Part shown: positions 1 to 64,000 of the stretch, piece by piece | Layout: each line of letters starts with the position of its first letter | Position numbering within the stretch: position 1 is the stretch's first letter | From: a virus | Taxonomy: Duplodnaviria; Caudoviricetes | Virus record (IMG/VR): IMGVR_UViG_3300028602_000002 | Span: 1 to 64,000 of that record | Reading direction: 5' to 3' (one strand) | Length of the DNA: 64,000 nt | Translations under genes and position numbers: made by a program | The notes under the pieces: generated by a model | Told to the model about the DNA's origin: nothing | The model's database searches: none | The model's input: only the letters and a program-made list of their open reading frames with translations

Positions 1-92
1 TCTCTCATTTCTGTACATTCGATTGGATATCCATTACAATCTAATAAAAAAATCCTCCCACTATTTAAGTAATAAACATTTTTCAATTTCAT
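1..92 (-). CDS. 5' part of a gene running off the window (MKLKNVYYLNSGRIFLLDCNGYPIECTEMR...)
   Basis: ATG at 92-90, RBS GGAGGA at 107-102 and its own promoter at 154-126; open to the window edge. Confidence 0.7.
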   Translation of the reverse strand, partial: MKLKNVYYLNSGRIFLLDCNGYPIECTEMR

Positions 93-125
93 TGTGGAGA
101 ATCCTCCTTTTTATTTCTTATATAT

Positions 126-154
126 ATTATAACATGAAACACAAGGATTGTCAA
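126..154 (-). promoter_or_regulatory. sigmaA-type promoter, divergent from the one at 259
   Basis: TTGACA-17-TATAAT with extended TG on the minus strand. Confidence 0.85.
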
Positions 155-258
155 GAAGTATTTCAAAGAAAATTTTTCCTGTTAAAAAAAGGGAATGACG
201 GAAAAACAGCGACAGTGAAGCTGAAAAACGTATAATAGTAAACATAATAAACATGGAC

Positions 259-287
259 TTGACAAATCTCAAAACTTATGATATAAT
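259..287 (+). promoter_or_regulatory. sigmaA-type promoter
   Basis: TTGACA-17-TATAAT, extended TG, followed by ATATATAG. Confidence 0.9.
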
Positions 288-532
288 ATATATAGACCAT
301 AAAGAAAGGGGTAAATTGATATGGAAGTATCGACATTATTAGATAAAATATACAAAAGTTCTGTGGATAATATTTAAGAGCGAAAATATTAAAAGATTAT
401 ATTAACTCTTTAATTAAAATAAAAAACAAATATGAATTAACTAAAGAAAAGATTGAGATACTTAGATATGAATGGGAAAAAGAAAGTATTTATTCTGAAA
501 AAGAACATAGTATAGACTCTAATTTAGAATGG

Positions 533-844
533 ATGTTTAAAAAAGTTGAATTACAAAAGAGAGAAGAAAGAAGATTAATGAGATGGGTAACTGATTTATT
601 ATCTAATAAATATGTTAACTGTGTTTATTGTGGTCATCGTTATGGACCAACAGATACAACTCCAACTTCAATGAGTGAAATTTTAACTGAACACATTAAA
701 CATTGTGAACATCATCCTTTAAATAGTGCTATAGAAGTAATAAAACAGCTGCTACCAACAGCTCAATTTTCTTGTGGTACATGTGAAAATATTAATGATG
801 CCATTAAAAGGTTAGTAAAGGTTCAAGTTGTCCTTCCGCAATAG
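533..844 (+). CDS. hypothetical Cys/His (zinc-binding) protein, probably 5'-frameshifted
   Basis: CxxC and HxxxCxxH motifs; the frame is open back to about 370 and an RBS+ATG lies at 321 in another frame. Confidence 0.55.
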   Translation: MFKKVELQKREERRLMRWVTDLLSNKYVNCVYCGHRYGPTDTTPTSMSEILTEHIKHCEHHPLNSAIEVIKQLLPTAQFSCGTCENINDAIKRLVKVQVVLPQ

Positions 845-999
845 GAATAGTTTTAGATAGATACTTTAAAGAAAAAGAAGGAAATGATGAAATTAAAAAA
901 GACATTGGAAGTAATTTATGCCCCGATTGTGGAGAAGAGTTAATTATGACTTCAAGTTGTGTTTCATGTGTATTTTGTGGTTTTAGTAAATGCGATTAA
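808..999 (+). pseudogene. nrdJ: C-terminal relic of class II ribonucleotide reductase (TSCPD/zinc-ribbon tail)
   Basis: frame reads VSKGSSCPSAIGIVLDRY...LCPDCGEELIMTSSCVSCVFCGFSKCD*, preceded by an in-frame stop at 805-807; lies just upstream of the dUTPase. Confidence 0.65.
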
Positions 1000-1011
1000 A
1001 AGGAGAAAATT

Positions 1012-1431
1012 ATGGAAAAAATAATAAATAAACTTAAAAATTACCAAAATAATGAATCTGTGGATAAACTGCATATCTTATTTGATTTACAAAAAACGTT
1101 TGATGATTATATTAAAGAAAAAAGAAATCTAGATTATTCTGATATAGAAAAATGGATAAGAAAAATGTGTATAGCTATAATTACAGAAGCATGTGAATTA
1201 AACGATACGTGCAATTGGAAGTGGTGGAAAAATAAAAAAGACATTGATTGGAATAATGTAGTAGAGGAGGTGATTGACCTTTGGCACTTTTTGTTAAGTT
1301 TGAGTATTAAAATTGGGTTAACTCCAGAAGATTTAATAAATGAATATATCCAAAAAAACATTGAAAATTATAATAGGCAATTGGGAAATTCTGAAAGAGA
1401 TGGATATCAATATAATCGTAGTAAATTATAA
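1012..1431 (+). CDS. dimeric all-alpha dUTPase (dUTPase_2 family)
   Basis: EACEL, WKWWK, EEVIDLWHFLLS and KNIENYNRQ motifs; RBS GGAG. Confidence 0.9.
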   Translation: MEKIINKLKNYQNNESVDKLHILFDLQKTFDDYIKEKRNLDYSDIEKWIRKMCIAIITEACELNDTCNWKWWKNKKDIDWNNVVEEVIDLWHFLLSLSIKIGLTPEDLINEYIQKNIENYNRQLGNSERDGYQYNRSKL

Positions 1432-1676
1432 TTTGGAGGTTCATAATATGCTTAAATGTTTTACTCCCTATATTTACTACAGAGAAATATTAAATAACCC
1501 CAAAAAGATTAAGTGTGATTTTAAAGATAAAGAACTTAAAAACATAAGTGATGAAGAAAAACGAAATTGTAAACATTTTAAATCTTATACAGATATCAAA
1601 AAAATGTATTAACAAAATAAAAATATAATAGTAAAATATATTATGGTGTTAGAAAATAAAATTTGGAGGTATTGAT

Positions 1677-2081
1677 TTGAGAAAAATGTATATTTGTGAA
1701 AAATGTGGTAAAAATTTTTGTGGTGAAGATGAATGCACAAATTATGAAAAGGCGTGTGCTAAAGAATATACTTTTACGTGTTTCAAATGTGGGAAAATAA
1801 TTAAGTGGAATAGTGATGATATTGATAGCTCCATTATAAAAAATCAATGTCATATCATAGATTTAGGTCGTGGAGGTTATGGTAGCAAATTAGATGGTTG
1901 TGATATTTCTTTTGGATTGTGTGATGTGTGTTTAAATACGTTTGTAGAATCATTTAAGTTAAGAGAAAATATATATAATTCTGGCAGTAATGTAAATTAT
2001 AACTTTTATTTAGAAGAAGATCAATTAAACGAAGAGGAAAATAAAGATTGGGAAGATGATATGATCGATCATGATAATTAA
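1677..2081 (+). CDS. hypothetical Cys-rich zinc-finger protein
   Basis: several CxxC motifs, RBS GGAGG, TTG start. Confidence 0.7.
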   Translation: MRKMYICEKCGKNFCGEDECTNYEKACAKEYTFTCFKCGKIIKWNSDDIDSSIIKNQCHIIDLGRGGYGSKLDGCDISFGLCDVCLNTFVESFKLRENIYNSGSNVNYNFYLEEDQLNEEENKDWEDDMIDHDN

Positions 2082-2289
2082 ATGTATAAAATATAAATGT
2101 GGGCATTATTTTTCAAGCGATATAGTTACTAAATGTCAGTTGACAGATGAATATATTGAAAATGAAAAATGCGTAGGGATTAATAAAATTAAACCTAAAA
2201 TAGAAAATATTGCTAGTAAGATTTCTAAATTAATTGATGAATATAGTAAATTAATAAAACTAGAAGGATATATTAAGAATAACCAATGA
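2071..2289 (+). CDS. hypothetical protein
   Basis: overlaps neighbouring ORFs in an operon-like string. Confidence 0.6.
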   Translation: MIIKCIKYKCGHYFSSDIVTKCQLTDEYIENEKCVGINKIKPKIENIASKISKLIDEYSKLIKLEGYIKNNQ

Positions 2290-2924
2290 GCAAATTAATT
2301 AAATCAATTTCATATAACCAATCAGAAATAATTAAAAATATACTTATACTTCATGTGCCACAAGGTTACATTGATTGTGACCCTACATATTCTAAGGGTA
2401 ATTTTTATAAAAACACAGGCATCCAAGAACCAAAATATAGGTTTGATATAAAACCACAATTTACTTACATTATTCAAGCAAATGCGGAGGATCTACCATT
2501 ACAAAATGATAGCATTAATTGTTTAATATTTGATCCTCCATTTCTTAGTACTACTGGAAAAAGTTTAAAAGGAGATGATGACAACAATAAAATAAATAAA
2601 CGCTTTGGTGTATATCCAACAGAAAAAGAGTTGCACCGATTTTACATTAATGCCATGAAAGAGTTTTATAGGGTATTAAATAATAAGGGGATTTTGATAT
2701 TTAAGTGCCAAGATAAAGTAAGTTCTGGTAAACAATATATGACCCATGTGTTTATATATAATGAAGCGGTGAAAATAGGGTATTACCCTAAAGACTTATT
2801 CATATTGCTTGCCAAAAACAGAATTGTAGCAGATTGGCAATTAAAAAATCAAAAACATGCAAGAAAGTTTCATAGTTATTTTTGGGTGTTTCAAAAGATT
2901 AATAAAATAATAGAATACATATAA
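2286..2924 (+). CDS. orphan DNA amino-methyltransferase (m6A/m4C type)
   Basis: DPTYSKG SAM-binding region and FDPPF catalytic motif. Confidence 0.85.
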   Translation: MSKLIKSISYNQSEIIKNILILHVPQGYIDCDPTYSKGNFYKNTGIQEPKYRFDIKPQFTYIIQANAEDLPLQNDSINCLIFDPPFLSTTGKSLKGDDDNNKINKRFGVYPTEKELHRFYINAMKEFYRVLNNKGILIFKCQDKVSSGKQYMTHVFIYNEAVKIGYYPKDLFILLAKNRIVADWQLKNQKHARKFHSYFWVFQKINKIIEYI

Positions 2925-2928
2925 GGAG

Positions 2929-3126
2929 ATGGACAATATGTTATCTTTAGAATTTCAAAAAGAAGTTCGCAATCAATTTTATACAATGGCATTCCTCGTA
3001 TCAGCATATAAAGGATTTAATGAAAAGGCTATGGAATATGAGAGAATTGGTGATATTAAGGAGTATCAAAAGTGGAGCAATATTGCAAATGCAATTTATG
3101 AATTAATAAAAGAAAGGAAAATGTAA
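2929..3126 (+). CDS. hypothetical protein
   Basis: RBS and ORF in gene string. Confidence 0.5.
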   Translation: MDNMLSLEFQKEVRNQFYTMAFLVSAYKGFNEKAMEYERIGDIKEYQKWSNIANAIYELIKERKM

Positions 3127-3129
3127 AAT

Positions 3130-3372
3130 ATGATATTTGATACATTACAGTTTGTTGGTGGTTTAATCTTATCTTTTGGATATATACCTCAAATAGTTCA
3201 AATTATAAAAACCAATGTTTTGGAAAGTAAAGGAAATAGTAATGATATATTAAAAGAGTGGTCACAAAAATACAACATACATAATTTAAACGTCAAATAT
3301 GGCAATGCAAATTACCAAAGAAAAGAAAAAGACGATAGTACCACAAAAGAAGTTTTAATTACGAATTATTAA
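3130..3372 (+). pseudogene. deletion chimera: PQ-loop/SemiSWEET N-terminus fused to a Dam-type methylase C-terminus
   Basis: GGLILSFGYIPQIVQIIKT joined to NVLESKG...YGNANYQRK...KEVLITNY. Confidence 0.65.
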
Positions 3373-3429
3373 AACAAACTATGCGTTTAGATCAAATTTA
3401 GATTCTATTAAAATAAAAGGAGAGAAAAT

Positions 3430-3717
3430 ATGTTTAAAGAAGCAATAGAATTAACTCAAGAAAAATTAAACAAACTAAATAATGAATTGAATCAATTAAA
3501 ATTACATATAAAAGAAAAAGAAAAAGATATAGAACGCACAAAAGAAATTATAAAAGAACTGAAAATAATGCAGGGAAATTATGATCGTGAAAACTATAAT
3601 CTTTCCACTCAAAAAGGTATATGTCCTTTTCCTGACCAATGTAATGAAAAAGATTTTTGCACATCTGGTTGTCATGCAGATGTTTGTAGTAATGGGTTTA
3701 CATATAGAATGAGTTAA
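3430..3717 (+). CDS. hypothetical coiled-coil protein with Cys-rich tail
   Basis: RBS and heptad-rich N-terminal half. Confidence 0.6.
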   Translation: MFKEAIELTQEKLNKLNNELNQLKLHIKEKEKDIERTKEIIKELKIMQGNYDRENYNLSTQKGICPFPDQCNEKDFCTSGCHADVCSNGFTYRMS

Positions 3718-3969
3718 GAAAGGATTAAAATAATGTTCAATAAATTTTGTTTAGATATTTGTCCTTATGGTCAAGAAGAACTTTACCCAGAAAAAGAGTT
3801 TTGTAAGATATTAGACTACATAGAAGAACCTGAAGAATGCCCAGTAGTTTTATATTCAGATTATCTGAGTAGTAAACTAAATTGTCCGTTTTGCGGTAAT
3901 AGAAAGTAAATATAAAGAAAAATTAAAATCAAACTGTTCTTTTGTATTAATTTAAAAAAGGAGAATAAA

Positions 3970-4206
3970 ATGCTTAAAATAGGAGATAAAGTTAAATTTA
4001 ATATTGCAACATTTGAAAGAATAAATTAGATAGGTTTAAAACCAGATGAAAATATAAACGGAAAAGATTATGAAGCATACATTAAAGCTAATATAGATAC
4101 AGAATTTAAAATTTTAAAAATAGATGATGAATACTCACCATACGTAATTGATGATGAATTTTTAAAGAGTACATCTTTTGAAGAATATGAACTAATTAAA
4201 ATTTGA
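3970..4206 (+). pseudogene. small gene (MLKIGDKVKF...) interrupted by an in-frame TAG
   Basis: RBS+ATG at 3970, TAG at 4027-4029, frame continues to TGA at 4206. Confidence 0.5.
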
Positions 4207-4222
4207 TAAAAAGGAGTATTAT

Positions 4223-4384
4223 ATGAATAACAAATGGCATCTCTATATATCATTTATTAAATCTTTTATCAGAATTGCAGGATGTTTAATTGCACTTTAC
4301 AATAATAGTTGGACGTATATAGCATTAGGAATAGCAGTTGCAGAGATATTTGGATTAGCAGAAGAATTAAAAGATGATAGATGA
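4223..4384 (+). CDS. 53-aa membrane protein, paralogue of 31252-31413
   Basis: shared SFIKSFIR.xGC...AExFGxxEExKD.R pattern and identical length. Confidence 0.8.
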   Translation: MNNKWHLYISFIKSFIRIAGCLIALYNNSWTYIALGIAVAEIFGLAEELKDDR

Positions 4385-4412
4385 AAACAAAAAAATAATA
4401 TAGGAGTTATAA

Positions 4413-4745
4413 ATGCTTAAAATCTATACATCTCAATATCGTTATAGTGGCAAAAATCGTTTAGATATTACTGTTAAAAGTGGAAATAAAATATTTGCAC
4501 CTACTTGGAATATAGTAAGTAAATTCAAAAAAGGTTTAATGACAAAAGAAGAATATACTAAAGAGTATTATAATTTAATGAGAAAATCTTATAAAGAAAA
4601 CAGAAATAGATGGGATGAATTACTAAACCAAGATGAAGTAGTGTTAGTTTGCTTTTGTAGAGCAGAAAATTTTTGTCATAGATATATACTTGCAGAGATA
4701 TTGGTCAAATTGGGAGCAGAATATAAAGGAGAAATTAATCCTTGA
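4413..4745 (+). CDS. DUF488-like protein
   Basis: FAPTW, Y.KEY and VVLVCFC...CHRYILA motifs. Confidence 0.75.
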   Translation: MLKIYTSQYRYSGKNRLDITVKSGNKIFAPTWNIVSKFKKGLMTKEEYTKEYYNLMRKSYKENRNRWDELLNQDEVVLVCFCRAENFCHRYILAEILVKLGAEYKGEINP

Positions 4746-4770
4746 CAAATTGCTAATATAATAGTATAAT
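4742..4770 (+). promoter_or_regulatory. sigmaA-type promoter
   Basis: TTGACA-17-TATAAT. Confidence 0.8.
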
Positions 4771-4786
4771 AAAAAGGGTGATAAAA

Positions 4787-4995
4787 ATAGCTCAATTATT
4801 TTTTCGCTATTCAACTATGGGGGCAGGTAAAAGTCTTGAAATATTCCGCATAGCAGACAATTTTTAAATAAAAGGCAGGTGATGCAACTTATAGTCATTG
4901 TAGATACATATGGTATTCCAGTAATTTGCTACGGCTTGAAAAATGATTTTAAGAATGAACTTTTTGAAGGAAGTAAATATTTACTTTTATCCTAA
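4787..4995 (+). pseudogene. tdk: thymidine kinase relic
   Basis: AQLFFRYSTMGAGKS (P-loop) then a stop; second fragment [24 protein letters not shown] aligns with the intact tdk at 32 kb. Confidence 0.85.
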
Positions 4996-4999
4996 TCGC

Positions 5000-5135
5000 C
5001 AAGAACACTCCCACTTCTAAGTGTAGCGAAAGTGGGAGATGAATTGGTGACTGTTGACAAAACAGTGCATTAATAATAGAGAGGCGGTGAAATACTTGAA
5101 AACTATATTAAAAGCATATAAGTATCGTATATTTG
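5000..5135 (+). mobile_element. IS200/IS605-family end hairpin plus TnpB N-terminal remnant
   Basis: hairpin CTCCCACTT(5008-5016)/AAGTGGGAG(5030-5038); RBS+TTG at 5096 gives MKTILKAYKYRI, typical of a TnpB start. Confidence 0.6.
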
Positions 5136-5183
5136 CTTCCAATGTAATAATTATAATCAATGGAGATTAAAGGAGGAAATTAA

Positions 5184-5567
5184 ATGTACGATTACACAAT
5201 TAGGAATATTAATCTAAATCTTCCTCTAGCTCATACATTAGGAATAGATGTTGCTATAGTTTATTCAGTTTTACAAGCATTTAATAATAGTGCTGAATCA
5301 GCTGATGATTTTTTTTCTGCTACATTTGAAGACCTATCTATATTTACAGCACTAGGTAAGAATAGAATAAATAAAGTGATCCAATTACTAGAAGAATTAT
5401 CTTTAATACAAACTGATATTAGAGGTATGCCAAGAAGATTACATATCAAGTTGAACAGTGACAATGAAGCTCTTAGTAAACTACACAATGTAATGGAAGA
5501 AGGCGAACAAAAGATAGGTGAAGCAATAGAAAAAAGAAAATTAAAAATTCAAGAATATTATATGTAA
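5184..5567 (+). CDS. winged-helix protein, replication-initiator/replisome-organiser-like
   Basis: LAHTLG...FFSAT..DL...LIQT..RGMP pattern; paralogue of the next gene. Confidence 0.65.
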   Translation: MYDYTIRNINLNLPLAHTLGIDVAIVYSVLQAFNNSAESADDFFSATFEDLSIFTALGKNRINKVIQLLEELSLIQTDIRGMPRRLHIKLNSDNEALSKLHNVMEEGEQKIGEAIEKRKLKIQEYYM

Positions 5568-5582
5568 GGCGGTGAAGCAGCT

Positions 5583-6065
5583 TTGGCAATAAATGAAAAT
5601 CTTCATCCCTGGCTTGAGAACGCTGCAACCGCTGGTTTTGTTATGTTGCCAAAAAGCTTAGCTCATGAGTTAGGAGTTGAAGCCGCTGTACTACTTAGTG
5701 AAATATTACAAAGAGAAAATTACTTTAACTCAAGAGGTATGTTAACCAAAGATGGTTTCTTTTTTAATACTAATAAAGATATGAGTTCAGGAACTGGATT
5801 ATCAGAGAGAAGTTTGAAAAGATTATATGATATATTGCAAAAGAAAGGATTAATTGAAATACAATTGAGAGGGATGCCTAAGAGAACACATATTAGAATT
5901 TGTTATGAAAATAAAGATTTCTTTGAAGAAGTAGTAGAAAAAGGAGAGCATAAACTTTTTGAAAAAGAAAGTCAAGTTAGAGTAACCCAAACAACAGGCG
6001 GTGTTATTGGTAAACAGATTAGAGAGAAACAGCAAAAGAAAATGGGTAGTTCAAACGACTTCTAA
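5583..6065 (+). CDS. winged-helix protein, replication-initiator-like (tandem paralogue)
   Basis: LAHELG...GFFFNT..DM...TGLS...LIEI..RGMPKR. Confidence 0.7.
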   Translation: MAINENLHPWLENAATAGFVMLPKSLAHELGVEAAVLLSEILQRENYFNSRGMLTKDGFFFNTNKDMSSGTGLSERSLKRLYDILQKKGLIEIQLRGMPKRTHIRICYENKDFFEEVVEKGEHKLFEKESQVRVTQTTGGVIGKQIREKQQKKMGSSNDF

Positions 6066-6116
6066 GGAGGGTGAAACATGTGTGATATAGAAGTTTTATT
6101 AGAGTAAAAGAAATTA

Positions 6117-6299
6117 ATGAATAGTATAAAACAAATAGAGGCAGGTTATACTAAAAGTATTCGAAAGAATATAGAGTTTCACACACTTTTATCAGAGATT
6201 GAATATGAAATTGAACAGCTAATTGATAAAGATAATATTGATAAAGAAGAGTTAATAGAATTAAAAAATAAAATTAATCAAAAATTATTAAAAGGATAG
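6117..6299 (+). CDS. hypothetical protein
   Basis: ORF in gene string. Confidence 0.45.
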   Translation: MNSIKQIEAGYTKSIRKNIEFHTLLSEIEYEIEQLIDKDNIDKEELIELKNKINQKLLKG

Positions 6300-6309
6300 G
6301 AGAGTTGAT

Positions 6310-6495
6310 ATGTACTCTTGTTCTGAGAAGATACGTTTTGATAGTGAAGCAGCGGCTAAAGCTTGTATATTAGATACCTTCCTAATAAAATGTAAAGTAT
6401 ATAAGTGTAATGAATGTGGTGGCTGGCATATAGGAAGAGTTAATGCTTTTAGTGAATGGAAAGAAAGAGAAAGAAAAGAAAAAGAATTTAAATAA
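6310..6495 (+). CDS. small zinc-binding protein
   Basis: YKCNECGGWH motif, RBS GGAG. Confidence 0.65.
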   Translation: MYSCSEKIRFDSEAAAKACILDTFLIKCKVYKCNECGGWHIGRVNAFSEWKERERKEKEFK

Positions 6496-6572
6496 CCAGT
6501 ATAACACATAAACGCATAAAAGAAGAATTCTTTATTGTTATACAATTATGTGTTTAGAACACATGTCAGTGT

Positions 6573-6610
6573 GCGTTTGTACAACACACATGTACGCGTT
6601 GGTACAACAC
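6573..6610. repeat. two direct 15-bp repeats GCGTT(T/G)GTACAACAC; an inverted near-copy lies at 19712
   Basis: copies at 6573-6587 and 6596-6610. Confidence 0.75.
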
Positions 6611-6768
6611 TGATAATAATAAAAATAATAATAAAAAGAATAAAAAATAAGGAGTGTTTGTGATGCTTATTTTACGCATCAGTATAGCTGCAATTCTTAT
6701 CCTTTCTATTATATATATCTTTTCCCGCTAAGATTAATCTCTATACAAATTCTTCTAAAAGGTTTCTC

Positions 6769-6797
6769 TTGACAAAACTACATTTTCATGATATAAT
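6769..6797 (+). promoter_or_regulatory. sigmaA-type promoter
   Basis: TTGACA-17-TATAAT followed by ATATATAG. Confidence 0.9.
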
Positions 6798-6828
6798 ATA
6801 TATAGAAAGTGAGAAAAGGAGGATTCAC

Positions 6829-7023
6829 ATGAAAGAAGCTGCGGTATTAGAATTTCCCTCTTGTGACTTTTGCAAGACTGGTTCTAATATTGAAAAAGAG
6901 GCATCTTATGATGGAGTTACAGTATTTGGGAAATGGGCTTTTATGTGTGATTATCACTTTGAAAGATATGGTGTAGGATTAGGTCTCGGAGTTGGTCAGA
7001 AGCTAACTTTGAAAGGAGAATAA
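6829..7023 (+). CDS. hypothetical phage protein
   Basis: RBS AGGAGG; CDFC...YDG...WAFMC..H...GVGLG.G.GQ pattern. Confidence 0.75.
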   Translation: MKEAAVLEFPSCDFCKTGSNIEKEASYDGVTVFGKWAFMCDYHFERYGVGLGLGVGQKLTLKGE

Positions 7024-7258
7024 TCCATGAGAGATGTATTGTTCGCACTGGGTTGTTTACTGTTTGCTTTTGCTTATTGCTATATTAGACTAACTTTTTT
7101 ATAGGAGGATATTATGAAAAAGAATCCAGGTAGAAAAGAAAGGCGTAGATTAAGTAGGTTAGGAAAAAGAGCAGAAGGTAGGAAAAAGATGAGAATGAAT
7201 GAATGGCAAGATAAAAAAGATAAACAATTAACAAATCAATTATAATTAAAAATAATAC

Positions 7259-7287
7259 TTGACAAATTTCAATTTCTATGGTATAAT
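7259..7287 (+). promoter_or_regulatory. sigmaA-type promoter of the tRNA cluster
   Basis: TTGACA-17-TATAAT followed by ATATATAG. Confidence 0.9.
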
Positions 7288-7312
7288 ATATATAGTTGAA
7301 AAAGAAGAATAT

Positions 7313-7336
7313 GGCGGGTTCGTATAATGGCTAGTA
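7313..7336 (+). pseudogene. 5' fragment of a tRNA gene (acceptor 5' strand and D-arm only)
   Basis: GGCGGGT TC GTATAATGGCTAGTA, then the GIY-YIG leader. Confidence 0.5.
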
Positions 7337-7364
7337 ATTTATTTTTTATGAAAGGATATTTACT

Positions 7365-8012
7365 ATGGGATTCATTTATAGAATTACTAATAAAATAAAC
7401 AATAAAAGTTATATTGGTAAAACTGAAACAAATATTGAAACAAGATTTAAAGAGCATATTAAAGAGAGTAAGAGAGAAAGAAGTAAAAATAGACCTTTGT
7501 ATGCAGCGATAAAAAAATATGGAATTGAAAATTTTAAAATCGAGTTAATTGAAGAGATAGTAGATAATCTTGAAGAAAGAGAAATGCATTATATACAAAA
7601 GTATGATACTTATGGCTCAACTGGATATAATGCAACTATAGGTGGTGATAGTAAAAGATATTTAAATTATGATGCTATTGTAAATTGCTATCATCAAGAA
7701 CAGAACATTACTAAGGTAGCCAACCTTATGAGGTGTGATAGAAAAACAGTTGGCAATATTTTAAGACAAAATAATGTTATTACTACATCTTCAGGAGGCA
7801 TGACTCGCAAAAAATTAGGAAAACCTGTTAAACAATACTCTTTAAAAGGAGAATATATAGCAACATATCCTTCAACTGGAGAAGCTGCTTTTATTTTATT
7901 TCAAAATAGAGATAAGCGAAAACATATTGCTGCTTGTGCTAGTAATATTCGTAAAACAGCATATGGTTATAAATGGAAGTATTGCATAACAAATGATGAT
8001 TTGGCCCCTTAG
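7365..8012 (+). CDS. GIY-YIG homing endonuclease with HTH and NUMOD1-type domains
   Basis: GFIYRITN...YIGKT, GYN.T.GG and TAYGYKWKY motifs. Confidence 0.9.
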   Translation: MGFIYRITNKINNKSYIGKTETNIETRFKEHIKESKRERSKNRPLYAAIKKYGIENFKIELIEEIVDNLEEREMHYIQKYDTYGSTGYNATIGGDSKRYLNYDAIVNCYHQEQNITKVANLMRCDRKTVGNILRQNNVITTSSGGMTRKKLGKPVKQYSLKGEYIATYPSTGEAAFILFQNRDKRKHIAACASNIRKTAYGYKWKYCITNDDLAP

Positions 8013-8079
8013 TCTAATTGGTAAGGACACTAGCCTTTCAAGCTGGTATTGTTGGGTTCAAATCCCACAGGGGTCACCA
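8003..8079 (+). tRNA. tRNA-Glu(TTC)
   Basis: cloverleaf, anticodon loop CTTTCAA, encoded CCA. Confidence 0.95.
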
Positions 8080-8091
8080 AGAAAACAAAAT

Positions 8092-8177
8092 GGGCGGGTG
8101 TTGGAATGGTATACATAACAGACTTAAAATCTGTTGCCTGTAAGGGATTGAGGGTTCGAATCCCTCTCCGCCCACCA
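8092..8177 (+). tRNA. tRNA-Leu(TAA)
   Basis: loop CTTAAAA, long variable arm, CCA. Confidence 0.95.
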
Positions 8178-8208
8178 AATATTTTTAGTAAATGAAAGGA
8201 GTATAGTT

Positions 8209-8622
8209 ATGTTACCTGTAAATCCAGCATTTAGATCACATGTAGCTGTTATAGATCAAATAATGCGAGACTATTTTAATGGCTTTGCTGAAGTTAAACA
8301 GATTGAGGTTATAGACTTAGAAGATGGCATTGAGAAAGTAATTTTCAATGATCCAGCAACTATTGTTATCTTCAAAGATGGCACTAAAATTGTTGTTAAG
8401 ACAACTGATGGTGATGAATTTCAGCCTGAAATAGGTTTTGCTATGGCTATGATGAAAGCTGTTTTTGGTAGTCGTGGTTCTTACAAGAAGTGGATTAAGC
8501 AATGGTTACCACAGGGAGAAGAAGATGATTATGATTTTGCAGTAAAACCATTTATTTCCCCTTCAATGGAAGACATTGGTAAAGAAACTCAATTAAGTTT
8601 ACCAAGAGAAAAGCGGGCATAG
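8209..8622 (+). CDS. conserved phage hypothetical protein
   Basis: IEKVIFNDPATIVIFKDGTK motif; stop lies inside tRNA-Gly. Confidence 0.8.
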   Translation: MLPVNPAFRSHVAVIDQIMRDYFNGFAEVKQIEVIDLEDGIEKVIFNDPATIVIFKDGTKIVVKTTDGDEFQPEIGFAMAMMKAVFGSRGSYKKWIKQWLPQGEEDDYDFAVKPFISPSMEDIGKETQLSLPREKRA

Positions 8623-8686
8623 TTTAAAGGTAAAATCTCTGGCTTCCAACCAGATTATAAGGGTTCGATTCCCTTTGTCCGCCCCA
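8613..8686 (+). tRNA. tRNA-Gly(TCC)
   Basis: loop CTTCCAA, T-arm, CCA. Confidence 0.95.
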
Positions 8687-8688
8687 AT

Positions 8689-8766
8689 AGCGGGATGGAG
8701 CAGTCAGGTCAGCTCGTCAGATTCATATTCTGAAGGTCGTGGGTTCGAATCCCACTCCCGCGACCA
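8689..8766 (+). tRNA. tRNA-Met(CAT), initiator-like acceptor end
   Basis: loop TTCATAT, unpaired 1:72, CCA. Confidence 0.9.
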
Positions 8767-8814
8767 AGAAAATTAGGAGGATTTTCCTCAATCAATTATA
8801 TGGAGGCGATTTTT

Positions 8815-8955
8815 ATGGAAAAGTTAAAAGAATTAGTTGATCAAGCTGTTGAAGAAGCAGAAAAATTAGAAGAGGTTGCTTTTGCTAGACATATACAACA
8901 TACTTTAAAAAGAGCACAGGATTTTATCCAAAGAGTTTTAGAAAGACAAGAATAA
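8815..8955 (+). CDS. 46-aa hypothetical protein
   Basis: RBS GGAGG; ends flush with tRNA-Thr. Confidence 0.6.
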   Translation: MEKLKELVDQAVEEAEKLEEVAFARHIQHTLKRAQDFIQRVLERQE

Positions 8956-9032
8956 GCTGGGCTAGCTCAATTTGGTAGAGCAGGGCTCTTGTAAAGCTCA
9001 GGTTAGGGGTTCGATGCCTCTGCCCAGCGCCA
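8956..9032 (+). tRNA. tRNA-Thr(TGT)
   Basis: loop CTTGTAA, CCA. Confidence 0.95.
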
Positions 9033-9108
9033 TGGGGTATCGCCAAGTTGGTAAGGCGCTTGACTGTTAATCAAGTTATCGTAGGTTCGAGTCCTACTAC
9101 CCCAGCCA
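9033..9108 (+). tRNA. tRNA-Asn(GTT)
   Basis: loop CTGTTAA, CCA. Confidence 0.95.
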
Positions 9109-9319
9109 TTGGTTATAATGCAGGTATCAGCTGCTATCCTCCAGTTTTGGTCTGTTCTGGAATATGAGCTAGTGATTCATACAGAAAAACAGACATCAAG
9201 ACATGAGGGCTTAAAACGGATTCCCCGCCGTGGTCTGGGCCAGCGTTGCTGTCACATCAGCCCGAGAAAAACTTACGCCGCAAGTTTAGGGGTTTAAAGC
9301 GGCAAACAACTGAGTCAAT
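9108..9319 (+). ncRNA. unidentified ~210-nt structured RNA with a possible pseudoknot
   Basis: nested stems GTCTGTT/AACAGAC, TATGAG/TTCATA and AAACTT/AAGTTT; loop GCCGC is complementary to downstream GCGGC. Confidence 0.55.
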
Positions 9320-9704
9320 GGGAGTTATTAATATAAAATGCGTCATTTGTGATAGTGAATTTGTTTTAAATGGTAAGCAAGGTGGTCAAAATAGAATTAT
9401 TTGTTATGGTTGTTTGCCCACTGGTTTGAATAGACAAGAAAGAAATAATCGAAGACGAGAACTTTTCTATTACAAAGCACAACAAATGAAGCTGTCACTG
9501 GGATGTAGTAAGTGTGGATATAATAAGTGTGCTGCGGCTTTAGAGTGGCATCACCCATATGATAACAAGGAACATAATTTATCAACTTTGTTAAATGTTA
9601 GTTTGTCGCTGTATATGCAAGAGGTTCAAAAATGTGAACTACTATGTGCTAACTGCCATAGGGAGCATCACTTTAAAACAACGGGGTGTGGCGCAATTTG
9701 GTAG
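9318..9704 (+). CDS. HNH homing endonuclease
   Basis: CSKCGY...LEWHH...C.LLCANCHREHH; start uncertain; stop lies inside tRNA-Pro. Confidence 0.85.
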   Translation: MGVINIKCVICDSEFVLNGKQGGQNRIICYGCLPTGLNRQERNNRRRELFYYKAQQMKLSLGCSKCGYNKCAAALEWHHPYDNKEHNLSTLLNVSLSLYMQEVQKCELLCANCHREHHFKTTGCGAIW

Positions 9705-9758
9705 CGCACTACATTTGGGATGTAGGGGCTGCAGGTTCAAATCCTGTCACTCCGACCA
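9682..9758 (+). tRNA. tRNA-Pro(TGG)
   Basis: loop TTTGGGA, CCA. Confidence 0.95.
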
Positions 9759-9773
9759 CTTAGTTTAATCGCT

Positions 9774-10369
9774 CTTTAATAACTTCATAATTAATTGTAA
9801 ATTCAACTCAGTGAAGAAGGGTTTGTCAGCCCTGCTGAGATGCATCGGAAAGTGTGTGATTCTTGATTGGGATACTGATCAGGATAGCATTTTTGTGGCT
9901 GTGAAGTCATGGGAGAAGGAACAAAGTTCCAACACTAAGATGTAGTTCTGTGTAGCCTATTCGACTTAAATCACAAGACTCATGGCAGCGACAATAGACG
10001 CCCAGATGGGAAGAATCCAGATAGACTACAAGCATGGTAGCTAGAGTCAATGTCTGGAAACACCAATTAAGCTGTTGGCGATGAACCTGAGAAATCAGGG
10101 TATAACATGAGAACTTGGTACGAGTAGCCCAGCCGCCCACAATCAATTACATGATAGTTGGGGTAATGCCCAAGAAGAATATTAATTCTGAAGGCGGGTG
10201 AAAGTTGGAGGTAATCAATCCTCTGTAGTCTTGGGTCTTATGACCGGGGTAAGAAAGTTAGGGGTAGCTCCCCGAAGCTCAGGCTTATTTCACTACTGGA
10301 TGAATAAAGAGGGTAGGAGCATGGGAAGGCGAAGGTCTGAATTTACAATTAATTATGGAGTTATTAAGG
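9774..10369 (+). ncRNA. ROOL-like large structured RNA (~595 nt)
   Basis: 32-bp terminal helix (9774-9805 with 10338-10369), many internal hairpins, no credible ORF; size and tRNA-cluster context fit ROOL. Confidence 0.75.
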
Positions 10370-10402
10370 ATTAACTTTTCAGGTAATGTAGGAGTTGATT
10401 TA

Positions 10403-10561
10403 ATGGGAAAACCTAAAAAACATAAAAGGAAAGGTCCAAAATCAACAAGAGCAGGTTGCCTTTTGTGTAAACCACATAAAAGACAAGGAGTAATTACACC
10501 AACTGTTCAGGAGTTTAAAGCAATAGAAAGAGAAAAGGAAATGCGGGGGTATATACCGTAA
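10403..10561 (+). CDS. small basic protein (CLLCKPHK)
   Basis: RBS GGAG; stop lies inside tRNA-Tyr. Confidence 0.65.
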   Translation: MGKPKKHKRKGPKSTRAGCLLCKPHKRQGVITPTVQEFKAIEREKEMRGYIP

Positions 10562-10631
10562 GTGGGAGCGGGTCTGACTGTAAATCAGATGTCGAAAGGC
10601 TCGGGTGGTTCGACTCCATCTGCCCCCACCA
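10545..10631 (+). tRNA. tRNA-Tyr(GTA)
   Basis: loop CTGTAAA, long variable arm, CCA. Confidence 0.9.
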
Positions 10632-10741
10632 GATATTAATAGTGGGGACGCTATGAACATTTTTTTAATTATATGATAAATGGAAATGATAGTCATAAGC
10701 GTCCCTACTTTTTTCTAAAAAAAGATCAAAAGGAGAACATA

Positions 10742-11371
10742 ATGCCAACAGAAATTCGTTATCAAAGCTGGGATGGCGGTAGTGGTGTAAATGATAAACA
10801 GACTTTAATTGGATATTGTAAAGAAGATCCTAAAGAAGTGTTAAAGAAGGTTTATAAAGAGTATTTTATTAATCGCTATAAAGATTTATACCGCCCTGTT
10901 GACTATAATTTTCCTAATAATGTAGCTGGTTTAGTTATAAAAGAGATAACATTTAATGAGGTTCCTGGTTGTCAAATTACGGGAACATTGGAAGATCTAG
11001 ATTTAAGTATTGCTAAAGGTAAAAATTTAAATCGAGATAGAAAATCTTTTAGAGATGCACTTGAGAATGCTATTAAATGGCATACTTCCTATATAGATGG
11101 AACACTATCTGATCGCTATGTGGCTCAAGTTCAGGAAGTTAAAGAAGTAACTCTTAATGAAGATTTACAAAAGTATTTTGGTATTTATGACAATGGATAT
11201 GATGATGTTTATTATGTAGAATTGTTAGCCAAAACAAAACAGGAAGCAGTTGATATGTTTAAGCAATACTTAGAAATTGAATGTCAAGAAGATTTACTTA
11301 TTAATAAGGGAAACCTTACTGTAATTCATTCATCAGCTTTTGATTTTACTTTAAAACAAAAGGGAGAATGA
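10742..11371 (+). CDS. hypothetical protein
   Basis: RBS AAGGAG upstream of ATG 10742. Confidence 0.7.
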   Translation: MPTEIRYQSWDGGSGVNDKQTLIGYCKEDPKEVLKKVYKEYFINRYKDLYRPVDYNFPNNVAGLVIKEITFNEVPGCQITGTLEDLDLSIAKGKNLNRDRKSFRDALENAIKWHTSYIDGTLSDRYVAQVQEVKEVTLNEDLQKYFGIYDNGYDDVYYVELLAKTKQEAVDMFKQYLEIECQEDLLINKGNLTVIHSSAFDFTLKQKGE

Positions 11372-11547
11372 GTAGAATGTTTGAGAATGATATTACAAAA
11401 TGTGCAAATGAAGAATGTAAAATTAAAAATAGCTGTTTTAGATATACTTGTAAACCAGATTCTCACTGGCAATCTTATGCTATTTTCAACACTGAATTAA
11501 ATGATATATGTGATTTTTTTATAGATAACAAAAATGTGGTGGCTTAG
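11368..11547 (+). CDS. 59-aa Cys-rich protein (DITKC..C...C.RY)
   Basis: ATGA overlap with the upstream gene; stop lies inside tRNA-Ile. Confidence 0.65.
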   Translation: MSRMFENDITKCANEECKIKNSCFRYTCKPDSHWQSYAIFNTELNDICDFFIDNKNVVA

Positions 11548-11613
11548 CATAGCTGGTAATGCAGTCCGCTGATAACGGAAAGAGGTCAGGTTCGATCCCT
11601 GAAGCCACCACCA
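11538..11613 (+). tRNA. tRNA-Ile(GAT)
   Basis: loop CTGATAA, CCA. Confidence 0.95.
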
Positions 11614-11638
11614 TTATTTTTTTTGGAGGAGAAGTAAA

Positions 11639-12079
11639 ATGCCAGTAGTAATTAGTCAATTTAAAGGTCAGTATAGTTTTTTGAGTAACTTCCATTATGC
11701 TGATGTTGAGTATGAAGAAATGAAATTTAAGAGTAGTGAGGCAGCTTTCCAAGCGGCTAAAACAGAAGACAAAGAATTAAGAAAGAAGTTTCAAACTTTA
11801 TCCCCAAGTCAAGCTAAGAAATTAGGAAGAAGAATTCCTTTGAGAGAAGATTGGGAAGATGTTAAAGTTGCAATAATGGAAGAGATTGTAATGAATAAAT
11901 TCACACAAAATATTGGTCTTAAAGAACAATTATTAGAAACTAAAGATGCTATTTTAATAGAGGGAAACTGGTGGCATGATGATTTTTGGGGAGTGGATAT
12001 TGAAAGTGGATTTGGATTGAATCGTTTGGGATTGATTCTAATGAAAGTTCGTGACAACCTACAGAATAGGAGTGAATAA
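11639..12079 (+). CDS. NADAR (YbiA-like) ADP-ribose hydrolase
   Basis: FLSNF, SEAAFQAAK, AKKLGR, KFTQN, D.FWG and N.LG.ILM motifs. Confidence 0.9.
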   Translation: MPVVISQFKGQYSFLSNFHYADVEYEEMKFKSSEAAFQAAKTEDKELRKKFQTLSPSQAKKLGRRIPLREDWEDVKVAIMEEIVMNKFTQNIGLKEQLLETKDAILIEGNWWHDDFWGVDIESGFGLNRLGLILMKVRDNLQNRSE

Positions 12080-12084
12080 TACTA

Positions 12085-12297
12085 ATGCAAGATAGTATGT
12101 TTTTATATGGTTTTATTAATTATCCTGAATTTAGTGGAGCTGTATGGAATACACCAAATGGTAAGATAGTAGTTTGTCATGGTAAATTAAATCTTAATAA
12201 CAATCTATCAATAAAAGATGCAGAAGGAAATGATGTAGCTGATATAGACTTAAGGAATACTTTAATGAATATATTGAAATTGAGTATAATTTTCTAA
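12085..12297 (+). CDS. hypothetical protein
   Basis: RBS and ORF. Confidence 0.55.
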   Translation: MQDSMFLYGFINYPEFSGAVWNTPNGKIVVCHGKLNLNNNLSIKDAEGNDVADIDLRNTLMNILKLSIIF

Positions 12298-12320
12298 TCC
12301 TTAACTAAGGGGGTTAGAAG

Positions 12321-12560
12321 ATGAGTAGAAGCTATAAGAAAACTCCGATAATAAAGAGTACTTCACCTATTTACAGAAGATTTATGAAAAAACAAGCTAA
12401 TAGAAAAGTTAGAAGAACAGATAATATTCCTAATTTTATGCAGTTTAAAAAAGTTTTTCCTTCTTGGGGTATTCATGATTATGTTAGTTTATGTCCAAGG
12501 GAAGATAAACCTCATTGGATGACTGATGACTATTGGGAGAAATGTTATCTGAGGAAGTAA
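12321..12560 (+). CDS. small basic protein (MSRSYKKTP...)
   Basis: KKQANRKVRR and W.I.DY motifs. Confidence 0.75.
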   Translation: MSRSYKKTPIIKSTSPIYRRFMKKQANRKVRRTDNIPNFMQFKKVFPSWGIHDYVSLCPREDKPHWMTDDYWEKCYLRK

Positions 12561-12563
12561 TAC

Positions 12564-12638
12564 GGGGTATTAGTTTAGTGGTAAAATACCAGGTTGTCGC
12601 CCTGGAGTCAGGGGTTCAATTCCCCCTATATCCCGCCA
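12564..12638 (+). tRNA. tRNA-Asp(GTC)
   Basis: CCAGG/CCTGG stem with loop TTGTCGC, CCA. Confidence 0.9.
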
Positions 12639-12668
12639 CTAATTTAAAAGAGTGAAAGGAGCATATTT

Positions 12669-12989
12669 ATGATTTTTGATGATGAAGTTAAAGGTACGGA
12701 ATTTGAGGAGTATTATGAACTAGCTATTCTCATTGGGCAGTTGATTAATGCGGGAATTAAAGAAGGTCAAGTTGAAGAATTAGTTGAACCATTCTTTTAC
12801 TTAGTAGAAGAAATGTATCGTGTATCTATGAATTCTGATATTGCTAGATTATCAGCCCAAATGTATAAAGAGAAATATGAAGCTTACTTGGACGCTGGAT
12901 TTGATCATGATCAATCTTTTAAATTATTAATAGCAGACAGGCAAGATTTTTCAAGGAATATTTCTAACTTAAGTAAGGTAAAAAAATAA
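12669..12989 (+). CDS. hypothetical protein
   Basis: RBS AAGGAG. Confidence 0.7.
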   Translation: MIFDDEVKGTEFEEYYELAILIGQLINAGIKEGQVEELVEPFFYLVEEMYRVSMNSDIARLSAQMYKEKYEAYLDAGFDHDQSFKLLIADRQDFSRNISNLSKVKK

Positions 12990-12990
12990 T

Positions 12991-13067
12991 GGAGTTGGTA
13001 GCTTAATTGGTAGAGCGCCAGATTGTGGCTCTGGTCTGTGCGGGTTCGAGTCCCGTCCTTCTCCCCA
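12991..13067 (+). tRNA. tRNA-His(GTG)
   Basis: G-1/C73, loop TTGTGGC, CCA; two U:U mismatches in the acceptor stem. Confidence 0.9.
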
Positions 13068-13077
13068 ATATTTTTCC

Positions 13078-13106
13078 TTGACAAATCTAAATTTTTATGA
13101 TATAAT
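13078..13106 (+). promoter_or_regulatory. sigmaA-type promoter
   Basis: TTGACA-17-TATAAT followed by ATATATAG. Confidence 0.9.
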
Positions 13107-13140
13107 ATATATAGAAAGTAGAAAAAAGGAGAATAAGCCA

Positions 13141-13217
13141 GAGGGTGAAGCTCAAAAGGCAGTAGCAGCGGACTTTTAATCCGTCGGTTGTGGGTTCGAT
13201 CCCCACCGCCCTCACCA
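13141..13217 (+). tRNA. tRNA-Lys(TTT)
   Basis: loop CTTTTAA, CCA. Confidence 0.95.
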
Positions 13218-13261
13218 CAAACTATCCTGGGTTTGGAGGATAGAGAAGGGGAGGGTAGACT

Positions 13262-13828
13262 GTGAATAAACTCCAATACCTAATCGTTTCTATTTTAGTT
13301 ATTACTTGTATATTATCGCTTTATACATTATTTGATATGCGACAAGAGATGGCTGAAATAGAAAAGGAACTAAAGATAACTGAAGCCCATAATGAAATCT
13401 ATCAAGATGGATTATATTCTACTCTTGAAAGAGTTCGTTATAAGGGTCAGTTGTTAGACGAGTATGAAGAAAACTATTTGTTTTATAAGCAACGAACAGC
13501 AGAATTAGAGGAATTATTTGAACAGATATTTATGGTTGAGGCTACAGCCTATGCACCAATTGATCCTCAAGCTGTTGAAGGTATGTGTTATTCAGGTGAT
13601 CCTTGGGTTACAGCCTCAGGTTTTCGCTCCAATCCAGATATTTCTATTGCAATGGACCCTAAGTTTCCATTTGGAAGTAGGGTTTTAGTAGAAGGATTTG
13701 GAGAGCGAATAATCCATGATAGAGGAGGTGCTATTACTGGTAATAAAATCGACATTATGATGTGGACTTTAGAGGAGGTGATGTCTTTCGGTAGACGATC
13801 TCTTAGAGTAATAGTACTTGAAGACTGA
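13262..13828 (+). CDS. membrane-anchored 3D-domain (MltA-like) cell-wall protein
   Basis: N-terminal TM, coiled coil, then ATAY, TASG, IAMDP, DRGGAI.GNKIDI. Confidence 0.9.
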   Translation: MNKLQYLIVSILVITCILSLYTLFDMRQEMAEIEKELKITEAHNEIYQDGLYSTLERVRYKGQLLDEYEENYLFYKQRTAELEELFEQIFMVEATAYAPIDPQAVEGMCYSGDPWVTASGFRSNPDISIAMDPKFPFGSRVLVEGFGERIIHDRGGAITGNKIDIMMWTLEEVMSFGRRSLRVIVLED

Positions 13829-13844
13829 TACTTTTTCTCCTATA

Positions 13845-14086
13845 GGATATAGTGGACAGGAAAAGTGCCGTTGGCGCCCGGGAATCTTGTTCCAAGGGAA
13901 GCGGATAAGCGGAGTGTCATTCGCTGGCAATTGGTGTAGGAGAGGGTCAGTTGCCCAAACTTGAATTAGTGAGAAATAGATTACTCTTATGATATGAAGG
14001 AGTAACTATTGGGATAGAATAAGTTGTAACATGGACAGCTTATTTTAAATAGTAAGTGGTGGGGCTTACTTTCACATAATATATAT
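13845..14086 (+). ncRNA. unidentified ~240-nt multibranch RNA
   Basis: closing helix GAAAAGTGCC/GGCTTACTTTC, internal stems GGCAATTG/CAGTTGCC, TTACTC/GAGTAA and AATAAGTTGT/ACAGCTTATT; terminator follows. Confidence 0.55.
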
Positions 14087-14098
14087 TATGATTAGGCG

Positions 14099-14133
14099 AA
14101 AGGGGAAGTGACCTATTGGTTACTTCCTCTTTC
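14099..14133 (+). terminator. intrinsic terminator
   Basis: AGGGGAAGTGACC/GGTTACTTCCTCT hairpin plus short T tract. Confidence 0.65.
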
Positions 14134-14337
14134 ACTTACATAGAAGAATTCCTTATTGTTTATTTGGTTATAAATCAAGCATATTTTCATATGTGAAAAA
14201 ATAAACCAGACATTTGAATTCTTTTTTTCCCCTGATAACAATGTTATAAACACTGTTTCCCGCTTCTATTCTATCTTTGAAGCTAACGTGGAAACATAAT
14301 TTTGAAAAAAAATATACTCTAAGCTATAATGAGTTTT

Positions 14338-14366
14338 TTAACAAAACTTTATTTTCATGGTATAAT
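14338..14366 (+). promoter_or_regulatory. sigmaA-type promoter
   Basis: TTAACA-17-TATAAT followed by ATATATAG. Confidence 0.8.
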
Positions 14367-14400
14367 ATATATAGAATAAAAATAATGGAGGGATAAAAGG

Positions 14401-15099
14401 ATGCTTTCTGATCGAGAACCAATCTGGAATGACACGACACTTAATCTTAAAGGTGGAGATACTACTTTTGAAATGTGTGGATGGTGTCAACATAGAACTG
14501 GTGGAGTATATAGATATGATTGTATGCTAAAAGGTGGCTGTCAACTATCTAAATCAGATTATACTACCAAGTATTTTGATAATGCTTGTGATATTAAGTT
14601 GCTTGGAAAACTTGATATAAAAAGTATTATTGAAAGAAAAGAAAGAGAAATAAAAAACAATGAGGAGCAGATTAAAAGAATTAAACAGCATATTCATACA
14701 TTAGAAACATTAGATTTTGCTGATGATATGCCATGTCTACCAGATAATAGATCACATGATCATTTCAATCTCGATGATGAAGTTATGGTTTTTATTAGAG
14801 GTGAAGCTGATTTTACTCCTATAAAAACAGGTTGGTTAGGTGGTAAGGTAGTACCAGGTTATCGCCACCATGATGGATGTGTTAGTGCCTATATTTACGA
14901 AAAATACCATACAGGTGATTACTTAGATGGACATGGATATGGTAGTGGATATGTAATCCCCTTGATTATGTTAAAAGAAGAGTATGAATGGTTCATTGAA
15001 AACCCTATGAGATTTACAGATTGGATTAGATTAGCTTGCGAAGATAAAAAATTTAATGGTGTTATTATAGATTGGATGAATATTGATATTCCTAAATAA
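14401..15099 (+). CDS. hypothetical protein
   Basis: RBS; Cys-rich N-terminus, coiled coil, GYRHHDGCVS motif. Confidence 0.75.
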   Translation: MLSDREPIWNDTTLNLKGGDTTFEMCGWCQHRTGGVYRYDCMLKGGCQLSKSDYTTKYFDNACDIKLLGKLDIKSIIERKEREIKNNEEQIKRIKQHIHTLETLDFADDMPCLPDNRSHDHFNLDDEVMVFIRGEADFTPIKTGWLGGKVVPGYRHHDGCVSAYIYEKYHTGDYLDGHGYGSGYVIPLIMLKEEYEWFIENPMRFTDWIRLACEDKKFNGVIIDWMNIDIPK

Positions 15100-15116
15100 A
15101 AAAGGAGAATCTAAAA

Positions 15117-15395
15117 ATGAAAAGAGTTTTTAAGTATCCTTTAGTGATGATGGATCGAAATACTATTGTCTTACCAAAGGGTAGTAAAATTTTGTCAGTT
15201 GAATCTCAAAAAGATGATATTGTAGTTTATGCCATTGTTGATGATTCTGTTTCCACTGAGGTAGAGGAACATGTATTTCTTATTCGTGGAACAGGTCATC
15301 CTGCCGATGATGTAGATGGTTACGATTTCCTTAACACTGTAAAACTTTATGGAGATACTTTAATATTCCATATTTTCTATGCGAGAGGAGATTAA
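15117..15395 (+). CDS. conserved phage hypothetical protein
   Basis: VFKYPL...LP.G.KILSV...GTGH...FH.F pattern. Confidence 0.8.
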   Translation: MKRVFKYPLVMMDRNTIVLPKGSKILSVESQKDDIVVYAIVDDSVSTEVEEHVFLIRGTGHPADDVDGYDFLNTVKLYGDTLIFHIFYARGD

Positions 15396-15396
15396 T

Positions 15397-15591
15397 ATGT
15401 TAGGTAGTGAAAAGATACAAAAAATAGAGAAATTGTTTGAGAATTTAGGAATTAAAGTCATGGATGATCAAGAGAATTATAGAGATTTAGAAGATATAAT
15501 GACAGAACTAACTGACATCTGGGCAGAAATGGATATGGAGAAAATGGATAAGTTTATGAGCGAGTTTGAGGAGCTATTATTTGGGAGATAG
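15397..15591 (+). CDS. small acidic protein resembling a tape-measure internal motif
   Basis: LGIKVMDDQENYRDLEDIMTELTDIW. Confidence 0.65.
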   Translation: MLGSEKIQKIEKLFENLGIKVMDDQENYRDLEDIMTELTDIWAEMDMEKMDKFMSEFEELLFGR

Positions 15592-15744
15592 TGCCAAGGG
15601 TGGTGGTTAAATGGGTGTTGAGATTGAAGCTATATTATACTCTTTATTAGCTCTAACATCTATAGTAACAGTTTTTTGGATTGTTATTAAAGAATGGATT
15701 GAAAGTAAGTAAATAAATAGAGGAATGAAAGGAGTTTTTTAAGA

Positions 15745-15832
15745 ATGTCAGAAACAGGTAGAGAAGGAATTAGTTTTAGCGCCTAATGAGTTTTCTTATG
15801 TTCTTGACAGAACAAAAGGTAATGTTGATTGT
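15745..15832 (+). pseudogene. possible N-terminal relic of a major-vault-like protein
   Basis: RBS+ATG, then frameshifted ELVLAPNEFSYVLDRTKGNVDC; family assignment from memory of the motif only. Confidence 0.35.
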
Positions 15833-15861
15833 TTTAATAATAGATTAAAAGGAGGCTAAAC

Positions 15862-17321
15862 ATGAAAGAGGATAATAAAGTATTACCTGTAATCTTATTA
15901 ACTATTGTAGCTATCTTTGCGATAGGATTACTTTATTTCTTCCGCACATGGTTTCATGGGTTGGCTATGATTCCAGTTATTCTACCTTGGCTGCCACAAG
16001 TGTTTGTGTTAGGTTTAATTATTGGTTTTATAGCTTACAGGAAGGAAGTAACAGGGGCTTTAATTACAGCAGGAGTTATATTCCTTATATTATTAATTCC
16101 TGCGGGTATTTTCAGCGCCGCTTTCAGGGGGAAGCAATATATAATCAAACAGAGTATAATATTATTGAGCAACTTCCAGAAAACACAGAAAGTATTAGGC
16201 TAATGCCTCTTGATATAGCACGTAGATATGCCAGAGATTCTCTTCAACTAAGTCAATATAAGTTAGGTACACCAAACATTTCATTAATTGAAGATGAATT
16301 ATCTTGGCACTATCCTTTAATCCCTGATGGTTTTATTATTGGTTTCAGATTACCAGTGATGGGATTATCTTATGTAGACGCTACTACACAAGAAAGAAAT
16401 TCTCAAATGGTTCAACAAGATTTTACTATTGGTCAAGGTTTAAGAATGACACGCAACTTATATTGGAATCTTTTCAGGGAAAGATATTTTGTTAACACTG
16501 AAGATCCATATTATGTTGTTCATAATGAGGAGATTTATACAATAGTTCCTGCTATTGAATATAAATTAGGTTTTAAGTTTCCGTTCTTCTACTCTACTCC
16601 ACATTTCGCTGGTAGTTTTGTAGTTGAAGCTCCTAATAAAGTGTCTTTCTTATCCCATGAAGAGTTACTTGAAGCTGAATTTCTTAAGGGAAATATCGTT
16701 TATCCTGAAGTCTTAACAAGAGTGAAAGTTAATGCTCATAGATATAACTTGGGAATTGTAAACAACTGGTTTATTCATGAGAATAAGATAGACTTACAGG
16801 ATGTTTCAACTTCTAATCGTCAACCATTCTTAATGGAAACTGTTGATGGGTTAAAATGGTTCTTGTCAGCTGAGCCACATGGTGCCAGTCATGGTGTTTT
16901 CAAGATATTTATAGTAGACGCCAGAACTGGAGTTATAGAAATGAAAGAGCTTTCTCATGAGCAGTCATTAACTGGTCCAGTTAGAGCAATAGATTATGTT
17001 CGCCGTTCTAATCCTATTGTTGATTGGGAACGATTTACACTAGTAGAGCCGCTACCATTTATCAAAGATGGTGTTCTCTATTGGAAAATTACTGTAGTAC
17101 CTACTGATGGAGCTGGGATAGCTTACCAAGCTTTCTTAGATAGTCGTAATAATCAAGTAATAGAGTTTCTAACTGATGATGATATAAGAAACTTTATTAC
17201 AAGAGGAGAGATTCCTGATACAGATATTCATGAAGGAGAGAAGGAAGCCCCGCTTATTGAAGAAGTTATTGAATTATTAAAGCAAGCGGAACAGCTCTTA
17301 GAAAGAATGTCTATAGAATAA
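15862..17321 (+). CDS. multi-TM membrane protein with large soluble domain, split by a -1 frameshift near 16127-16131
   Basis: ORFs 15862-16203 and 15948-17321 join (FRG/EAIY) if one G is added to the G5 run. Confidence 0.75.
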
Positions 17322-17342
17322 ATTTAAGATGAATAAGTATTA

Positions 17343-17372
17343 AAGAAGTGACTCTGTCACTTCTTTTTTTTT
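17343..17372 (+). terminator. intrinsic terminator
   Basis: AAGAAGTGAC/GTCACTTCTT plus T9. Confidence 0.85.
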
Positions 17373-17386
17373 ACATAAAAAAGTTC

Positions 17387-17415
17387 TTGACAAACTCTTA
17401 AATTCATGATATAAT
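17387..17415 (+). promoter_or_regulatory. sigmaA-type promoter
   Basis: TTGACA-17-TATAAT. Confidence 0.9.
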
Positions 17416-17448
17416 AATATTAGAAGATGAGAAAAAGGTGGTGTTGAA

Positions 17449-17940
17449 ATGTTAAATATCCAGCAATTAAAAGACTTAGTTGGTCAAGTAGCAGAACAGA
17501 TGGAGCATCCTACTCCTATTGTTGTTATTAATAATAGATTTAAGACTAGAACTTTAGCAAGAGCAAGTTGGAATAAAACTGAGGAGAAGATTGAGTTCAA
17601 TAAATGTGTACTAGATTTTGATATTGATGAACTAATTGATTTAATTAGACATGAGATGTTTCATATTAAGTTGCGGGCTGGTGATGATGATTTTCAATTC
17701 CAGATAGCTTGTAGGTTAAGTGGAGTTAAGTTGAATGGCGATGAAAATTATAAGAGTGCTCCAACCGCTGACCCATTTAAGTATCAATTAGTTTGCACCG
17801 CTTGTGGTACTTTACACAAAAAATATAGAAGGCTGGCTGGTTACGCTAAGAGGGTTAAAGAAAGACCTCAAGATTATTTTTGTAAGGAATGTGGTAATCA
17901 GGGTCGGCTCAGTTTAATTGAATTAAAAGGAGGTAATTAG
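17449..17940 (+). CDS. SprT-like zinc metalloprotease
   Basis: HEMFH motif and C-terminal CxxC...CxxC. Confidence 0.85.
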   Translation: MLNIQQLKDLVGQVAEQMEHPTPIVVINNRFKTRTLARASWNKTEEKIEFNKCVLDFDIDELIDLIRHEMFHIKLRAGDDDFQFQIACRLSGVKLNGDENYKSAPTADPFKYQLVCTACGTLHKKYRRLAGYAKRVKERPQDYFCKECGNQGRLSLIELKGGN

Positions 17941-17941
17941 A

Positions 17942-18604
17942 TTGGATATTAGAGATGCGAAGGTAAATTGGAATGATGACTGGGCTAATGACCCTCAGTT
18001 GGTTGTTTTAGTTGACAGAATCCCTAAGAGGGAAGAGTTAGTTTATGAAGTTGTTCACGTTAGTCCTCATACCTGCCTATATTTCAGCATCCATGAAGGT
18101 TATGTTTCCTACTTATACGAAGATGATAGGAATCGTAGAGGATATGGTGGTGATACTTTCTGGTTGAATGTTAAGGGTGTTGGTCGTATTGGTGTTAAAG
18201 GTCCTTGGTCTTCAAGAGCAAGTGTTGTTTATAAGCTAACTGGTATTCCTGTTGTTGATGTTGCTATGACTAATTCAAAAGAGAGTTATGAGCGGGGCTT
18301 CACGCTTCAGGCTGGCTGTATTACTTGGGGAGCCGCTATCCAAGCCGCTAAAATTGCTGATGTAGTATTAGAAGAGGATGTGAAGTATGATGAAATTACT
18401 TTTATTCCGAGAAAAGAATGTCCGCAATACATCCATCAGCTACCCCGTGCTCTACAGTTGTTAGCTTATTGTTATAAGGGTAATTATGAACATATGGAGA
18501 AGTCTTTAAGGGAGCGGACTGAGGAATACTTTAGTAAGTATTATGGGAATAAGTGGCAGGAGAAGTTGGATATTCAAATTCCACAGAAGGGAGAACTTCA
18601 CTAA
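17942..18604 (+). CDS. hypothetical phage protein
   Basis: GYGG.TF...KGPWSS motif, RBS GGAGG. Confidence 0.75.
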   Translation: MDIRDAKVNWNDDWANDPQLVVLVDRIPKREELVYEVVHVSPHTCLYFSIHEGYVSYLYEDDRNRRGYGGDTFWLNVKGVGRIGVKGPWSSRASVVYKLTGIPVVDVAMTNSKESYERGFTLQAGCITWGAAIQAAKIADVVLEEDVKYDEITFIPRKECPQYIHQLPRALQLLAYCYKGNYEHMEKSLRERTEEYFSKYYGNKWQEKLDIQIPQKGELH

Positions 18605-19197
18605 TGCTTGCTCCACAGGTTATATTAGATATTCATAACTCATCTAATAAGAGGTCTGATGGTAGTTCAAGATTTGTTTATCCTATATCTGATACTGTTG
18701 TTATGAAACTACCTATTAGTTTTGAATACTCTGGTGGTATAGAGCAATCAAATGAAGAATTACTTTTCTATCAGAACCGCTTACAGCCGCAGTTCTCTCA
18801 TTTAGTGGCTAATCTTATTGATTATGTTTTAATACCTTTACATCCGTTCATCAAATCACCTTGGTGTGAGTATAATACAGTTCCTATATTATTCCTTGAG
18901 AGAGTAGAGCCGCTACATGAGTTTATAACCGCTGATATTGGTTTATTCAACTTAATAGATATTCTAAAAACTTGGTATGGTAAGCAACTTGGTAATAAAT
19001 ACTATCAGGAGTTACTTCACTTCTCTCGGGAAACAGGTCTTAGTGATGTTATGAGTAATATTACTAACTGGGGTGTTAATGCCGCAGGAGATATTATATG
19101 TATAGATTGTGGTATTCTTCATAAACCTGGTAGCTTTGATAGCCGCTACATTCCTTCTCATTATTACTCTTCATCGTGTTCTCCTTTCTTCCCATAG
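18604..19197 (+). CDS. atypical protein-kinase-like protein
   Basis: GSSR.V, V.K.P, E-helix, D....NWG and DCG (DFG-like) motifs. Confidence 0.65.
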   Translation: MLAPQVILDIHNSSNKRSDGSSRFVYPISDTVVMKLPISFEYSGGIEQSNEELLFYQNRLQPQFSHLVANLIDYVLIPLHPFIKSPWCEYNTVPILFLERVEPLHEFITADIGLFNLIDILKTWYGKQLGNKYYQELLHFSRETGLSDVMSNITNWGVNAAGDIICIDCGILHKPGSFDSRYIPSHYYSSSCSPFFP

Positions 19198-19281
19198 AGT
19201 GTCCCTATGTCGGGTCAACAGCTCTAGTCCGATGTTACTTACGGTCCTCCTCTTGCTGAGGGATACTGGCTGAGGGTGAGT
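19198..19281 (+). ncRNA. candidate HDV-like self-cleaving ribozyme
   Basis: P1 AGTGTCC/GGATACT, P3 CTC/GAG, loop CTCTTGCT, GG, then CTGA, bulged P2 ACTTAC/GTGAGT. Confidence 0.35.
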
Positions 19282-19369
19282 TATTAGAGGGAAGATTCTA
19301 TGTAAGGGGATGAAATGTGGCGTAAAATTTTCCAGATAAGTAAAAATTTTCCATGTCGTATAGTTTTAA

Positions 19370-19399
19370 AGGGGAGAAATTTGACGAATCTCCCCTTTC
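19370..19399 (+). terminator. intrinsic terminator
   Basis: AGGGGAGA/TCTCCCCT hairpin plus T tract. Confidence 0.7.
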
Positions 19400-19690
19400 G
19401 TTTATTAGTTTTTATTAGTATATTAGTATATTTATATTAATATATTAATATATTTATATATATATTTATATAAAATAATGTAATATTTTATATATTTTTT
19501 ATTATATTCTGTTAAATTTTGTATATATTTTATATAATTTTACTTATATTATATATAATTATATATATTTATATAATATTATGTACAATATAGGGCTAAA
19601 ACTCTTCCATAACCTTCCACTTTTGTAAAATTCCTGCACTTCCCTGCTTCATATTATATATTTTTATTATTATTTTTATTATTATCATAG
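19400..19690. other. extremely AT-rich non-coding tract (possible replication origin/unwinding element)
   Basis: about 190 bp (19400-19590) almost pure A/T with TATAT iterations, AT-rich to 19690; no ORF. Confidence 0.45.
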
Positions 19691-20062
19691 ACGCGAAAGC
19701 CCATTATGGAATGTTGTACCAACGCACACAAGTTGTGTTAATCCATGTTAACAATGTTACGCTTTGCGTATTACTGCCGCTTAAACTCTCTCTCTTGCTT
19801 AGCTTACACAGCTCATTTCACAGCTCGCACTAGCGGCTCTATAACAACATAGCTTGCAACCGCACTATTAAGGGCGGCGATGGCTTGTGAATTTTTCCAG
19901 AGCTGGAATTTACTGGGAATGACGGAGCTATATGGGTAAAAATTCGCAGATTTTACCCATGTCCCAACGATATGGGTAAAAATTACGCATATTATAAACT
20001 GGTAAAATTGGAATTGTATGGGAATGACGGCAGAATTTCCAGTTACTTACAGAAAAAACTTC

Positions 20063-20091
20063 TTGACAGCTCCGCGGTTTCATGGTATAAT
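20063..20091 (+). promoter_or_regulatory. sigmaA-type promoter
   Basis: TTGACA-17-TATAAT. Confidence 0.9.
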
Positions 20092-20122
20092 AGATATATA
20101 AAGGATGAGAGGGGCGGTCATA

Positions 20123-20656
20123 GTGTATCCTTGGAATACTTCTCTTGCTACATACTTGAATTTAAGTCGAGAGAGAGATGTTAGTAATACTGATAGGCAA
20201 GAATATAACTGCGGCGGATTCGCTTTAGAAACTTTCTCTTGGTATATTCCTTATGATGGTGATGAGTATTTTGAGTTGGTTGACTATTATGATGAGGATT
20301 TATCATTAGTTACAGAACATTGTGTTAATCATATGTTGAATGAGGTGCCAGGGTTAAGACTAATTAACGCAGTCAGTGATGCACGAAAAGATGAAAAAGT
20401 TGTGTTATTTAGAGTTGGACCTTTTGATTTTCACTATGTGAAATATGAAAATGGTGAGTATCTTCATAAGGTTGGTTCCACTCCTATCCTTCCTATGTCA
20501 GAAGAAGAGGTTTATAGTAGAGCTTGGTGTTATGGCAAATACAATGGTGAGATAGTAATCTTTGCACTGAAACCTGTAGATGGTAGATCTTTCCTGAAAA
20601 AAGTTCTTGACAACCTCGAGAATCTATGGTATAATATATATAGAAAGGTGAGGTGA
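20123..20656 (+). CDS. hypothetical protein with putative papain-like Cys/His motif
   Basis: YNCGGFAL, DFHYVK and HKVG; GTG start after RBS. Confidence 0.65.
   Translation: MYPWNTSLATYLNLSRERDVSNTDRQEYNCGGFALETFSWYIPYDGDEYFELVDYYDEDLSLVTEHCVNHMLNEVPGLRLINAVSDARKDEKVVLFRVGPFDFHYVKYENGEYLHKVGSTPILPMSEEEVYSRAWCYGKYNGEIVIFALKPVDGRSFLKKVLDNLENLWYNIYRKVR
20607..20635 (+). promoter_or_regulatory. sigmaA-type promoter upstream of the mini-tmRNA cassette
   Basis: TTGACA-17-TATAAT followed by ATATATAG. Confidence 0.9.
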
Positions 20657-20663
20657 GCATGTT

Positions 20664-20828
20664 ATGAAAGCGGAAATTTTGAAGGTGATAGCGGCTGAAA
20701 TGAATGAGGCTGAGCGTAAAGCAGATGCGGCGGTTGATAAAGGTGAGATGGATGTTCATCGTTTTCATGCTGGAGCGTTTCATGCTCTTCAGAATTTATA
20801 TACCAGAGTGGTAAGAATACCGTTATAA
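20664..20828 (+). CDS. 54-aa hypothetical protein
   Basis: RBS GAGGTG; ends 2 nt before the mini-tmRNA. Confidence 0.65.
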   Translation: MKAEILKVIAAEMNEAERKADAAVDKGEMDVHRFHAGAFHALQNLYTRVVRIPL

Positions 20829-20830
20829 AT

Positions 20831-20911
20831 GGGGCTGACGGGTGTCGTCAGGTGGAAAATCTCCTACGGAGCCTCACCTGAACCTGGGTTCAACTCCCAG
20901 CAGCTCCACCA
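20831..20911 (+). ncRNA. minimal tmRNA-like RNA (tRNA-like domain only)
   Basis: GGGGCTG/CAGCTCC-A-CCA acceptor with G3:U70, stemless D-loop, CAGGTG/CACCTG helix, T-arm CTGGG-TTCAACT-CCCAG; no anticodon arm or tag ORF. Confidence 0.75.
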
Positions 20912-20918
20912 GATATTA

Positions 20919-21031
20919 GGGGAGAGGGAAAAAGGGATTATATTACCGCCAGCAAACCAGCATCCCTGAGCCGTACGGCGACAGCCAATGGGTAATTCCA
21001 GAGGAGCACTGTTAGGCTGGCTAATCTCCCC
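20919..21031 (+). ncRNA. unidentified 113-nt structured RNA
   Basis: GGGGAGA/TCTCCCC closing stem, GGGAT/ATCCC, GCCG/CGGC, CAGCC/GGCTG; possible loop pairing ATTACC/GGTAAT. Confidence 0.6.
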
Positions 21032-21048
21032 ATTTAAGGAGGATTAAT

Positions 21049-21324
21049 ATGGATTATAAAGATTGTCGTGATTGTTATTATTTACTTTCTATTGATTGTG
21101 TTCCTCATTGTGTTTTAGCAGATAAAGTTATCAGTGAAGTGGAGCGTTGTCCTGAAACTAAAGAGGAGCCTAATGAGATTAAGTTTGAGATTTATTTCAG
21201 TGACTTGAACTATGAAGCTCAGAAGCAAATGCTTGAAACGTTTGGTCAGGATTTTGTTAAAGAGGGGAATTATGATGCTTTTCCTCTGGTTGAATACATT
21301 CAATATAAAAATCCTGATTTGTAA
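21049..21324 (+). CDS. hypothetical protein
   Basis: RBS AGGAGG; Cys-rich N-terminus. Confidence 0.7.
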   Translation: MDYKDCRDCYYLLSIDCVPHCVLADKVISEVERCPETKEEPNEIKFEIYFSDLNYEAQKQMLETFGQDFVKEGNYDAFPLVEYIQYKNPDL

Positions 21325-21345
21325 TTAAATCCCAGAAAATACTTC

Positions 21346-21374
21346 TTGACAACCCCTGAAATTCGTGATATAAT
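21346..21374 (+). promoter_or_regulatory. sigmaA-type promoter
   Basis: TTGACA-17-TATAAT. Confidence 0.9.
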
Positions 21375-21408
21375 AAATATAGAAAAAAGAAAAGGAGGCT
21401 TTACCCCA

Positions 21409-21696
21409 ATGGCTAAGAAAGAAAAGAAAGTTGAACTGAGGGACGTGCTGAGGAAGGAAATCGCTGTGCTTCTGATGGAAGCCAAGGGTCTCACTGAGAT
21501 CGGTAGGACTAAGGAAGGTCTGGTTGTAACTGAAGGCGAACAAGACCTGGTGATCAGGGTTATCCAGAAGAAAGACAAAGTGGAAAAGAAAGACATCGTG
21601 GAAGTCATCACTCTGGATGAAGCCGAAGCCGAAGGTGAAGATGAAGGCGAAACTGAAGATGAAGCCGAGGGCGATTCCGAGGATGAAGCTCAGTAG
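21409..21696 (+). CDS. unknown small protein with acidic tail (paralogue 1 of 3)
   Basis: GRTKEGL..VIRVIQKK motif; own promoter and terminator. Confidence 0.85.
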   Translation: MAKKEKKVELRDVLRKEIAVLLMEAKGLTEIGRTKEGLVVTEGEQDLVIRVIQKKDKVEKKDIVEVITLDEAEAEGEDEGETEDEAEGDSEDEAQ

Positions 21697-21702
21697 AGTG
21701 AG

Positions 21703-21741
21703 AAAGAGGGCGGATGAAGACGTGCCGCCTTCTTTTTCTTT
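21703..21741 (+). terminator. intrinsic terminator
   Basis: AGAGGGCGG/CCGCCTTCT hairpin plus T tract. Confidence 0.75.
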
Positions 21742-21890
21742 CCTGTTGTTTCCATAATTTTACAGCTCTTCCACAGCTCGCCATATATTCCAAAATATGG
21801 AAGCGGGCTGTTCGTCATTCCCTATTCTTTTTTCTTTTGGAATTGTGTGGAAATGACGGACGCCTGGAAAATAGTGGTAAAAAATACTTC

Positions 21891-21919
21891 TTGACAAAAC
21901 CACGGATTTTTGATATAAT
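21891..21919 (+). promoter_or_regulatory. sigmaA-type promoter
   Basis: TTGACA-17-TATAAT. Confidence 0.9.
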
Positions 21920-21948
21920 ATATATAATGAAAGAAAGGGGAGGATAAC

Positions 21949-22218
21949 ATGGCTGGTGGCTTCTGGGATAGTGAAAAGGTATTGAGGGACGTTCCCAAAG
22001 TTGGAACCAAGTCGACATTCTACCGTTTTAAGGAAGTGAAGAAAGGTAACAAGAAGTATATTGACGTGCGGGAACACTTCATTAAGGCGGATGGAACTGA
22101 GCAATATACTTCCAAAGGAACTGCCATTCCTGTTGATGGTTTTGAAGACTTCCTGATTGCAGTCAGAGATATTGGTGAATTCCTGAAAAGTGGCGAGATG
22201 CCTAAGGATTTGGGGTAG
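21949..22218 (+). CDS. PC4/YdbC-like single-stranded nucleic-acid-binding protein
   Basis: KYIDVREHF....G....TSKGTAIP motif. Confidence 0.8.
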   Translation: MAGGFWDSEKVLRDVPKVGTKSTFYRFKEVKKGNKKYIDVREHFIKADGTEQYTSKGTAIPVDGFEDFLIAVRDIGEFLKSGEMPKDLG

Positions 22219-22372
22219 CCATCCGCTACTGTGAAGGGGAGAAGGTTAAGACAACTACTTTGGAAGATCTATCCAAACAAGTGGAGTCATATTTGGCGAT
22301 GAAGCTTCCCAGTTGTCTTTCTCCTCAGGATATAATTGAGATTGCAAACTTGATTGATTATCGTGAAAGAAT

Positions 22373-22499
22373 TGGCGGACGCCAGGGGTAAGGCGTGCCT
22401 GAGTGGGAGTGGTTACCGGCCGTAGACCACAGGTAGGGCGAGCAGAGTGTTAAAACCCTAAAGGATAGCTGTTCAAGTAGGTTCGAAACCTACCCGCCA
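22373..22499 (+). ncRNA. tRNA-like RNA with an expanded central domain
   Basis: TGGCGG/CCGCCA stem, D-like hairpin ACGCC/GGCGT, T-arm GTAGG-TTCGAAA-CCTAC, two extra stems, no anticodon loop. Confidence 0.65.
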
Positions 22500-22504
22500 G
22501 AAGA

Positions 22505-22533
22505 AAGGAGAGCGTAAATGCTCTCCTTTTTTT
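22505..22533 (+). terminator. intrinsic terminator
   Basis: AAGGAGAGC/GCTCTCCTT plus T tract. Confidence 0.85.
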
Positions 22534-22754
22534 ATATATTTTTACAGCTCGCACAGCTTACCAAATAAGGTAATATATGGAATCCTGTTTTGAATTTGTT
22601 TGTGAAACTGGTAAATATGGAATCTTTTGGAAATGACGGAGTTTTCCATTTTATGGTAGAAAAGGAAAACTCTAACTGTTCCGCCATTGACATTCATTTC
22701 CAAATCTGGGATAAAAAACTTTTTTGAAATCTCCTAATTATTTCCAAAAAAGAC

Positions 22755-22783
22755 TTGCAATCCCAACTGATTTGTGGTATAAT
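22755..22783 (+). promoter_or_regulatory. sigmaA-type promoter
   Basis: TTGCAA-17-TATAAT with extended TG. Confidence 0.8.
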
Positions 22784-22816
22784 TATTATAGTAAGAAAAA
22801 GGAGGCGTTACCCCTA

Positions 22817-23098
22817 ATGGTAGAAAAAGGTAAGGAAAAAAAAGTAACTGCAAGGGAAACCCTGAGAACTGTTATCGCTGGATTGCTGATGGATGAATTT
22901 GGTTTGGAAAAGATTGGCAGGACTAAAGAGGGTTTGCTGGTAAGAACTGGTGATGAGGATCTGATTGTCAGGGTTATCCTGAAAAAGAATAAGGTGGAAG
23001 CAAAAGACATTGTGGAAACCATTGCCAGGAAAGATGCGGCAGTAGTGGAAGAAGAAGTAGAAGTGGAAGAAGATGGAGAAGAGGAAGATGCTGGTTGA
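22817..23098 (+). CDS. unknown small protein with acidic tail (paralogue 2 of 3)
   Basis: GRTKEGL..IVRVILKK motif; RBS AAGGAGG. Confidence 0.85.
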   Translation: MVEKGKEKKVTARETLRTVIAGLLMDEFGLEKIGRTKEGLLVRTGDEDLIVRVILKKNKVEAKDIVETIARKDAAVVEEEVEVEEDGEEEDAG

Positions 23099-23127
23099 GA
23101 GGGGAGAAATCCCCTCTCCTTTTTTTT
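23097..23127 (+). terminator. intrinsic terminator
   Basis: GAGAGGGGA/TCCCCTCTC plus T8. Confidence 0.85.
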
Positions 23128-23420
23128 ACCATGTCTTCCAAATTTTTCTAAGTTTTACAGCTCGCACCATCTTTTCCAAAATTTTCCTGTGTTTCCACAG
23201 CTCACCAGCTCTTACAGCTCGCACCTTATTTGGTAAAATTTGGGAGTGGTTTAAATTGGAAATGACGGCTGACACAGCTCGCAGGGGCGTTAAAAAAAGG
23301 GAAAACATGTAAGAAATTGGGAATGACGGAAATCCATAAATAGAATTATTTGGTAATGACGGAGGATTTCTGGAAGAATTTGGAAATTCCGTCATTGTAA
23401 ATCATTTCCATTTCTATTGT

Positions 23421-23449
23421 AAAAAAAAAGAGGATTACTCCTCTTTTTT
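23421..23449. terminator. terminator at the convergence of + and - transcription
   Basis: A9-GAGGA...TCCTC-T6 hairpin. Confidence 0.7.
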
Positions 23450-23587
23450 GTAACATGTGGTATAAAGTGCTTCTGCTTCTGGAGTGCGACATTTATCACA
23501 ATATTCTCCATTATCACAAGGACGATTACCAGTCCATGGATCTGGTTGACAGAAGTTTTCATTTAACATTTTTTCCCATTGTGTCAT
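23435..23587 (-). CDS. 50-aa Cys-containing hypothetical protein
   Basis: RBS GGAGG and promoter TTGACT-17-TATAAT at 23642-23614. Confidence 0.65.
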   Translation of the reverse strand: MTQWEKMLNENFCQPDPWTGNRPCDNGEYCDKCRTPEAEALYTTCYKKEE

Positions 23588-23951
23588 ATAATTTCCCTCC
23601 TCTCACTATAACCATTATATCACTTTTAGACTGGAAAGTCAATATCAAAATTGGAAAATGTTGAACTGTATTTTATTCCCTGAAATGGAAATAGTTGGGA
23701 ATGACGGAAGTCAAAAAAAAAGGAAAGTCTTGGAAGACTTTCCATTTATATGAAACTGGAGGTGTGTTTTACATGAAATCCCACATCTTGGCATTAATTT
23801 CCGCAATCACATCTTTTAGGTGTTCTTTACAGAAACCTGCATTTCTGGGAGGAAGTTCCATGCCACATCTTTTACAGTAATCTTTTGGTCTTAGTAAATT
23901 ATAAATTCTCAGGATAAATCTGGGAAACATGGAATCATCCTTTCTAAAATA

Positions 23952-24026
23952 TGGTGTGTCTGGGAGGAGTTGAACCTCCATAACACGGTTTAAAAGACCG
24001 GTATTTTACCATTAAATTACAGACCC
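23952..24026 (-). tRNA. second tRNA-Lys(TTT), slightly degenerate
   Basis: minus-strand cloverleaf, loop CTTTTAA, CCA; G2:A71 mismatch. Confidence 0.85.
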
Positions 24027-24034
24027 GTATGTAT

Positions 24035-24170
24035 CAGCATGGAGTCCAGTACTTTGGGAATAATTCCCAAGCTGGCGTGGCTTGGTGTCACAGTCGGGGA
24101 GTAGAAAGGACACCTACCAGTTTTTTACTTCCTTCACATTCCCCTAATTCCGTGAAGGAAAACCATGCTG
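24035..24170 (-). ncRNA. unidentified four-way-junction RNA
   Basis: CAGCATGG/CCATGCTG closing stem plus TTCCTTCAC/GTGAAGGAA, GGTGTC/GACACC and TTGGGAA/TTCCCAA; strand inferred from neighbouring genes. Confidence 0.6.
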
Positions 24171-24216
24171 TATCAGGAAAGGATAGGGAGGGCAGGGACA
24201 CCCTCCCTGTCAGGAA

Positions 24217-24456
24217 TCACTTGTAAGCGACGTAGCGGAAACTTCCATCTTCTTGTAGGGCGTATTCTCCAACTGCATCTTCGGGCTCATTTTTCTTTTT
24301 GATAACACGGATGATAAAGGTATCTTCATCTACTTCATAGCGTAGCCCTTCTTTGTGGCGAACGATTTTATCTCCATCTACTCCACGATTAATCAGGTCA
24401 GCAGCGATTTGCTCGTAAACCTCATCCCGCACTTCCACCTTTTTCTCTTTTGCCAT
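24217..24456 (-). CDS. unknown small protein (paralogue 3 of 3)
   Basis: MAKEKKVEVRD...RHKEGL...IIRVIKKK. Confidence 0.85.
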   Translation of the reverse strand: MAKEKKVEVRDEVYEQIAADLINRGVDGDKIVRHKEGLRYEVDEDTFIIRVIKKKNEPEDAVGEYALQEDGSFRYVAYK

Positions 24457-24503
24457 AAAATTGTCACACTCCTTTTTTATTTTTTCTCTCTCTTTCTAAA
24501 ACC

Positions 24504-24626
24504 ATTATATCATGGTTTCACTGGTTTGTCAAGAACTTTTTTTTGGAATCTTTTCCCATCCCTCCCGTTCCCATTGTTTCCCTCACCTTCTAAATACATT
24601 ATATCACGAAACCGCTGGAATTGCAA
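24504..24626 (-). promoter_or_regulatory. two tandem sigmaA-type promoters
   Basis: TTGACA-17-TATAAT (24532-24504) and TTGCAA-17-TATAAT (24626-24598). Confidence 0.85.
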
Positions 24627-24665
24627 TACCAAAAATGGAAATTTTTATGAGAAAAAAGAAAAAAA

Positions 24666-25043
24666 ATAATTCAGAAAATTTTGATTTTTACAGCTCACAC
24701 CAAATTTACCATATATTGGGTTGGAATTTACTGGAAATCCCAAGGAACTTTTTGGAAATGGCGGAAACACAGCTCGCAAAATTGACAGCTCACACCAAAT
24801 TTGGAAATAACTGGAAATGGAATTTACTGGAAATCCCAGGAAGAAAATGGAAAATCAGAATAGTCTGAAAATTCTGGATTGGAATTAATTGGAAATGACG
24901 GAAGTTTTAAAATTCTGACAATTCTGACAAATTCCGTCATCGTATAACAATGACATTTCTGGAAAAAACTGGAAATCCTGTAACTGGAAATGTTTGGAAA
25001 TGACGGAATTCTATGAAAAAGAAATCTGAATATTCTGACTATT
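24666..25043. promoter_or_regulatory. cluster of CodY-box-like sites
   Basis: 15-mers with 2-3 mismatches to AATTTTCWGAAAATT at 24666, 24859, 24909 and 25029. Confidence 0.5.
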
Positions 25044-25049
25044 TAAAAT

Positions 25050-25081
25050 AAAAAAAGGGAAATATTTCTATTTCCCTTTTT
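25050..25081 (-). terminator. intrinsic terminator
   Basis: AGGGAAATA/TATTTCCCT hairpin flanked by A and T tracts. Confidence 0.7.
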
Positions 25082-25174
25082 CAAACCAATTGTAAATTAA
25101 TTCCATTATGGAAACAAGAATTACGAAACCAGCACCATAACACCATAATAAAATTATTCCTTCAATAATCATTA

Positions 25175-25468
25175 TTAATTATCCTCCTTTCTGGTATAAT
25201 AGAATCTGTAGTAAATGATAAGAATTATTAGAATTAAAATTATTGTAAATGACATTGAAACTATAATGATAAGAATTATCCCGTAACCATTAACTGCCAT
25301 GTAAATTCCATATATTGACTTAAATCCATTTCCTACCAGAATCATGAAGAATGTGGTTAAATTCAATCCTTTTACATTTTTGGTAATTATTACCTGTGTA
25401 ATTTGTGGTAGCGCCGCGAATGTTAAAAGGATACCTCCTAATAATTGGAAAACTTCTGGTGTTGTCAT
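25175..25468 (-). CDS. PQ-loop/SemiSWEET-family small transporter
   Basis: GGILL..AALPQI...K.V.GL, three TM segments. Confidence 0.8.
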   Translation of the reverse strand: MTTPEVFQLLGGILLTFAALPQITQVIITKNVKGLNLTTFFMILVGNGFKSIYGIYMAVNGYGIILIIIVSMSFTIILILIILIIYYRFYYTRKEDN

Positions 25469-25521
25469 TTGATAAACCCTCTTAATTGATAATTATTATT
25501 AAAGGAGAAGAAGGGGCAGTA

Positions 25522-26184
25522 TTACCTGCCCCTGTTTACTTTGCGCCATGGATGGGCGACTAATTCGTTGCGGATAATTCTTTTCTTTTGACGTAGTACC
25601 TCCTGTAATATTCTTGCTTCAATTTCTGCATCCTCTAGTGCCGTGTGTGTTTCCATAAACTGGTAATTACCTGTAATGTATCTGTAAGCAATTTCTGCAC
25701 TGGTGCGGATATTTCCTTTTTCTGTCAACCAATTTTGTTCTATTGCAATTCTCTTAAATCTTTTTTGCTGGAAAAGACTGTCACAGGAAGCGTTCCATAA
25801 ATCAAAGTATTCATAAGGTTTTTCCAGAAAATTCCTGCCAGAATTTGTCTGCTCTAATGTTTGCTTCATTGCCGACATATCAAACTGTAAGTTATAGGCA
25901 GTAATGGTAGTAACTTCCATTTTTTCCAGTATTTCGTTAAATTCCTTTTTTGCTTGTGCGAATGTTACCACAGGAAGCCCGCTGTAAAATACTGGAATTT
26001 TTTCGCCATAGTAGGCAATTTTTTCAATCCCAGGAATTTCCAGTATTTCCTTTATTCTCCATCGCCACATTGCCAGTGGTCTGCCAGTTTTTTCCACTAT
26101 AACCATTCCCAGGTCATATACCCATTTTTTGGAAACCCCGATTGTTTCAGTATCAAATACGCAGTAAACTTTTTTCTTTATCAT
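25522..26184 (-). CDS. DEDDh 3'-5' exonuclease (DnaQ-like)
   Basis: FDTET, AYN..FD and HTALEDA motifs. Confidence 0.9.
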   Translation of the reverse strand: MIKKKVYCVFDTETIGVSKKWVYDLGMVIVEKTGRPLAMWRWRIKEILEIPGIEKIAYYGEKIPVFYSGLPVVTFAQAKKEFNEILEKMEVTTITAYNLQFDMSAMKQTLEQTNSGRNFLEKPYEYFDLWNASCDSLFQQKRFKRIAIEQNWLTEKGNIRTSAEIAYRYITGNYQFMETHTALEDAEIEARILQEVLRQKKRIIRNELVAHPWRKVNRGR

Positions 26185-26233
26185 TTAATAACATCTCCTT
26201 ATTAATAATGATTATTGGAAAGGATAGCAGGAA

Positions 26234-26764
26234 TTAAATCCTGCCATCCTTTTCCAGTTTTTCCAGTAATTGGAAAATCTCGTTATGCTGTTTAATTCCT
26301 ATTCCCTGATAATGTTTATTATATCCCCTTCTGAAGCAAACTGCAATTCCTTCTTGTTTGCTCCATGCTGTTAAGTGAGAAACATTATCGTCTACCAATA
26401 CCCTGCCAGGTCCTGCCAATAACCATTTGTCAAAAGTATATATTCTTTTGTATCGTGGAATGTAAGGGAAAAAAGTATCTAACCAATAATTTTTCTCGTC
26501 TATGCTGGAAGGTCTGGGCATCGGCTGACTAAGAATTCTTACATCATAACCATTATTAACTAACCTTTTGAGTACTGAATTCGCCCGCTGAATAATTGTT
26601 AAATCTTGGAAAAAACCTTCTGTATTCAATTTGGCAGTTATTTCCATTTGCTCTTGCTCATTTTTTGGCTCATATTCTTTAATACGCCCGCTGTAAATTC
26701 CTGTAAGTTTTTTGTGCATTTCAGCGATAGTATTATCCATATCATAAAATACTAACTTTTTCAT
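26234..26764 (-). CDS. 5'(3')-deoxyribonucleotidase (NT5C, HAD family)
   Basis: YDMDNT, K..WL and LVDD motifs. Confidence 0.85.
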   Translation of the reverse strand: MKKLVFYDMDNTIAEMHKKLTGIYSGRIKEYEPKNEQEQMEITAKLNTEGFFQDLTIIQRANSVLKRLVNNGYDVRILSQPMPRPSSIDEKNYWLDTFFPYIPRYKRIYTFDKWLLAGPGRVLVDDNVSHLTAWSKQEGIAVCFRRGYNKHYQGIGIKQHNEIFQLLEKLEKDGRI

Positions 26765-26936
26765 AATAATTATTCTCCTTTCAAGGGACTGCCAGTATTG
26801 ACAGCCCCTCATTTGATAATGTTTCTTACATGAAAAGCTTTGCTACATGGAAAGCAAGCACGACCCAACCAATAAAGACAACAAATCCAGCGATAGCGAT
26901 CATTACTTGACACCTCCTGTCAGTTGATAATCTTTA

Positions 26937-27536
26937 TTACTTCTGTTTTTTGTAGCGAATGTGTACGCACTCCTCATTTTTTCCTGCCCTAGTGCGAATC
27001 TCAAAATATAGTCCTTGCCAGATATAATCAAAAGCATCTTCTTTATCAATTAATAATAATTCTCCGTTATCTACATCCAGTAAATGTGTTGCTTGTGCGA
27101 AGGGGTCTGCCTGATAAGTGCTAGTACCTTCAAATAAGAAGTATTGGATAATTTCTCTCCAATCTTCTTTATTGTCGGCTAATAAATGTAATGGTATAGT
27201 TCTTTTTGTTACTTGATAATATTTCTCCATTGCGTCAAGTACTGGGTGTATATCCAGCATTTCCCTTTTTGCTAATATTTCCCAATTCCGTACTGGTACC
27301 ATATTAACAATAGAAGCCCTGTTGCTTTTAGTAGACTTTATTTGTAAACGATAATTATTATTTACTGTTACGTCTACTTTGCTTTTAGTAGTTGCTCCGA
27401 AGTGATAAAGATTATTAATTGCGATTGTTTCAACGTGTCCTTTTAAATTCTTTACTTGAAAAGAATTTCCTGCTTTTTCCAGCATTTCTATTATACGCAA
27501 TTCTGCATCCTTTCCTTTATTTCCCAAAATAAACAC
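26937..27536 (-). CDS. PD-(D/E)XK-like nuclease, restriction-endonuclease-like
   Basis: G...E N-terminal helix and KVD...LQIKS motif. Confidence 0.55.
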   Translation of the reverse strand: MFILGNKGKDAELRIIEMLEKAGNSFQVKNLKGHVETIAINNLYHFGATTKSKVDVTVNNNYRLQIKSTKSNRASIVNMVPVRNWEILAKREMLDIHPVLDAMEKYYQVTKRTIPLHLLADNKEDWREIIQYFLFEGTSTYQADPFAQATHLLDVDNGELLLIDKEDAFDYIWQGLYFEIRTRAGKNEECVHIRYKKQK

Positions 27537-27560
27537 CTCCAGTTATTTGTTGATAATGGT

Positions 27561-27652
27561 TCTTACTTGCCAGCTTTTCCCTTATGCCCTGCCGGTCCTC
27601 GTGGTGGTACGATCGGGACTCGTTCGCGCCGGGAAAAACTCTCTTATTAAGT
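27561..27652 (-). ncRNA. GC-rich structured leader RNA
   Basis: AGCTTTTCCC/GGGAAAAACT closing stem and GTCC.TCGT/ACGA.GGAC inner stem, directly after a promoter. Confidence 0.45.
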
Positions 27653-27661
27653 TCTATAATA

Positions 27662-27690
27662 ATACTATCACAGTATAACAGAAGTGTCAA
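27662..27690 (-). promoter_or_regulatory. sigmaA-type promoter
   Basis: TTGACA-17-TAGTAT with extended TG. Confidence 0.75.
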
Positions 27691-27729
27691 TGTCAAAAAA
27701 TGGAAATGAGGCGGGTTTTTAAAAGTTCT

Positions 27730-27764
27730 AATCTTCTGAATTTTCTGACAATATAGGGGGGGGG
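27730..27764. other. tandem CodY-like site and G9 tract at the strand switch (candidate genome terminus/packaging site)
   Basis: AATCTTCTGAATTTTCTGACAATA then GGGGGGGGG, between divergent promoters. Confidence 0.4.
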
Positions 27765-27869
27765 TAGTTTAGTGTAAAAAATTTCCAGAATTGTCATTTT
27801 TTGGGTATCCCACCAACTCCAAACTCCCATGAGTAGTTTTGTCCTCCGAGCCATGTGTCTGCACATCCC

Positions 27870-27898
27870 TTGACAAAACAGGATTTATGTGGTATAAT
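27870..27898 (+). promoter_or_regulatory. sigmaA-type promoter (last consensus one seen in the window)
   Basis: TTGACA-17-TATAAT followed by ATATATAG. Confidence 0.9.
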
Positions 27899-28509
27899 AT
27901 ATATAGGAATGACGGGAATAGAAAACATAGCTAATAGGAAGGGGTGATAAAGTGGCTTTTATAAAAGAAATAATATTTGTATTAGGCTACCTAACAGGAA
28001 TACTACTATTAGACTACTACGCCTACGAGATTAACACAGTCAGTTTCTTTTTTGGGATGGTTACAATGTATATATTACTAAGACTGGTGAGTATAACATA
28101 TGAAGAGAGGGGAAGGAGAGAATGAGCAGCAAGATTGCGGACTATCGCATAATGGTAGAGGGCTTTGAAGCGGCTATTAAGAATTATGAAAAAGCGATAA
28201 TTGACGCAACTAGAGGGCTAGAATACTATAAGCGGCTAATAGAGAAGCATCAAGAAGAGGAAACAGAAGGGGAGTAGTTACACTATTCCCCTATCTAGTA
28301 TGAGACAGGATAAGAAAGGAGGGGAAGGATGTTGAGTAATAAAAGCGAACTTCTTGGTATAATAAGACTAATATTAGGAATGGAATTAATAGAGTATGAG
28401 GATAAAATTTTCTTAGCCTATGATAATAAGAGAAGAAGTGAAGAGAAGATAAAGATGTTGCGGGAAGCTCTCTTCTTAGTTGAAACAAGCGAGTAAAGGA
28501 GGATTTATA

Positions 28510-28761
28510 ATGGCAGAGTCTCAAGCTATGATTAAGTCAAGATGGCTAAAGGCTTATATACAACAAAAAGGGTTGTTAAGAAATCTTCATCTATACCACA
28601 GCTTTACTTATCAGAGAGATGTTTATGGTGGGTATGTGGTTGGAATGGCACAACATATCACTTATGATTATTTAATTGGTAAAGGAAAAACTTTAGATGA
28701 GGCAGTTAGGAATATACAACCTGTAATGAAAACATATGATGAGCGATTTGAAGCTCTTTGA
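28510..28761 (+). CDS. hypothetical protein
   Basis: RBS AAGGAGG. Confidence 0.65.
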   Translation: MAESQAMIKSRWLKAYIQQKGLLRNLHLYHSFTYQRDVYGGYVVGMAQHITYDYLIGKGKTLDEAVRNIQPVMKTYDERFEAL

Positions 28762-28793
28762 AAAGAAGGACTAAAGGAATAGGAGAGGATACA

Positions 28794-29081
28794 ATGAGTA
28801 AGATTTTAGAAACGCATTACAATCTAACTAATCATTCTTCTCAAGTAAGAATTATAGAGGAGAATTTTATAAGATATGTTAATCATTTAATAAAAGCTAG
28901 TGTAAGTGGCGACTCTAGTAAGATAATTCACAGCTCACCTAGTGGTCCTACGTTAGCAAAACCCGAAAGAATAACAGCTATTGTTCATTATACTAAGGAT
29001 AAATCACTTACTTTTATTAAGAAGAATGACTACACTAATGATGATATAGTGGTTTCTTTAGTAAAGATAGAACAGCTGTAA
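28794..29081 (+). CDS. hypothetical protein
   Basis: RBS GGAG. Confidence 0.6.
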   Translation: MSKILETHYNLTNHSSQVRIIEENFIRYVNHLIKASVSGDSSKIIHSSPSGPTLAKPERITAIVHYTKDKSLTFIKKNDYTNDDIVVSLVKIEQL

Positions 29082-29101
29082 TATATCAATAAGGAGGAGG
29101 G

Positions 29102-30301
29102 TTGATGATAGGTCAAAATACAGCTGAGATTATGAAATTATCACAGCAACTAGATTTTTCTATTGCAGACACAAAAGAGAGAATATCTCTGTTGTATGAT
29201 TTGCTAATGGAATATAATAAAGCGACAAAAGAGTGGTTACCAAATCTCTTTTTAACTGAGTACTTTGAGAAGTACTATAACCCGCACATAAAGCAAGCTC
29301 AACCCCAATCCCATAAGTTACCAGTTTGTTATAACTTAAATTATATGGCGGGATATATACTTTTTAATAAGGATCAGACTAATGTGAATGTGATAAGAGA
29401 AAAAACTCAAAAGTATAGAGATACTAAACATGTATCTCTTGAACAGACAATGGAGGAACAAGGAGAAGAATCAATTAAACCAGCGGAAACATCTTATTTG
29501 CGGGCTAGACCAACTGTCACAGAACAAGATGTAAAGGATATTCCTGAACTTCAAGGATATAGTGATTATATAGAAGCGGTTAAATTGCTTATTGATAAGG
29601 AAGAAAATGAAAGAGAGAAATATAAATTAAGGCAAATATTAAAAGAAGTGCGACAAGATCAGTTGGCCGCTAAACTTGCATTGCAAAAACCTATTAATTT
29701 TACTCGCCTTACTCCTACATATTCCCTTATAAATTACTATGAGGATACTGGATATGGAATGGACAATTATGAGTATAAGCAGGTTTCTTTTAATAAGATA
29801 GAATTATCAGAGCCATCTCATGTATCTAATCTATTGAAATTCTATTCTGATTTGCGGCATCATAGTTATGATGATACTCAATCTGATATTAGATATATTT
29901 TAGATACCCTTGATGATTTAATAGAAGAAGCTCCGCTTAATGAACATTTTCGCTATATCTTAATCAGAAGAATAGATGGAGAAACTTATGAGAACATTGC
30001 TTTTGAATTGCATAAAGAAATGGGTCTCAGATTATCTGCTGGATATGTCTCCTCAATCTTTTTGAATAGAATACCAGATATAATATCTAAGTATTACTTA
30101 GATAGTTTCGAAGAATGGTATTTCACCTTTAAAACAAAAGGAGACTATAAAACCTGTACTAAGTGTAAGAAGAATTTTTTAAGAAGTGATAAGTATTTTA
30201 GAAAAGATAAGAAGAGTCGAGATGGATTAAGCACTGTTTGTAAAGAGTGTAGGAAGCAACAGGATGTTGAAGCGGCTAAGAAGAGAGCTAATAGAAAATA
30301 G
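29102..30301 (+). CDS. putative DNA-binding regulator (HTH plus C-terminal zinc ribbon)
   Basis: ILIRRIDGETYENIA HTH-like segment and CTKC...CKEC. Confidence 0.6.
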   Translation: MMIGQNTAEIMKLSQQLDFSIADTKERISLLYDLLMEYNKATKEWLPNLFLTEYFEKYYNPHIKQAQPQSHKLPVCYNLNYMAGYILFNKDQTNVNVIREKTQKYRDTKHVSLEQTMEEQGEESIKPAETSYLRARPTVTEQDVKDIPELQGYSDYIEAVKLLIDKEENEREKYKLRQILKEVRQDQLAAKLALQKPINFTRLTPTYSLINYYEDTGYGMDNYEYKQVSFNKIELSEPSHVSNLLKFYSDLRHHSYDDTQSDIRYILDTLDDLIEEAPLNEHFRYILIRRIDGETYENIAFELHKEMGLRLSAGYVSSIFLNRIPDIISKYYLDSFEEWYFTFKTKGDYKTCTKCKKNFLRSDKYFRKDKKSRDGLSTVCKECRKQQDVEAAKKRANRK

Positions 30302-30307
30302 GAGAGG

Positions 30308-30529
30308 TTGGTTATGACAGGGATAAGTTTAGAATTTAGGAATGATGGTTATAAATTAAAACTAATTCCTCGCTTTAATAAATATGAGGAATATAAACCA
30401 ATTCATCTATCTATTGGAAGTGAGACTAATAATAAGTCTATTAGGATGTCAGTTCAAGAGGCTGCAGAGTTATCTAACTACCTATTGATGAAAATAGAAG
30501 AAGTTAAAGGTAGTAGTAAATATCAATAG
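30308..30529 (+). CDS. hypothetical protein
   Basis: RBS and ORF. Confidence 0.55.
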   Translation: MVMTGISLEFRNDGYKLKLIPRFNKYEEYKPIHLSIGSETNNKSIRMSVQEAAELSNYLLMKIEEVKGSSKYQ

Positions 30530-30560
30530 TAGAGTGACAACATAGAAAGGGGGAATAGGA

Positions 30561-30797
30561 GTGAATAAGAAGGGATATACTATAATTACACTATCAGATG
30601 CAGGAAAAGTAATAGAAGTTGAATTATTAGAGTTGCAAAAGGGAGATATGTTAATTTTACAAATGCACCCTGACGTTCCTGTTGGACTTGCTATGGAGTG
30701 GCATAAAGGTGTTGTTGAATCATTGAATAGAGGAGATACAGTTCTCACTAAAAGTGATAAAATGAGGTTAGGAGTCAACAGACAAAAAGGAGGTTAA
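30561..30797 (+). CDS. hypothetical protein
   Basis: RBS and GTG start. Confidence 0.55.
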   Translation: MNKKGYTIITLSDAGKVIEVELLELQKGDMLILQMHPDVPVGLAMEWHKGVVESLNRGDTVLTKSDKMRLGVNRQKGG

Positions 30798-31056
30798 TTA
30801 TGAATAACGAAAATATAGAAATGATGAATAGTAGGATTAAGAAGTTTGATAAAGTAAGGATTTTCTTTTGGCTTAGTGTCTGCGATTTATTCAAATTCTC
30901 CCTAAATTCCAGGAATGGATTACAGTAAATAAAGTTCAACCTATATTGCAAAAGATTGTTTTTGATATGGTAGAAGGAATAGAAGAGATAGAAAATATTT
31001 CTATAGAAGAACTTACTATAGAGGATATGTAAAATAGAAAAAAAGGAGGAATTACA

Positions 31057-31239
31057 TTGACTGATCTGGAAAAAGTTTTAAAGAAAATTAATAGAATGAA
31101 GAAGGGGATTAGTCGCAAAAGGAGAAGAGAAGTGTGGAAAGATATTTGGAAAGTTTTGCGGAATGATTTAGAAGGAGAAACAAGATTGGAAAAAAGGAGA
31201 AGTTGGCGTGCTGCCTGGGATAAAATAGCTATAAGATAG
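31057..31239 (+). CDS. small basic protein
   Basis: RBS AGGAGG, TTG start. Confidence 0.55.
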   Translation: MTDLEKVLKKINRMKKGISRKRRREVWKDIWKVLRNDLEGETRLEKRRSWRAAWDKIAIR

Positions 31240-31251
31240 GAGGTAATTTAT

Positions 31252-31413
31252 TTGAATAGTAAAGCTCATTTAACACTTTCATTTATTAAATCTTTTATTC
31301 GTTTAGTTGGTTGTGGCTTTGCATTACTACATCAGGAATGGACGATTGCTGTCTGGGCTATATTGATTGCGGAGACTTTTGGTGTATTAGAAGAAGTAAA
31401 AGATAAGAGGTAG
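31252..31413 (+). CDS. 53-aa membrane protein, paralogue of 4223-4384
   Basis: MNSKAHLTLSFIKSFIRLVGC...AETFGVLEEVKDKR. Confidence 0.8.
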   Translation: MNSKAHLTLSFIKSFIRLVGCGFALLHQEWTIAVWAILIAETFGVLEEVKDKR

Positions 31414-31779
31414 GTGTAGCAAACTATATGGAAGAAAGAGAATGTAAGTGTGGTTATAAAGAAAGTGCTGAAGGTAAAAGATTTATTCCCTTATCTTTTG
31501 GGGTTGGAGAAGAGGAAAGAAAGGAAATACATGCTTATGTTTGTCCTGTTTGTAATTTAGTACAACTTCCTTGAGGAGGGATAGTATGTGCTGGTAGAAA
31601 GATACAGAAACTAAAAATAAAATTGATGTTGTGAGTATCTTTTGTATAGCTTGCAGTAGAACTGTTTATCAGGAAGTTAAAATTGAGTATGATAAAAATT
31701 TTTGCAATATTGAAGACTGTCCATACTGTGGAAGCAATATAAAAGAGAAGGTAATTTAATAAGAAAAGGAGGCTACACT

Positions 31780-32016
31780 GTGTTATATACTAAGCCAACA
31801 GAATGTAAGGATTGTATGAAAGAAAGTGTTTGCATATACTCTAAAGAATATAAAGAATTACAGCAAAAAGCCCGGTCTATACTGGGAGATGATAAAAGAA
31901 ATTTATTTGAGGTTAATATATCTTGTAGAGAATTCTTTAAATCAACCAATTATAGAGGAGATGCGGCTCTTTTATCAAATTTCTTTAATATAGAAGGGGT
32001 GCAAAAACATCGCTAA
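31780..32016 (+). CDS. hypothetical Cys-containing protein
   Basis: RBS AGGAGG, CxxC. Confidence 0.6.
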   Translation: MLYTKPTECKDCMKESVCIYSKEYKELQQKARSILGDDKRNLFEVNISCREFFKSTNYRGDAALLSNFFNIEGVQKHR

Positions 32017-32596
32017 ACTATACTATCGCTACGGAAGTATGGCTAGTGGTAAATCACTAGACATATATAAAATTTATGACAACTATAAGAGACAAGGAAA
32101 GCAAGTTGTATGTTTAGTTCCTTCTTTAGTTGGAGAAATTAAATCTAGGATAAGTGAGTTGCGGGTTCCTTCTATTCTTGTCCATGATACCTCTGATATA
32201 GAAATCATAGTTGCCAGATATTTACCTAATTGTGTATTAGTAGAAGAGGCACAGTTTTTAAGAAAAGAACATATTCTTCAACTAACTAAAGTAGTTGATA
32301 TTTTTAATATTCCTGTTATAGCGTATGGGTTAAAAAATACTTATCAAAATACTTTATTTGAAGGAGCTTATTGGTTACTAGTGTATGCTGATAAAATAGA
32401 AGAAATAAAAACAGTGTGTTATTTCTGTGATAGTAAAGCAACAATGGTTTTAAGACTTAAAGATGGAGAACCTACTTATGAGGGACCAGAAATTTCCCTT
32501 AAGGGAGAAGAGGGAGTTGACTATTTTCCTACGTGTAGGAGATGTTATAGGAAACCTAATTTGAATAAAATACTTGGGAGGTTAATTAATGGGTGA
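32009..32596 (+). CDS. tdk: thymidine kinase, probable ATC start
   Basis: (I)AKLYYRYGSMASGKS, EEAQF, YGL, zinc Cys pairs; conserved N-terminus extends 10 codons upstream of the ATG. Confidence 0.9.
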   Translation: MAKLYYRYGSMASGKSLDIYKIYDNYKRQGKQVVCLVPSLVGEIKSRISELRVPSILVHDTSDIEIIVARYLPNCVLVEEAQFLRKEHILQLTKVVDIFNIPVIAYGLKNTYQNTLFEGAYWLLVYADKIEEIKTVCYFCDSKATMVLRLKDGEPTYEGPEISLKGEEGVDYFPTCRRCYRKPNLNKILGRLING

Positions 32597-32831
32597 GGCA
32601 ACCGTTAAATTTAAGAAAGAAGAAGTACTTGATTTCATTGATTTATTAATTAATTTCTGGAGAAGTCATCGTGATAAATATGCTGAGAAAGAGAATATAG
32701 ATTTAAAGGAAGTTTACAAGGAGGGTAGTTTTGATAATCTACCTCTTGAGGTTTTAAAAGGTATTTGTTATATTGATGCTTATCAAAGTATGAGGGCATC
32801 TCTTTTTGGGGATATTTTAGAAGAGAAATAA
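32589..32831 (+). CDS. hypothetical protein
   Basis: RBS GGAGG, overlaps tdk. Confidence 0.65.
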   Translation: MGEATVKFKKEEVLDFIDLLINFWRSHRDKYAEKENIDLKEVYKEGSFDNLPLEVLKGICYIDAYQSMRASLFGDILEEK

Positions 32832-32851
32832 TTTAAAAGGAGATATATACA

Positions 32852-33019
32852 ATGAAAGATAAGTGGCCAAAACCAACTCAAGAAACTCCTGACTTAGGAA
32901 CAATAAGAGATTGGGTTTATGACAGTGTCTGTGAAGCTACAGATGGATGTATAGTTGAACCTGATGGGGTGTGTCCACATGGACACCCCAGTTGGTTAAT
33001 GAAGTTAGGTATTATTTAA
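32852..33019 (+). CDS. 55-aa protein (CEATDGC.VEPDG.CPHG)
   Basis: RBS AAGGAG; Cys/His motif. Confidence 0.7.
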   Translation: MKDKWPKPTQETPDLGTIRDWVYDSVCEATDGCIVEPDGVCPHGHPSWLMKLGII

Positions 33020-33039
33020 GAAGTTATAGGAGTGAGTTA

Positions 33040-33786
33040 ATGACTAATGAAAAACAGTTTGATATAGGGATTGTTACTACAGTTTGGGGAGATTATGGAA
33101 AGTATCTCCCAGAGTGGGCGAGTAGTATTTGTCAGCAAACTGTTAAACCTAAGATAGTAACGCTTGTAGTTGCGGGAGAAACTCCTAATAATGCTCCTAA
33201 GATTTGGAGAGAGAAGTGTGTTCCTCTATTTAATGAAAAAGAAATTGCTTATCAAATAAAAATATTACCTGAACATAAAGGTATGGGATATGCTCGCAAT
33301 GCCGCCGTAAGAGAAACTGAAACTAAATGGATTATGCATTTAGATGTAGATGATTTATTATTGCCATTTGCAATTTATGAATTATCAATTTTATCAAAAG
33401 ATGCTGATGTAATAGTGCCTGGGGTGAGAAAAGAGACAATGTCAGGTGAATTAATTTATGAGAAGATTTTTACTAATAAAAAACTTCCTTCTTTGGAAAG
33501 GATAAGTAAAGGCAAAGGATCAGGCTCTTCTATGAATACTTATCGTCGTTCTTTTTGGGAGAAGCAACCATATATTGAAGAGAATGAGTTTGTTGTAACT
33601 AGTCTACTGATTGGGTTTTTACATTTAGGCGCTAGAGTTAAAGCCACTGATAAAGCATGTTGTATTTGGAGATTCAGAGAAGACTCTCATTGGCACTTTG
33701 ATTTGTCTTCTAAAAAAAGAATTGCTGCTAAAGAGCAAAATATTAAACTAATAGCTTCTCTTGATAATTTTAAAGAACTTCGATAA
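33040..33786 (+). CDS. GT2-family glycosyltransferase
   Basis: G.GYARNAAV and LDVDD (DXD) motifs. Confidence 0.85.
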   Translation: MTNEKQFDIGIVTTVWGDYGKYLPEWASSICQQTVKPKIVTLVVAGETPNNAPKIWREKCVPLFNEKEIAYQIKILPEHKGMGYARNAAVRETETKWIMHLDVDDLLLPFAIYELSILSKDADVIVPGVRKETMSGELIYEKIFTNKKLPSLERISKGKGSGSSMNTYRRSFWEKQPYIEENEFVVTSLLIGFLHLGARVKATDKACCIWRFREDSHWHFDLSSKKRIAAKEQNIKLIASLDNFKELR

Positions 33787-33800
33787 AGGAGGAGAATTTA

Positions 33801-35861
33801 ATTAGAATATTACATGAAAATTGTATAGGGTGTGGATCTTGTTTTAATCGTTGTAAATTAAATGCCATACAAATGAAATTTAACTTTGAAGGATTTTATT
33901 CTGCCTATGTTGATGATAGTTTATGTGTAAATTGTGCAGAGTGTTATAACTATTGTCCTTTAGTTAACAATAATTTAAAGTATAGTGATGAATATGAGTT
34001 TTATGTAGGTCAAAACTTAAATGATGAAATAAGAATGAATAGTTCTTCAGGTGGTATTTTTCATTCTATAGCAAAAACTATATTACAAAAGAATGGTGTG
34101 GTATTTGGGGTTGGTTATAATGAAAGTATGGAAGTTGTTCATTTAGAGGTTGATGACATTAGTGGGTTGAGTAAAATTATGGGTTCTAAGTATGTTCAAA
34201 GTCAAACAGGAACAACTTATGAAAGAGTTGAAAATCTTTTACAGGAAAATAAATTAGTTATGTACAGCGGGACTCCTTGTCAAATAGCTGGATTAAAAAA
34301 GTTTTTAGATAAAAACTATGATAATCTTTATACTGTATCAGTTGTTTGTTTTGGAGTTTCTCCACCACAGTTTTTTCAAGAATACATAAACTATTTAGAA
34401 GAATTTTATAATAATAAAATTATAGATTATAATTTTAGATATAGGGTAAAGAATTGGTTAGACTTTGGTACTAAAATATTTTTCCAGAATGGTATGACTA
34501 AGACATGGTCAAGAAAAGATTCTTTTTATTTCTATTGGTTTTCACAGAGATTGTATTTATCAAAAAATTGTAGTGATTGTCAATTTAGAATGAATAATGT
34601 GCAGTCAGATATTTGGTTAGGAGATTTCTGGAAATTTAAAAAAGGTTATGAAAAACTAGTGGACTTTAAAGGAACATCTATAATTTGTGTTAATAAAAGA
34701 AGTAAAAACTTATTTACTAACGAGATAAAAAAGTCTAAGATTGATTACTCACAAGGAAAGAAAAGAACTCCTAATATGTATTCTTCTAGGAAATCTCATT
34801 TAGATAGAAAAAACTTTTTTACTAAATGGAAGAGTGAAGGGTTTTATTCTGTATATCTATCATACCTAAGGAAACATTTAAATAAAAATAAAATAGGTAT
34901 CTTTACATTATTTGGTTATTCAAATTATGGAAATCGTTTACAAAATTTTGCTTTACAGCAATTTTTATTACAGTTTGGTTTTGATGTGGAAACAATTGTT
35001 GTACATAATGTTAAGGAAGTAAATCCTTACCTCAAACAATTTAATGATAAATATATTAAAACCAGGTTTATAGAAAGTAAAGATATTAATAAAGTAAAAG
35101 AAGAATATGATTTTTTTATAGTTGGTAGTGATCAAGTATTTAATCATAATTTTAAATCTTTTAAAAATATGAATTTATTTGAAAACTTAAAATCTATTCC
35201 ATCAAATAAATTATTGACATTTTCTGCTAGTTTTGGAGTTGATGATATTCCTTCTACTTTAAAAGGTAAATTCAATGAACATTTAAAACACTATTCTAAT
35301 ATTTCTGTTCGAGAGAATAAAGGCCAGGAAATAGTAAGCAATATATTAAATAAAGAACCTGATATACTAGCTGATCCTGTTTTATTAATTAACAATGATT
35401 GGAATAAATTAGCTTCTTATAAATTTAAGGATAAAAATTCTTATGCTTTTTCATTTTTTCTTAAAAAGAATCCTTACTTAAAGCAAATAAATAATATTTG
35501 TAATCAGTATAATTTAGATTTATTCAATGAAAATACATTATCAGTAGTAGATTTTTTAAGTGCTATTAAATATTCTTCATTAGTTATAACAAATAGTTAT
35601 CATGTAGTTATTTTATCTATTATATTTCAAGTACCATTTTTATTGGTAGAAAATAGAGAGCAAATGACTTCTAGGTTTGATACATTATTATATAACTTTG
35701 GACTACAGGATAGAAAGATAATGGTAGATGAATATCCAGTTATTAATTTATTAGAAATTGATTACAGTAGTAATAATAAAATATTATCTACTGAAAAAGA
35801 TAAAGCAATTAAATTTTTAATAAAAGCCATAGGAATGGAGGACAAATATGATAAACCCTAA
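33801..35861 (+). CDS. fusion: 4Fe-4S/FrhB-like domain plus polysaccharide pyruvyl-transferase-family domain, probable ATT start
   Basis: CIGCGSC, CVNCAEC, SSSGG, SKYVQS and GTPCQ; then NYGN.LQ, GSDQV, SVRE, DPV and TNSYH. Confidence 0.85.
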   Translation: MRILHENCIGCGSCFNRCKLNAIQMKFNFEGFYSAYVDDSLCVNCAECYNYCPLVNNNLKYSDEYEFYVGQNLNDEIRMNSSSGGIFHSIAKTILQKNGVVFGVGYNESMEVVHLEVDDISGLSKIMGSKYVQSQTGTTYERVENLLQENKLVMYSGTPCQIAGLKKFLDKNYDNLYTVSVVCFGVSPPQFFQEYINYLEEFYNNKIIDYNFRYRVKNWLDFGTKIFFQNGMTKTWSRKDSFYFYWFSQRLYLSKNCSDCQFRMNNVQSDIWLGDFWKFKKGYEKLVDFKGTSIICVNKRSKNLFTNEIKKSKIDYSQGKKRTPNMYSSRKSHLDRKNFFTKWKSEGFYSVYLSYLRKHLNKNKIGIFTLFGYSNYGNRLQNFALQQFLLQFGFDVETIVVHNVKEVNPYLKQFNDKYIKTRFIESKDINKVKEEYDFFIVGSDQVFNHNFKSFKNMNLFENLKSIPSNKLLTFSASFGVDDIPSTLKGKFNEHLKHYSNISVRENKGQEIVSNILNKEPDILADPVLLINNDWNKLASYKFKDKNSYAFSFFLKKNPYLKQINNICNQYNLDLFNENTLSVVDFLSAIKYSSLVITNSYHVVILSIIFQVPFLLVENREQMTSRFDTLLYNFGLQDRKIMVDEYPVINLLEIDYSSNNKILSTEKDKAIKFLIKAIGMEDKYDKP

Positions 35862-36777
35862 GCTGTTATATTTTGGATTTCAGCACATTGATACTGTTGA
35901 CTTATTTGGAGATTACTATCATACAGTAAAGATGGAAGATACTCCACATTATAAATTTTTATTAGGAGATACACAACCATATAGGGAATACATTAAAAGA
36001 AGTTTTAATTATTATAATATAAATACTAGTGTTGATGATAAGGTTAAGGTATTTATTAACTTATTAGAGGATATTAAAAATAATGGTTGTAAAAATCCTA
36101 TTAAAGTAGTTAAAAGATTTGATGGTAAATTTTTAAGTGTTGGTGGACAGCATCGAGCTGCTATTAGTTTATACTTAAATAGAGAAGTTCCTGCTAAAGT
36201 GTTAAAATTGGATAAGTACATAACTAAAGTTGCTAATGTTCCAGGTTCAGAGTTTGGGATGAGAAGTAGCGGAACTCCTTATCATAGCCTCTTTTATAAT
36301 GGAAAAGAATTGATAAAGGGTAGGAGAAGAGATACTTTAAAAAGAATGTTAATGATAGATAAGAAAGATATAGAAAATAAAATTATTTTAGACGTTGGGT
36401 GTAATATTGGTGCTGCGACGGTTTTAGCTTCACAATATGGTGCCGCCAAAGTGTGGGGAATAGATGTTGATAAGGAGCTTTTAACTGCTGCCATAAGGTT
36501 GAATACCTTATTTGGCTTCTCTTGTTATTATAAAAATATTAATGTTGGGAGGTTCCCACTCCCTAAATGTGATACTGCTTTTGTATTTGCTGTTGATCAA
36601 CATATTAATGATGATGAAGGACTATCTAGATCTTTACAAGAAAGTGTGTCAGAAATTGTTTATTTTGAAACTCATAAAAAAAGTTCAATGCCAGTTTTAA
36701 TTAAGGAGATTTTTAAACAAATTGATTTAGTGGGGAAATTGGGTAGTCGAAAGTTATATAGAGCTGAAATGAAATGA
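35848..36777 (+). CDS. ParB/Srx-like domain fused to a class I SAM methyltransferase
   Basis: L..DIK.NG...PI...GGQHRAA, then LDVGCNIG. Confidence 0.75.
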   Translation: MINPKLLYFGFQHIDTVDLFGDYYHTVKMEDTPHYKFLLGDTQPYREYIKRSFNYYNINTSVDDKVKVFINLLEDIKNNGCKNPIKVVKRFDGKFLSVGGQHRAAISLYLNREVPAKVLKLDKYITKVANVPGSEFGMRSSGTPYHSLFYNGKELIKGRRRDTLKRMLMIDKKDIENKIILDVGCNIGAATVLASQYGAAKVWGIDVDKELLTAAIRLNTLFGFSCYYKNINVGRFPLPKCDTAFVFAVDQHINDDEGLSRSLQESVSEIVYFETHKKSSMPVLIKEIFKQIDLVGKLGSRKLYRAEMK

Positions 36778-37421
36778 TAAAAATTCCTAAAATTATTCAT
36801 TTTATTTGGGTAGGTACAAAACCTTTTCCTTTTGATAAGAATATTAAAATTTGGAAATCTTATCATTTAGATTGGAAATTTAATTTGTGGACTGATAGTA
36901 ATATTCCTCTATTATATAATCAGGATATCTATAACAAAGTTCCTATTGAAGCTATTAAAGCTGATATTTTAAGGATTGAATTATTATATAACTATGGAGG
37001 GATTTATATTGATGTTGATAGTTGGTGCTTAAAATCTATAAATCCTTTAATTGATAATTTAACTTTATTTAGCAGTACCACTAGAGGGAAAAGCAGAAGA
37101 GTTAATAATGGGTTTTTAGGAAGCGTAATTAATCACCCAGCTTACTATGAGGCAGTTTATAGTTTACCTGTTTATTGGGAGAATTTACAAAAACAAATGA
37201 AACAATTTCCTATATATTGTTTTGGTGGGACTCAGTATCTACATAATATTTTAACTAAGTATAATGACTTTGTACAAATTGATAAGAATAAAAAAGAAGA
37301 GAGAGGTCGATTTATTTGTTCTTCTGTTGCATCAACAAATGAAACATATATAGTACAAAATTATGCTGGTACATGGAAAAAGAAAATGTTACCAGGGAAG
37401 AAATGGAAGGTGATTAAGTGA
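36774..37421 (+). CDS. GT32/OCH1-like DXD glycosyltransferase
   Basis: IPKIIHFIWVG and ADILR.ELLY.YGGIY.D.D motifs. Confidence 0.9.
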   Translation: MIKIPKIIHFIWVGTKPFPFDKNIKIWKSYHLDWKFNLWTDSNIPLLYNQDIYNKVPIEAIKADILRIELLYNYGGIYIDVDSWCLKSINPLIDNLTLFSSTTRGKSRRVNNGFLGSVINHPAYYEAVYSLPVYWENLQKQMKQFPIYCFGGTQYLHNILTKYNDFVQIDKNKKEERGRFICSSVASTNETYIVQNYAGTWKKKMLPGKKWKVIK

Positions 37422-38089
37422 TAGTTATTATTTTAGCTGGCGGGAAAGCTAAGAGATGGAAGAATTATATGGGGATTGAAAATAAATATTTAGTTGAAAT
37501 AGATGGAGAACCAGTTTACTTAAGAACAATTAGACTACTTAAAGAACTAGGGATTGAAAAATTTTACTTATCCTCAAATAATGAAAAACTTAAAATTCAT
37601 CCTGAATACCATCAAGCCACTTATAAATCAGGTACAGATTTAGATAGATTTTATGATACTCAAGAAATATGGAATAATTCAAAAGAAGATGTATTATTTC
37701 TTTATGGAGATGTGTACTATACTAAACAAGCATTAAAAATAATTTGTGAAACTCCTGCTAAGCCAAAATTTGTTACCTTTGGAAGATATCGTAATAAAAA
37801 ATATCCTGGTGAAAAAGCTAATGAGATTTTTGCTTTAAAAATAAAAGATAAAAAATTATTTAAGCAATCTTTAGCAAAAGCGGAAAAGATGTTTAAAGAA
37901 GGTAAGATTAAAGCGGCGCAAGGTTGGCAAGTTCATAGATTAATGTTGAATATACAACCAACAAGGGGAGGTAAACCAAATTTAAGGAACTTTGTTTCTA
38001 TTGAAGATATAACTACTGATTTTGATAAAGGCAAAGATTATGAAATATGGATGGAGCAAACTCAAGGCTTAAGAGATAAATATGAGTAA
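37418..38089 (+). CDS. NTP transferase (LicC/MobA-like nucleotidyltransferase)
   Basis: ILAGG.A.RW, K.L..I.GE, LYGDV and DFD motifs. Confidence 0.8.
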   Translation: MIVIILAGGKAKRWKNYMGIENKYLVEIDGEPVYLRTIRLLKELGIEKFYLSSNNEKLKIHPEYHQATYKSGTDLDRFYDTQEIWNNSKEDVLFLYGDVYYTKQALKIICETPAKPKFVTFGRYRNKKYPGEKANEIFALKIKDKKLFKQSLAKAEKMFKEGKIKAAQGWQVHRLMLNIQPTRGGKPNLRNFVSIEDITTDFDKGKDYEIWMEQTQGLRDKYE

Positions 38090-38244
38090 TTTAGCAGCTT
38101 ATTTGAAGATGTCTATAAGGATAATAAGCAGAAAATATACCATATTTACATATGGGAAAAATTAAGCGGAAGAAGTAGCCACTTATTTTACAACTAAAGA
38201 ATTAATTTAACCCAGCTTAGTTGTCATCCAAGACATTTTAAGCT

Positions 38245-38285
38245 AGCCCAGAAGCACAATTTTGTGCGACTGGGCTTTTCTTTTG
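38245..38285 (+). terminator. intrinsic terminator preceded by a second hairpin (38215-38244)
   Basis: GCCCCAG...CTGGGC hairpin plus T tract. Confidence 0.55.
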
Positions 38286-38410
38286 TGCTGACTTCTTATA
38301 TAAGGTGAAAATTTCTGCGGTGACTACTGAGGCACATCTCTCGTTGCTATATATATATAAGAATAATAATATGTCCATTTATGCTTAATTGGGAAGAAAG
38401 GAGCCCTACA

Positions 38411-38788
38411 ATGACACAAGGAATATATGAGATTTATTGCCTTAGTAATCATCGGCGTTACATAGGAAGTTCACGCAATATTGAGAAAAGATGGGAGAAT
38501 CATATTAGTTCATTGAATAATAATTCTCACCATAATCATTATTTACAAAAAGCTTGGATGAATTATGGAGAAGGTAATTTTGTTTTTTGTATTTTAGAAG
38601 AAGTTAACGAAGAAAGTAATTTATTTAAAACAGAAGAGAAATATATTAAGAAATTTAAGTTTAATAGATTATTTAATATTATGAGAAAGCCTGGAGCAGT
38701 CCCTAAAAAAACTAGTAAGTGGGCTAAAATAAAAGAGAAGCGAGATAAGGAAAGAGAGAAAGAAGAGTTTGCTTGGGGAGTTAATTAA
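38411..38788 (+). CDS. GIY-YIG endonuclease
   Basis: GIYEI...YIGSS...R...H...N..LQ.AW..YG. Confidence 0.9.
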   Translation: MTQGIYEIYCLSNHRRYIGSSRNIEKRWENHISSLNNNSHHNHYLQKAWMNYGEGNFVFCILEEVNEESNLFKTEEKYIKKFKFNRLFNIMRKPGAVPKKTSKWAKIKEKRDKEREKEEFAWGVN

Positions 38789-38803
38789 AAGGAGGAGAGA
38801 ATA

Positions 38804-39964
38804 ATGAAGATAGATTTTATTGCTTCAGAACAGCACTTTTGCTCTCATTTAAAACCTATATGGGATAATTTACCAATAGATATAAAAGGAAATTTTTATA
38901 TTAGGTCTAATTTAAAATTAGATATTCCATATCTTTATAAGAAACCATTCAGTACTACATCAGTTTTGGTTAGAAAACTACAAGAAAGAGATAGTAATAA
39001 TTTTATTTTAGGTGCTGGCTATGGAGAAGTATCAAAGCTTAAGCAACATCCTTTCCCAATGATTCTAACGGAGCATGGAGCAGGGCAAAAGTATTTATCT
39101 GATCATCCTTCATATTCTAGTGGTAAGGGATTTAAACATAATGTTTACCTTTTCTTGTCACCAAATGATTTTAATGCTACTGGTCATAAGGAAAATTATC
39201 CTAATACTCCAGTAGAAATTATTGGCTGCCCTAAGTTAGATCAGTGGATTTTTACTCCAAAACCTAAAAATGATATTCCTGTTGTTTGTATATCTTTTCA
39301 TTGGGATTGTCATATTGTTCCTGAAACCAGAAGTACGTGGGACTATTATAAGGATAGCTTAAATGAATTAATAAGTGCTAAGGAATTTAAATTAATTGGT
39401 CATGCTCATCCTAGAATTTTTAAAAAAGTTAAAAAAGTGTATGATGAGTTGGGTATTGAAATTTATGAAAATTTTGATGACGTAATCAATTTAGCTGATG
39501 TCTATGTTTGCGATAATAGTTCTACTATTTTTGAGTTTGCTGCTCTTGATCGTCCAGTAGTTATATTAAATGCTCCTTTTTATCGTAGAAGTGTAGAACA
39601 TGGATTAAGATTTTGGGAGTATAGTGATATTGGTTTTAATTGTAATGAGCCATCTGAGCTTTATGAAACAATATTAAAAACAATTAACCAAGATGAATTA
39701 AAAGCGAATAGAAGAAAAGAGATAGTAGAAAAAATTTATCCTTATAAGGGATACGCTAGTCAAATAGCTGTAGGGAAATTATTATCTTTTATTAAAAATT
39801 TTCCTTATACTTCTCTTGAATTAGAAAAGGATTTGAAAAGAAGGTTGTATAATTATCGTCATTCAATTAATCATTTATATACCAGAAAGGGTCAAGATTA
39901 TATGCAATATATTAAAAAATCAAATCAAAAAATCCATGATTTAAAAAGAAGAGAAAGACTATAA
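38804..39964 (+). CDS. CDP-glycerol glycerophosphotransferase (TagB/TagF)-like GT-B protein
   Basis: EHG, GCPKLD, HPR and D.SS.IFEFA.L.RPV motifs. Confidence 0.75.
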   Translation: MKIDFIASEQHFCSHLKPIWDNLPIDIKGNFYIRSNLKLDIPYLYKKPFSTTSVLVRKLQERDSNNFILGAGYGEVSKLKQHPFPMILTEHGAGQKYLSDHPSYSSGKGFKHNVYLFLSPNDFNATGHKENYPNTPVEIIGCPKLDQWIFTPKPKNDIPVVCISFHWDCHIVPETRSTWDYYKDSLNELISAKEFKLIGHAHPRIFKKVKKVYDELGIEIYENFDDVINLADVYVCDNSSTIFEFAALDRPVVILNAPFYRRSVEHGLRFWEYSDIGFNCNEPSELYETILKTINQDELKANRRKEIVEKIYPYKGYASQIAVGKLLSFIKNFPYTSLELEKDLKRRLYNYRHSINHLYTRKGQDYMQYIKKSNQKIHDLKRRERL

Positions 39965-39976
39965 TAGAATAAAGAG

Positions 39977-40273
39977 GTGGTGAGACTAATGGGAGGTATC
40001 AAAAGAGGTTCAGAAAGAGTTTTAACTGAAAAGGTTTTCTTAGATGCCCTAAAGGAAATTAGTGAAGCTGGGAATATAGAAGAAAAAATAGAAGAAATTA
40101 AAACAATATTACAACAAATAGAAATCAATACTATTCCTTTAGAGGAATTAGATTTTAGAGGGCTAGAAGAAGATAAGCCAGAAGCCAATGAAGTTATGGT
40201 TGGAACTACCTATTGGTCAGTTGACACTGGAGAAGTTGAAGTTTCTAATGGAACTGACTGGGTGGTGATATAA
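39977..40273 (+). CDS. small virion-associated protein
   Basis: GL..DKP....GT.YW.VDTG....NG..W fibre-type motif. Confidence 0.65.
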   Translation: MVRLMGGIKRGSERVLTEKVFLDALKEISEAGNIEEKIEEIKTILQQIEINTIPLEELDFRGLEEDKPEANEVMVGTTYWSVDTGEVEVSNGTDWVVI

Positions 40274-41674
40274 TTGGATCCAGTAACACTAGTATTAGCG
40301 AGAAAATATACGGACTCAAAAGTATTTGTTTGGCTGAGTGGAGAAGGTTCTCCTAGTGATGAAATTGGAAAAGAAGGAGATTATTATTTAGATACAGTTA
40401 ATGGCGACATTTATGAAAAAGGGGAAACTCAATGGTCTAATGTTGGCAATATAAAAGGGCCTATTGGTAACCAAGGTATTCAAGGACTTCAAGGTGAAAA
40501 AGGAGACGCTCCAGAACATCAATGGAGTGCAACTAGTCTTAGATTTATGTTACCTGATGGCTCTTGGGGAACTTTTACTGATTTAAAAGGTCAACAAGGA
40601 AATCAGGGACCTGAGGGACCAAGAGGAATTCAGGGAGAACCAGGTATTCAAGGAGATGAGGGGGAAACTGGTCCTCCTGGACCACAAGGACCACCTGGAC
40701 CACCAGGTTCTAAAGGTGATAAGGGTGATCCTGGTGAGGATGGAATGAGTTTTATTCCAGATGAATATGGAGTTTTAGATGAAGCTAAGATTGCTGAGAT
40801 AGAGAGTGATTATGGAGCTACTATAACAGGATGGTATATTTTCATCGTAACTACTGACGAAAGAGTTGATAAGACAACTCCTATAGATCAAGAACTTGAT
40901 GGTTACATTATTGGATATGACTCTGATACTGGGGAATGGCATGCATTCAGTCCTTTTATAGGAACACCTGGAGAGAAAGGTGAAAAAGGAGACACTGGGG
41001 ATCCATTCGTTATACATGCTTCAGGACCTCTGTCTGAACTTGAGAACTATGATGCTGAAGCTAAAGCATTTGTTTACTATGCAGAAGATACTGGTGATGT
41101 ATATATAAAAATGTCTGGAGCTAACGCTGATTGGAGTCCTCCTTATCCTTTTAGAGGACCTAAGGGAGATCAAGGAATTCAAGGTTCTATTGGAGCAACT
41201 GGACCACAAGGACCTACAGGGCAACAAGGTATCCAAGGTATCCAAGGTGAACCTGGTCCACAAGGTGATCAGGGACCTAAAGGGGATAAGGGAGATACTG
41301 GTGATGATGCTAAACTTATCTACAGTCAAATAGAATTAGTTGATGTTGTAGCTAGTCAACAAAATCCTCATATTGAAGAAATAGTAACATCTTTTAACGC
41401 ACCATTTAATTTGCCACCAGTTGAAATTTTAAAATACTATGAAGGCACATACGAAGGTAATGAACCATTAGATCCTGTAGATGAAGATGATTATGAGGAA
41501 CCTACTGAATTTGTGGAATTTGTTAAAGAGCATGTGAACGCTATTAAATTAAGAAATAAGTATAGAAAAGGTATGAAAGATGAGGGTAAAAGAGGCAACG
41601 GAAATCTTTTTTCAGCCCCCGTTAGACTTGGACAACTTAAAAAAATTACTGAACTGGGGGTGGGTAAGAAGTGA
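40274..41674 (+). CDS. collagen-like fibre protein
   Basis: several Gly-X-Y blocks and a G..GDYYLDT.NGD.Y.K motif. Confidence 0.85.
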   Translation: MDPVTLVLARKYTDSKVFVWLSGEGSPSDEIGKEGDYYLDTVNGDIYEKGETQWSNVGNIKGPIGNQGIQGLQGEKGDAPEHQWSATSLRFMLPDGSWGTFTDLKGQQGNQGPEGPRGIQGEPGIQGDEGETGPPGPQGPPGPPGSKGDKGDPGEDGMSFIPDEYGVLDEAKIAEIESDYGATITGWYIFIVTTDERVDKTTPIDQELDGYIIGYDSDTGEWHAFSPFIGTPGEKGEKGDTGDPFVIHASGPLSELENYDAEAKAFVYYAEDTGDVYIKMSGANADWSPPYPFRGPKGDQGIQGSIGATGPQGPTGQQGIQGIQGEPGPQGDQGPKGDKGDTGDDAKLIYSQIELVDVVASQQNPHIEEIVTSFNAPFNLPPVEILKYYEGTYEGNEPLDPVDEDDYEEPTEFVEFVKEHVNAIKLRNKYRKGMKDEGKRGNGNLFSAPVRLGQLKKITELGVGKK

Positions 41675-42777
41675 TTATTACAAACTATCTTACATGGGAT
41701 ATAGAATATAAAGAATGGGTCTTAATTGCTGTGGACGGAGTAGAAGAAGAGGATTTTACAGAACATGGTATGACACAAGATGAATTAGATGATGCTTTAT
41801 TACCCGCCAATATAATGACTAAAACAGCAGAGCACTCTCGTAGTTTCTATGAAGGTGAAGAGTATGAGTTATTAATAGATTTACTTGAAATGCTAACTAT
41901 TAATGAAATTACTTTTGTACCTTTAGGAGCTGGAGATTTATTCTTTTTCATTAAAAGCGAAGATGGCATTTTATATTTCTATATTCATGAATATGATGTT
42001 TGGGAGCCACTATTAGATGAATTTGAAAATCCAATAACAGAAGAAGAACTGACAGATGAATTATATAGAGATTATGGAATGACAGTATTAGATGGCTTAG
42101 ACAGAGACGTTTTATTAGAACTAGGAAATTCTTTAAAGTTTCTATTTTGGACAGATATAGAAGATCCTGAAATTAGATTGACGTTTCATGATGTTCCAGA
42201 ATACAATCCTTTAGATTTATTAGATGCTGATGTAGTTGATCTTATGATGTGGACAGATGATATAGAAGAAGGAAATGAATGGGAATTACAAAAGAAAGCG
42301 ATACCTAAAGGGCAACTTAATAGAACTAAAAATTTACCAATTCAAGCGGCTGATAGAATTACTAATATGACTGTTAATGCTACTACTTCTGGAAATGGGA
42401 TAGTGAATTTAATTATTAGTACAGACCAAGGACAAAGTTGGAAGGCTTTTGATGGCTCTCAATGGTTGCAAGTTATTGATGAACCTGAAGAAGTAAAAGC
42501 TAATGGGATGCCACCTGGACTGGTTAATAGTATCTCTAAAGCTCAATGGGGAGCTTTAACTAATAATCAACCTCCTGGCTTAATTCGTCTTGGAGTTTAC
42601 TTAGAACAAGATGAATATGAAGATGAAGCTCAATTAGAAGCTGTGGATGTTGAATTTACTTTTGGTAATAGGTATGAGGATGCGAAGCAGGTTAATAAGT
42701 ATCATTGGGAGAATACAAAACTTATAGTAAGGATTTATGAGAATGGTACTTTTAGGATTAATTATCCTGATGATTAG
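41671..42777 (+). CDS. acidic putative structural protein
   Basis: coupled to the fibre gene; S.D.G.SW..FDG..W motif. Confidence 0.6.
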   Translation: MIITNYLTWDIEYKEWVLIAVDGVEEEDFTEHGMTQDELDDALLPANIMTKTAEHSRSFYEGEEYELLIDLLEMLTINEITFVPLGAGDLFFFIKSEDGILYFYIHEYDVWEPLLDEFENPITEEELTDELYRDYGMTVLDGLDRDVLLELGNSLKFLFWTDIEDPEIRLTFHDVPEYNPLDLLDADVVDLMMWTDDIEEGNEWELQKKAIPKGQLNRTKNLPIQAADRITNMTVNATTSGNGIVNLIISTDQGQSWKAFDGSQWLQVIDEPEEVKANGMPPGLVNSISKAQWGALTNNQPPGLIRLGVYLEQDEYEDEAQLEAVDVEFTFGNRYEDAKQVNKYHWENTKLIVRIYENGTFRINYPDD

Positions 42778-42805
42778 GTTAATGGAGTAATTTGGAGGTA
42801 ATATT

Positions 42806-43801
42806 ATGCAGAATAAGAAAGGAAATAAGCCGAAGAAATTGGCACAAGAGTTACAAGAGTTTATTAGTCGACTAGAAAAAGAAATAAATGTTAATAAGGT
42901 TTTCAAAAGAGAGTGTAAAGTTTGTCACCAAATGTTAGAAGAAACTAAGTTTTTTAAGGGAAGAAATCCTTTCTTTATGGATGGTAGAATTAATGTTTGT
43001 CGTAATTGTATTAGTCAGTTAGTGGATCCTCATAACCCTTTAGAAGTTCAATACGTTTTATCACTTATGTTTTTACCTTATGTGGAAGAAGTATGGGAGT
43101 CAGTTTTAGCTAAAGAAGAAAATCTTTTGGGTACTTATGTTTCTAAAATGAATTTACTACAGTATAAAAACTTAGAACCTGCAGTAGTTCATAGGCTGAA
43201 ATCTCAGTTGGATAAGTTCCAACAAGACCCTTATCAATCAAGGATAGATTTAATGACTGAAGATGAATTGGCTTACTTAAGGGCTGAATGGGGAGGCAAC
43301 TGGACAGATAAAGAGTGTCTTAAAATGCAAGACTATTACAATGAAATGAAAAGAGATTTTAATATTTCTAATAAAGCTCATGATGATTATTTAAAAAAGA
43401 TAATTAAAACTTCTTTAACAGCAGATAAAAAACTTGAAGAGGGAGAAATGGGAGAGTATGCTAAGGTAAGTAAAATTTATAATGATTTAATGAAAGCCGC
43501 AGAATTCTCTGAAGCCTCTAAAAAAGATAAGCGAAATGATGATGGTATTAACGCTGTTGGTTTGATATATGCTTTAGCAGAGAAGAAAAAATTTATTCCT
43601 AAATATCATTATGAGGACAATCCAGATATTATAGATAAAACAGAGAAAAATCTAAAATCTTGGATGCATAAATTAATTGCTAATGAAGCTGATTTAAATA
43701 TCTTATTAGAGAACGCCGCTAAGAGAGTTGTTGAGCAAGAGAAGAAAGAAGAACAGATGAGTGAATATGCTGATATTGAACAACTTGAAGATGGACTATA
43801 A
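42806..43801 (+). CDS. putative terminase small subunit (zinc-finger N-terminus)
   Basis: CxxC..CxxC; directly upstream of terL. Confidence 0.5.
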   Translation: MQNKKGNKPKKLAQELQEFISRLEKEINVNKVFKRECKVCHQMLEETKFFKGRNPFFMDGRINVCRNCISQLVDPHNPLEVQYVLSLMFLPYVEEVWESVLAKEENLLGTYVSKMNLLQYKNLEPAVVHRLKSQLDKFQQDPYQSRIDLMTEDELAYLRAEWGGNWTDKECLKMQDYYNEMKRDFNISNKAHDDYLKKIIKTSLTADKKLEEGEMGEYAKVSKIYNDLMKAAEFSEASKKDKRNDDGINAVGLIYALAEKKKFIPKYHYEDNPDIIDKTEKNLKSWMHKLIANEADLNILLENAAKRVVEQEKKEEQMSEYADIEQLEDGL

Positions 43802-43813
43802 GGGGGTTTTGAG

Positions 43814-45508
43814 ATGGGTACATATTTTGAAACTATTAAGAAACCCCAAGTAATTACTGAAGATATGTTAGAAAAACATATGGACACTCTGGTTGAATAT
43901 CTTTCGTTTTTTAGAGCTTACCCAGATATCTTTATAGACATGATTTCAGAAGAAGATTGTCCATTCTCTTTATTTTTCTATCAGCGTCTTTTTTTAAGAA
44001 TAGTATTTAGATATAAATATGTTTATGTTACGTTTACAAGAGCATTTTCCAAATCTTTTTTATCAATATTAGCTTTATACTTGAAATGTATGTTCTATCC
44101 AGGTATTAAATTATTCATTTGTGCGGGTGGAAAAGAACAAGCGGCAGATATTGCTAAAGAAAAGGTAGATGAAATTTGGGAATGGTGGCCTTGTTTAGAG
44201 AATGAAATAGCAAAAATACACAGAGAAAAAGATTATATTAAACTACTATTTAAAAATGGTAGTCGTTTAGATATTTTACCTGTAAAGGATTCTGCTAGAG
44301 GTAAAAGAAGACATGGAGGCCTTATAGATGAGGTTATCCTTGTTGACGGAGAAGTCTTAAATAAAGTAATTATTCCCACTATGAACGTTGATAGGTTGGC
44401 AAAATGTGGTGGAATTGACCCAGAGGAAAATCATAAATCTCAAATTTATGTAACAACTGCTGGGCATAAGAACTCTTTTGCTTATGATAAAATGATTCAA
44501 ACTATCATTTGGATGATAGTAAAAGGAAATGCTTTTGTTTTTGGTGGAGATTGGAGAGTTCCTGTAATGCATGGATTATTAAGTCCAGATTTCATAGAAG
44601 AACTAAAAGAGGATGGAACATATAACGATATGTCATTCTCTAGTGAATATGAAAGTATCTGGGAAGGAGTAGTTAGAGATGCTTTCTTTAATCCTGAAAT
44701 GTTTGATAGATACAGAACTTTACAATTAGCTGAAACAGAAGCAAAATTAAGTGAAGGAACAGAATCATTTTATATTATGGGAGTAGACGTTGCGAGATTA
44801 AAAGCTCAAACCGCTATTCAGATTCTTAAAGTAACCAAAAGACCAGGCGGATATTATAAGTCTTTGGTTAATACATTTGTACATGAAAATCGACATTTTC
44901 TTCCTCAAGCTATTGATATTAAAAAGAAAGCGTTAGACTTTAATGTTAAAGCTATAGCGATAGATATTAGTGGTTTGGGAGCTGGTTTATTAGATTTTCT
45001 ATTAATTGAAAATCAGGATGATTTAATGGAGATAGTTTACCCTCCAATGTCTGTTGTTAACTATAATGATTATGATAGTTATAAGCGACCACATTCTCTT
45101 CCATTAATTTATGGAATCAAACCTAATGATGAATTAAATAGTCAAATGTATGTGAACTGTTTAAGTCAATTTAATAGTGGAAAGATAAAGTTATTAATTG
45201 ATGAAAAAACAGCTAAAACAAAATTATTGAATACTAAAGCGGGAAGAGATATGAGTGGAGAACAGAAAGCTAGATATTTAGTTCCTTACACTTACACTTC
45301 TATATTAAAACAAGAAATGATGAATTTAAAACAAAAAGTAGAAGAAAGCAGAAGTAGTAAATTATTAAAATTAGAAGAGGTTCAAAAGAAAGGTAAGGAT
45401 AAATTTAGTGCTTTTATTTACGCTTTATGGTACACTAAGTTAATGGAAGATAATATGATTAGACAAAGACGAAAAATGAAAGCTACAGACTTTGTATTCT
45501 TTAATTAA
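43814..45508 (+). CDS. terL: terminase large subunit
   Basis: TRAFSKS Walker-A-like, LIDE Walker B, GVDVAR RNase H-like nuclease, KDKFSA. Confidence 0.9.
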   Translation: MGTYFETIKKPQVITEDMLEKHMDTLVEYLSFFRAYPDIFIDMISEEDCPFSLFFYQRLFLRIVFRYKYVYVTFTRAFSKSFLSILALYLKCMFYPGIKLFICAGGKEQAADIAKEKVDEIWEWWPCLENEIAKIHREKDYIKLLFKNGSRLDILPVKDSARGKRRHGGLIDEVILVDGEVLNKVIIPTMNVDRLAKCGGIDPEENHKSQIYVTTAGHKNSFAYDKMIQTIIWMIVKGNAFVFGGDWRVPVMHGLLSPDFIEELKEDGTYNDMSFSSEYESIWEGVVRDAFFNPEMFDRYRTLQLAETEAKLSEGTESFYIMGVDVARLKAQTAIQILKVTKRPGGYYKSLVNTFVHENRHFLPQAIDIKKKALDFNVKAIAIDISGLGAGLLDFLLIENQDDLMEIVYPPMSVVNYNDYDSYKRPHSLPLIYGIKPNDELNSQMYVNCLSQFNSGKIKLLIDEKTAKTKLLNTKAGRDMSGEQKARYLVPYTYTSILKQEMMNLKQKVEESRSSKLLKLEEVQKKGKDKFSAFIYALWYTKLMEDNMIRQRRKMKATDFVFFN

Positions 45509-45541
45509 AAGGAGAAAATAGCAAGAAAGGAGGGGGAGAAG

Positions 45542-47023
45542 ATTAGAAGATTACATCCTGATCGACAGTTACAGTTGAATAAAATGAGACAGAATGAGAC
45601 ACTTAACTTTGGAAAGTTTAGAGATGACTTACTTCCATTAGCTAAGGACTTAACAGCAGAATTTAGATATACTGCTGATGACGTGTTGAGAATTATTCAA
45701 TCTGATGACTATGCAAGAATTAGGGAAGTATCAAATTATTTCTATACAGTTAGTGGAATCTATAAAAGAATTGTTTGGTTATTTTCTTCTATGTTTAATT
45801 TTGATAATTTAATTATTCCACATATGTATGGGAAAAGTGTTCCTGAGAATAAACTTATTAAAGATTTTCAACAAGCTATGTCATTTATTGATTCCTTAAA
45901 TTTGAAACAATTATTAAAAGATGTTACATTTTTTGTGTTTAAGGAAGGCGCTTATTATGGCTACTTAAGAGATGATCATAAGGAGCCGACAATTCAGCAG
46001 CTTCCAATAAATTATTGTCGTAGCAAATATAAGACCGGTGGTAGAAATGTAGTTGAATTTAATCTTACATATTTTGATAGAGAATATTTAACTACTGAAG
46101 ATAGGCAACAAGCATTAAAAATGTTTCCTAAAGAACTTAGAGCTTTCTATAAGAAGTATAAGTTAGGAACCTTGAACGTTGGTAAGATGGAGAGAGAATG
46201 GGTTCTCTTAGATGTTGATAGAGCAATTTGTTTAAAGTTTCCTGATGCTAAACCATTCTTCATAGGTGCCATTATAGATTTAATTGAATTAAGAGAGTAT
46301 AAAAGAATAGAGATGGAAAGAGATAAATTAGCTTTATTCTTACTTTTAATTCAAAAAATCCCAATGACCAAAGAAGGAGAAATGGTTTTTGATGTTACAG
46401 AGGCTAAAGAGCTTCATAAGAATGCCCTTAAAATGTTAGAAAAGAATGAGAATGTTGATGTTCTTACTACTTTTGCTGACATGGAACTATTAAATCTACA
46501 AGAATCAAGACAAGTTATGCGGGATAATTTACAGAAAGCTGAAAGAGGAGTATTTAATGAAACTGGTGTAAGTAGAATGTTATTTGCAACAGAAGGTAAT
46601 ATTTCTTTAGAGAAAGCTATAAGAAGTAATGAAGCTATTGTTAGATACTTGACAGAATTATATTCTGTTTGGTTGACACATATCACTAATTTAATTGTTA
46701 AACCTGGTTCTAAATATTCTTTTGAAGTTTGGTTGCCTCCAATAACTATCTTTAATGAGAAAGAGATGGCAGATAAATATATCAAACAAGCTACTTTGGG
46801 TTATTCAAAACTTCTCCCTGGAATAGTAGGTGGATTAAAACAAAGTTCTTTATTAAATCTGTTAACTTTTGAGAATCAGATGTTATCATTAAATGATGTC
46901 ATGATTCCTTTAAAGTCTACTCACACTCAAAGTGATGATAGTGATGAAGATGGAGGGAGACCACCTAAAGATCCAGAAGAAAAAACAGAGGAAACTATTG
47001 ACAAAGAAGAAGGACAAGAGTAA
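45542..47023 (+). CDS. portal protein (start uncertain; ATT at 45542 has the best RBS)
   Basis: follows terL; SGIY.R, QLP..YC and C-terminal GGRP motifs. Confidence 0.8.
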   Translation: MRRLHPDRQLQLNKMRQNETLNFGKFRDDLLPLAKDLTAEFRYTADDVLRIIQSDDYARIREVSNYFYTVSGIYKRIVWLFSSMFNFDNLIIPHMYGKSVPENKLIKDFQQAMSFIDSLNLKQLLKDVTFFVFKEGAYYGYLRDDHKEPTIQQLPINYCRSKYKTGGRNVVEFNLTYFDREYLTTEDRQQALKMFPKELRAFYKKYKLGTLNVGKMEREWVLLDVDRAICLKFPDAKPFFIGAIIDLIELREYKRIEMERDKLALFLLLIQKIPMTKEGEMVFDVTEAKELHKNALKMLEKNENVDVLTTFADMELLNLQESRQVMRDNLQKAERGVFNETGVSRMLFATEGNISLEKAIRSNEAIVRYLTELYSVWLTHITNLIVKPGSKYSFEVWLPPITIFNEKEMADKYIKQATLGYSKLLPGIVGGLKQSSLLNLLTFENQMLSLNDVMIPLKSTHTQSDDSDEDGGRPPKDPEEKTEETIDKEEGQE

Positions 47024-47035
47024 GGAGGTGAATCA

Positions 47036-48481
47036 ATGGGTAAGTTAGTAGTGCCATCTCCTGATATAAGGCAGATAACAAGATTTAATATTTCTATTGA
47101 TCAGGTAGAAGAAATTAATCCCTTGTTTTCTAAATGTTTTATTAAAGTTTTATATACAGGACTGAACCGCAATAAAGTTTTAATAGAAAAAGAAGTAGCA
47201 GAAGAGATGGCTAAGACATTATATAATATACCTATTGTAGGAGAGTATGTAGAAAAAATTGAAGATTTCAAAGATCATGGTGGAAAGATTGAGATTGAAG
47301 ATGATGAGATTGAATTTATCCATACTACAAAGCCATATGGTGTGATACCTTTTAACACGGATATTAAGTGGATGCAGATTACAGAAAAAGATGGAACAGT
47401 TAATGATTATTTAACTTGTTGGGGCTATCTATGGACTGGTCGTTATCCCGAAGTTAAAAGAGTTATTGAAGAAGGTAACCCTCAATCAATGGAATTAGAT
47501 GAAGAGACTTTGGAAGGTCAGTGGATTAAAGAAGGTCCTACAGTATATTTCAAGATTACGAAAGCAGTTTTTTCTGCTCTGGCAATCCTTGGAGAAAAGG
47601 TTCCTCCTGCTTTTGAATCTGCTTCTATTAGTGCTTATATGTTGAATGAAACTGAGTTTAATAAAAAGTTTTCTAGAATGATGAAAGAATTAAAAGAGTC
47701 GATTCCTGAACATGATGGGAAAAAAGTAGTTAATTTTTCTCAAAAGGATGATTCTTTAGAATCTAATGAAGGAGGTAAGATAATGGGTGATGAATTAAAA
47801 AATAGTAAAGTTATCCTTGCTTTTGAACTTAGCCATGATGATATAAGGAGTAAACTTTATGAAAAAATTCAACCTAAAGATGATGAAGGATATATGGAGT
47901 GGAGATATTCAATTCATGATGTGTATGACAATAGAGCTATTGTTTATGACCACCAAGAGAATAAACATTATAGACAGTACTACACAAAAGGTGAAAATGA
48001 TATCGCTTTAGGTGAGAAGGTTGAAGTGGTGATTAAAGATTTGACTATCCAAGAAGAACAGCAGTTGAACCAAGTTAAGGAAGATTTAAATACTGCTCAA
48101 GCTAATTATACTAAACTAGAAGAGGAAACTAATGAATTAAAAGAAAATAAAGAACTTTATGAATCTACTAAGGAAGAATTAGAAGGCTTAAGGAACTTTA
48201 AGCAGAGTATTGAGAAAGAAGAGAAGGAAAAAGTTATCACAAAGTTTGCTTCTATTTTGGCAGATGAAGATTTGGCAGAATGTAAAGAAAAAATTAATGA
48301 ATTTAGTAAAGATGATATAGAAGCTAAGTTATCAGTTATTGCTGTTCGTAAAAATGTCTCTTTCTCAAAAGCAACCGATGATGGAGGAGAAGAACCTGAT
48401 TTAGTTCCTGAACCAAATAATAACGATGATACTCCAGGTTGGATAAAAATCGTTAAAGAACACAAAAAAGATGATGCTTAA
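47036..48481 (+). CDS. prohead protease/scaffold protein
   Basis: G.NRN, PIVGE, QSMEL and PAFE.A protease-like motifs; coiled-coil C-terminus. Confidence 0.8.
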   Translation: MGKLVVPSPDIRQITRFNISIDQVEEINPLFSKCFIKVLYTGLNRNKVLIEKEVAEEMAKTLYNIPIVGEYVEKIEDFKDHGGKIEIEDDEIEFIHTTKPYGVIPFNTDIKWMQITEKDGTVNDYLTCWGYLWTGRYPEVKRVIEEGNPQSMELDEETLEGQWIKEGPTVYFKITKAVFSALAILGEKVPPAFESASISAYMLNETEFNKKFSRMMKELKESIPEHDGKKVVNFSQKDDSLESNEGGKIMGDELKNSKVILAFELSHDDIRSKLYEKIQPKDDEGYMEWRYSIHDVYDNRAIVYDHQENKHYRQYYTKGENDIALGEKVEVVIKDLTIQEEQQLNQVKEDLNTAQANYTKLEEETNELKENKELYESTKEELEGLRNFKQSIEKEEKEKVITKFASILADEDLAECKEKINEFSKDDIEAKLSVIAVRKNVSFSKATDDGGEEPDLVPEPNNNDDTPGWIKIVKEHKKDDA

Positions 48482-48528
48482 ATCAGTGATTGAGCACCAG
48501 GCGAAAAAAATATAAGGAGGAATTTTGA

Positions 48529-49086
48529 ATGGGTTTATTAAAACAACTTAATGGAAATAAGTATTCTGTTGTTGAAGCTAATTTCTTAGCTGCTAGAAGA
48601 ACAGGGCATGTAAAGGCGCAATTACCATTAAATCCAGATGTATTCAGTCAAAATGTTAAGGCAGAAAATGGTATGTTATTAAAGTATGATACTGTGAATG
48701 GTTATGTAACTAAACCAGCTGACAAAAATACTATGGTAATGCTTCATTTCTCTGTTGAGAAAGAATATGATAGTCTTAGACCTGGATTAAATACTTTTGC
48801 TTTAGCACCGGGAGAATTTTATCCAAGATTATTTGGTCTATCTTTAGGTGACACATGGACAACTGATGCTGTGGAATTTAGTGGAGCTACTTCAGATGCT
48901 GAAATTTTAGCTGCTTATGAAGCTGTTTCTAAAGGGGACATTTTCTGTGTTAACGACGATGGCTTCTTACAGGAACAAGCAGCTGGAAATGCTATTGCCT
49001 GCGTAGTAGTAGATAACGAAGCAACACTACCAAATGGTGGAAAAGCTTTAAAATTTGAAGTTGTTCAAGTTGGTCCTATTGCTTAG
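48529..49086 (+). CDS. head decoration/capsid-associated protein
   Basis: between scaffold and capsid; ENGM motif. Confidence 0.65.
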   Translation: MGLLKQLNGNKYSVVEANFLAARRTGHVKAQLPLNPDVFSQNVKAENGMLLKYDTVNGYVTKPADKNTMVMLHFSVEKEYDSLRPGLNTFALAPGEFYPRLFGLSLGDTWTTDAVEFSGATSDAEILAAYEAVSKGDIFCVNDDGFLQEQAAGNAIACVVVDNEATLPNGGKALKFEVVQVGPIA

Positions 49087-49142
49087 TAAATAAGTAATAT
49101 ATTAGAATAAAAAGGAAATAAAAATAATAAGGAGGATTTTAA

Positions 49143-50210
49143 ATGGGTAGAGAATTAAAAGACCTTAAAGTGTTAGCAAAGCAAGTTGCTAGAAAACAAC
49201 CACCTGCTAATTATACACAACAAGATGTAGAAAAAGCTTTTCGCGCTGAGTTAAGAGAACTAGCTAAGGATTATAATGCCTATAGACGTAATAAATTAAC
49301 TATCTTTGAATTGATCCAAGATGTCGTAGATGAGGTTTTACCAAATAGAGTGATTGATGCTATCGGTAGATTTGGAGAAGTTAGACAATTTGCTCAAGGT
49401 CAAAAGCCTATCTTTAGAGCACAGTTAGGGAAGCATAGATATAAGAAGTTTATTACACAGGTTGGTTTAAGTGGTGTGTATGAAGTAGGTAGACTAGATA
49501 GTGAATATATCGAAGTACCAGTTCGTGCATACGGTGGAGCAGCTTTAATTGAATTAGAAAGATACTTAGATGGAATTGAAAACATTGATGAATTAATGGA
49601 TATTATTGTTCAAGGTTTAGAAGATTCCGTTTATAAAGAAGTTATGGATGCTCTATTAGCAAATGTGGCGAATATGCCTACTCCAAACGTAGTTAGTACA
49701 CCTACTTTTGACGCTGAAGAGATGGTTAAGTTAATCAATATCTGCCGTGCTTACGGTGGTAATGCCAATATCTTCTGCCCACCTGAATTTGCTGCTACAG
49801 TCACTCCATCAGCTGGTTTCCATCCTGATATTCTACAAAGATATGCAGGAAGTACTGTAGAACAAGATGAAATGAGAACTCAAGGACATATTGGAGTTTT
49901 CAGAGGTGGTAGAGTAATTGTATTACCTCAGAGTTTTGAAGATGTTAATAACATGGAAAAGGTAATCAACCCTGGTTTAGCTTATGTTATTCCAAGTGGT
50001 GGTAATGCAGATGAAAAAATTGCTAAAGTTGCTATGGAAGGAAATGCTATTGTTGATGATTATAAAAATGCTGATCGTAGTATGGAAATCCAAGTTTACA
50101 AAAAGTTTGGTGTGGCAATTTTAACAAGTAATTACTACTGCATGTATCAGAACTTAGAAGCTTATACTGAAGATGATGGTTGGTCTGATGAACCTATCGT
50201 AGGTTCGTAA
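49143..50210 (+). CDS. major capsid protein
   Basis: position, 355 aa, strong RBS, terminator downstream. Confidence 0.85.
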   Translation: MGRELKDLKVLAKQVARKQPPANYTQQDVEKAFRAELRELAKDYNAYRRNKLTIFELIQDVVDEVLPNRVIDAIGRFGEVRQFAQGQKPIFRAQLGKHRYKKFITQVGLSGVYEVGRLDSEYIEVPVRAYGGAALIELERYLDGIENIDELMDIIVQGLEDSVYKEVMDALLANVANMPTPNVVSTPTFDAEEMVKLINICRAYGGNANIFCPPEFAATVTPSAGFHPDILQRYAGSTVEQDEMRTQGHIGVFRGGRVIVLPQSFEDVNNMEKVINPGLAYVIPSGGNADEKIAKVAMEGNAIVDDYKNADRSMEIQVYKKFGVAILTSNYYCMYQNLEAYTEDDGWSDEPIVGS

Positions 50211-50236
50211 GATAGGACTAATGAAAAGAATTTATT

Positions 50237-50266
50237 AAGGGAGGGTATTTAAAATACTCTCCCTTA
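50237..50266 (+). terminator. terminator after the capsid gene
   Basis: AAGGGAGGGTA/TACTCTCCCTT hairpin. Confidence 0.7.
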
Positions 50267-50304
50267 CAATAAAAGAATCTTAAAGAAAATAAGGAGGTTT
50301 TTCC

Positions 50305-50787
50305 ATGAAAAAGGAGAATAAAGTTTCTGTAGAAAGCGTTGCTAGAGGTGTAGTAGCATATCGAGTTGAAGGAACTAATATTAAGAGACGTTGGCATAAG
50401 CCTGGTATTGTTAAAAAGATTAGTATTGATGAATTAGAAAATCTTTTAGCTGGTCCAGGTGGTGAATTATTGCTAACGAGATTTTTATTGGTTCGTGATA
50501 TTCCAGCTCGTGAGTATTTAGGACTACCCGTTCATGAGGAAGCAATGATGAATGATGAAAAAATGCGTAAAGTATTGAATGGAACAGCCGCTGAACTGAA
50601 AGAAGTTGTTCCTAAGATGTATATTGAGAATGTAAAACGACTGGCTGAATTAGCAATTGAAATGGAAATTGATAATATGTCTAAAATCAATTATCTAAAA
50701 GAAAAATCTGGTATTGATGTTTATAAAGGCATCCAAGAGAAGAAGGAAAAAGAGCAGGGGAAAGATGGTCCTGTTAAAACAGGGTAA
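50305..50787 (+). CDS. head-associated hypothetical protein
   Basis: position after the capsid gene. Confidence 0.65.
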   Translation: MKKENKVSVESVARGVVAYRVEGTNIKRRWHKPGIVKKISIDELENLLAGPGGELLLTRFLLVRDIPAREYLGLPVHEEAMMNDEKMRKVLNGTAAELKEVVPKMYIENVKRLAELAIEMEIDNMSKINYLKEKSGIDVYKGIQEKKEKEQGKDGPVKTG

Positions 50788-50802
50788 GGGAGGGACAACA
50801 AT

Positions 50803-51249
50803 ATGAGTACTCCCTATCAAATAGTTTATGATGCTTTCTTTTCTAAGATTAGGGATAGTTTTTTCTTAGAAATTATAGAAGAAGAAAAAGATATAGAATT
50901 ATTGTCTCTCTTAAATCAGGCAATTCCAGAATTTAAATACCCTAAAGTGGATTTAGAAGATAGGAATGAAACATCTCAACAATTTAATGAGACATTAACT
51001 AATGCTGAAGTCCAAATTATTTCTGAAGCTATGAAATTAAAATGGATTGAGCAGAAAATCAACGATGAAGAGTTGATTAAAATGCAATTCAGTGATCATG
51101 ACTATTCTCTAATGTCTCAAGCAGCTCATCTATTTCGTCTTATAACCAATCAAAGGGAAATAGAATTAAAGTTAAAGAAGATGCAAGACAGGTATTCTTT
51201 AGTCAAGGATAGAAAGCCTGATTTTAGCGGACTAGCAGGAGGAGGTTAA
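50803..51249 (+). CDS. putative head-tail adaptor
   Basis: TPY..VYDAFF.KI.D, F...LT..E..I...M...W and SQA.HL pattern; position. Confidence 0.6.
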   Translation: MSTPYQIVYDAFFSKIRDSFFLEIIEEEKDIELLSLLNQAIPEFKYPKVDLEDRNETSQQFNETLTNAEVQIISEAMKLKWIEQKINDEELIKMQFSDHDYSLMSQAAHLFRLITNQREIELKLKKMQDRYSLVKDRKPDFSGLAGGG

Positions 51250-51255
51250 AGGATA

Positions 51256-51768
51256 ATGAAATACCAGATTTTGGTAGAGCAGCAATTTTTAGACAACTGG
51301 TTAAAAAAGTTTGATGAATGGAAAAATCATAGCACCAGTTCTAAGTCTGATGTAGAATTTTTATCTACATTAATAGAAAACTTACTTTTAACAATGGATA
51401 AAAATAAGGTTATAGTAGGGAAGTATAACAATATAGATTTTGAAGTTTATAATGGATATATTAATTATCTTAAAAACCAAATCTATAAACTTCTTCCTTT
51501 ATTAGAAGAGAGAGGGGAATGGAGAAAGCACTTAGATACAATCATTAATGAAATTACGGGGGCTAATGAAATCTTTCTTCACACAATTAACTTTGTTAGT
51601 TTGTTAAGTAAGTTGGAAACTTTGAAAAAATGTCCTGACTTTCCATCGTCAATGACAGAGAAAGAGATAAAAAAACAGCCAGAGTTTGTATTGTTTAGAA
51701 AAACAATTTTTGAAAGCATGAATATTGCTGAGAATTTAACTCTGGCAGGTGATGTGAATGGTGAATAA
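51256..51768 (+). CDS. neck-region hypothetical protein
   Basis: position in the structural operon. Confidence 0.6.
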   Translation: MKYQILVEQQFLDNWLKKFDEWKNHSTSSKSDVEFLSTLIENLLLTMDKNKVIVGKYNNIDFEVYNGYINYLKNQIYKLLPLLEERGEWRKHLDTIINEITGANEIFLHTINFVSLLSKLETLKKCPDFPSSMTEKEIKKQPEFVLFRKTIFESMNIAENLTLAGDVNGE

Positions 51769-52732
51769 CTATTTTGATACTGCTTATAAAAGTCGAGTTG
51801 AATTCCGTGGTGTTTCTAAAAAAGATAAAATTGTTAATGAAGGCATTCGCAACTTTGAAAGATATTTAGCCACAGCTGCTACTAAAGAAACTATTATTTT
51901 TGGATATGATGAAATAGAGGTTTCTATACAGACAAGTAGCCAAGATGAAGTTGGACAGAGATATGAAAAACTCATGTTGGCACCTTTGGAGAGTGGGCTT
52001 GATGTAGGAGATGTTTTTTTATGGAATGATTCTCCTTGGTTGTTTTTAACTAAAGTGCAATTAAGTATTCCTACTCACATAAAGGGAAAGATACGAGAAT
52101 GTAATCATATTCTTAAATGGTATAGTGGTGGAGAATTATTAGAAGTTCCCGCCCATGTTATTACCAATAGAGGTTTAGGAGTCAGTGAAGGAACTTCCCA
52201 AGGTATTATATCAATAGAACCATCTTTAGTTTCTTTGGCTATTGTCCCTCTTACAGAAGAAACTAAAACTATAAAACGAGAACAAAGATTTATTACCAGT
52301 GGGCAGGCTTGGAGAGTTACTAGTATTGATGATACTTCTGTCGAGAAATTAAGATTGATCACCATGAAAGAAGATATTGTTGATATGGCTAAAGATAAAC
52401 CTGATGATCAAGTTGCTAATGTTTATATTGCTGACGAAGAAACAGGGAAAGTTACAGTAGATGGCGTTGAATATTTAGTAGAAGGTGAATCAACAATTAG
52501 TTGGAATCAATTCGCCAATTATAGTGCAAAAATAGATGGTGAATTAGCTGAAGATATAGAATTTCAGATTAGTGATATTAAATTGGCTGGATTTGTGAGC
52601 GAGCCAGATGATAATCCTGTTCAAATTTTCGCTAATAATAAAGGATTAATTGGAACTTTTAAATTAATAGTTCCTTTTACTGCTGAAATAATTGTAAGCA
52701 AAACTATTAAAGTAGTTAGCTTATGGGGATAA
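51758..52732 (+). CDS. putative head-closure/neck protein
   Basis: GD.F.W...WL, CN..LKW and RFI...AW.V motifs. Confidence 0.6.
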   Translation: MVNNYFDTAYKSRVEFRGVSKKDKIVNEGIRNFERYLATAATKETIIFGYDEIEVSIQTSSQDEVGQRYEKLMLAPLESGLDVGDVFLWNDSPWLFLTKVQLSIPTHIKGKIRECNHILKWYSGGELLEVPAHVITNRGLGVSEGTSQGIISIEPSLVSLAIVPLTEETKTIKREQRFITSGQAWRVTSIDDTSVEKLRLITMKEDIVDMAKDKPDDQVANVYIADEETGKVTVDGVEYLVEGESTISWNQFANYSAKIDGELAEDIEFQISDIKLAGFVSEPDDNPVQIFANNKGLIGTFKLIVPFTAEIIVSKTIKVVSLWG

Positions 52733-52744
52733 AGGAGTGATATT

Positions 52745-53302
52745 ATGGGAGAAGTAGGAAGATTCTCTGAATTAGGAATTTTACTAAGGAAGATTACTAG
52801 TTATTTAACTGATGTGAAAAATCCTGATGAGAAGTTTTCAAATGCCGCTAAAGATCTGTGTAAGTTATTATACTACACAGAAACTAATCCATTACAGCAA
52901 CCGATGGGACAGCCACTCAATCCAGAAAGACCTAGACCAGAATTTAATGATTTAAAAGATGTTAGAGATCATATTATAAATCAAAGAATTCTTTTAGTTC
53001 CACGGATTCCAGCTCCTGAAGAGCGTGGTGGATTTGTAGTTGTTATGATAGGTAATTTCTCTTTAAGTGAAAATAAGCAATTTAAGGTAAATAGACTTAT
53101 CTTTGATGTGTTAGCTCATCATGATAATTGGTTGTTAGATGATAATTTAAGACCTTTTGTTTTAATGCAACAGATTGATACGATTTTTAATAATCGTAAA
53201 CTATCTATTGGAAGGGTGGAGTTTAAAACTGCTGATGCTATTGTTTTAGCTCCGCATATTTTAGGTTATCAGTTGGTGTATAGCGATGTTACCTTTAACT
53301 AA
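52745..53302 (+). CDS. putative tail terminator
   Basis: position; R...L...ID..FN pattern. Confidence 0.55.
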   Translation: MGEVGRFSELGILLRKITSYLTDVKNPDEKFSNAAKDLCKLLYYTETNPLQQPMGQPLNPERPRPEFNDLKDVRDHIINQRILLVPRIPAPEERGGFVVVMIGNFSLSENKQFKVNRLIFDVLAHHDNWLLDDNLRPFVLMQQIDTIFNNRKLSIGRVEFKTADAIVLAPHILGYQLVYSDVTFN

Positions 53303-54047
53303 TGAGGATAAAAAAGCTCGTAGTTTATGTGGTCTTCCTATTCCTGTTGCTGGTATAGATATTCATCCTTTAAAACTAGTAGATGTGTTAACTATAGGAG
53401 AAAATTTATATCACTACTATTTAACAACCATTGTTATGCTTAAAAAAATGATGGAAATACAATCTAATTTGACAGCCGAAGAACTTGTAGAGATTGATGA
53501 ATTTGCTTTATTATTATATTTAGCACAGCATCACCCTTCTTTTATTCAAGAAATTAAAAGAGCTATTGAATATTTCTTGAAACCAAATAGACAAATTATT
53601 TTTGATGTAGAGAAAGCTAAAATATTTGTTTATGAGATAGAAGAAGGAGAAAGAATATTAGTTGGGTATTTCGACAAGAATAGTTATGATGAATTTATTG
53701 GTGTAATAAAACACCAAAATTATGTTGGAGTAGATGAAACTGAAGACGAAAGACCAGCTGATGAAGCTACTAGGATATTATTAGAGCAAAGGAAAAAAGC
53801 AAGAGAAGCTGTTGCTAAAGCTAAGGGAGAACAAGGTGAAAAACTTTCTTTAGCTGATTATATTTCTATAATAAATGCCAAGTCGTTAAATGTTAAAGCT
53901 GATTTTTTGAATGTTACTGTCTATAGTTTTTATAATTACTTAGAAAGATTAATGATTATTGAAAACTATGATGTAACATTACGACAAATATTAGCAGGAG
54001 TTGATCCTAAAAAAGTAAAATTGAAACATTGGGCGACTAAGTTATAA
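53286..54047 (+). CDS. tail-region protein (possible assembly chaperone)
   Basis: position; LAG.D...K.KHW C-terminus. Confidence 0.55.
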   Translation: MLPLTNEDKKARSLCGLPIPVAGIDIHPLKLVDVLTIGENLYHYYLTTIVMLKKMMEIQSNLTAEELVEIDEFALLLYLAQHHPSFIQEIKRAIEYFLKPNRQIIFDVEKAKIFVYEIEEGERILVGYFDKNSYDEFIGVIKHQNYVGVDETEDERPADEATRILLEQRKKAREAVAKAKGEQGEKLSLADYISIINAKSLNVKADFLNVTVYSFYNYLERLMIIENYDVTLRQILAGVDPKKVKLKHWATKL

Positions 54048-54083
54048 AAGGAGAAAACTTTAAATAAGGAGGAGACTTAACCT

Positions 54084-54845
54084 ATGGGTGATAAATTTGG
54101 TGTGAAGGAAGTTATGAACGTAACTTTTTACGACTTAGTATCATGGCAGCCATCTTTATACATTGACACACTAAAGCTATCTAACTTAGAAAATACTGCT
54201 GAACAAAGTATGGCTCGTGGGGGAGTAGGTAACCCTATTCTTTTAACATGGGACTATAATAGAGAAGCTAATTTTGAAGTTCAAGATGCTTTAATGACAA
54301 TGAAATCTCTATCAATGCTAGCCGGTACTCAGTTAAAGACTGATGAAGATACTATTCTTCATATGAGAGAGATTTTAGAAGTTAGTGCGACAGATGATAT
54401 AACTCTTTCTCAGACTCCTTTAGATGGCGATGAAACTGATAAATTGTTTATCTATAAGGATGACGATGATAGTGGCACTCCATTAGTAATTAATGATATT
54501 ACTGGAAAAGTAGTAAGCTTAGACTATGGGGAGCAAGTAGAAGAGGGAGATAAAGTAGTAGTTTACTATCCATATGAAACAGATGCTTTAACTGAAAGAC
54601 CTCAAATTGTGACAATTACATCTGAGGATTTCCCTGGCTATTATAGAGTTGTTGGTGATACTGTGGTTAGAAATGCTAGAACTGGCTTGGATGAAAAATT
54701 CCAGCTTATTGTGGAAAGAGCTAAGATTATGCCTGGATTTACTGTTTCAATGCAGGCTGAAGGTGATCCTGCTGTGTTTGATATGAACCTAATGGTTTTC
54801 AAACCAGTAGATAAAACAGAAATGATCAAAATGGTAAAATACTAA
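54084..54845 (+). CDS. major tail tube protein
   Basis: FGVKEV.NV, DTLK.S, RGG.GN and AEGDP..F motifs; terminator follows. Confidence 0.8.
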   Translation: MGDKFGVKEVMNVTFYDLVSWQPSLYIDTLKLSNLENTAEQSMARGGVGNPILLTWDYNREANFEVQDALMTMKSLSMLAGTQLKTDEDTILHMREILEVSATDDITLSQTPLDGDETDKLFIYKDDDDSGTPLVINDITGKVVSLDYGEQVEEGDKVVVYYPYETDALTERPQIVTITSEDFPGYYRVVGDTVVRNARTGLDEKFQLIVERAKIMPGFTVSMQAEGDPAVFDMNLMVFKPVDKTEMIKMVKY

Positions 54846-54870
54846 AACACAGCTTATTTGAAAGTGTATT

Positions 54871-54901
54871 AAGGGGAGAGTTCGCTCTCCCCTTTTTATT
54901 T
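54871..54901 (+). terminator. intrinsic terminator
   Basis: AGGGGAGAG-TTCG-CTCTCCCCT plus T tract. Confidence 0.9.
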
Positions 54902-54929
54902 TATCAAGAATAAAGGGAGGAGATTTATT

Positions 54930-55676
54930 ATGGAATTTGGAATTCGTGGAGCATCTAATGTATTATTATCAAAATATGGAAATAAAGAACCTATTTTATT
55001 TCTACCAGAGATAACCTTTACTGATATTAATTTAGAAGGGGAGTTTGTTCCATCTAAAGGTGGACAACAAGGGATGAATCTTATTGCTTGGAATGAAAAT
55101 GCAGAAGCTACTTTTAGAATTAGAACTCCTATTTTTTCTATGGAATTTTTAGAAATTACAGCTGGTAGTGAATTAGTAACTAAAGAGACATTCATCCATG
55201 AAATACAAGTTTTACAACTTGACGAAGACAATAAAGCTAAACTAAAATCCTCACCTTCTAATAAAAGACCTATATTTGTTTTTGAGTTGAATGTTAGTGG
55301 GCGTCAAATCACTAATAAAATAACTGAGAAAAATTATGTAATTGACGGAGACGAGATCACAGTCACCACTTCTCTTACTGGAGATTGGATTTTAGTTTAC
55401 TATTATCATAAAACATCAATACAAATTGTAGAAATTGGTAAATTTGTTAATATGGGTTATTTATCTCTCTTAGGAGAGACTGAAATATATAATCAAGATA
55501 GTGGAAATACAGAATTCCTGAAGTTTGATTTTCCTAAAATTGAGATTCGTCAGCAATTTAATTTACAAATGTTAAATGCAACTAATCCAGATCAGTTTTT
55601 CTTTATGGATTGTGTAGCTTTAATAGAGAACCCAGAGGATAAAGTTCTATTGAGACTAATGAAAGCGAATAGCTAA
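54930..55676 (+). CDS. tail tube paralogue
   Basis: FGIRGASNV...KGG.....LI.W, similar to the preceding gene. Confidence 0.7.
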   Translation: MEFGIRGASNVLLSKYGNKEPILFLPEITFTDINLEGEFVPSKGGQQGMNLIAWNENAEATFRIRTPIFSMEFLEITAGSELVTKETFIHEIQVLQLDEDNKAKLKSSPSNKRPIFVFELNVSGRQITNKITEKNYVIDGDEITVTTSLTGDWILVYYYHKTSIQIVEIGKFVNMGYLSLLGETEIYNQDSGNTEFLKFDFPKIEIRQQFNLQMLNATNPDQFFFMDCVALIENPEDKVLLRLMKANS

Positions 55677-55771
55677 AGAGAGCAAGGATAATGTAGCGGG
55701 AAAGCTCTCTTTTAAAATTGGGCTTTCTCGTTTTTTTTATTGTAATATAGATGGAATGTAGGTGAGATAAG

Positions 55772-57121
55772 ATGGCTGAATTAACAGGTAGACCAACTTA
55801 TGATTTAAGTTTGGGTGGAGAATACGTTCATACTAATATTTATCACTTTCATCGTAGTTTAGGTAGCTTTGCTGACCCAAGAACTAACTTTGATTTTATA
55901 TTGCAGGAAACTATTGATAAACAAGAGCAGAGAGAAAGAAGGATTAATGAACAATTCACCAGAGCTGGTATTGATAGGGGTATTGATGGATTTGTAGAAG
56001 AGATGAGAACCTTCCAAAATATAGTGAATAATGTTTGGAAGATAGGAGAAGTAACAAGAGCTGCATATTTACCAAAACAATTTGAACAATGGAGTCCAGC
56101 GGCTTTACAGCATCAAGCTCAAATACTAAAAGACTATTTAGATAGTTTAACTCAGTTCCATAATAATGCAATGGAAATTGGTGGCTATAAGATAGAGGAT
56201 GTAGAAAGATTTATGCCAGGATTTACTAAACTAAGAGGAGAGTTACAGAAAGCTATCAAAGGATATGAAGATATTCAAACAACTGGTGGAGATATTGGAA
56301 GACAGATAGCAGGTATGGTTAACTATTTTAAGGGACTTGGATATGAAGGGGTAATAGGTTCGGCAACAGCTGGAATTCTAGCTGGTTTCCAAGAACTCAG
56401 AAGTCAACAGGTTGAAGTAGGGTTAACAGGGATGGTACAAAGGGCAGATGGTAGACAAGTAAAGGTTGATGTTTTACCTAAGTTAGAAGACTGGGGAGTA
56501 AGTTTTGGAATAAGTGTAAAAGCTACTCGACAGAAAACTTTAGAAGCTAGGTGGGGAGCTACATTACATTCTGGTAATGTTCGTTCTATTGCTCAATTAA
56601 TAGAAGATACTAGGATGGGAGATCCCCATTTAGGTGATCAGTTTAAATATTTCTTAATTAACCTATCAAGAATGAGAGATTATGCTCAAGCATATGGTAA
56701 GGAGGTCAGAGGGCCAAGTAAAATTACCGACTATCCAGAGTATTATAAATTAACTCAAGAAATAGCTAAAACATATGCAACATTTTTTGTGGGAGCTGAA
56801 TTACCAGGAAGGACGGCTGATGTAGAAATTCCTGAGTTATTTAATGTAGATATTTTTGTATTAGGAGATAGAATTTATAAAAAGTCAGAACTGTTAAGGC
56901 AAATTCAAACAGGTGAAATGGATGTTAAATTTAAATTGAAAGAATATTTATCTCAACCTCAGTCATTCTGGGAAAATTATGATATTAAAAAACGTGAGGC
57001 TATGACACAGGTTGGTGGAGATTATTCGCAAGTAGTGGGGCAAGATTTTGTTACAGATGCTGTAAGAAAACTATTGCCACAGAAAGCCGCTATTACTTTA
57101 CATGCGGTGGTAGGAAAATAA
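55772..57121 (+). CDS. hypothetical tail-region protein
   Basis: 449-aa ORF with RBS; KVD...GISVK motif. Confidence 0.7.
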   Translation: MAELTGRPTYDLSLGGEYVHTNIYHFHRSLGSFADPRTNFDFILQETIDKQEQRERRINEQFTRAGIDRGIDGFVEEMRTFQNIVNNVWKIGEVTRAAYLPKQFEQWSPAALQHQAQILKDYLDSLTQFHNNAMEIGGYKIEDVERFMPGFTKLRGELQKAIKGYEDIQTTGGDIGRQIAGMVNYFKGLGYEGVIGSATAGILAGFQELRSQQVEVGLTGMVQRADGRQVKVDVLPKLEDWGVSFGISVKATRQKTLEARWGATLHSGNVRSIAQLIEDTRMGDPHLGDQFKYFLINLSRMRDYAQAYGKEVRGPSKITDYPEYYKLTQEIAKTYATFFVGAELPGRTADVEIPELFNVDIFVLGDRIYKKSELLRQIQTGEMDVKFKLKEYLSQPQSFWENYDIKKREAMTQVGGDYSQVVGQDFVTDAVRKLLPQKAAITLHAVVGK

Positions 57122-57144
57122 AAGAATTCTAAGGAGGAGTAAAA

Positions 57145-57675
57145 ATGATTTCTGTAAAACAATTAGCTGAAAATTTTGAATATCCTGATGCTAAGGATAT
57201 TGACTTTAATGGGGAGCAACTTTTTGTCAAACAATATTTACCAACAGAGCAAAAATATGGTTTAATTGAAGGGGCTATTTTCCTATTAGGATTAAATGAA
57301 GGACCTTTAAATCCTTTATTATCTGAAGTTGTGTTTGAAATTGAACTTGTAAAAGCATATTCAAGTGTAAGTTTTGAAGATTTTAATGAAGGTGTTTTTA
57401 AAGAATATGATATTTTAGATAAAAGTGGTATTATAGAAGCAGTAATTAAAAATATTCCTGTTCAAGAATATGAAGAAATTTGTCGTTTATATGATGAAAC
57501 ATTAAAGGAAACTATGGAATATAATAAGAGTTTACTTGCTTTACTTACTGGGATTATTGGGAATCTTTCTAATAGTTTAAAAGAAGTTGGAGAAGATTTA
57601 GATAATTTTGATATGAGTAACTATGAAGCGGTAGCTGGGATTTTGAAGAAATTAGGAGATCAAAAACATATATAA
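57145..57675 (+). CDS. putative tail assembly chaperone
   Basis: VKQYLP..K..LI motif; directly before the tape measure. Confidence 0.6.
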   Translation: MISVKQLAENFEYPDAKDIDFNGEQLFVKQYLPTEQKYGLIEGAIFLLGLNEGPLNPLLSEVVFEIELVKAYSSVSFEDFNEGVFKEYDILDKSGIIEAVIKNIPVQEYEEICRLYDETLKETMEYNKSLLALLTGIIGNLSNSLKEVGEDLDNFDMSNYEAVAGILKKLGDQKHI

Positions 57676-57707
57676 GAGTATAAGGTGAAAAGAGAATAAG
57701 GTGGTGA

Positions 57708-60700
57708 TTGCGGTTGGCAGACGTAACATTAAAATTTAGTATAGATGTTAGTAGAGCTAAGGCGTCTTTAGATGGTTTTAGAAGAGCTATGTCAGGTTTA
57801 AAATTAGGGGATGAACTAACTAAATCATTAGAACAACAGATGACACTTATTGAAAAAAAGATGAAACAATTACAAGACTTTAAAATAACTCCTCAAACTG
57901 ATGAAGCTACTATGAAACAGTTTAAGAAATTAATGGATGAAATTACTAAAGCTACTTCTGAAGTAGAAGGATCTTTTGGTAAAATTAATGCTGAGATTCG
58001 TCAAAGTACTGGATTAAGTTCTCAGCATTTTGATAAATTAAAACACATTCAACAAATTAATGAAGGTATTAGAACTACTTACCAACAAACTAGAGAAGCT
58101 TTAGTTGCTAGATTAACTCACAGAGAGAAAGAATTACAACTTGCTCAGTTAGAAGGTAGGATAGCTAGTGAGCAACGTGAATCAACTAAAGAGAAATTAC
58201 AATTAACTTTAGAGAATAAAAAAAATGATGAAGATAGATTGGCTATTGTTCAGCAAATTAGAGATTTAGATAAAGAGTTTAAAGGTCAAGAAGCTAGAAT
58301 GGCTATTGATGAAGAGAGAGCTAAAGTTCTTGAAGACCAGTTAAGTAAGCACCAAGAAATTAAACAAGCTCTTGATGAAAAGAAAGTTGCATATGATGAT
58401 TTAGAAAACCAAACAAGACAGGCTGAACAAGGTAGGCAGAGAGCTTTAGAAGCTCAAAAGGAAGGATTAGATGCTGTAACTAAAGGAATAAGTACGTTAA
58501 CTGATAGAATGAGAAGGTTAGCGGAATTTACTGTAGCCGCTTTTGCTTTACGTACTTTAAGAAGGTTCTTTCAAGAGGGATTAGGTTTTGTTAGAGATTT
58601 AGATAAATCTTTAACAGAGATTGCAACTGTTACTCATACAACCAGAGAAGAAATGTGGAAGATGGCAGTAGAGTTTAACCGCTTGGGTAGAGAGTTAGGT
58701 AGAACAACTAGTGAAATCGCTCAAGCGTCTGTTATCTTCTATAGGCAGGGTCTACAACAGCATGAAGTTTTAGAAATGGTTAGAGCTTCTACTATTTCAG
58801 CAGGTATTGCTAACACTGATACTGCTGATGCTTCTGATAGATTGACGTCTGCTTTAAGAGGTTTCTTAAGACCTGCCAGTGAAGCTATGAGTGTAGCAGA
58901 TAAACTTGCTGCTCTTGCTGCTCAGTCAGCTTCATCTTTTGATGAATTGTCTTACGCTATGACTAAGACTGCTGCTTCTGCACAAGTGGCAGGTATTGAT
59001 ATGGACCATTTATTTGCCTACATAGCAAAGGTAATTGAAGCTACTCGTGAAGCTCCAGAAAACATTGGAACTGCTTTTAAAACTATTATTGCTCGTATGC
59101 AACAAGTTAAAGAAGCTGGAGTTATTGTTGAAGATGGAGTGACTACTCCATTAAATAAAGTACAAGAGGCATTAGAAGCAGTTGGTGTTGAGTTATTAGA
59201 TCATGAAGGACAACTAAGGGATTTACAAGATGTTTTCCGTGACTTAGGTCGAGAATGGGATTACATGGATAGAAACACTAAAGCTTATTTGGCTACTATT
59301 ATAGCTGGTTCTCGTCAACAGTCTCGTTTCTTAGCTTTAATGAATGACTTCAATAGAACTAATGAGTTAATTACAGTTTCTCAGTTAAGTGCTGGAGAAG
59401 CTTCTAAACAGTTCCAAACACATTTAACTGGAATTGAAGCCTCTTTAGTTAGATTAAAAGCTGCTCAAGAAGAATTTTTAATAGGATTAATTAATCCTGA
59501 ACATTATAAAGGTGCCATAGATTCATTAAGAACTTTACTTGATACTTTTAGTGGTATCCCTCCAGTTTTAACGTTAGCTATTGCTGGTATCACATTGTGG
59601 ACAATGAAAACTATTATTGCTATGGGAGCAACTGTTGCTAAAGCTAATGCTGAGAAGATTAGAAATGTTGTAGAGACAGAAGGACTAGGTATTGCTTATC
59701 AAAGAGTATTGGCAAACTTAAAAGAAGCTGGCTCTACTACAGTATTAATAGGTAAACTATTAACTTTAATAGGTGTTAAAAAAGGTGTTATAGCAACGAC
59801 ACTTGCTATGCATGCTGCTACTTTTGGTCTTTCTGTAGTAATAATGGCAGCTGTTGCCGCTGTTGGATATTTAGTAATAAGATTAGCCAGTTTAGCTAGT
59901 GCTAGAAAATTAGAATTGGAAAGATTACGTGAATCTATTGGTCAAAAACAAGAAGAAATTACAGTTCTTGAGAGAGAAAAAGACCAGTTAAGAGATCTAG
60001 CAAAAGAACATGAAACATTAAGAAATAAAGTAACTCGTACAGCTGATGAAGAAGCTAGATTAGCTACTTTAAATCAAGAACTGTCTGATACTTATGGAAG
60101 ATTAGTTGTAGGCGTAGATTCTTTTGGTAATGTAATAATAGATACTACATCTTATATAGAAGAAGAAGCTCGAAAAATTAGAGAATTAAACTTTGAATTA
60201 TTAGAGAATAGAAGAATTTTAGCAGAAGAAGAATTTAAAATAGATTTTAGAGAAACAGGGGATGAGATAAGAAAGCTCAGAATACAGTTTGAGCAACTAA
60301 CAGGAGAAATTTTTGGAACTGAAGGAGAGAGAAGTATTCAATTTTCTACCCCAAGAGCTCCTGCGAGACCTAGAGATATTGAAGAAGACGCTCCTTGGGC
60401 GCAAAGAAAACTACATGAATGGCATATGAGTAGATATGAAGAAGGGCAAAAAAGAATTGAAGAAATTAGAAAACAATTAGAAGAATCAGAAGAGAGACAG
60501 AATAGAATTATAGAAGAACGTCTTCGTCTACAAGATCAAATTTTAGTTGCTTCTATTGCTTTAAACGAAGAATTAGATGTTGCAACAAAGTTGTTAGCTG
60601 AACAGGTAGTTTTAAGTGTTGAAAGACCTGATCCAACAGAGATGTTAACACTAACAGATCAAGAATTAGAAGAAGCATTTTCAGACTATGAACAAAGAGT

Positions 60701-62729
60701 TCAAGATAAATTACAAGCTGCTTTTACAGAGGAAACAAGTGAACAGTTTAATGAACTTCTTAGAGATTATGGTAGAGAAATTGGTTATCATATATCTGAT
60801 GGATTAGATGTTGGTGATATAGAGGAAAGAATATCACAATTTGAAGCTGATGTTGCTGACTTGCTTGATATAGATCCAGGTGTTGTAGATTTAACTCAAT
60901 TTATTATTGGACCTGATGTTGACATTCTGAAACCAATAGTAGATTTTCAAAGAAGGTTGGAAGAAACTGGAGAATTTACTGAGCAGTATGGAACAGAATT
61001 AGAGAATTTAAGACAAACATCAGTAAGAGTTTATTCAGCGATGACAGATTCCTTAAATAGATATATTCAAGAATGGGAATCTATGCCAGAGTATAGAGAG
61101 ATGGAAGACCCAGAAGATAGAATGGGCTTCATTAATGAAAGATTAGCAGAAAGAGTCGCACTTTATGATGAACTATCTAAAGTAGTTCGTACTGGTGGTT
61201 TAGCTGAAGGATTAGAAGAAGCTGAGAAGTATTTAGATGCAGGAAATATAGCTTTATATAATAAGGAAATAAGGTCTTTAATTAATGGAATTCAAGATCT
61301 AACTCCTGAATTAAGAGATGCATTTATAGAAATTTATGAAATCGGTGAAACAATTCCAGGCTCATTACAGGGTGCGGTAGATACTATAAGAAATACTGCT
61401 GATGCTGTTAAAGATTTATCTCCAGCTTTAGATACTTTAAGAGAAGGTCAAGCTCTTAGCTTAGATCAAATTTTAAATTTAGTGGAAGCACATCAGGATT
61501 TAATCTATCATTTAGAAGTAGAAAATGGGATAATTAGATTAAATCAAGAAGGCATAGAGGCTTTAAAAGCTGCTAAATTAGAAGCATTTAGAGAAGAGTT
61601 AAGAAATCATAAAACTTCTTTACAAGCTCAATTAATAAGAGTGGAAACAGAAATTGCATTAATGGAAGCTGTTAAAGAAGGCGATCTAACAATGCAGGAG
61701 GCTGATGCACAGTTAGAAACTTCAATTAACAATGTTGAAGCCACTGCAGAAGCAGCAACTAAAAATATGATTAATGATGCTAATGCTGTTGGAGAGGCTC
61801 AAGTTAATGCAGCTAAGCAATCTGATGAAGCATGGGCACAGTTTTATCGTAATCAAGTGGCTAGAATAGCTGGAGAAGAAGCTCAAAGAGTAGTTAGAGC
61901 TTTTAGTCCTTATGCTAGACCTACAGGAGAGAGAGCTGTTGCTGAAAGACATTATAGTGATTTTTATGCTGATCAGTTAGCTTTAGAAGGACAAAGAGAA
62001 AGAGATAGAGCTGAAGCTGAAAGAAGATTAAGTATTCTTAGAGACAGAGCAGGTATATTAGAACAACAAATTGATGTTCTTTCTAAGTTAATGGACGCTG
62101 ATTTAGTTGCTAATATCAAAACTGGTACTGAAAGCGCTTCTAAAGCGATGGAAGAATATATATCTGTATTGGAAGATTATTATAATATTCTAAGAAGAAT
62201 TGATCAATTGCAAGCGGAAATTGCTTTACTTCAAGCAGAAAGAAGATCCCTTGAAGGCTCTGATGATATTATTGAATCTTTAGGAAGAGAAATTGAATTA
62301 ATCCATCAATTACATCAAGAGCAAGAGAGATTATTAGCCGCCCAAGAGATTTCTATAGCCGCTTTAGGAGATAAGATTACTAAAGAATTTAGTGGTATAG
62401 TAACTATCACTGATGGATTATTACAAGTTAATATGACTGCTTATGATAGGCTTGGTGATAAAGCTAAAGAGCGTCTTGATGAGATGATTCAAGATTGGGA
62501 TTCATTAAATGAATCAATTAGAGAAACTACTTTAGCACTATCTGACTTAGAATATGAGTTAAAAAATCTTGGACAGGAAATTGTCAATTTATTAAAGACA
62601 AAATTAACTGAAGCTTTTGAGAAAATAGAAGAAGAAATTAATGGCAATATAGATGCAATAAGAAAATTAAGTGATGAGTTTGATAAGGCTTTTACTTTAT
62701 GCAAAGCCAAGCAGATAGATTTGATATGA
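57708..62729 (+). CDS. tail tape measure protein (5' part)
   Basis: LD..LTEI..V, G.A.KTI.AR and AG.RQ..RF.ALM core; TM patch; long coiled coil. Confidence 0.9.
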   Translation: MRLADVTLKFSIDVSRAKASLDGFRRAMSGLKLGDELTKSLEQQMTLIEKKMKQLQDFKITPQTDEATMKQFKKLMDEITKATSEVEGSFGKINAEIRQSTGLSSQHFDKLKHIQQINEGIRTTYQQTREALVARLTHREKELQLAQLEGRIASEQRESTKEKLQLTLENKKNDEDRLAIVQQIRDLDKEFKGQEARMAIDEERAKVLEDQLSKHQEIKQALDEKKVAYDDLENQTRQAEQGRQRALEAQKEGLDAVTKGISTLTDRMRRLAEFTVAAFALRTLRRFFQEGLGFVRDLDKSLTEIATVTHTTREEMWKMAVEFNRLGRELGRTTSEIAQASVIFYRQGLQQHEVLEMVRASTISAGIANTDTADASDRLTSALRGFLRPASEAMSVADKLAALAAQSASSFDELSYAMTKTAASAQVAGIDMDHLFAYIAKVIEATREAPENIGTAFKTIIARMQQVKEAGVIVEDGVTTPLNKVQEALEAVGVELLDHEGQLRDLQDVFRDLGREWDYMDRNTKAYLATIIAGSRQQSRFLALMNDFNRTNELITVSQLSAGEASKQFQTHLTGIEASLVRLKAAQEEFLIGLINPEHYKGAIDSLRTLLDTFSGIPPVLTLAIAGITLWTMKTIIAMGATVAKANAEKIRNVVETEGLGIAYQRVLANLKEAGSTTVLIGKLLTLIGVKKGVIATTLAMHAATFGLSVVIMAAVAAVGYLVIRLASLASARKLELERLRESIGQKQEEITVLEREKDQLRDLAKEHETLRNKVTRTADEEARLATLNQELSDTYGRLVVGVDSFGNVIIDTTSYIEEEARKIRELNFELLENRRILAEEEFKIDFRETGDEIRKLRIQFEQLTGEIFGTEGERSIQFSTPRAPARPRDIEEDAPWAQRKLHEWHMSRYEEGQKRIEEIRKQLEESEERQNRIIEERLRLQDQILVASIALNEELDVATKLLAEQVVLSVERPDPTEMLTLTDQELEEAFSDYEQRVQDKLQAAFTEETSEQFNELLRDYGREIGYHISDGLDVGDIEERISQFEADVADLLDIDPGVVDLTQFIIGPDVDILKPIVDFQRRLEETGEFTEQYGTELENLRQTSVRVYSAMTDSLNRYIQEWESMPEYREMEDPEDRMGFINERLAERVALYDELSKVVRTGGLAEGLEEAEKYLDAGNIALYNKEIRSLINGIQDLTPELRDAFIEIYEIGETIPGSLQGAVDTIRNTADAVKDLSPALDTLREGQALSLDQILNLVEAHQDLIYHLEVENGIIRLNQEGIEALKAAKLEAFREELRNHKTSLQAQLIRVETEIALMEAVKEGDLTMQEADAQLETSINNVEATAEAATKNMINDANAVGEAQVNAAKQSDEAWAQFYRNQVARIAGEEAQRVVRAFSPYARPTGERAVAERHYSDFYADQLALEGQRERDRAEAERRLSILRDRAGILEQQIDVLSKLMDADLVANIKTGTESASKAMEEYISVLEDYYNILRRIDQLQAEIALLQAERRSLEGSDDIIESLGREIELIHQLHQEQERLLAAQEISIAALGDKITKEFSGIVTITDGLLQVNMTAYDRLGDKAKERLDEMIQDWDSLNESIRETTLALSDLEYELKNLGQEIVNLLKTKLTEAFEKIEEEINGNIDAIRKLSDEFDKAFTLCKAKQIDLI

Positions 62730-64000
62730 CTAGTTTTCAAAGAGAAATAGGTCTTGTATTAGATAGATTGGCAATGTTAGAAGGTAGAAGATTTGTTATT
62801 ACTGAACCTACTCTTGGAGAAGGTACAATAAGACAGAATATATTAACTACTCAAAGAGATATTGTTGCTAATGTAGAAAGATTAAAACAAATACAAGAAG
62901 ATGTTAACAATATTCTAAGCAGAGAAAGACAAACCAGAGAAGATATTAAAAGAGATACTGAAGATCTTAATAATTTATTAGAGAAGAAAAGAGAGATTCA
63001 AACAGAGTTAATTCAACAAGAAAGATCATTGTTGAATCAAATAGAAGACAGACAAAGAGCACATGCTCAGATTATTCATAATTTACAACAGGAGATTGAG
63101 AATAGAAGGAAAGCTCATCAAGAGATTGAAAGAAGATTACAGGCTGAAATAGATCATTATAATAAACTGAATGATTCTATTAAAGGAACTGCTTTCAATA
63201 TAGAAAGGTTAGCTCAAGAAATAGCATTATTAGGTGTTGAACATGATATTGCTGTTGATATTGGTGAGGTGCCTGTTGGTGAGATTCCAACTGATTTATT
63301 AACGATATATAATCAAGTTGCTAATTTAGCTAAAGGTATTAATTCAGATCTTGATTCTCAAATTCAGTTAAAAAGAGAAATCTTTGATTTAATTGAAGAT
63401 ATTGAAAAAGAAATGAGGAATGTTACACTTCAATATCAGAGACAAAGAAAAGAATTAGTTGATCAAATTGAACAGCTAAAGAAAGCAGAGTCTGAGCGAC
63501 ATAAGTTTGTTAGTGATTTATTAGATAAAGAACTTAAGAAGTATGAAGAGATTATTAATGCTAAACTTAAACTGCTAGAAGAGGAAAAAGCAGAAAGAGA
63601 TTTTCAAGAGCAAATATTTGAAGAAGAACAAGAGAGAGCTAGAATATTAGCAGAGTTAGATGTTTTAGGTTTAGATGATAGTCATGAAGCTAGGGCTAGA
63701 TTTCTCCAATTACAAGAAGAACTAGCTGAAAAAGAGTATGAGTTAAATAAAATGCACGATGAGAGAACTCTTGAATTAAGGAAGAGTAATTTACAACAAC
63801 AGTTAGATAATATTCGTGCGTATATAGATGCTCTCAGAGAAAGAAATGATATAGTAGCAGAAGAGAATAATAGACATCTTGAATTATTAGAAGAACAACT
63901 TGAAGAATTAGATGCTGCTTACAATAAAGAAATTGCTATTCTTAATCTGTTTGTAAACCACGTAAGAGATGTATATCAGGATTTAAATTCAGCAATTCAA
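62699..64000 (+). CDS. tape measure continuation in the -1 frame, open to the window end
   Basis: coiled-coil frame without a stop from 62687; joins the upstream ORF if one T is added at 62690-62693. Confidence 0.8.
   Translation, partial: MQSQADRFDMTSFQREIGLVLDRLAMLEGRRFVITEPTLGEGTIRQNILTTQRDIVANVERLKQIQEDVNNILSRERQTREDIKRDTEDLNNLLEKKREIQTELIQQERSLLNQIEDRQRAHAQIIHNLQQEIENRRKAHQEIERRLQAEIDHYNKLNDSIKGTAFNIERLAQEIALLGVEHDIAVDIGEVPVGEIPTDLLTIYNQVANLAKGINSDLDSQIQLKREIFDLIEDIEKEMRNVTLQYQRQRKELVDQIEQLKKAESERHKFVSDLLDKELKKYEEIINAKLKLLEEEKAERDFQEQIFEEEQERARILAELDVLGLDDSHEARARFLQLQEELAEKEYELNKMHDERTLELRKSNLQQQLDNIRAYIDALRERNDIVAEENNRHLELLEEQLEELDAAYNKEIAILNLFVNHVRDVYQDLNSAIQ

Follow-up and report, generated by a model that had tools for sequence, protein, structure and literature searches.

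A small-protein family with five paralogues in a soda-lake phage, possibly nucleic-acid-binding proteins tuned by acidic tails

Many small orphan early phage proteins modulate host machines, as exemplified by T4 AsiA, and anti-restriction proteins such as T7 Ocr are typically immediate-early with strong expression. DNA mimics such as T7 Ocr and ArdA display their negative charges across the surface of a rigid fold. The single-strand DNA-binding proteins bacterial SSB, T7 gp2.5, and T4 gp32 couple a nucleic-acid-binding core to an acidic C-terminal tail, which both competes with DNA and serves to recruit partners. Protein p6 of Bacillus phage phi29 is an abundant, genome-organising early protein with a folded core (beta1-beta2-beta3-alpha1-beta4-alpha2) and a disordered acidic tail, which has been modelled as an electrostatic shield of a basic patch, and removal of this tail lowers the Kd for DNA from 2.46 to 1.47 uM, so that the tail reduces DNA binding (PMC10899789). 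PC4-like proteins, encoded next to some of the genes described below, bind single-stranded DNA (PMC7549692, PMC7145681).

In this study, we analysed a 64,000-nucleotide stretch (the window) of the ~115-kb genome of an uncultured soda-lake phage, which contains five copies (P1-P5) of a small protein family. We propose, with a probability of roughly one in three, that these proteins are made early and in abundance and bind nucleic acid, with acidic tails that modulate the binding. The phage is uncultured, and every statement made here about the function of the family is one that we infer.

Expression cassettes and codon usage of three paralogues

A sequence-only reading of the window had pointed to three small paralogous ORFs, each under its own strong promoter and two of them with long acidic tails. 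All three ORFs are present, with the following features in and around them (the ribosome-binding sites are read from the sequence):

21346-21374, plus strand: P1 promoter, TTGACA-17-TATAAT with TG extended -10, 12/12 match
21393-21398, plus strand: putative ribosome-binding site of P1, AGGAGG, 10 nt ahead of the start codon
21409-21696, plus strand: P1 (P0001), 95 aa, ~67-aa core and 28-aa acidic tail of net charge -16
21696-21742, plus strand: terminator-like hairpin 3' of P1, dG -25.5 kcal/mol, z -4.35, with a U-rich run on its 3' side
21891-21919, plus strand: promoter of the PC4-like gene, 12/12 consensus
21949-22218, plus strand: PC4-like protein, 89 aa, a conserved neighbour and not a member of the family
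22755-22783, plus strand: P2 promoter, TTGCAA-17-TATAAT with TG, 10/12 match
22800-22805, plus strand: putative ribosome-binding site of P2, AGGAGG
22817-23098, plus strand: P2 (P0002), 93 aa, core and 24-aa acidic tail of net charge -10
23097-23128, plus strand: intrinsic terminator 3' of P2, 9-bp stem, six of its pairs GC, followed by a T8 run
24182-24211, minus strand: GC-rich hairpin right after the P3 stop codon, no clear U tract, z only -0.7
24217-24456, minus strand: P3 (P0003), 79 aa, core and C-terminal beta-hairpin replacing the acidic tail
24504-24532, minus strand: P3 promoter, TTGACA-17-TATAAT with TG, 12/12 match

The paralogy is significant by pairwise BLASTP, with 64% identity between P1 and P2 (E 5e-23), 45% between P1 and P3 (E 1e-8), and 42% between P2 and P3 (E 2e-8). 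The pattern starting with KEKKV that had been read from the three proteins agrees with their invariant alignment columns, namely K4, E5, K6, K7, V8, R11, I18, A19, L21, I31, R33, K35, E36, G37, and L38, followed in the C-terminal part by R50, V51, I52, K54, and K55. Each ORF is preceded by a consensus or near-consensus sigma-70-type promoter, and all five paralogues have such a promoter with an extended -10 element and a 12/12 or 10/12 match. These promoters are not peculiar to the family genes, since 23 perfect copies occur in the genome. With cassettes of this kind, the products of P1-P5 are probably made at a very high level straight after infection. Each member has its own unit of promoter, strong ribosome-binding site, and ORF, to which P1 and P2 add a terminator, and read-through from P3 towards the tRNA-Lys gene (23952-24026, minus strand) is possible.

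The codon usage of P1, described earlier as rich in GC-ending codons unlike the bulk of the genome and perhaps tuned to host tRNAs, is indeed exceptional. GC3 is 0.52 in P1, 0.36 in P2, 0.40 in P3, and 0.48 in the PC4-like gene, compared with 0.205 +/- 0.043 (maximum 0.364) for 71 long ORFs of the genome. CTG accounts for six of the eight Leu codons of P1, versus 3% in the genome bulk, and all six Ile codons are ATC. GC3 is also raised in many family homologues of other phages, which favours selection over recent transfer, and on this ground recent horizontal transfer was rejected as the sole cause. Also rejected was a clean reading in which the family genes shun codons read by the phage tRNAs, since the 25 phage tRNAs include Leu-TAG and Arg-TCT, which could read CTG and AGG by wobble.

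An old set of paralogues without known relatives

The three paralogues are real, and they understate the family. Two more, P4 and P5, lie near 112 kb of the same genome (G000:C1:112172-112483 and 111636-112055, both on the minus strand), each with a 12/12 promoter. P2, P3, and P4 fall in distinct supported clades of the tree (99/93, 99/97, and 90/99), and each of P1-P4 is more closely related to orthologues on other phage contigs than to the other three. This indicates that the copies are old and individually maintained. Thus, the set is not a recent amplification, and the dosage amplification suggested by the sequence-only reading is not supported. Of the subfamilies, two are acid-tailed, one has the hairpin, one a linker plus tail, and one is the basic tandem form; a tail-less one is seen in relatives only. 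For the tandem protein P5, an internal duplication is half supported, with an hhalign probability of 92% for the C-terminal half and 13% for the N-terminal half.

Among the relatives that were fetched, those with a named sample are all on phage contigs from soda-lake sediment; the family occurs there two to three times per locus. One homologue, P0053, sits on a 115,843-bp JGI contig. Three scans of IMG/VR found relatives in the window's own genome only, and phage DNA and tblastn searches gave no family match. A search for longer or fused forms found none, in agreement with an all-length HMMER search, in which the longest match was 142 aa. Host assignment from MAG labels was rejected, because the contigs of the five hits, 2.8-5.7 kb in length, were binned into five different phyla although they come from the same sediment samples.

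The family is uncharacterised, with no known relative or matching fold. Searches of Pfam, PHROGs, and the defence-protein library of PADLOC with the three proteins and all 53 members gave scattered matches at E >= 0.004, none of them consistent. In the PDB chain profile search, alignment A1 gave two unrelated rows (E 0.36-0.52) and alignment A4 none at E up to 10. No housekeeping family was assigned to the proteins; Foldseek gave nothing at E up to 1e-3 against the PDB with both models or against BFVD with the P3 model. The ESM Atlas returned only viral hypothetical clusters by features, and its structural rows were weak and derived from its own poor model. No link between the core and known DNA- or RNA-binding folds appeared in the sequence or structure searches. 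The order of elements superficially resembles the alpha-beta-beta-beta-alpha order of a dsRBD. A dsRBD was seen neither in the first 50 rows of the structural searches nor among the Pfam matches. We consider it very improbable that the proteins are nucleases, nickases, or structure-specific DNA binders built on a degenerate or minimal PD-(D/E)XK-like module. The catalytic D...(D/E)xK motif of strands 2 and 3 is absent: a near-invariant Ile stands two residues before K54, and the acidic residue of strand 2 is Glu36.

Core, tails, and conserved neighbours

A Lys-rich arm (KEKKV) forms the N-terminus of the ~60-65-aa core, followed by a single amphipathic helix and a sheet of three strands, which ends in a KK motif. 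Two AF2 models predict the core with pLDDT > 90 (pTM 0.71 for P3), with the helix first and three to five strands after it. Among the 53 sequences, Lys or Arg occupies 7 of the 12 most conserved columns (K4, K7, R11, R33, K35, K54, and K55), while the core charge is roughly neutral (mean +0.7, range -4 to +5; -4 in P3). The tails are predicted to be disordered (pLDDT 53-61) and are strongly acidic, with a mean net charge of -8.2; it is -5 or lower in 26 of the 53 members.

These features suggest a mechanism in which the core offers a conserved basic patch as a nucleic-acid-binding surface. The core would bind phage or host DNA, possibly in single-stranded or melted form, acting jointly with the neighbouring PC4-like protein. 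The disordered polyacidic tails may tune this binding as electrostatic shields or competitors and also keep an abundant protein in solution, as shown for phi29 p6. In that case, the subfamilies would represent specialised variants or the partners of mixed oligomers. Speaking against this mechanism, the core carries no net basic charge and matched no known nucleic-acid-binding fold.

Alternatively, the proteins may be decoys for counter-defence or host takeover, in which the tails imitate nucleic acid and titrate host DNA-binding proteins such as nucleoid proteins, restriction nucleases, or other defence nucleases, and the core is only a scaffold or oligomerisation module. The long tails of 17-44 aa reach a net charge of -21, and whole-protein charges of -14 (P1), -8 (P2), and -13 (P4) agree with such a role, as does the apparently immediate-early, strongly expressed setting typical of anti-restriction proteins. 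Moreover, the PC4-like family of the neighbouring gene includes one anti-CRISPR, AcrIIA22 (PMC8545432). However, it is the basic core residues that are conserved, whereas the tails are poorly conserved in both length and sequence. Fifteen of the 53 members have no tail of at least 10 aa, the P3 clade (22 rows) carries a neutral hairpin where others carry the acidic tail, and P5, without a tail, has 35 Lys/Arg among 139 aa and a net charge of +9. Known DNA mimics charge a rigid folded surface, whereas these tails are disordered; there is also no PADLOC match, though its library covers defence and not counter-defence proteins. We consider a decoy role unlikely. As a description of the conserved function, the nucleic-acid mimic suggested by the sequence-only reading is not supported, and a mimic or anti-defence role of the tails alone is conceivable.

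The neighbourhood is compatible with nucleic-acid binding. The product of 21949-22218 matches Pfam PF02229 at E 2.2e-5 (24.3 bits, just under the cut-off of 25), and PC4-like homologues adjoin family members in 5 of 11 related loci. In four of these the PC4-like gene immediately precedes a family member, with an overlap or a gap of at most 50 bp, and in the fifth it is adjacent. RNA genes are also close. A mini-tmRNA and two to three tRNAs lie directly upstream of a family member in four related loci, and tRNAs alone in two more. In the present genome, an 81-nt TLD-only mini-tmRNA is ~500 nt upstream of P1, 8 nt separate the end of P5 from tRNA-Val, and tRNA-Lys follows P3 on the same strand. 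Of 11 related loci, only 7 combine the family with the motif AATGACGG, and likewise only 7 with ACAGCTC. The local motifs include TGGAAnnnnnTGGRAATGACGG and TTACAGCTCGCAC. The earlier suggestion that the protein binds nearby repeats or RNAs fits the putative basic patch and these PC4-like, mini-tmRNA, and tRNA neighbours. As this neighbourhood is conserved within one phage lineage, it may reflect shared ancestry instead of shared function.

The RNA genes raise the question of whether the family is instead an RNA-binding partner or chaperone that stabilises, delivers, or sequesters the mini-tmRNA, tRNA-like RNAs, or phage tRNAs through the basic patch. The recurrent adjacency speaks for this, and the conserved Lys and Arg residues suit RNA as well as DNA. 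On the other hand, all 25 tRNA genes are in the early region, so that adjacency is partly expected by chance, and one locus (L007) has two family members and a PC4-like gene with no RNA gene on 4.4 kb. Given also that no known RNA-binding fold was matched and that linkage within a single lineage is inseparable from shared ancestry, a role as RNA partner is hardly a probable one. A more specific version, in which the family is the dedicated partner of the TLD-only mini-tmRNA and tRNA-like RNAs in a new phage RNP directed against host ribosome rescue or tRNA-targeting defences, with the PC4-like protein as a third component and paralogues for individual RNAs, is quite doubtful.

Finally, the family might act on proteins rather than nucleic acid, modulating host RNA polymerase, sigma factor, ribosome, or replisome, with the basic patch docking on an acidic host surface. 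The phage encodes its own sigma factor (29102-30301; phrog_5767, E 2e-50), so host RNA polymerase must be redirected. Small orphan early phage proteins often act in this way, and alpha-beta-beta-beta modules resembling type III secretion chaperones (3kxy and 1ttw) are among the top structural rows, which are weak. We regard a purely protein-binding role as improbable, and nucleic-acid binding tuned by acidic tails remains our tentative preference.

Comparison with known systems

The family proteins resemble T7 Ocr and ArdA in their probably immediate-early, strong expression and, in part, in their very acidic overall charge (P1 net -14). Unlike Ocr and ArdA, their acidic charge resides in disordered, poorly conserved tails that many members lack, and the conserved residues are basic. 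PC4-like proteins (PF02229; phage T5 PC4-like protein, YdbC, and AcrIIA22) are likewise small, phage-encoded, and located in early or hypervariable regions. However, none of the 53 family members matched PF02229 at E up to 1, and the helix comes first, in contrast to the beta-beta-beta-beta-alpha unit of PC4 (PMC7549692). The layout of a core followed by an acidic C-terminal tail is shared with SSB, T7 gp2.5, and T4 gp32, the core being the putative nucleic-acid binder. In contrast to these proteins, the family has no OB fold and its core is much smaller. The conserved acidic-hydrophobic tip of the SSB type is absent from the family alignments, in which tails end with ...DEAQ, ...EDAG, or ...FEAA.

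The closest likeness in design is to phi29 p6: both are small early phage proteins of ~100 aa with a compact alpha+beta core, a basic patch (putative in the family), and a disordered Asp/Glu-rich C-terminal tail. The tail is present in P1, P2, P4, and 26 of the 53 members, and absent from P3 and the tail-less clade. The folds differ, as the family shows alpha1-beta-beta-beta with an optional extra hairpin, whereas p6 has a four-stranded antiparallel sheet in which a helix separates beta3 from beta4. Sequence similarity to p6 was not detected: the PDB chain profile searches, in which p6 is assumed to have been included (structure published 2024), yielded no p6 chain, and neither did the structural searches. 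While p6 is encoded by a single gene and its DNA binding has been demonstrated, the family comprises five old paralogues, some without a tail, whose DNA binding we infer. Because the proteins are short, have well-folded predicted cores, and are easy to express, these hypotheses are cheap to test. The core has no recognisable structural relative, so solving its structure experimentally would probably reveal a new small fold. If the proposed mechanism is true, the family would represent a second, unrelated solution to the p6 design of a tiny abundant early protein with tail-tuned binding, here diversified into five maintained paralogues and linked to a PC4-like protein and an unusual mini-tmRNA/tRNA cluster.

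Five paralogues in a divergent early region

Three open reading frames proposed by a sequence-only reading as copies of one small protein were found in the window (P1 to P3), and a profile search of the genome recovered two more outside it (P4 and P5).

P1, 21409-21696 (+): 95 aa, core with acidic tail
P2, 22817-23098 (+): 93 aa, core with acidic tail
P3, 24217-24456 (-): 79 aa, core with neutral beta-hairpin
P4, 112172-112483 (-): 103 aa, core with helical linker and acidic tail; 12/12 promoter
P5, 111636-112055 (-): 139 aa, putative basic tandem form, net charge +9; 12/12 promoter

P1, P2, and P3 are clearly homologous by pairwise comparison (P1/P2, 64% identity over 64 residues, E 5e-23; P1/P3, 45%, E 1e-8; P2/P3, 42%, E 2e-8), and the shared residue pattern read from them corresponds to the invariant columns of their three-way alignment. 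Acidic tails, claimed for two of the three, are present in P1 (28 residues, net -16) and P2 (24 residues, net -10), and P3 has none. The C-terminal half of P5 is a clear family member (hhalign probability 92%, E 5e-7) and its N-terminal half gives an in-register yet weak alignment (probability 13%), which makes a tandem duplication likely, albeit not secure.

Each of the window genes does have its own promoter, those of P1 and P3 being perfect TTGACA-17-TATAAT with a TG extended -10 and that of P2 a 10/12 match with TG. Because P1 and P2 also have AGGAGG ribosome-binding sites, and a strong hairpin (dG -25.5 kcal/mol, z -4.35) lies past P1 and a canonical terminator past P2, they are self-contained cassettes. 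P3 has only a GC-rich hairpin downstream, with no clear U tract, so read-through beyond this gene is possible. Two paralogues have a tRNA gene downstream on their own strand: tRNA-Val starts 8 nt past the end of P5 (G000:C1:111554-112055 of this genome), and a structured stretch and then tRNA-Lys follow P3 (window 23952-24456).

The window covers the initial 64 kb of a complete 115,422-bp IMG/VR virus record, whose genes include those for a portal protein and tail fibre proteins, along with 25 tRNAs, a ROOL RNA, and an 81-nt tmRNA-like RNA. The ROOL RNA is full-length (RF03087, 367 bits; window 9783-10357) and lies inside a 12-tRNA array (8003-13217). Genome-wide we found 23 perfect TTGACA-17-TATAAT promoters with the longer common form TTGACAAA..TGnTATAAT-ATATATAG, running rightward from 259 to 27870 and leftward from 113475 to 97658 (record positions), with two further leftward ones at 154 and 24532. 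Shortly past the last rightward copy comes the gene for a phage sigma factor (29102-30301). This divergent layout across the contig junction places the paralogues within an early region of roughly 45 kb. Strong promoters are a property of the whole early region and not of the paralogue genes alone.

The GC-ending codons noticed in P1 are borne out by its GC3 of 0.52 versus 0.205 +/- 0.043 (maximum 0.364) in 71 long ORFs of the genome; CTG serves 6 of its 8 Leu and ATC all 6 Ile. GC3 is 0.40 in P3 and 0.36 in P2. In other phages, too, the highest GC3 on the contig is often that of a family member (in locus L009, 0.45 versus 0.11-0.21 for its neighbours); thus raised GC3 is a trait of the family.

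Dosage amplification had been proposed; a recent one is ruled out by a maximum-likelihood tree. P2 falls in a supported clade with the homologues P0009, P0015, and P0016 (99/93), P3 in a 22-row clade (99/97), and P4 with P0129, P0135, and P0138 (90/99), and the nearest relative of P1 (83% identity) is on another contig. Each paralogue is nearer to orthologues elsewhere than to its genome-mates, which points to maintained, differentiated copies.

A standalone domain with variable ends

A word-indexed search among 5.8 billion proteins gave 87 relatives with no informative names (three are just "hypothetical protein"), and a HMMER profile search run exhaustively on 1.84 billion representatives gave 74 clusters, all of 47-142 aa. 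Among longer proteins, searched separately, none had the family domain; thus the domain is always standalone. AlphaFold2 runs with family alignments gave confident cores. The P1 model (pLDDT >90 at residues 10-65) has helix 10-26, strands 38-42 and 45-49, and a disordered tail, and the P3 model (mean pLDDT 90.2, pTM 0.71) has helix 9-23, strands 37-42 and 45-49, and an extra hairpin (63-67/73-77). Searches of Pfam, PHROGs, PADLOC, and PDB sequences gave nothing consistent for the family.

Across 53 sequences, K4, K7, R11, A19, R33, K35, E36, G37, L38, I52, K54, and K55 are invariant or nearly so, seven of these 12 being basic. The core is about neutral as a whole (mean +0.7 in 53 members). The tails have a mean charge of -8.2 in the same members; tail length and sequence are poorly conserved, and 15 of the 53 have no tail of at least 10 aa. 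A further subtype, tail-less and with an acidic Val-rich N-terminal extension, occurs in relatives only.

Taken together, the sequence signals suggest that a small folded domain is expressed early and at a very high level. Its conserved features are basic residues, and it is mostly joined to a polyanionic disordered segment. Such a combination is characteristic of proteins that bind nucleic acid and have a self-competing tail. We tentatively favour, at a probability of about 0.35, that the family consists of such proteins and acts on DNA, perhaps melted or single-stranded. Other readings are less probable. The family might use its tails as a decoy for DNA-binding or defence proteins of the host, be the partner of the mini-tmRNA and the tRNA-like RNAs, or modulate some host machine by binding protein, each of which is unlikely; a degenerate PD-(D/E)XK-like module is very improbable. 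Some probability goes to none of these readings.

Neighbouring genes, RNAs, and known analogues

Context was compared in 11 fetched related loci, which contain 18 family members (two or three in six loci) and, in all 11, two to seven perfect consensus promoters. Seven are from soda-lake sediment by contig name, and the other four names give no habitat. Five (L012-L016), all out of the same soda-lake sediment samples, are short phage-like contigs binned in MAGs of five different phyla, labelled Gammaproteobacteria, Opitutia, Spirochaetaceae, Bacteroidales, and Mollicutes. These contigs are probably mis-binned phage fragments, so that habitat is informative and the MAG labels are uninformative on host. 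The neighbours in the window are as follows.

20105-20656 (+): 183-aa early protein
20831-20911: 81-nt mini-tmRNA (RF00023, 55 bits; tRNA-like ends of the tmRNA model only)
21049-21324 (+): Cys-rich ORF, 91 aa, CxxC-type motifs, no Pfam match
21949-22218 (+): PC4-like gene, 89 aa (PF02229, 24.3 bits versus a Pfam threshold of 25, E about 2e-5); own 12/12 promoter, raised GC3 (0.48)

The 183-aa protein has a conserved YNCGGFA motif, a homologue adjoining the family at L006:9342-9860 (E 7e-76), and a sole, weak Pfam match (Hisat_C, E 0.002). Seven of the 11 loci contain the motif AATGACGG, and seven contain ACAGCTC. Copies of AATGACGG in this genome show strong polarity and fall almost wholly within 19.9-27.9 kb. 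This motif extends to TGGAAnnnnnTGG(G/A)AATGACGG(A) (window 19918-27915); of its 14 genome copies, 13 are on the + strand and 12 within 19.9-27.9 kb. Copies of ACAGCTC(G/A)CAC lie directly 3' of terminators.

In four loci a mini-tmRNA, then two or three tRNAs, and then a family member follow one another directly; in these soda-lake phage loci the RNA is at L006:8525-8606, L008:1408-1488, L014:1654-1733, and L015:471-551. The PC4-like gene is directly 5' of a family gene in four loci (overlap or within 50 bp) and adjacent in a fifth; the overlaps with the family gene downstream are in L006 and L014, and a Cys-rich small ORF precedes the PC4-like gene in five. Linkage this tight, in places with overlap, favours a role of the family on DNA, perhaps melted or single-stranded. 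PC4-like proteins bind ssDNA, and an anti-CRISPR nickase is among them (PMC7549692, PMC8545432). By architecture, the closest phage analogue of the family is phi29 p6. As p6 differs in topology and is not similar in sequence, the relation is one of analogy and not membership. In p6, the tail lowers DNA affinity and shields a basic patch (PMC10899789).
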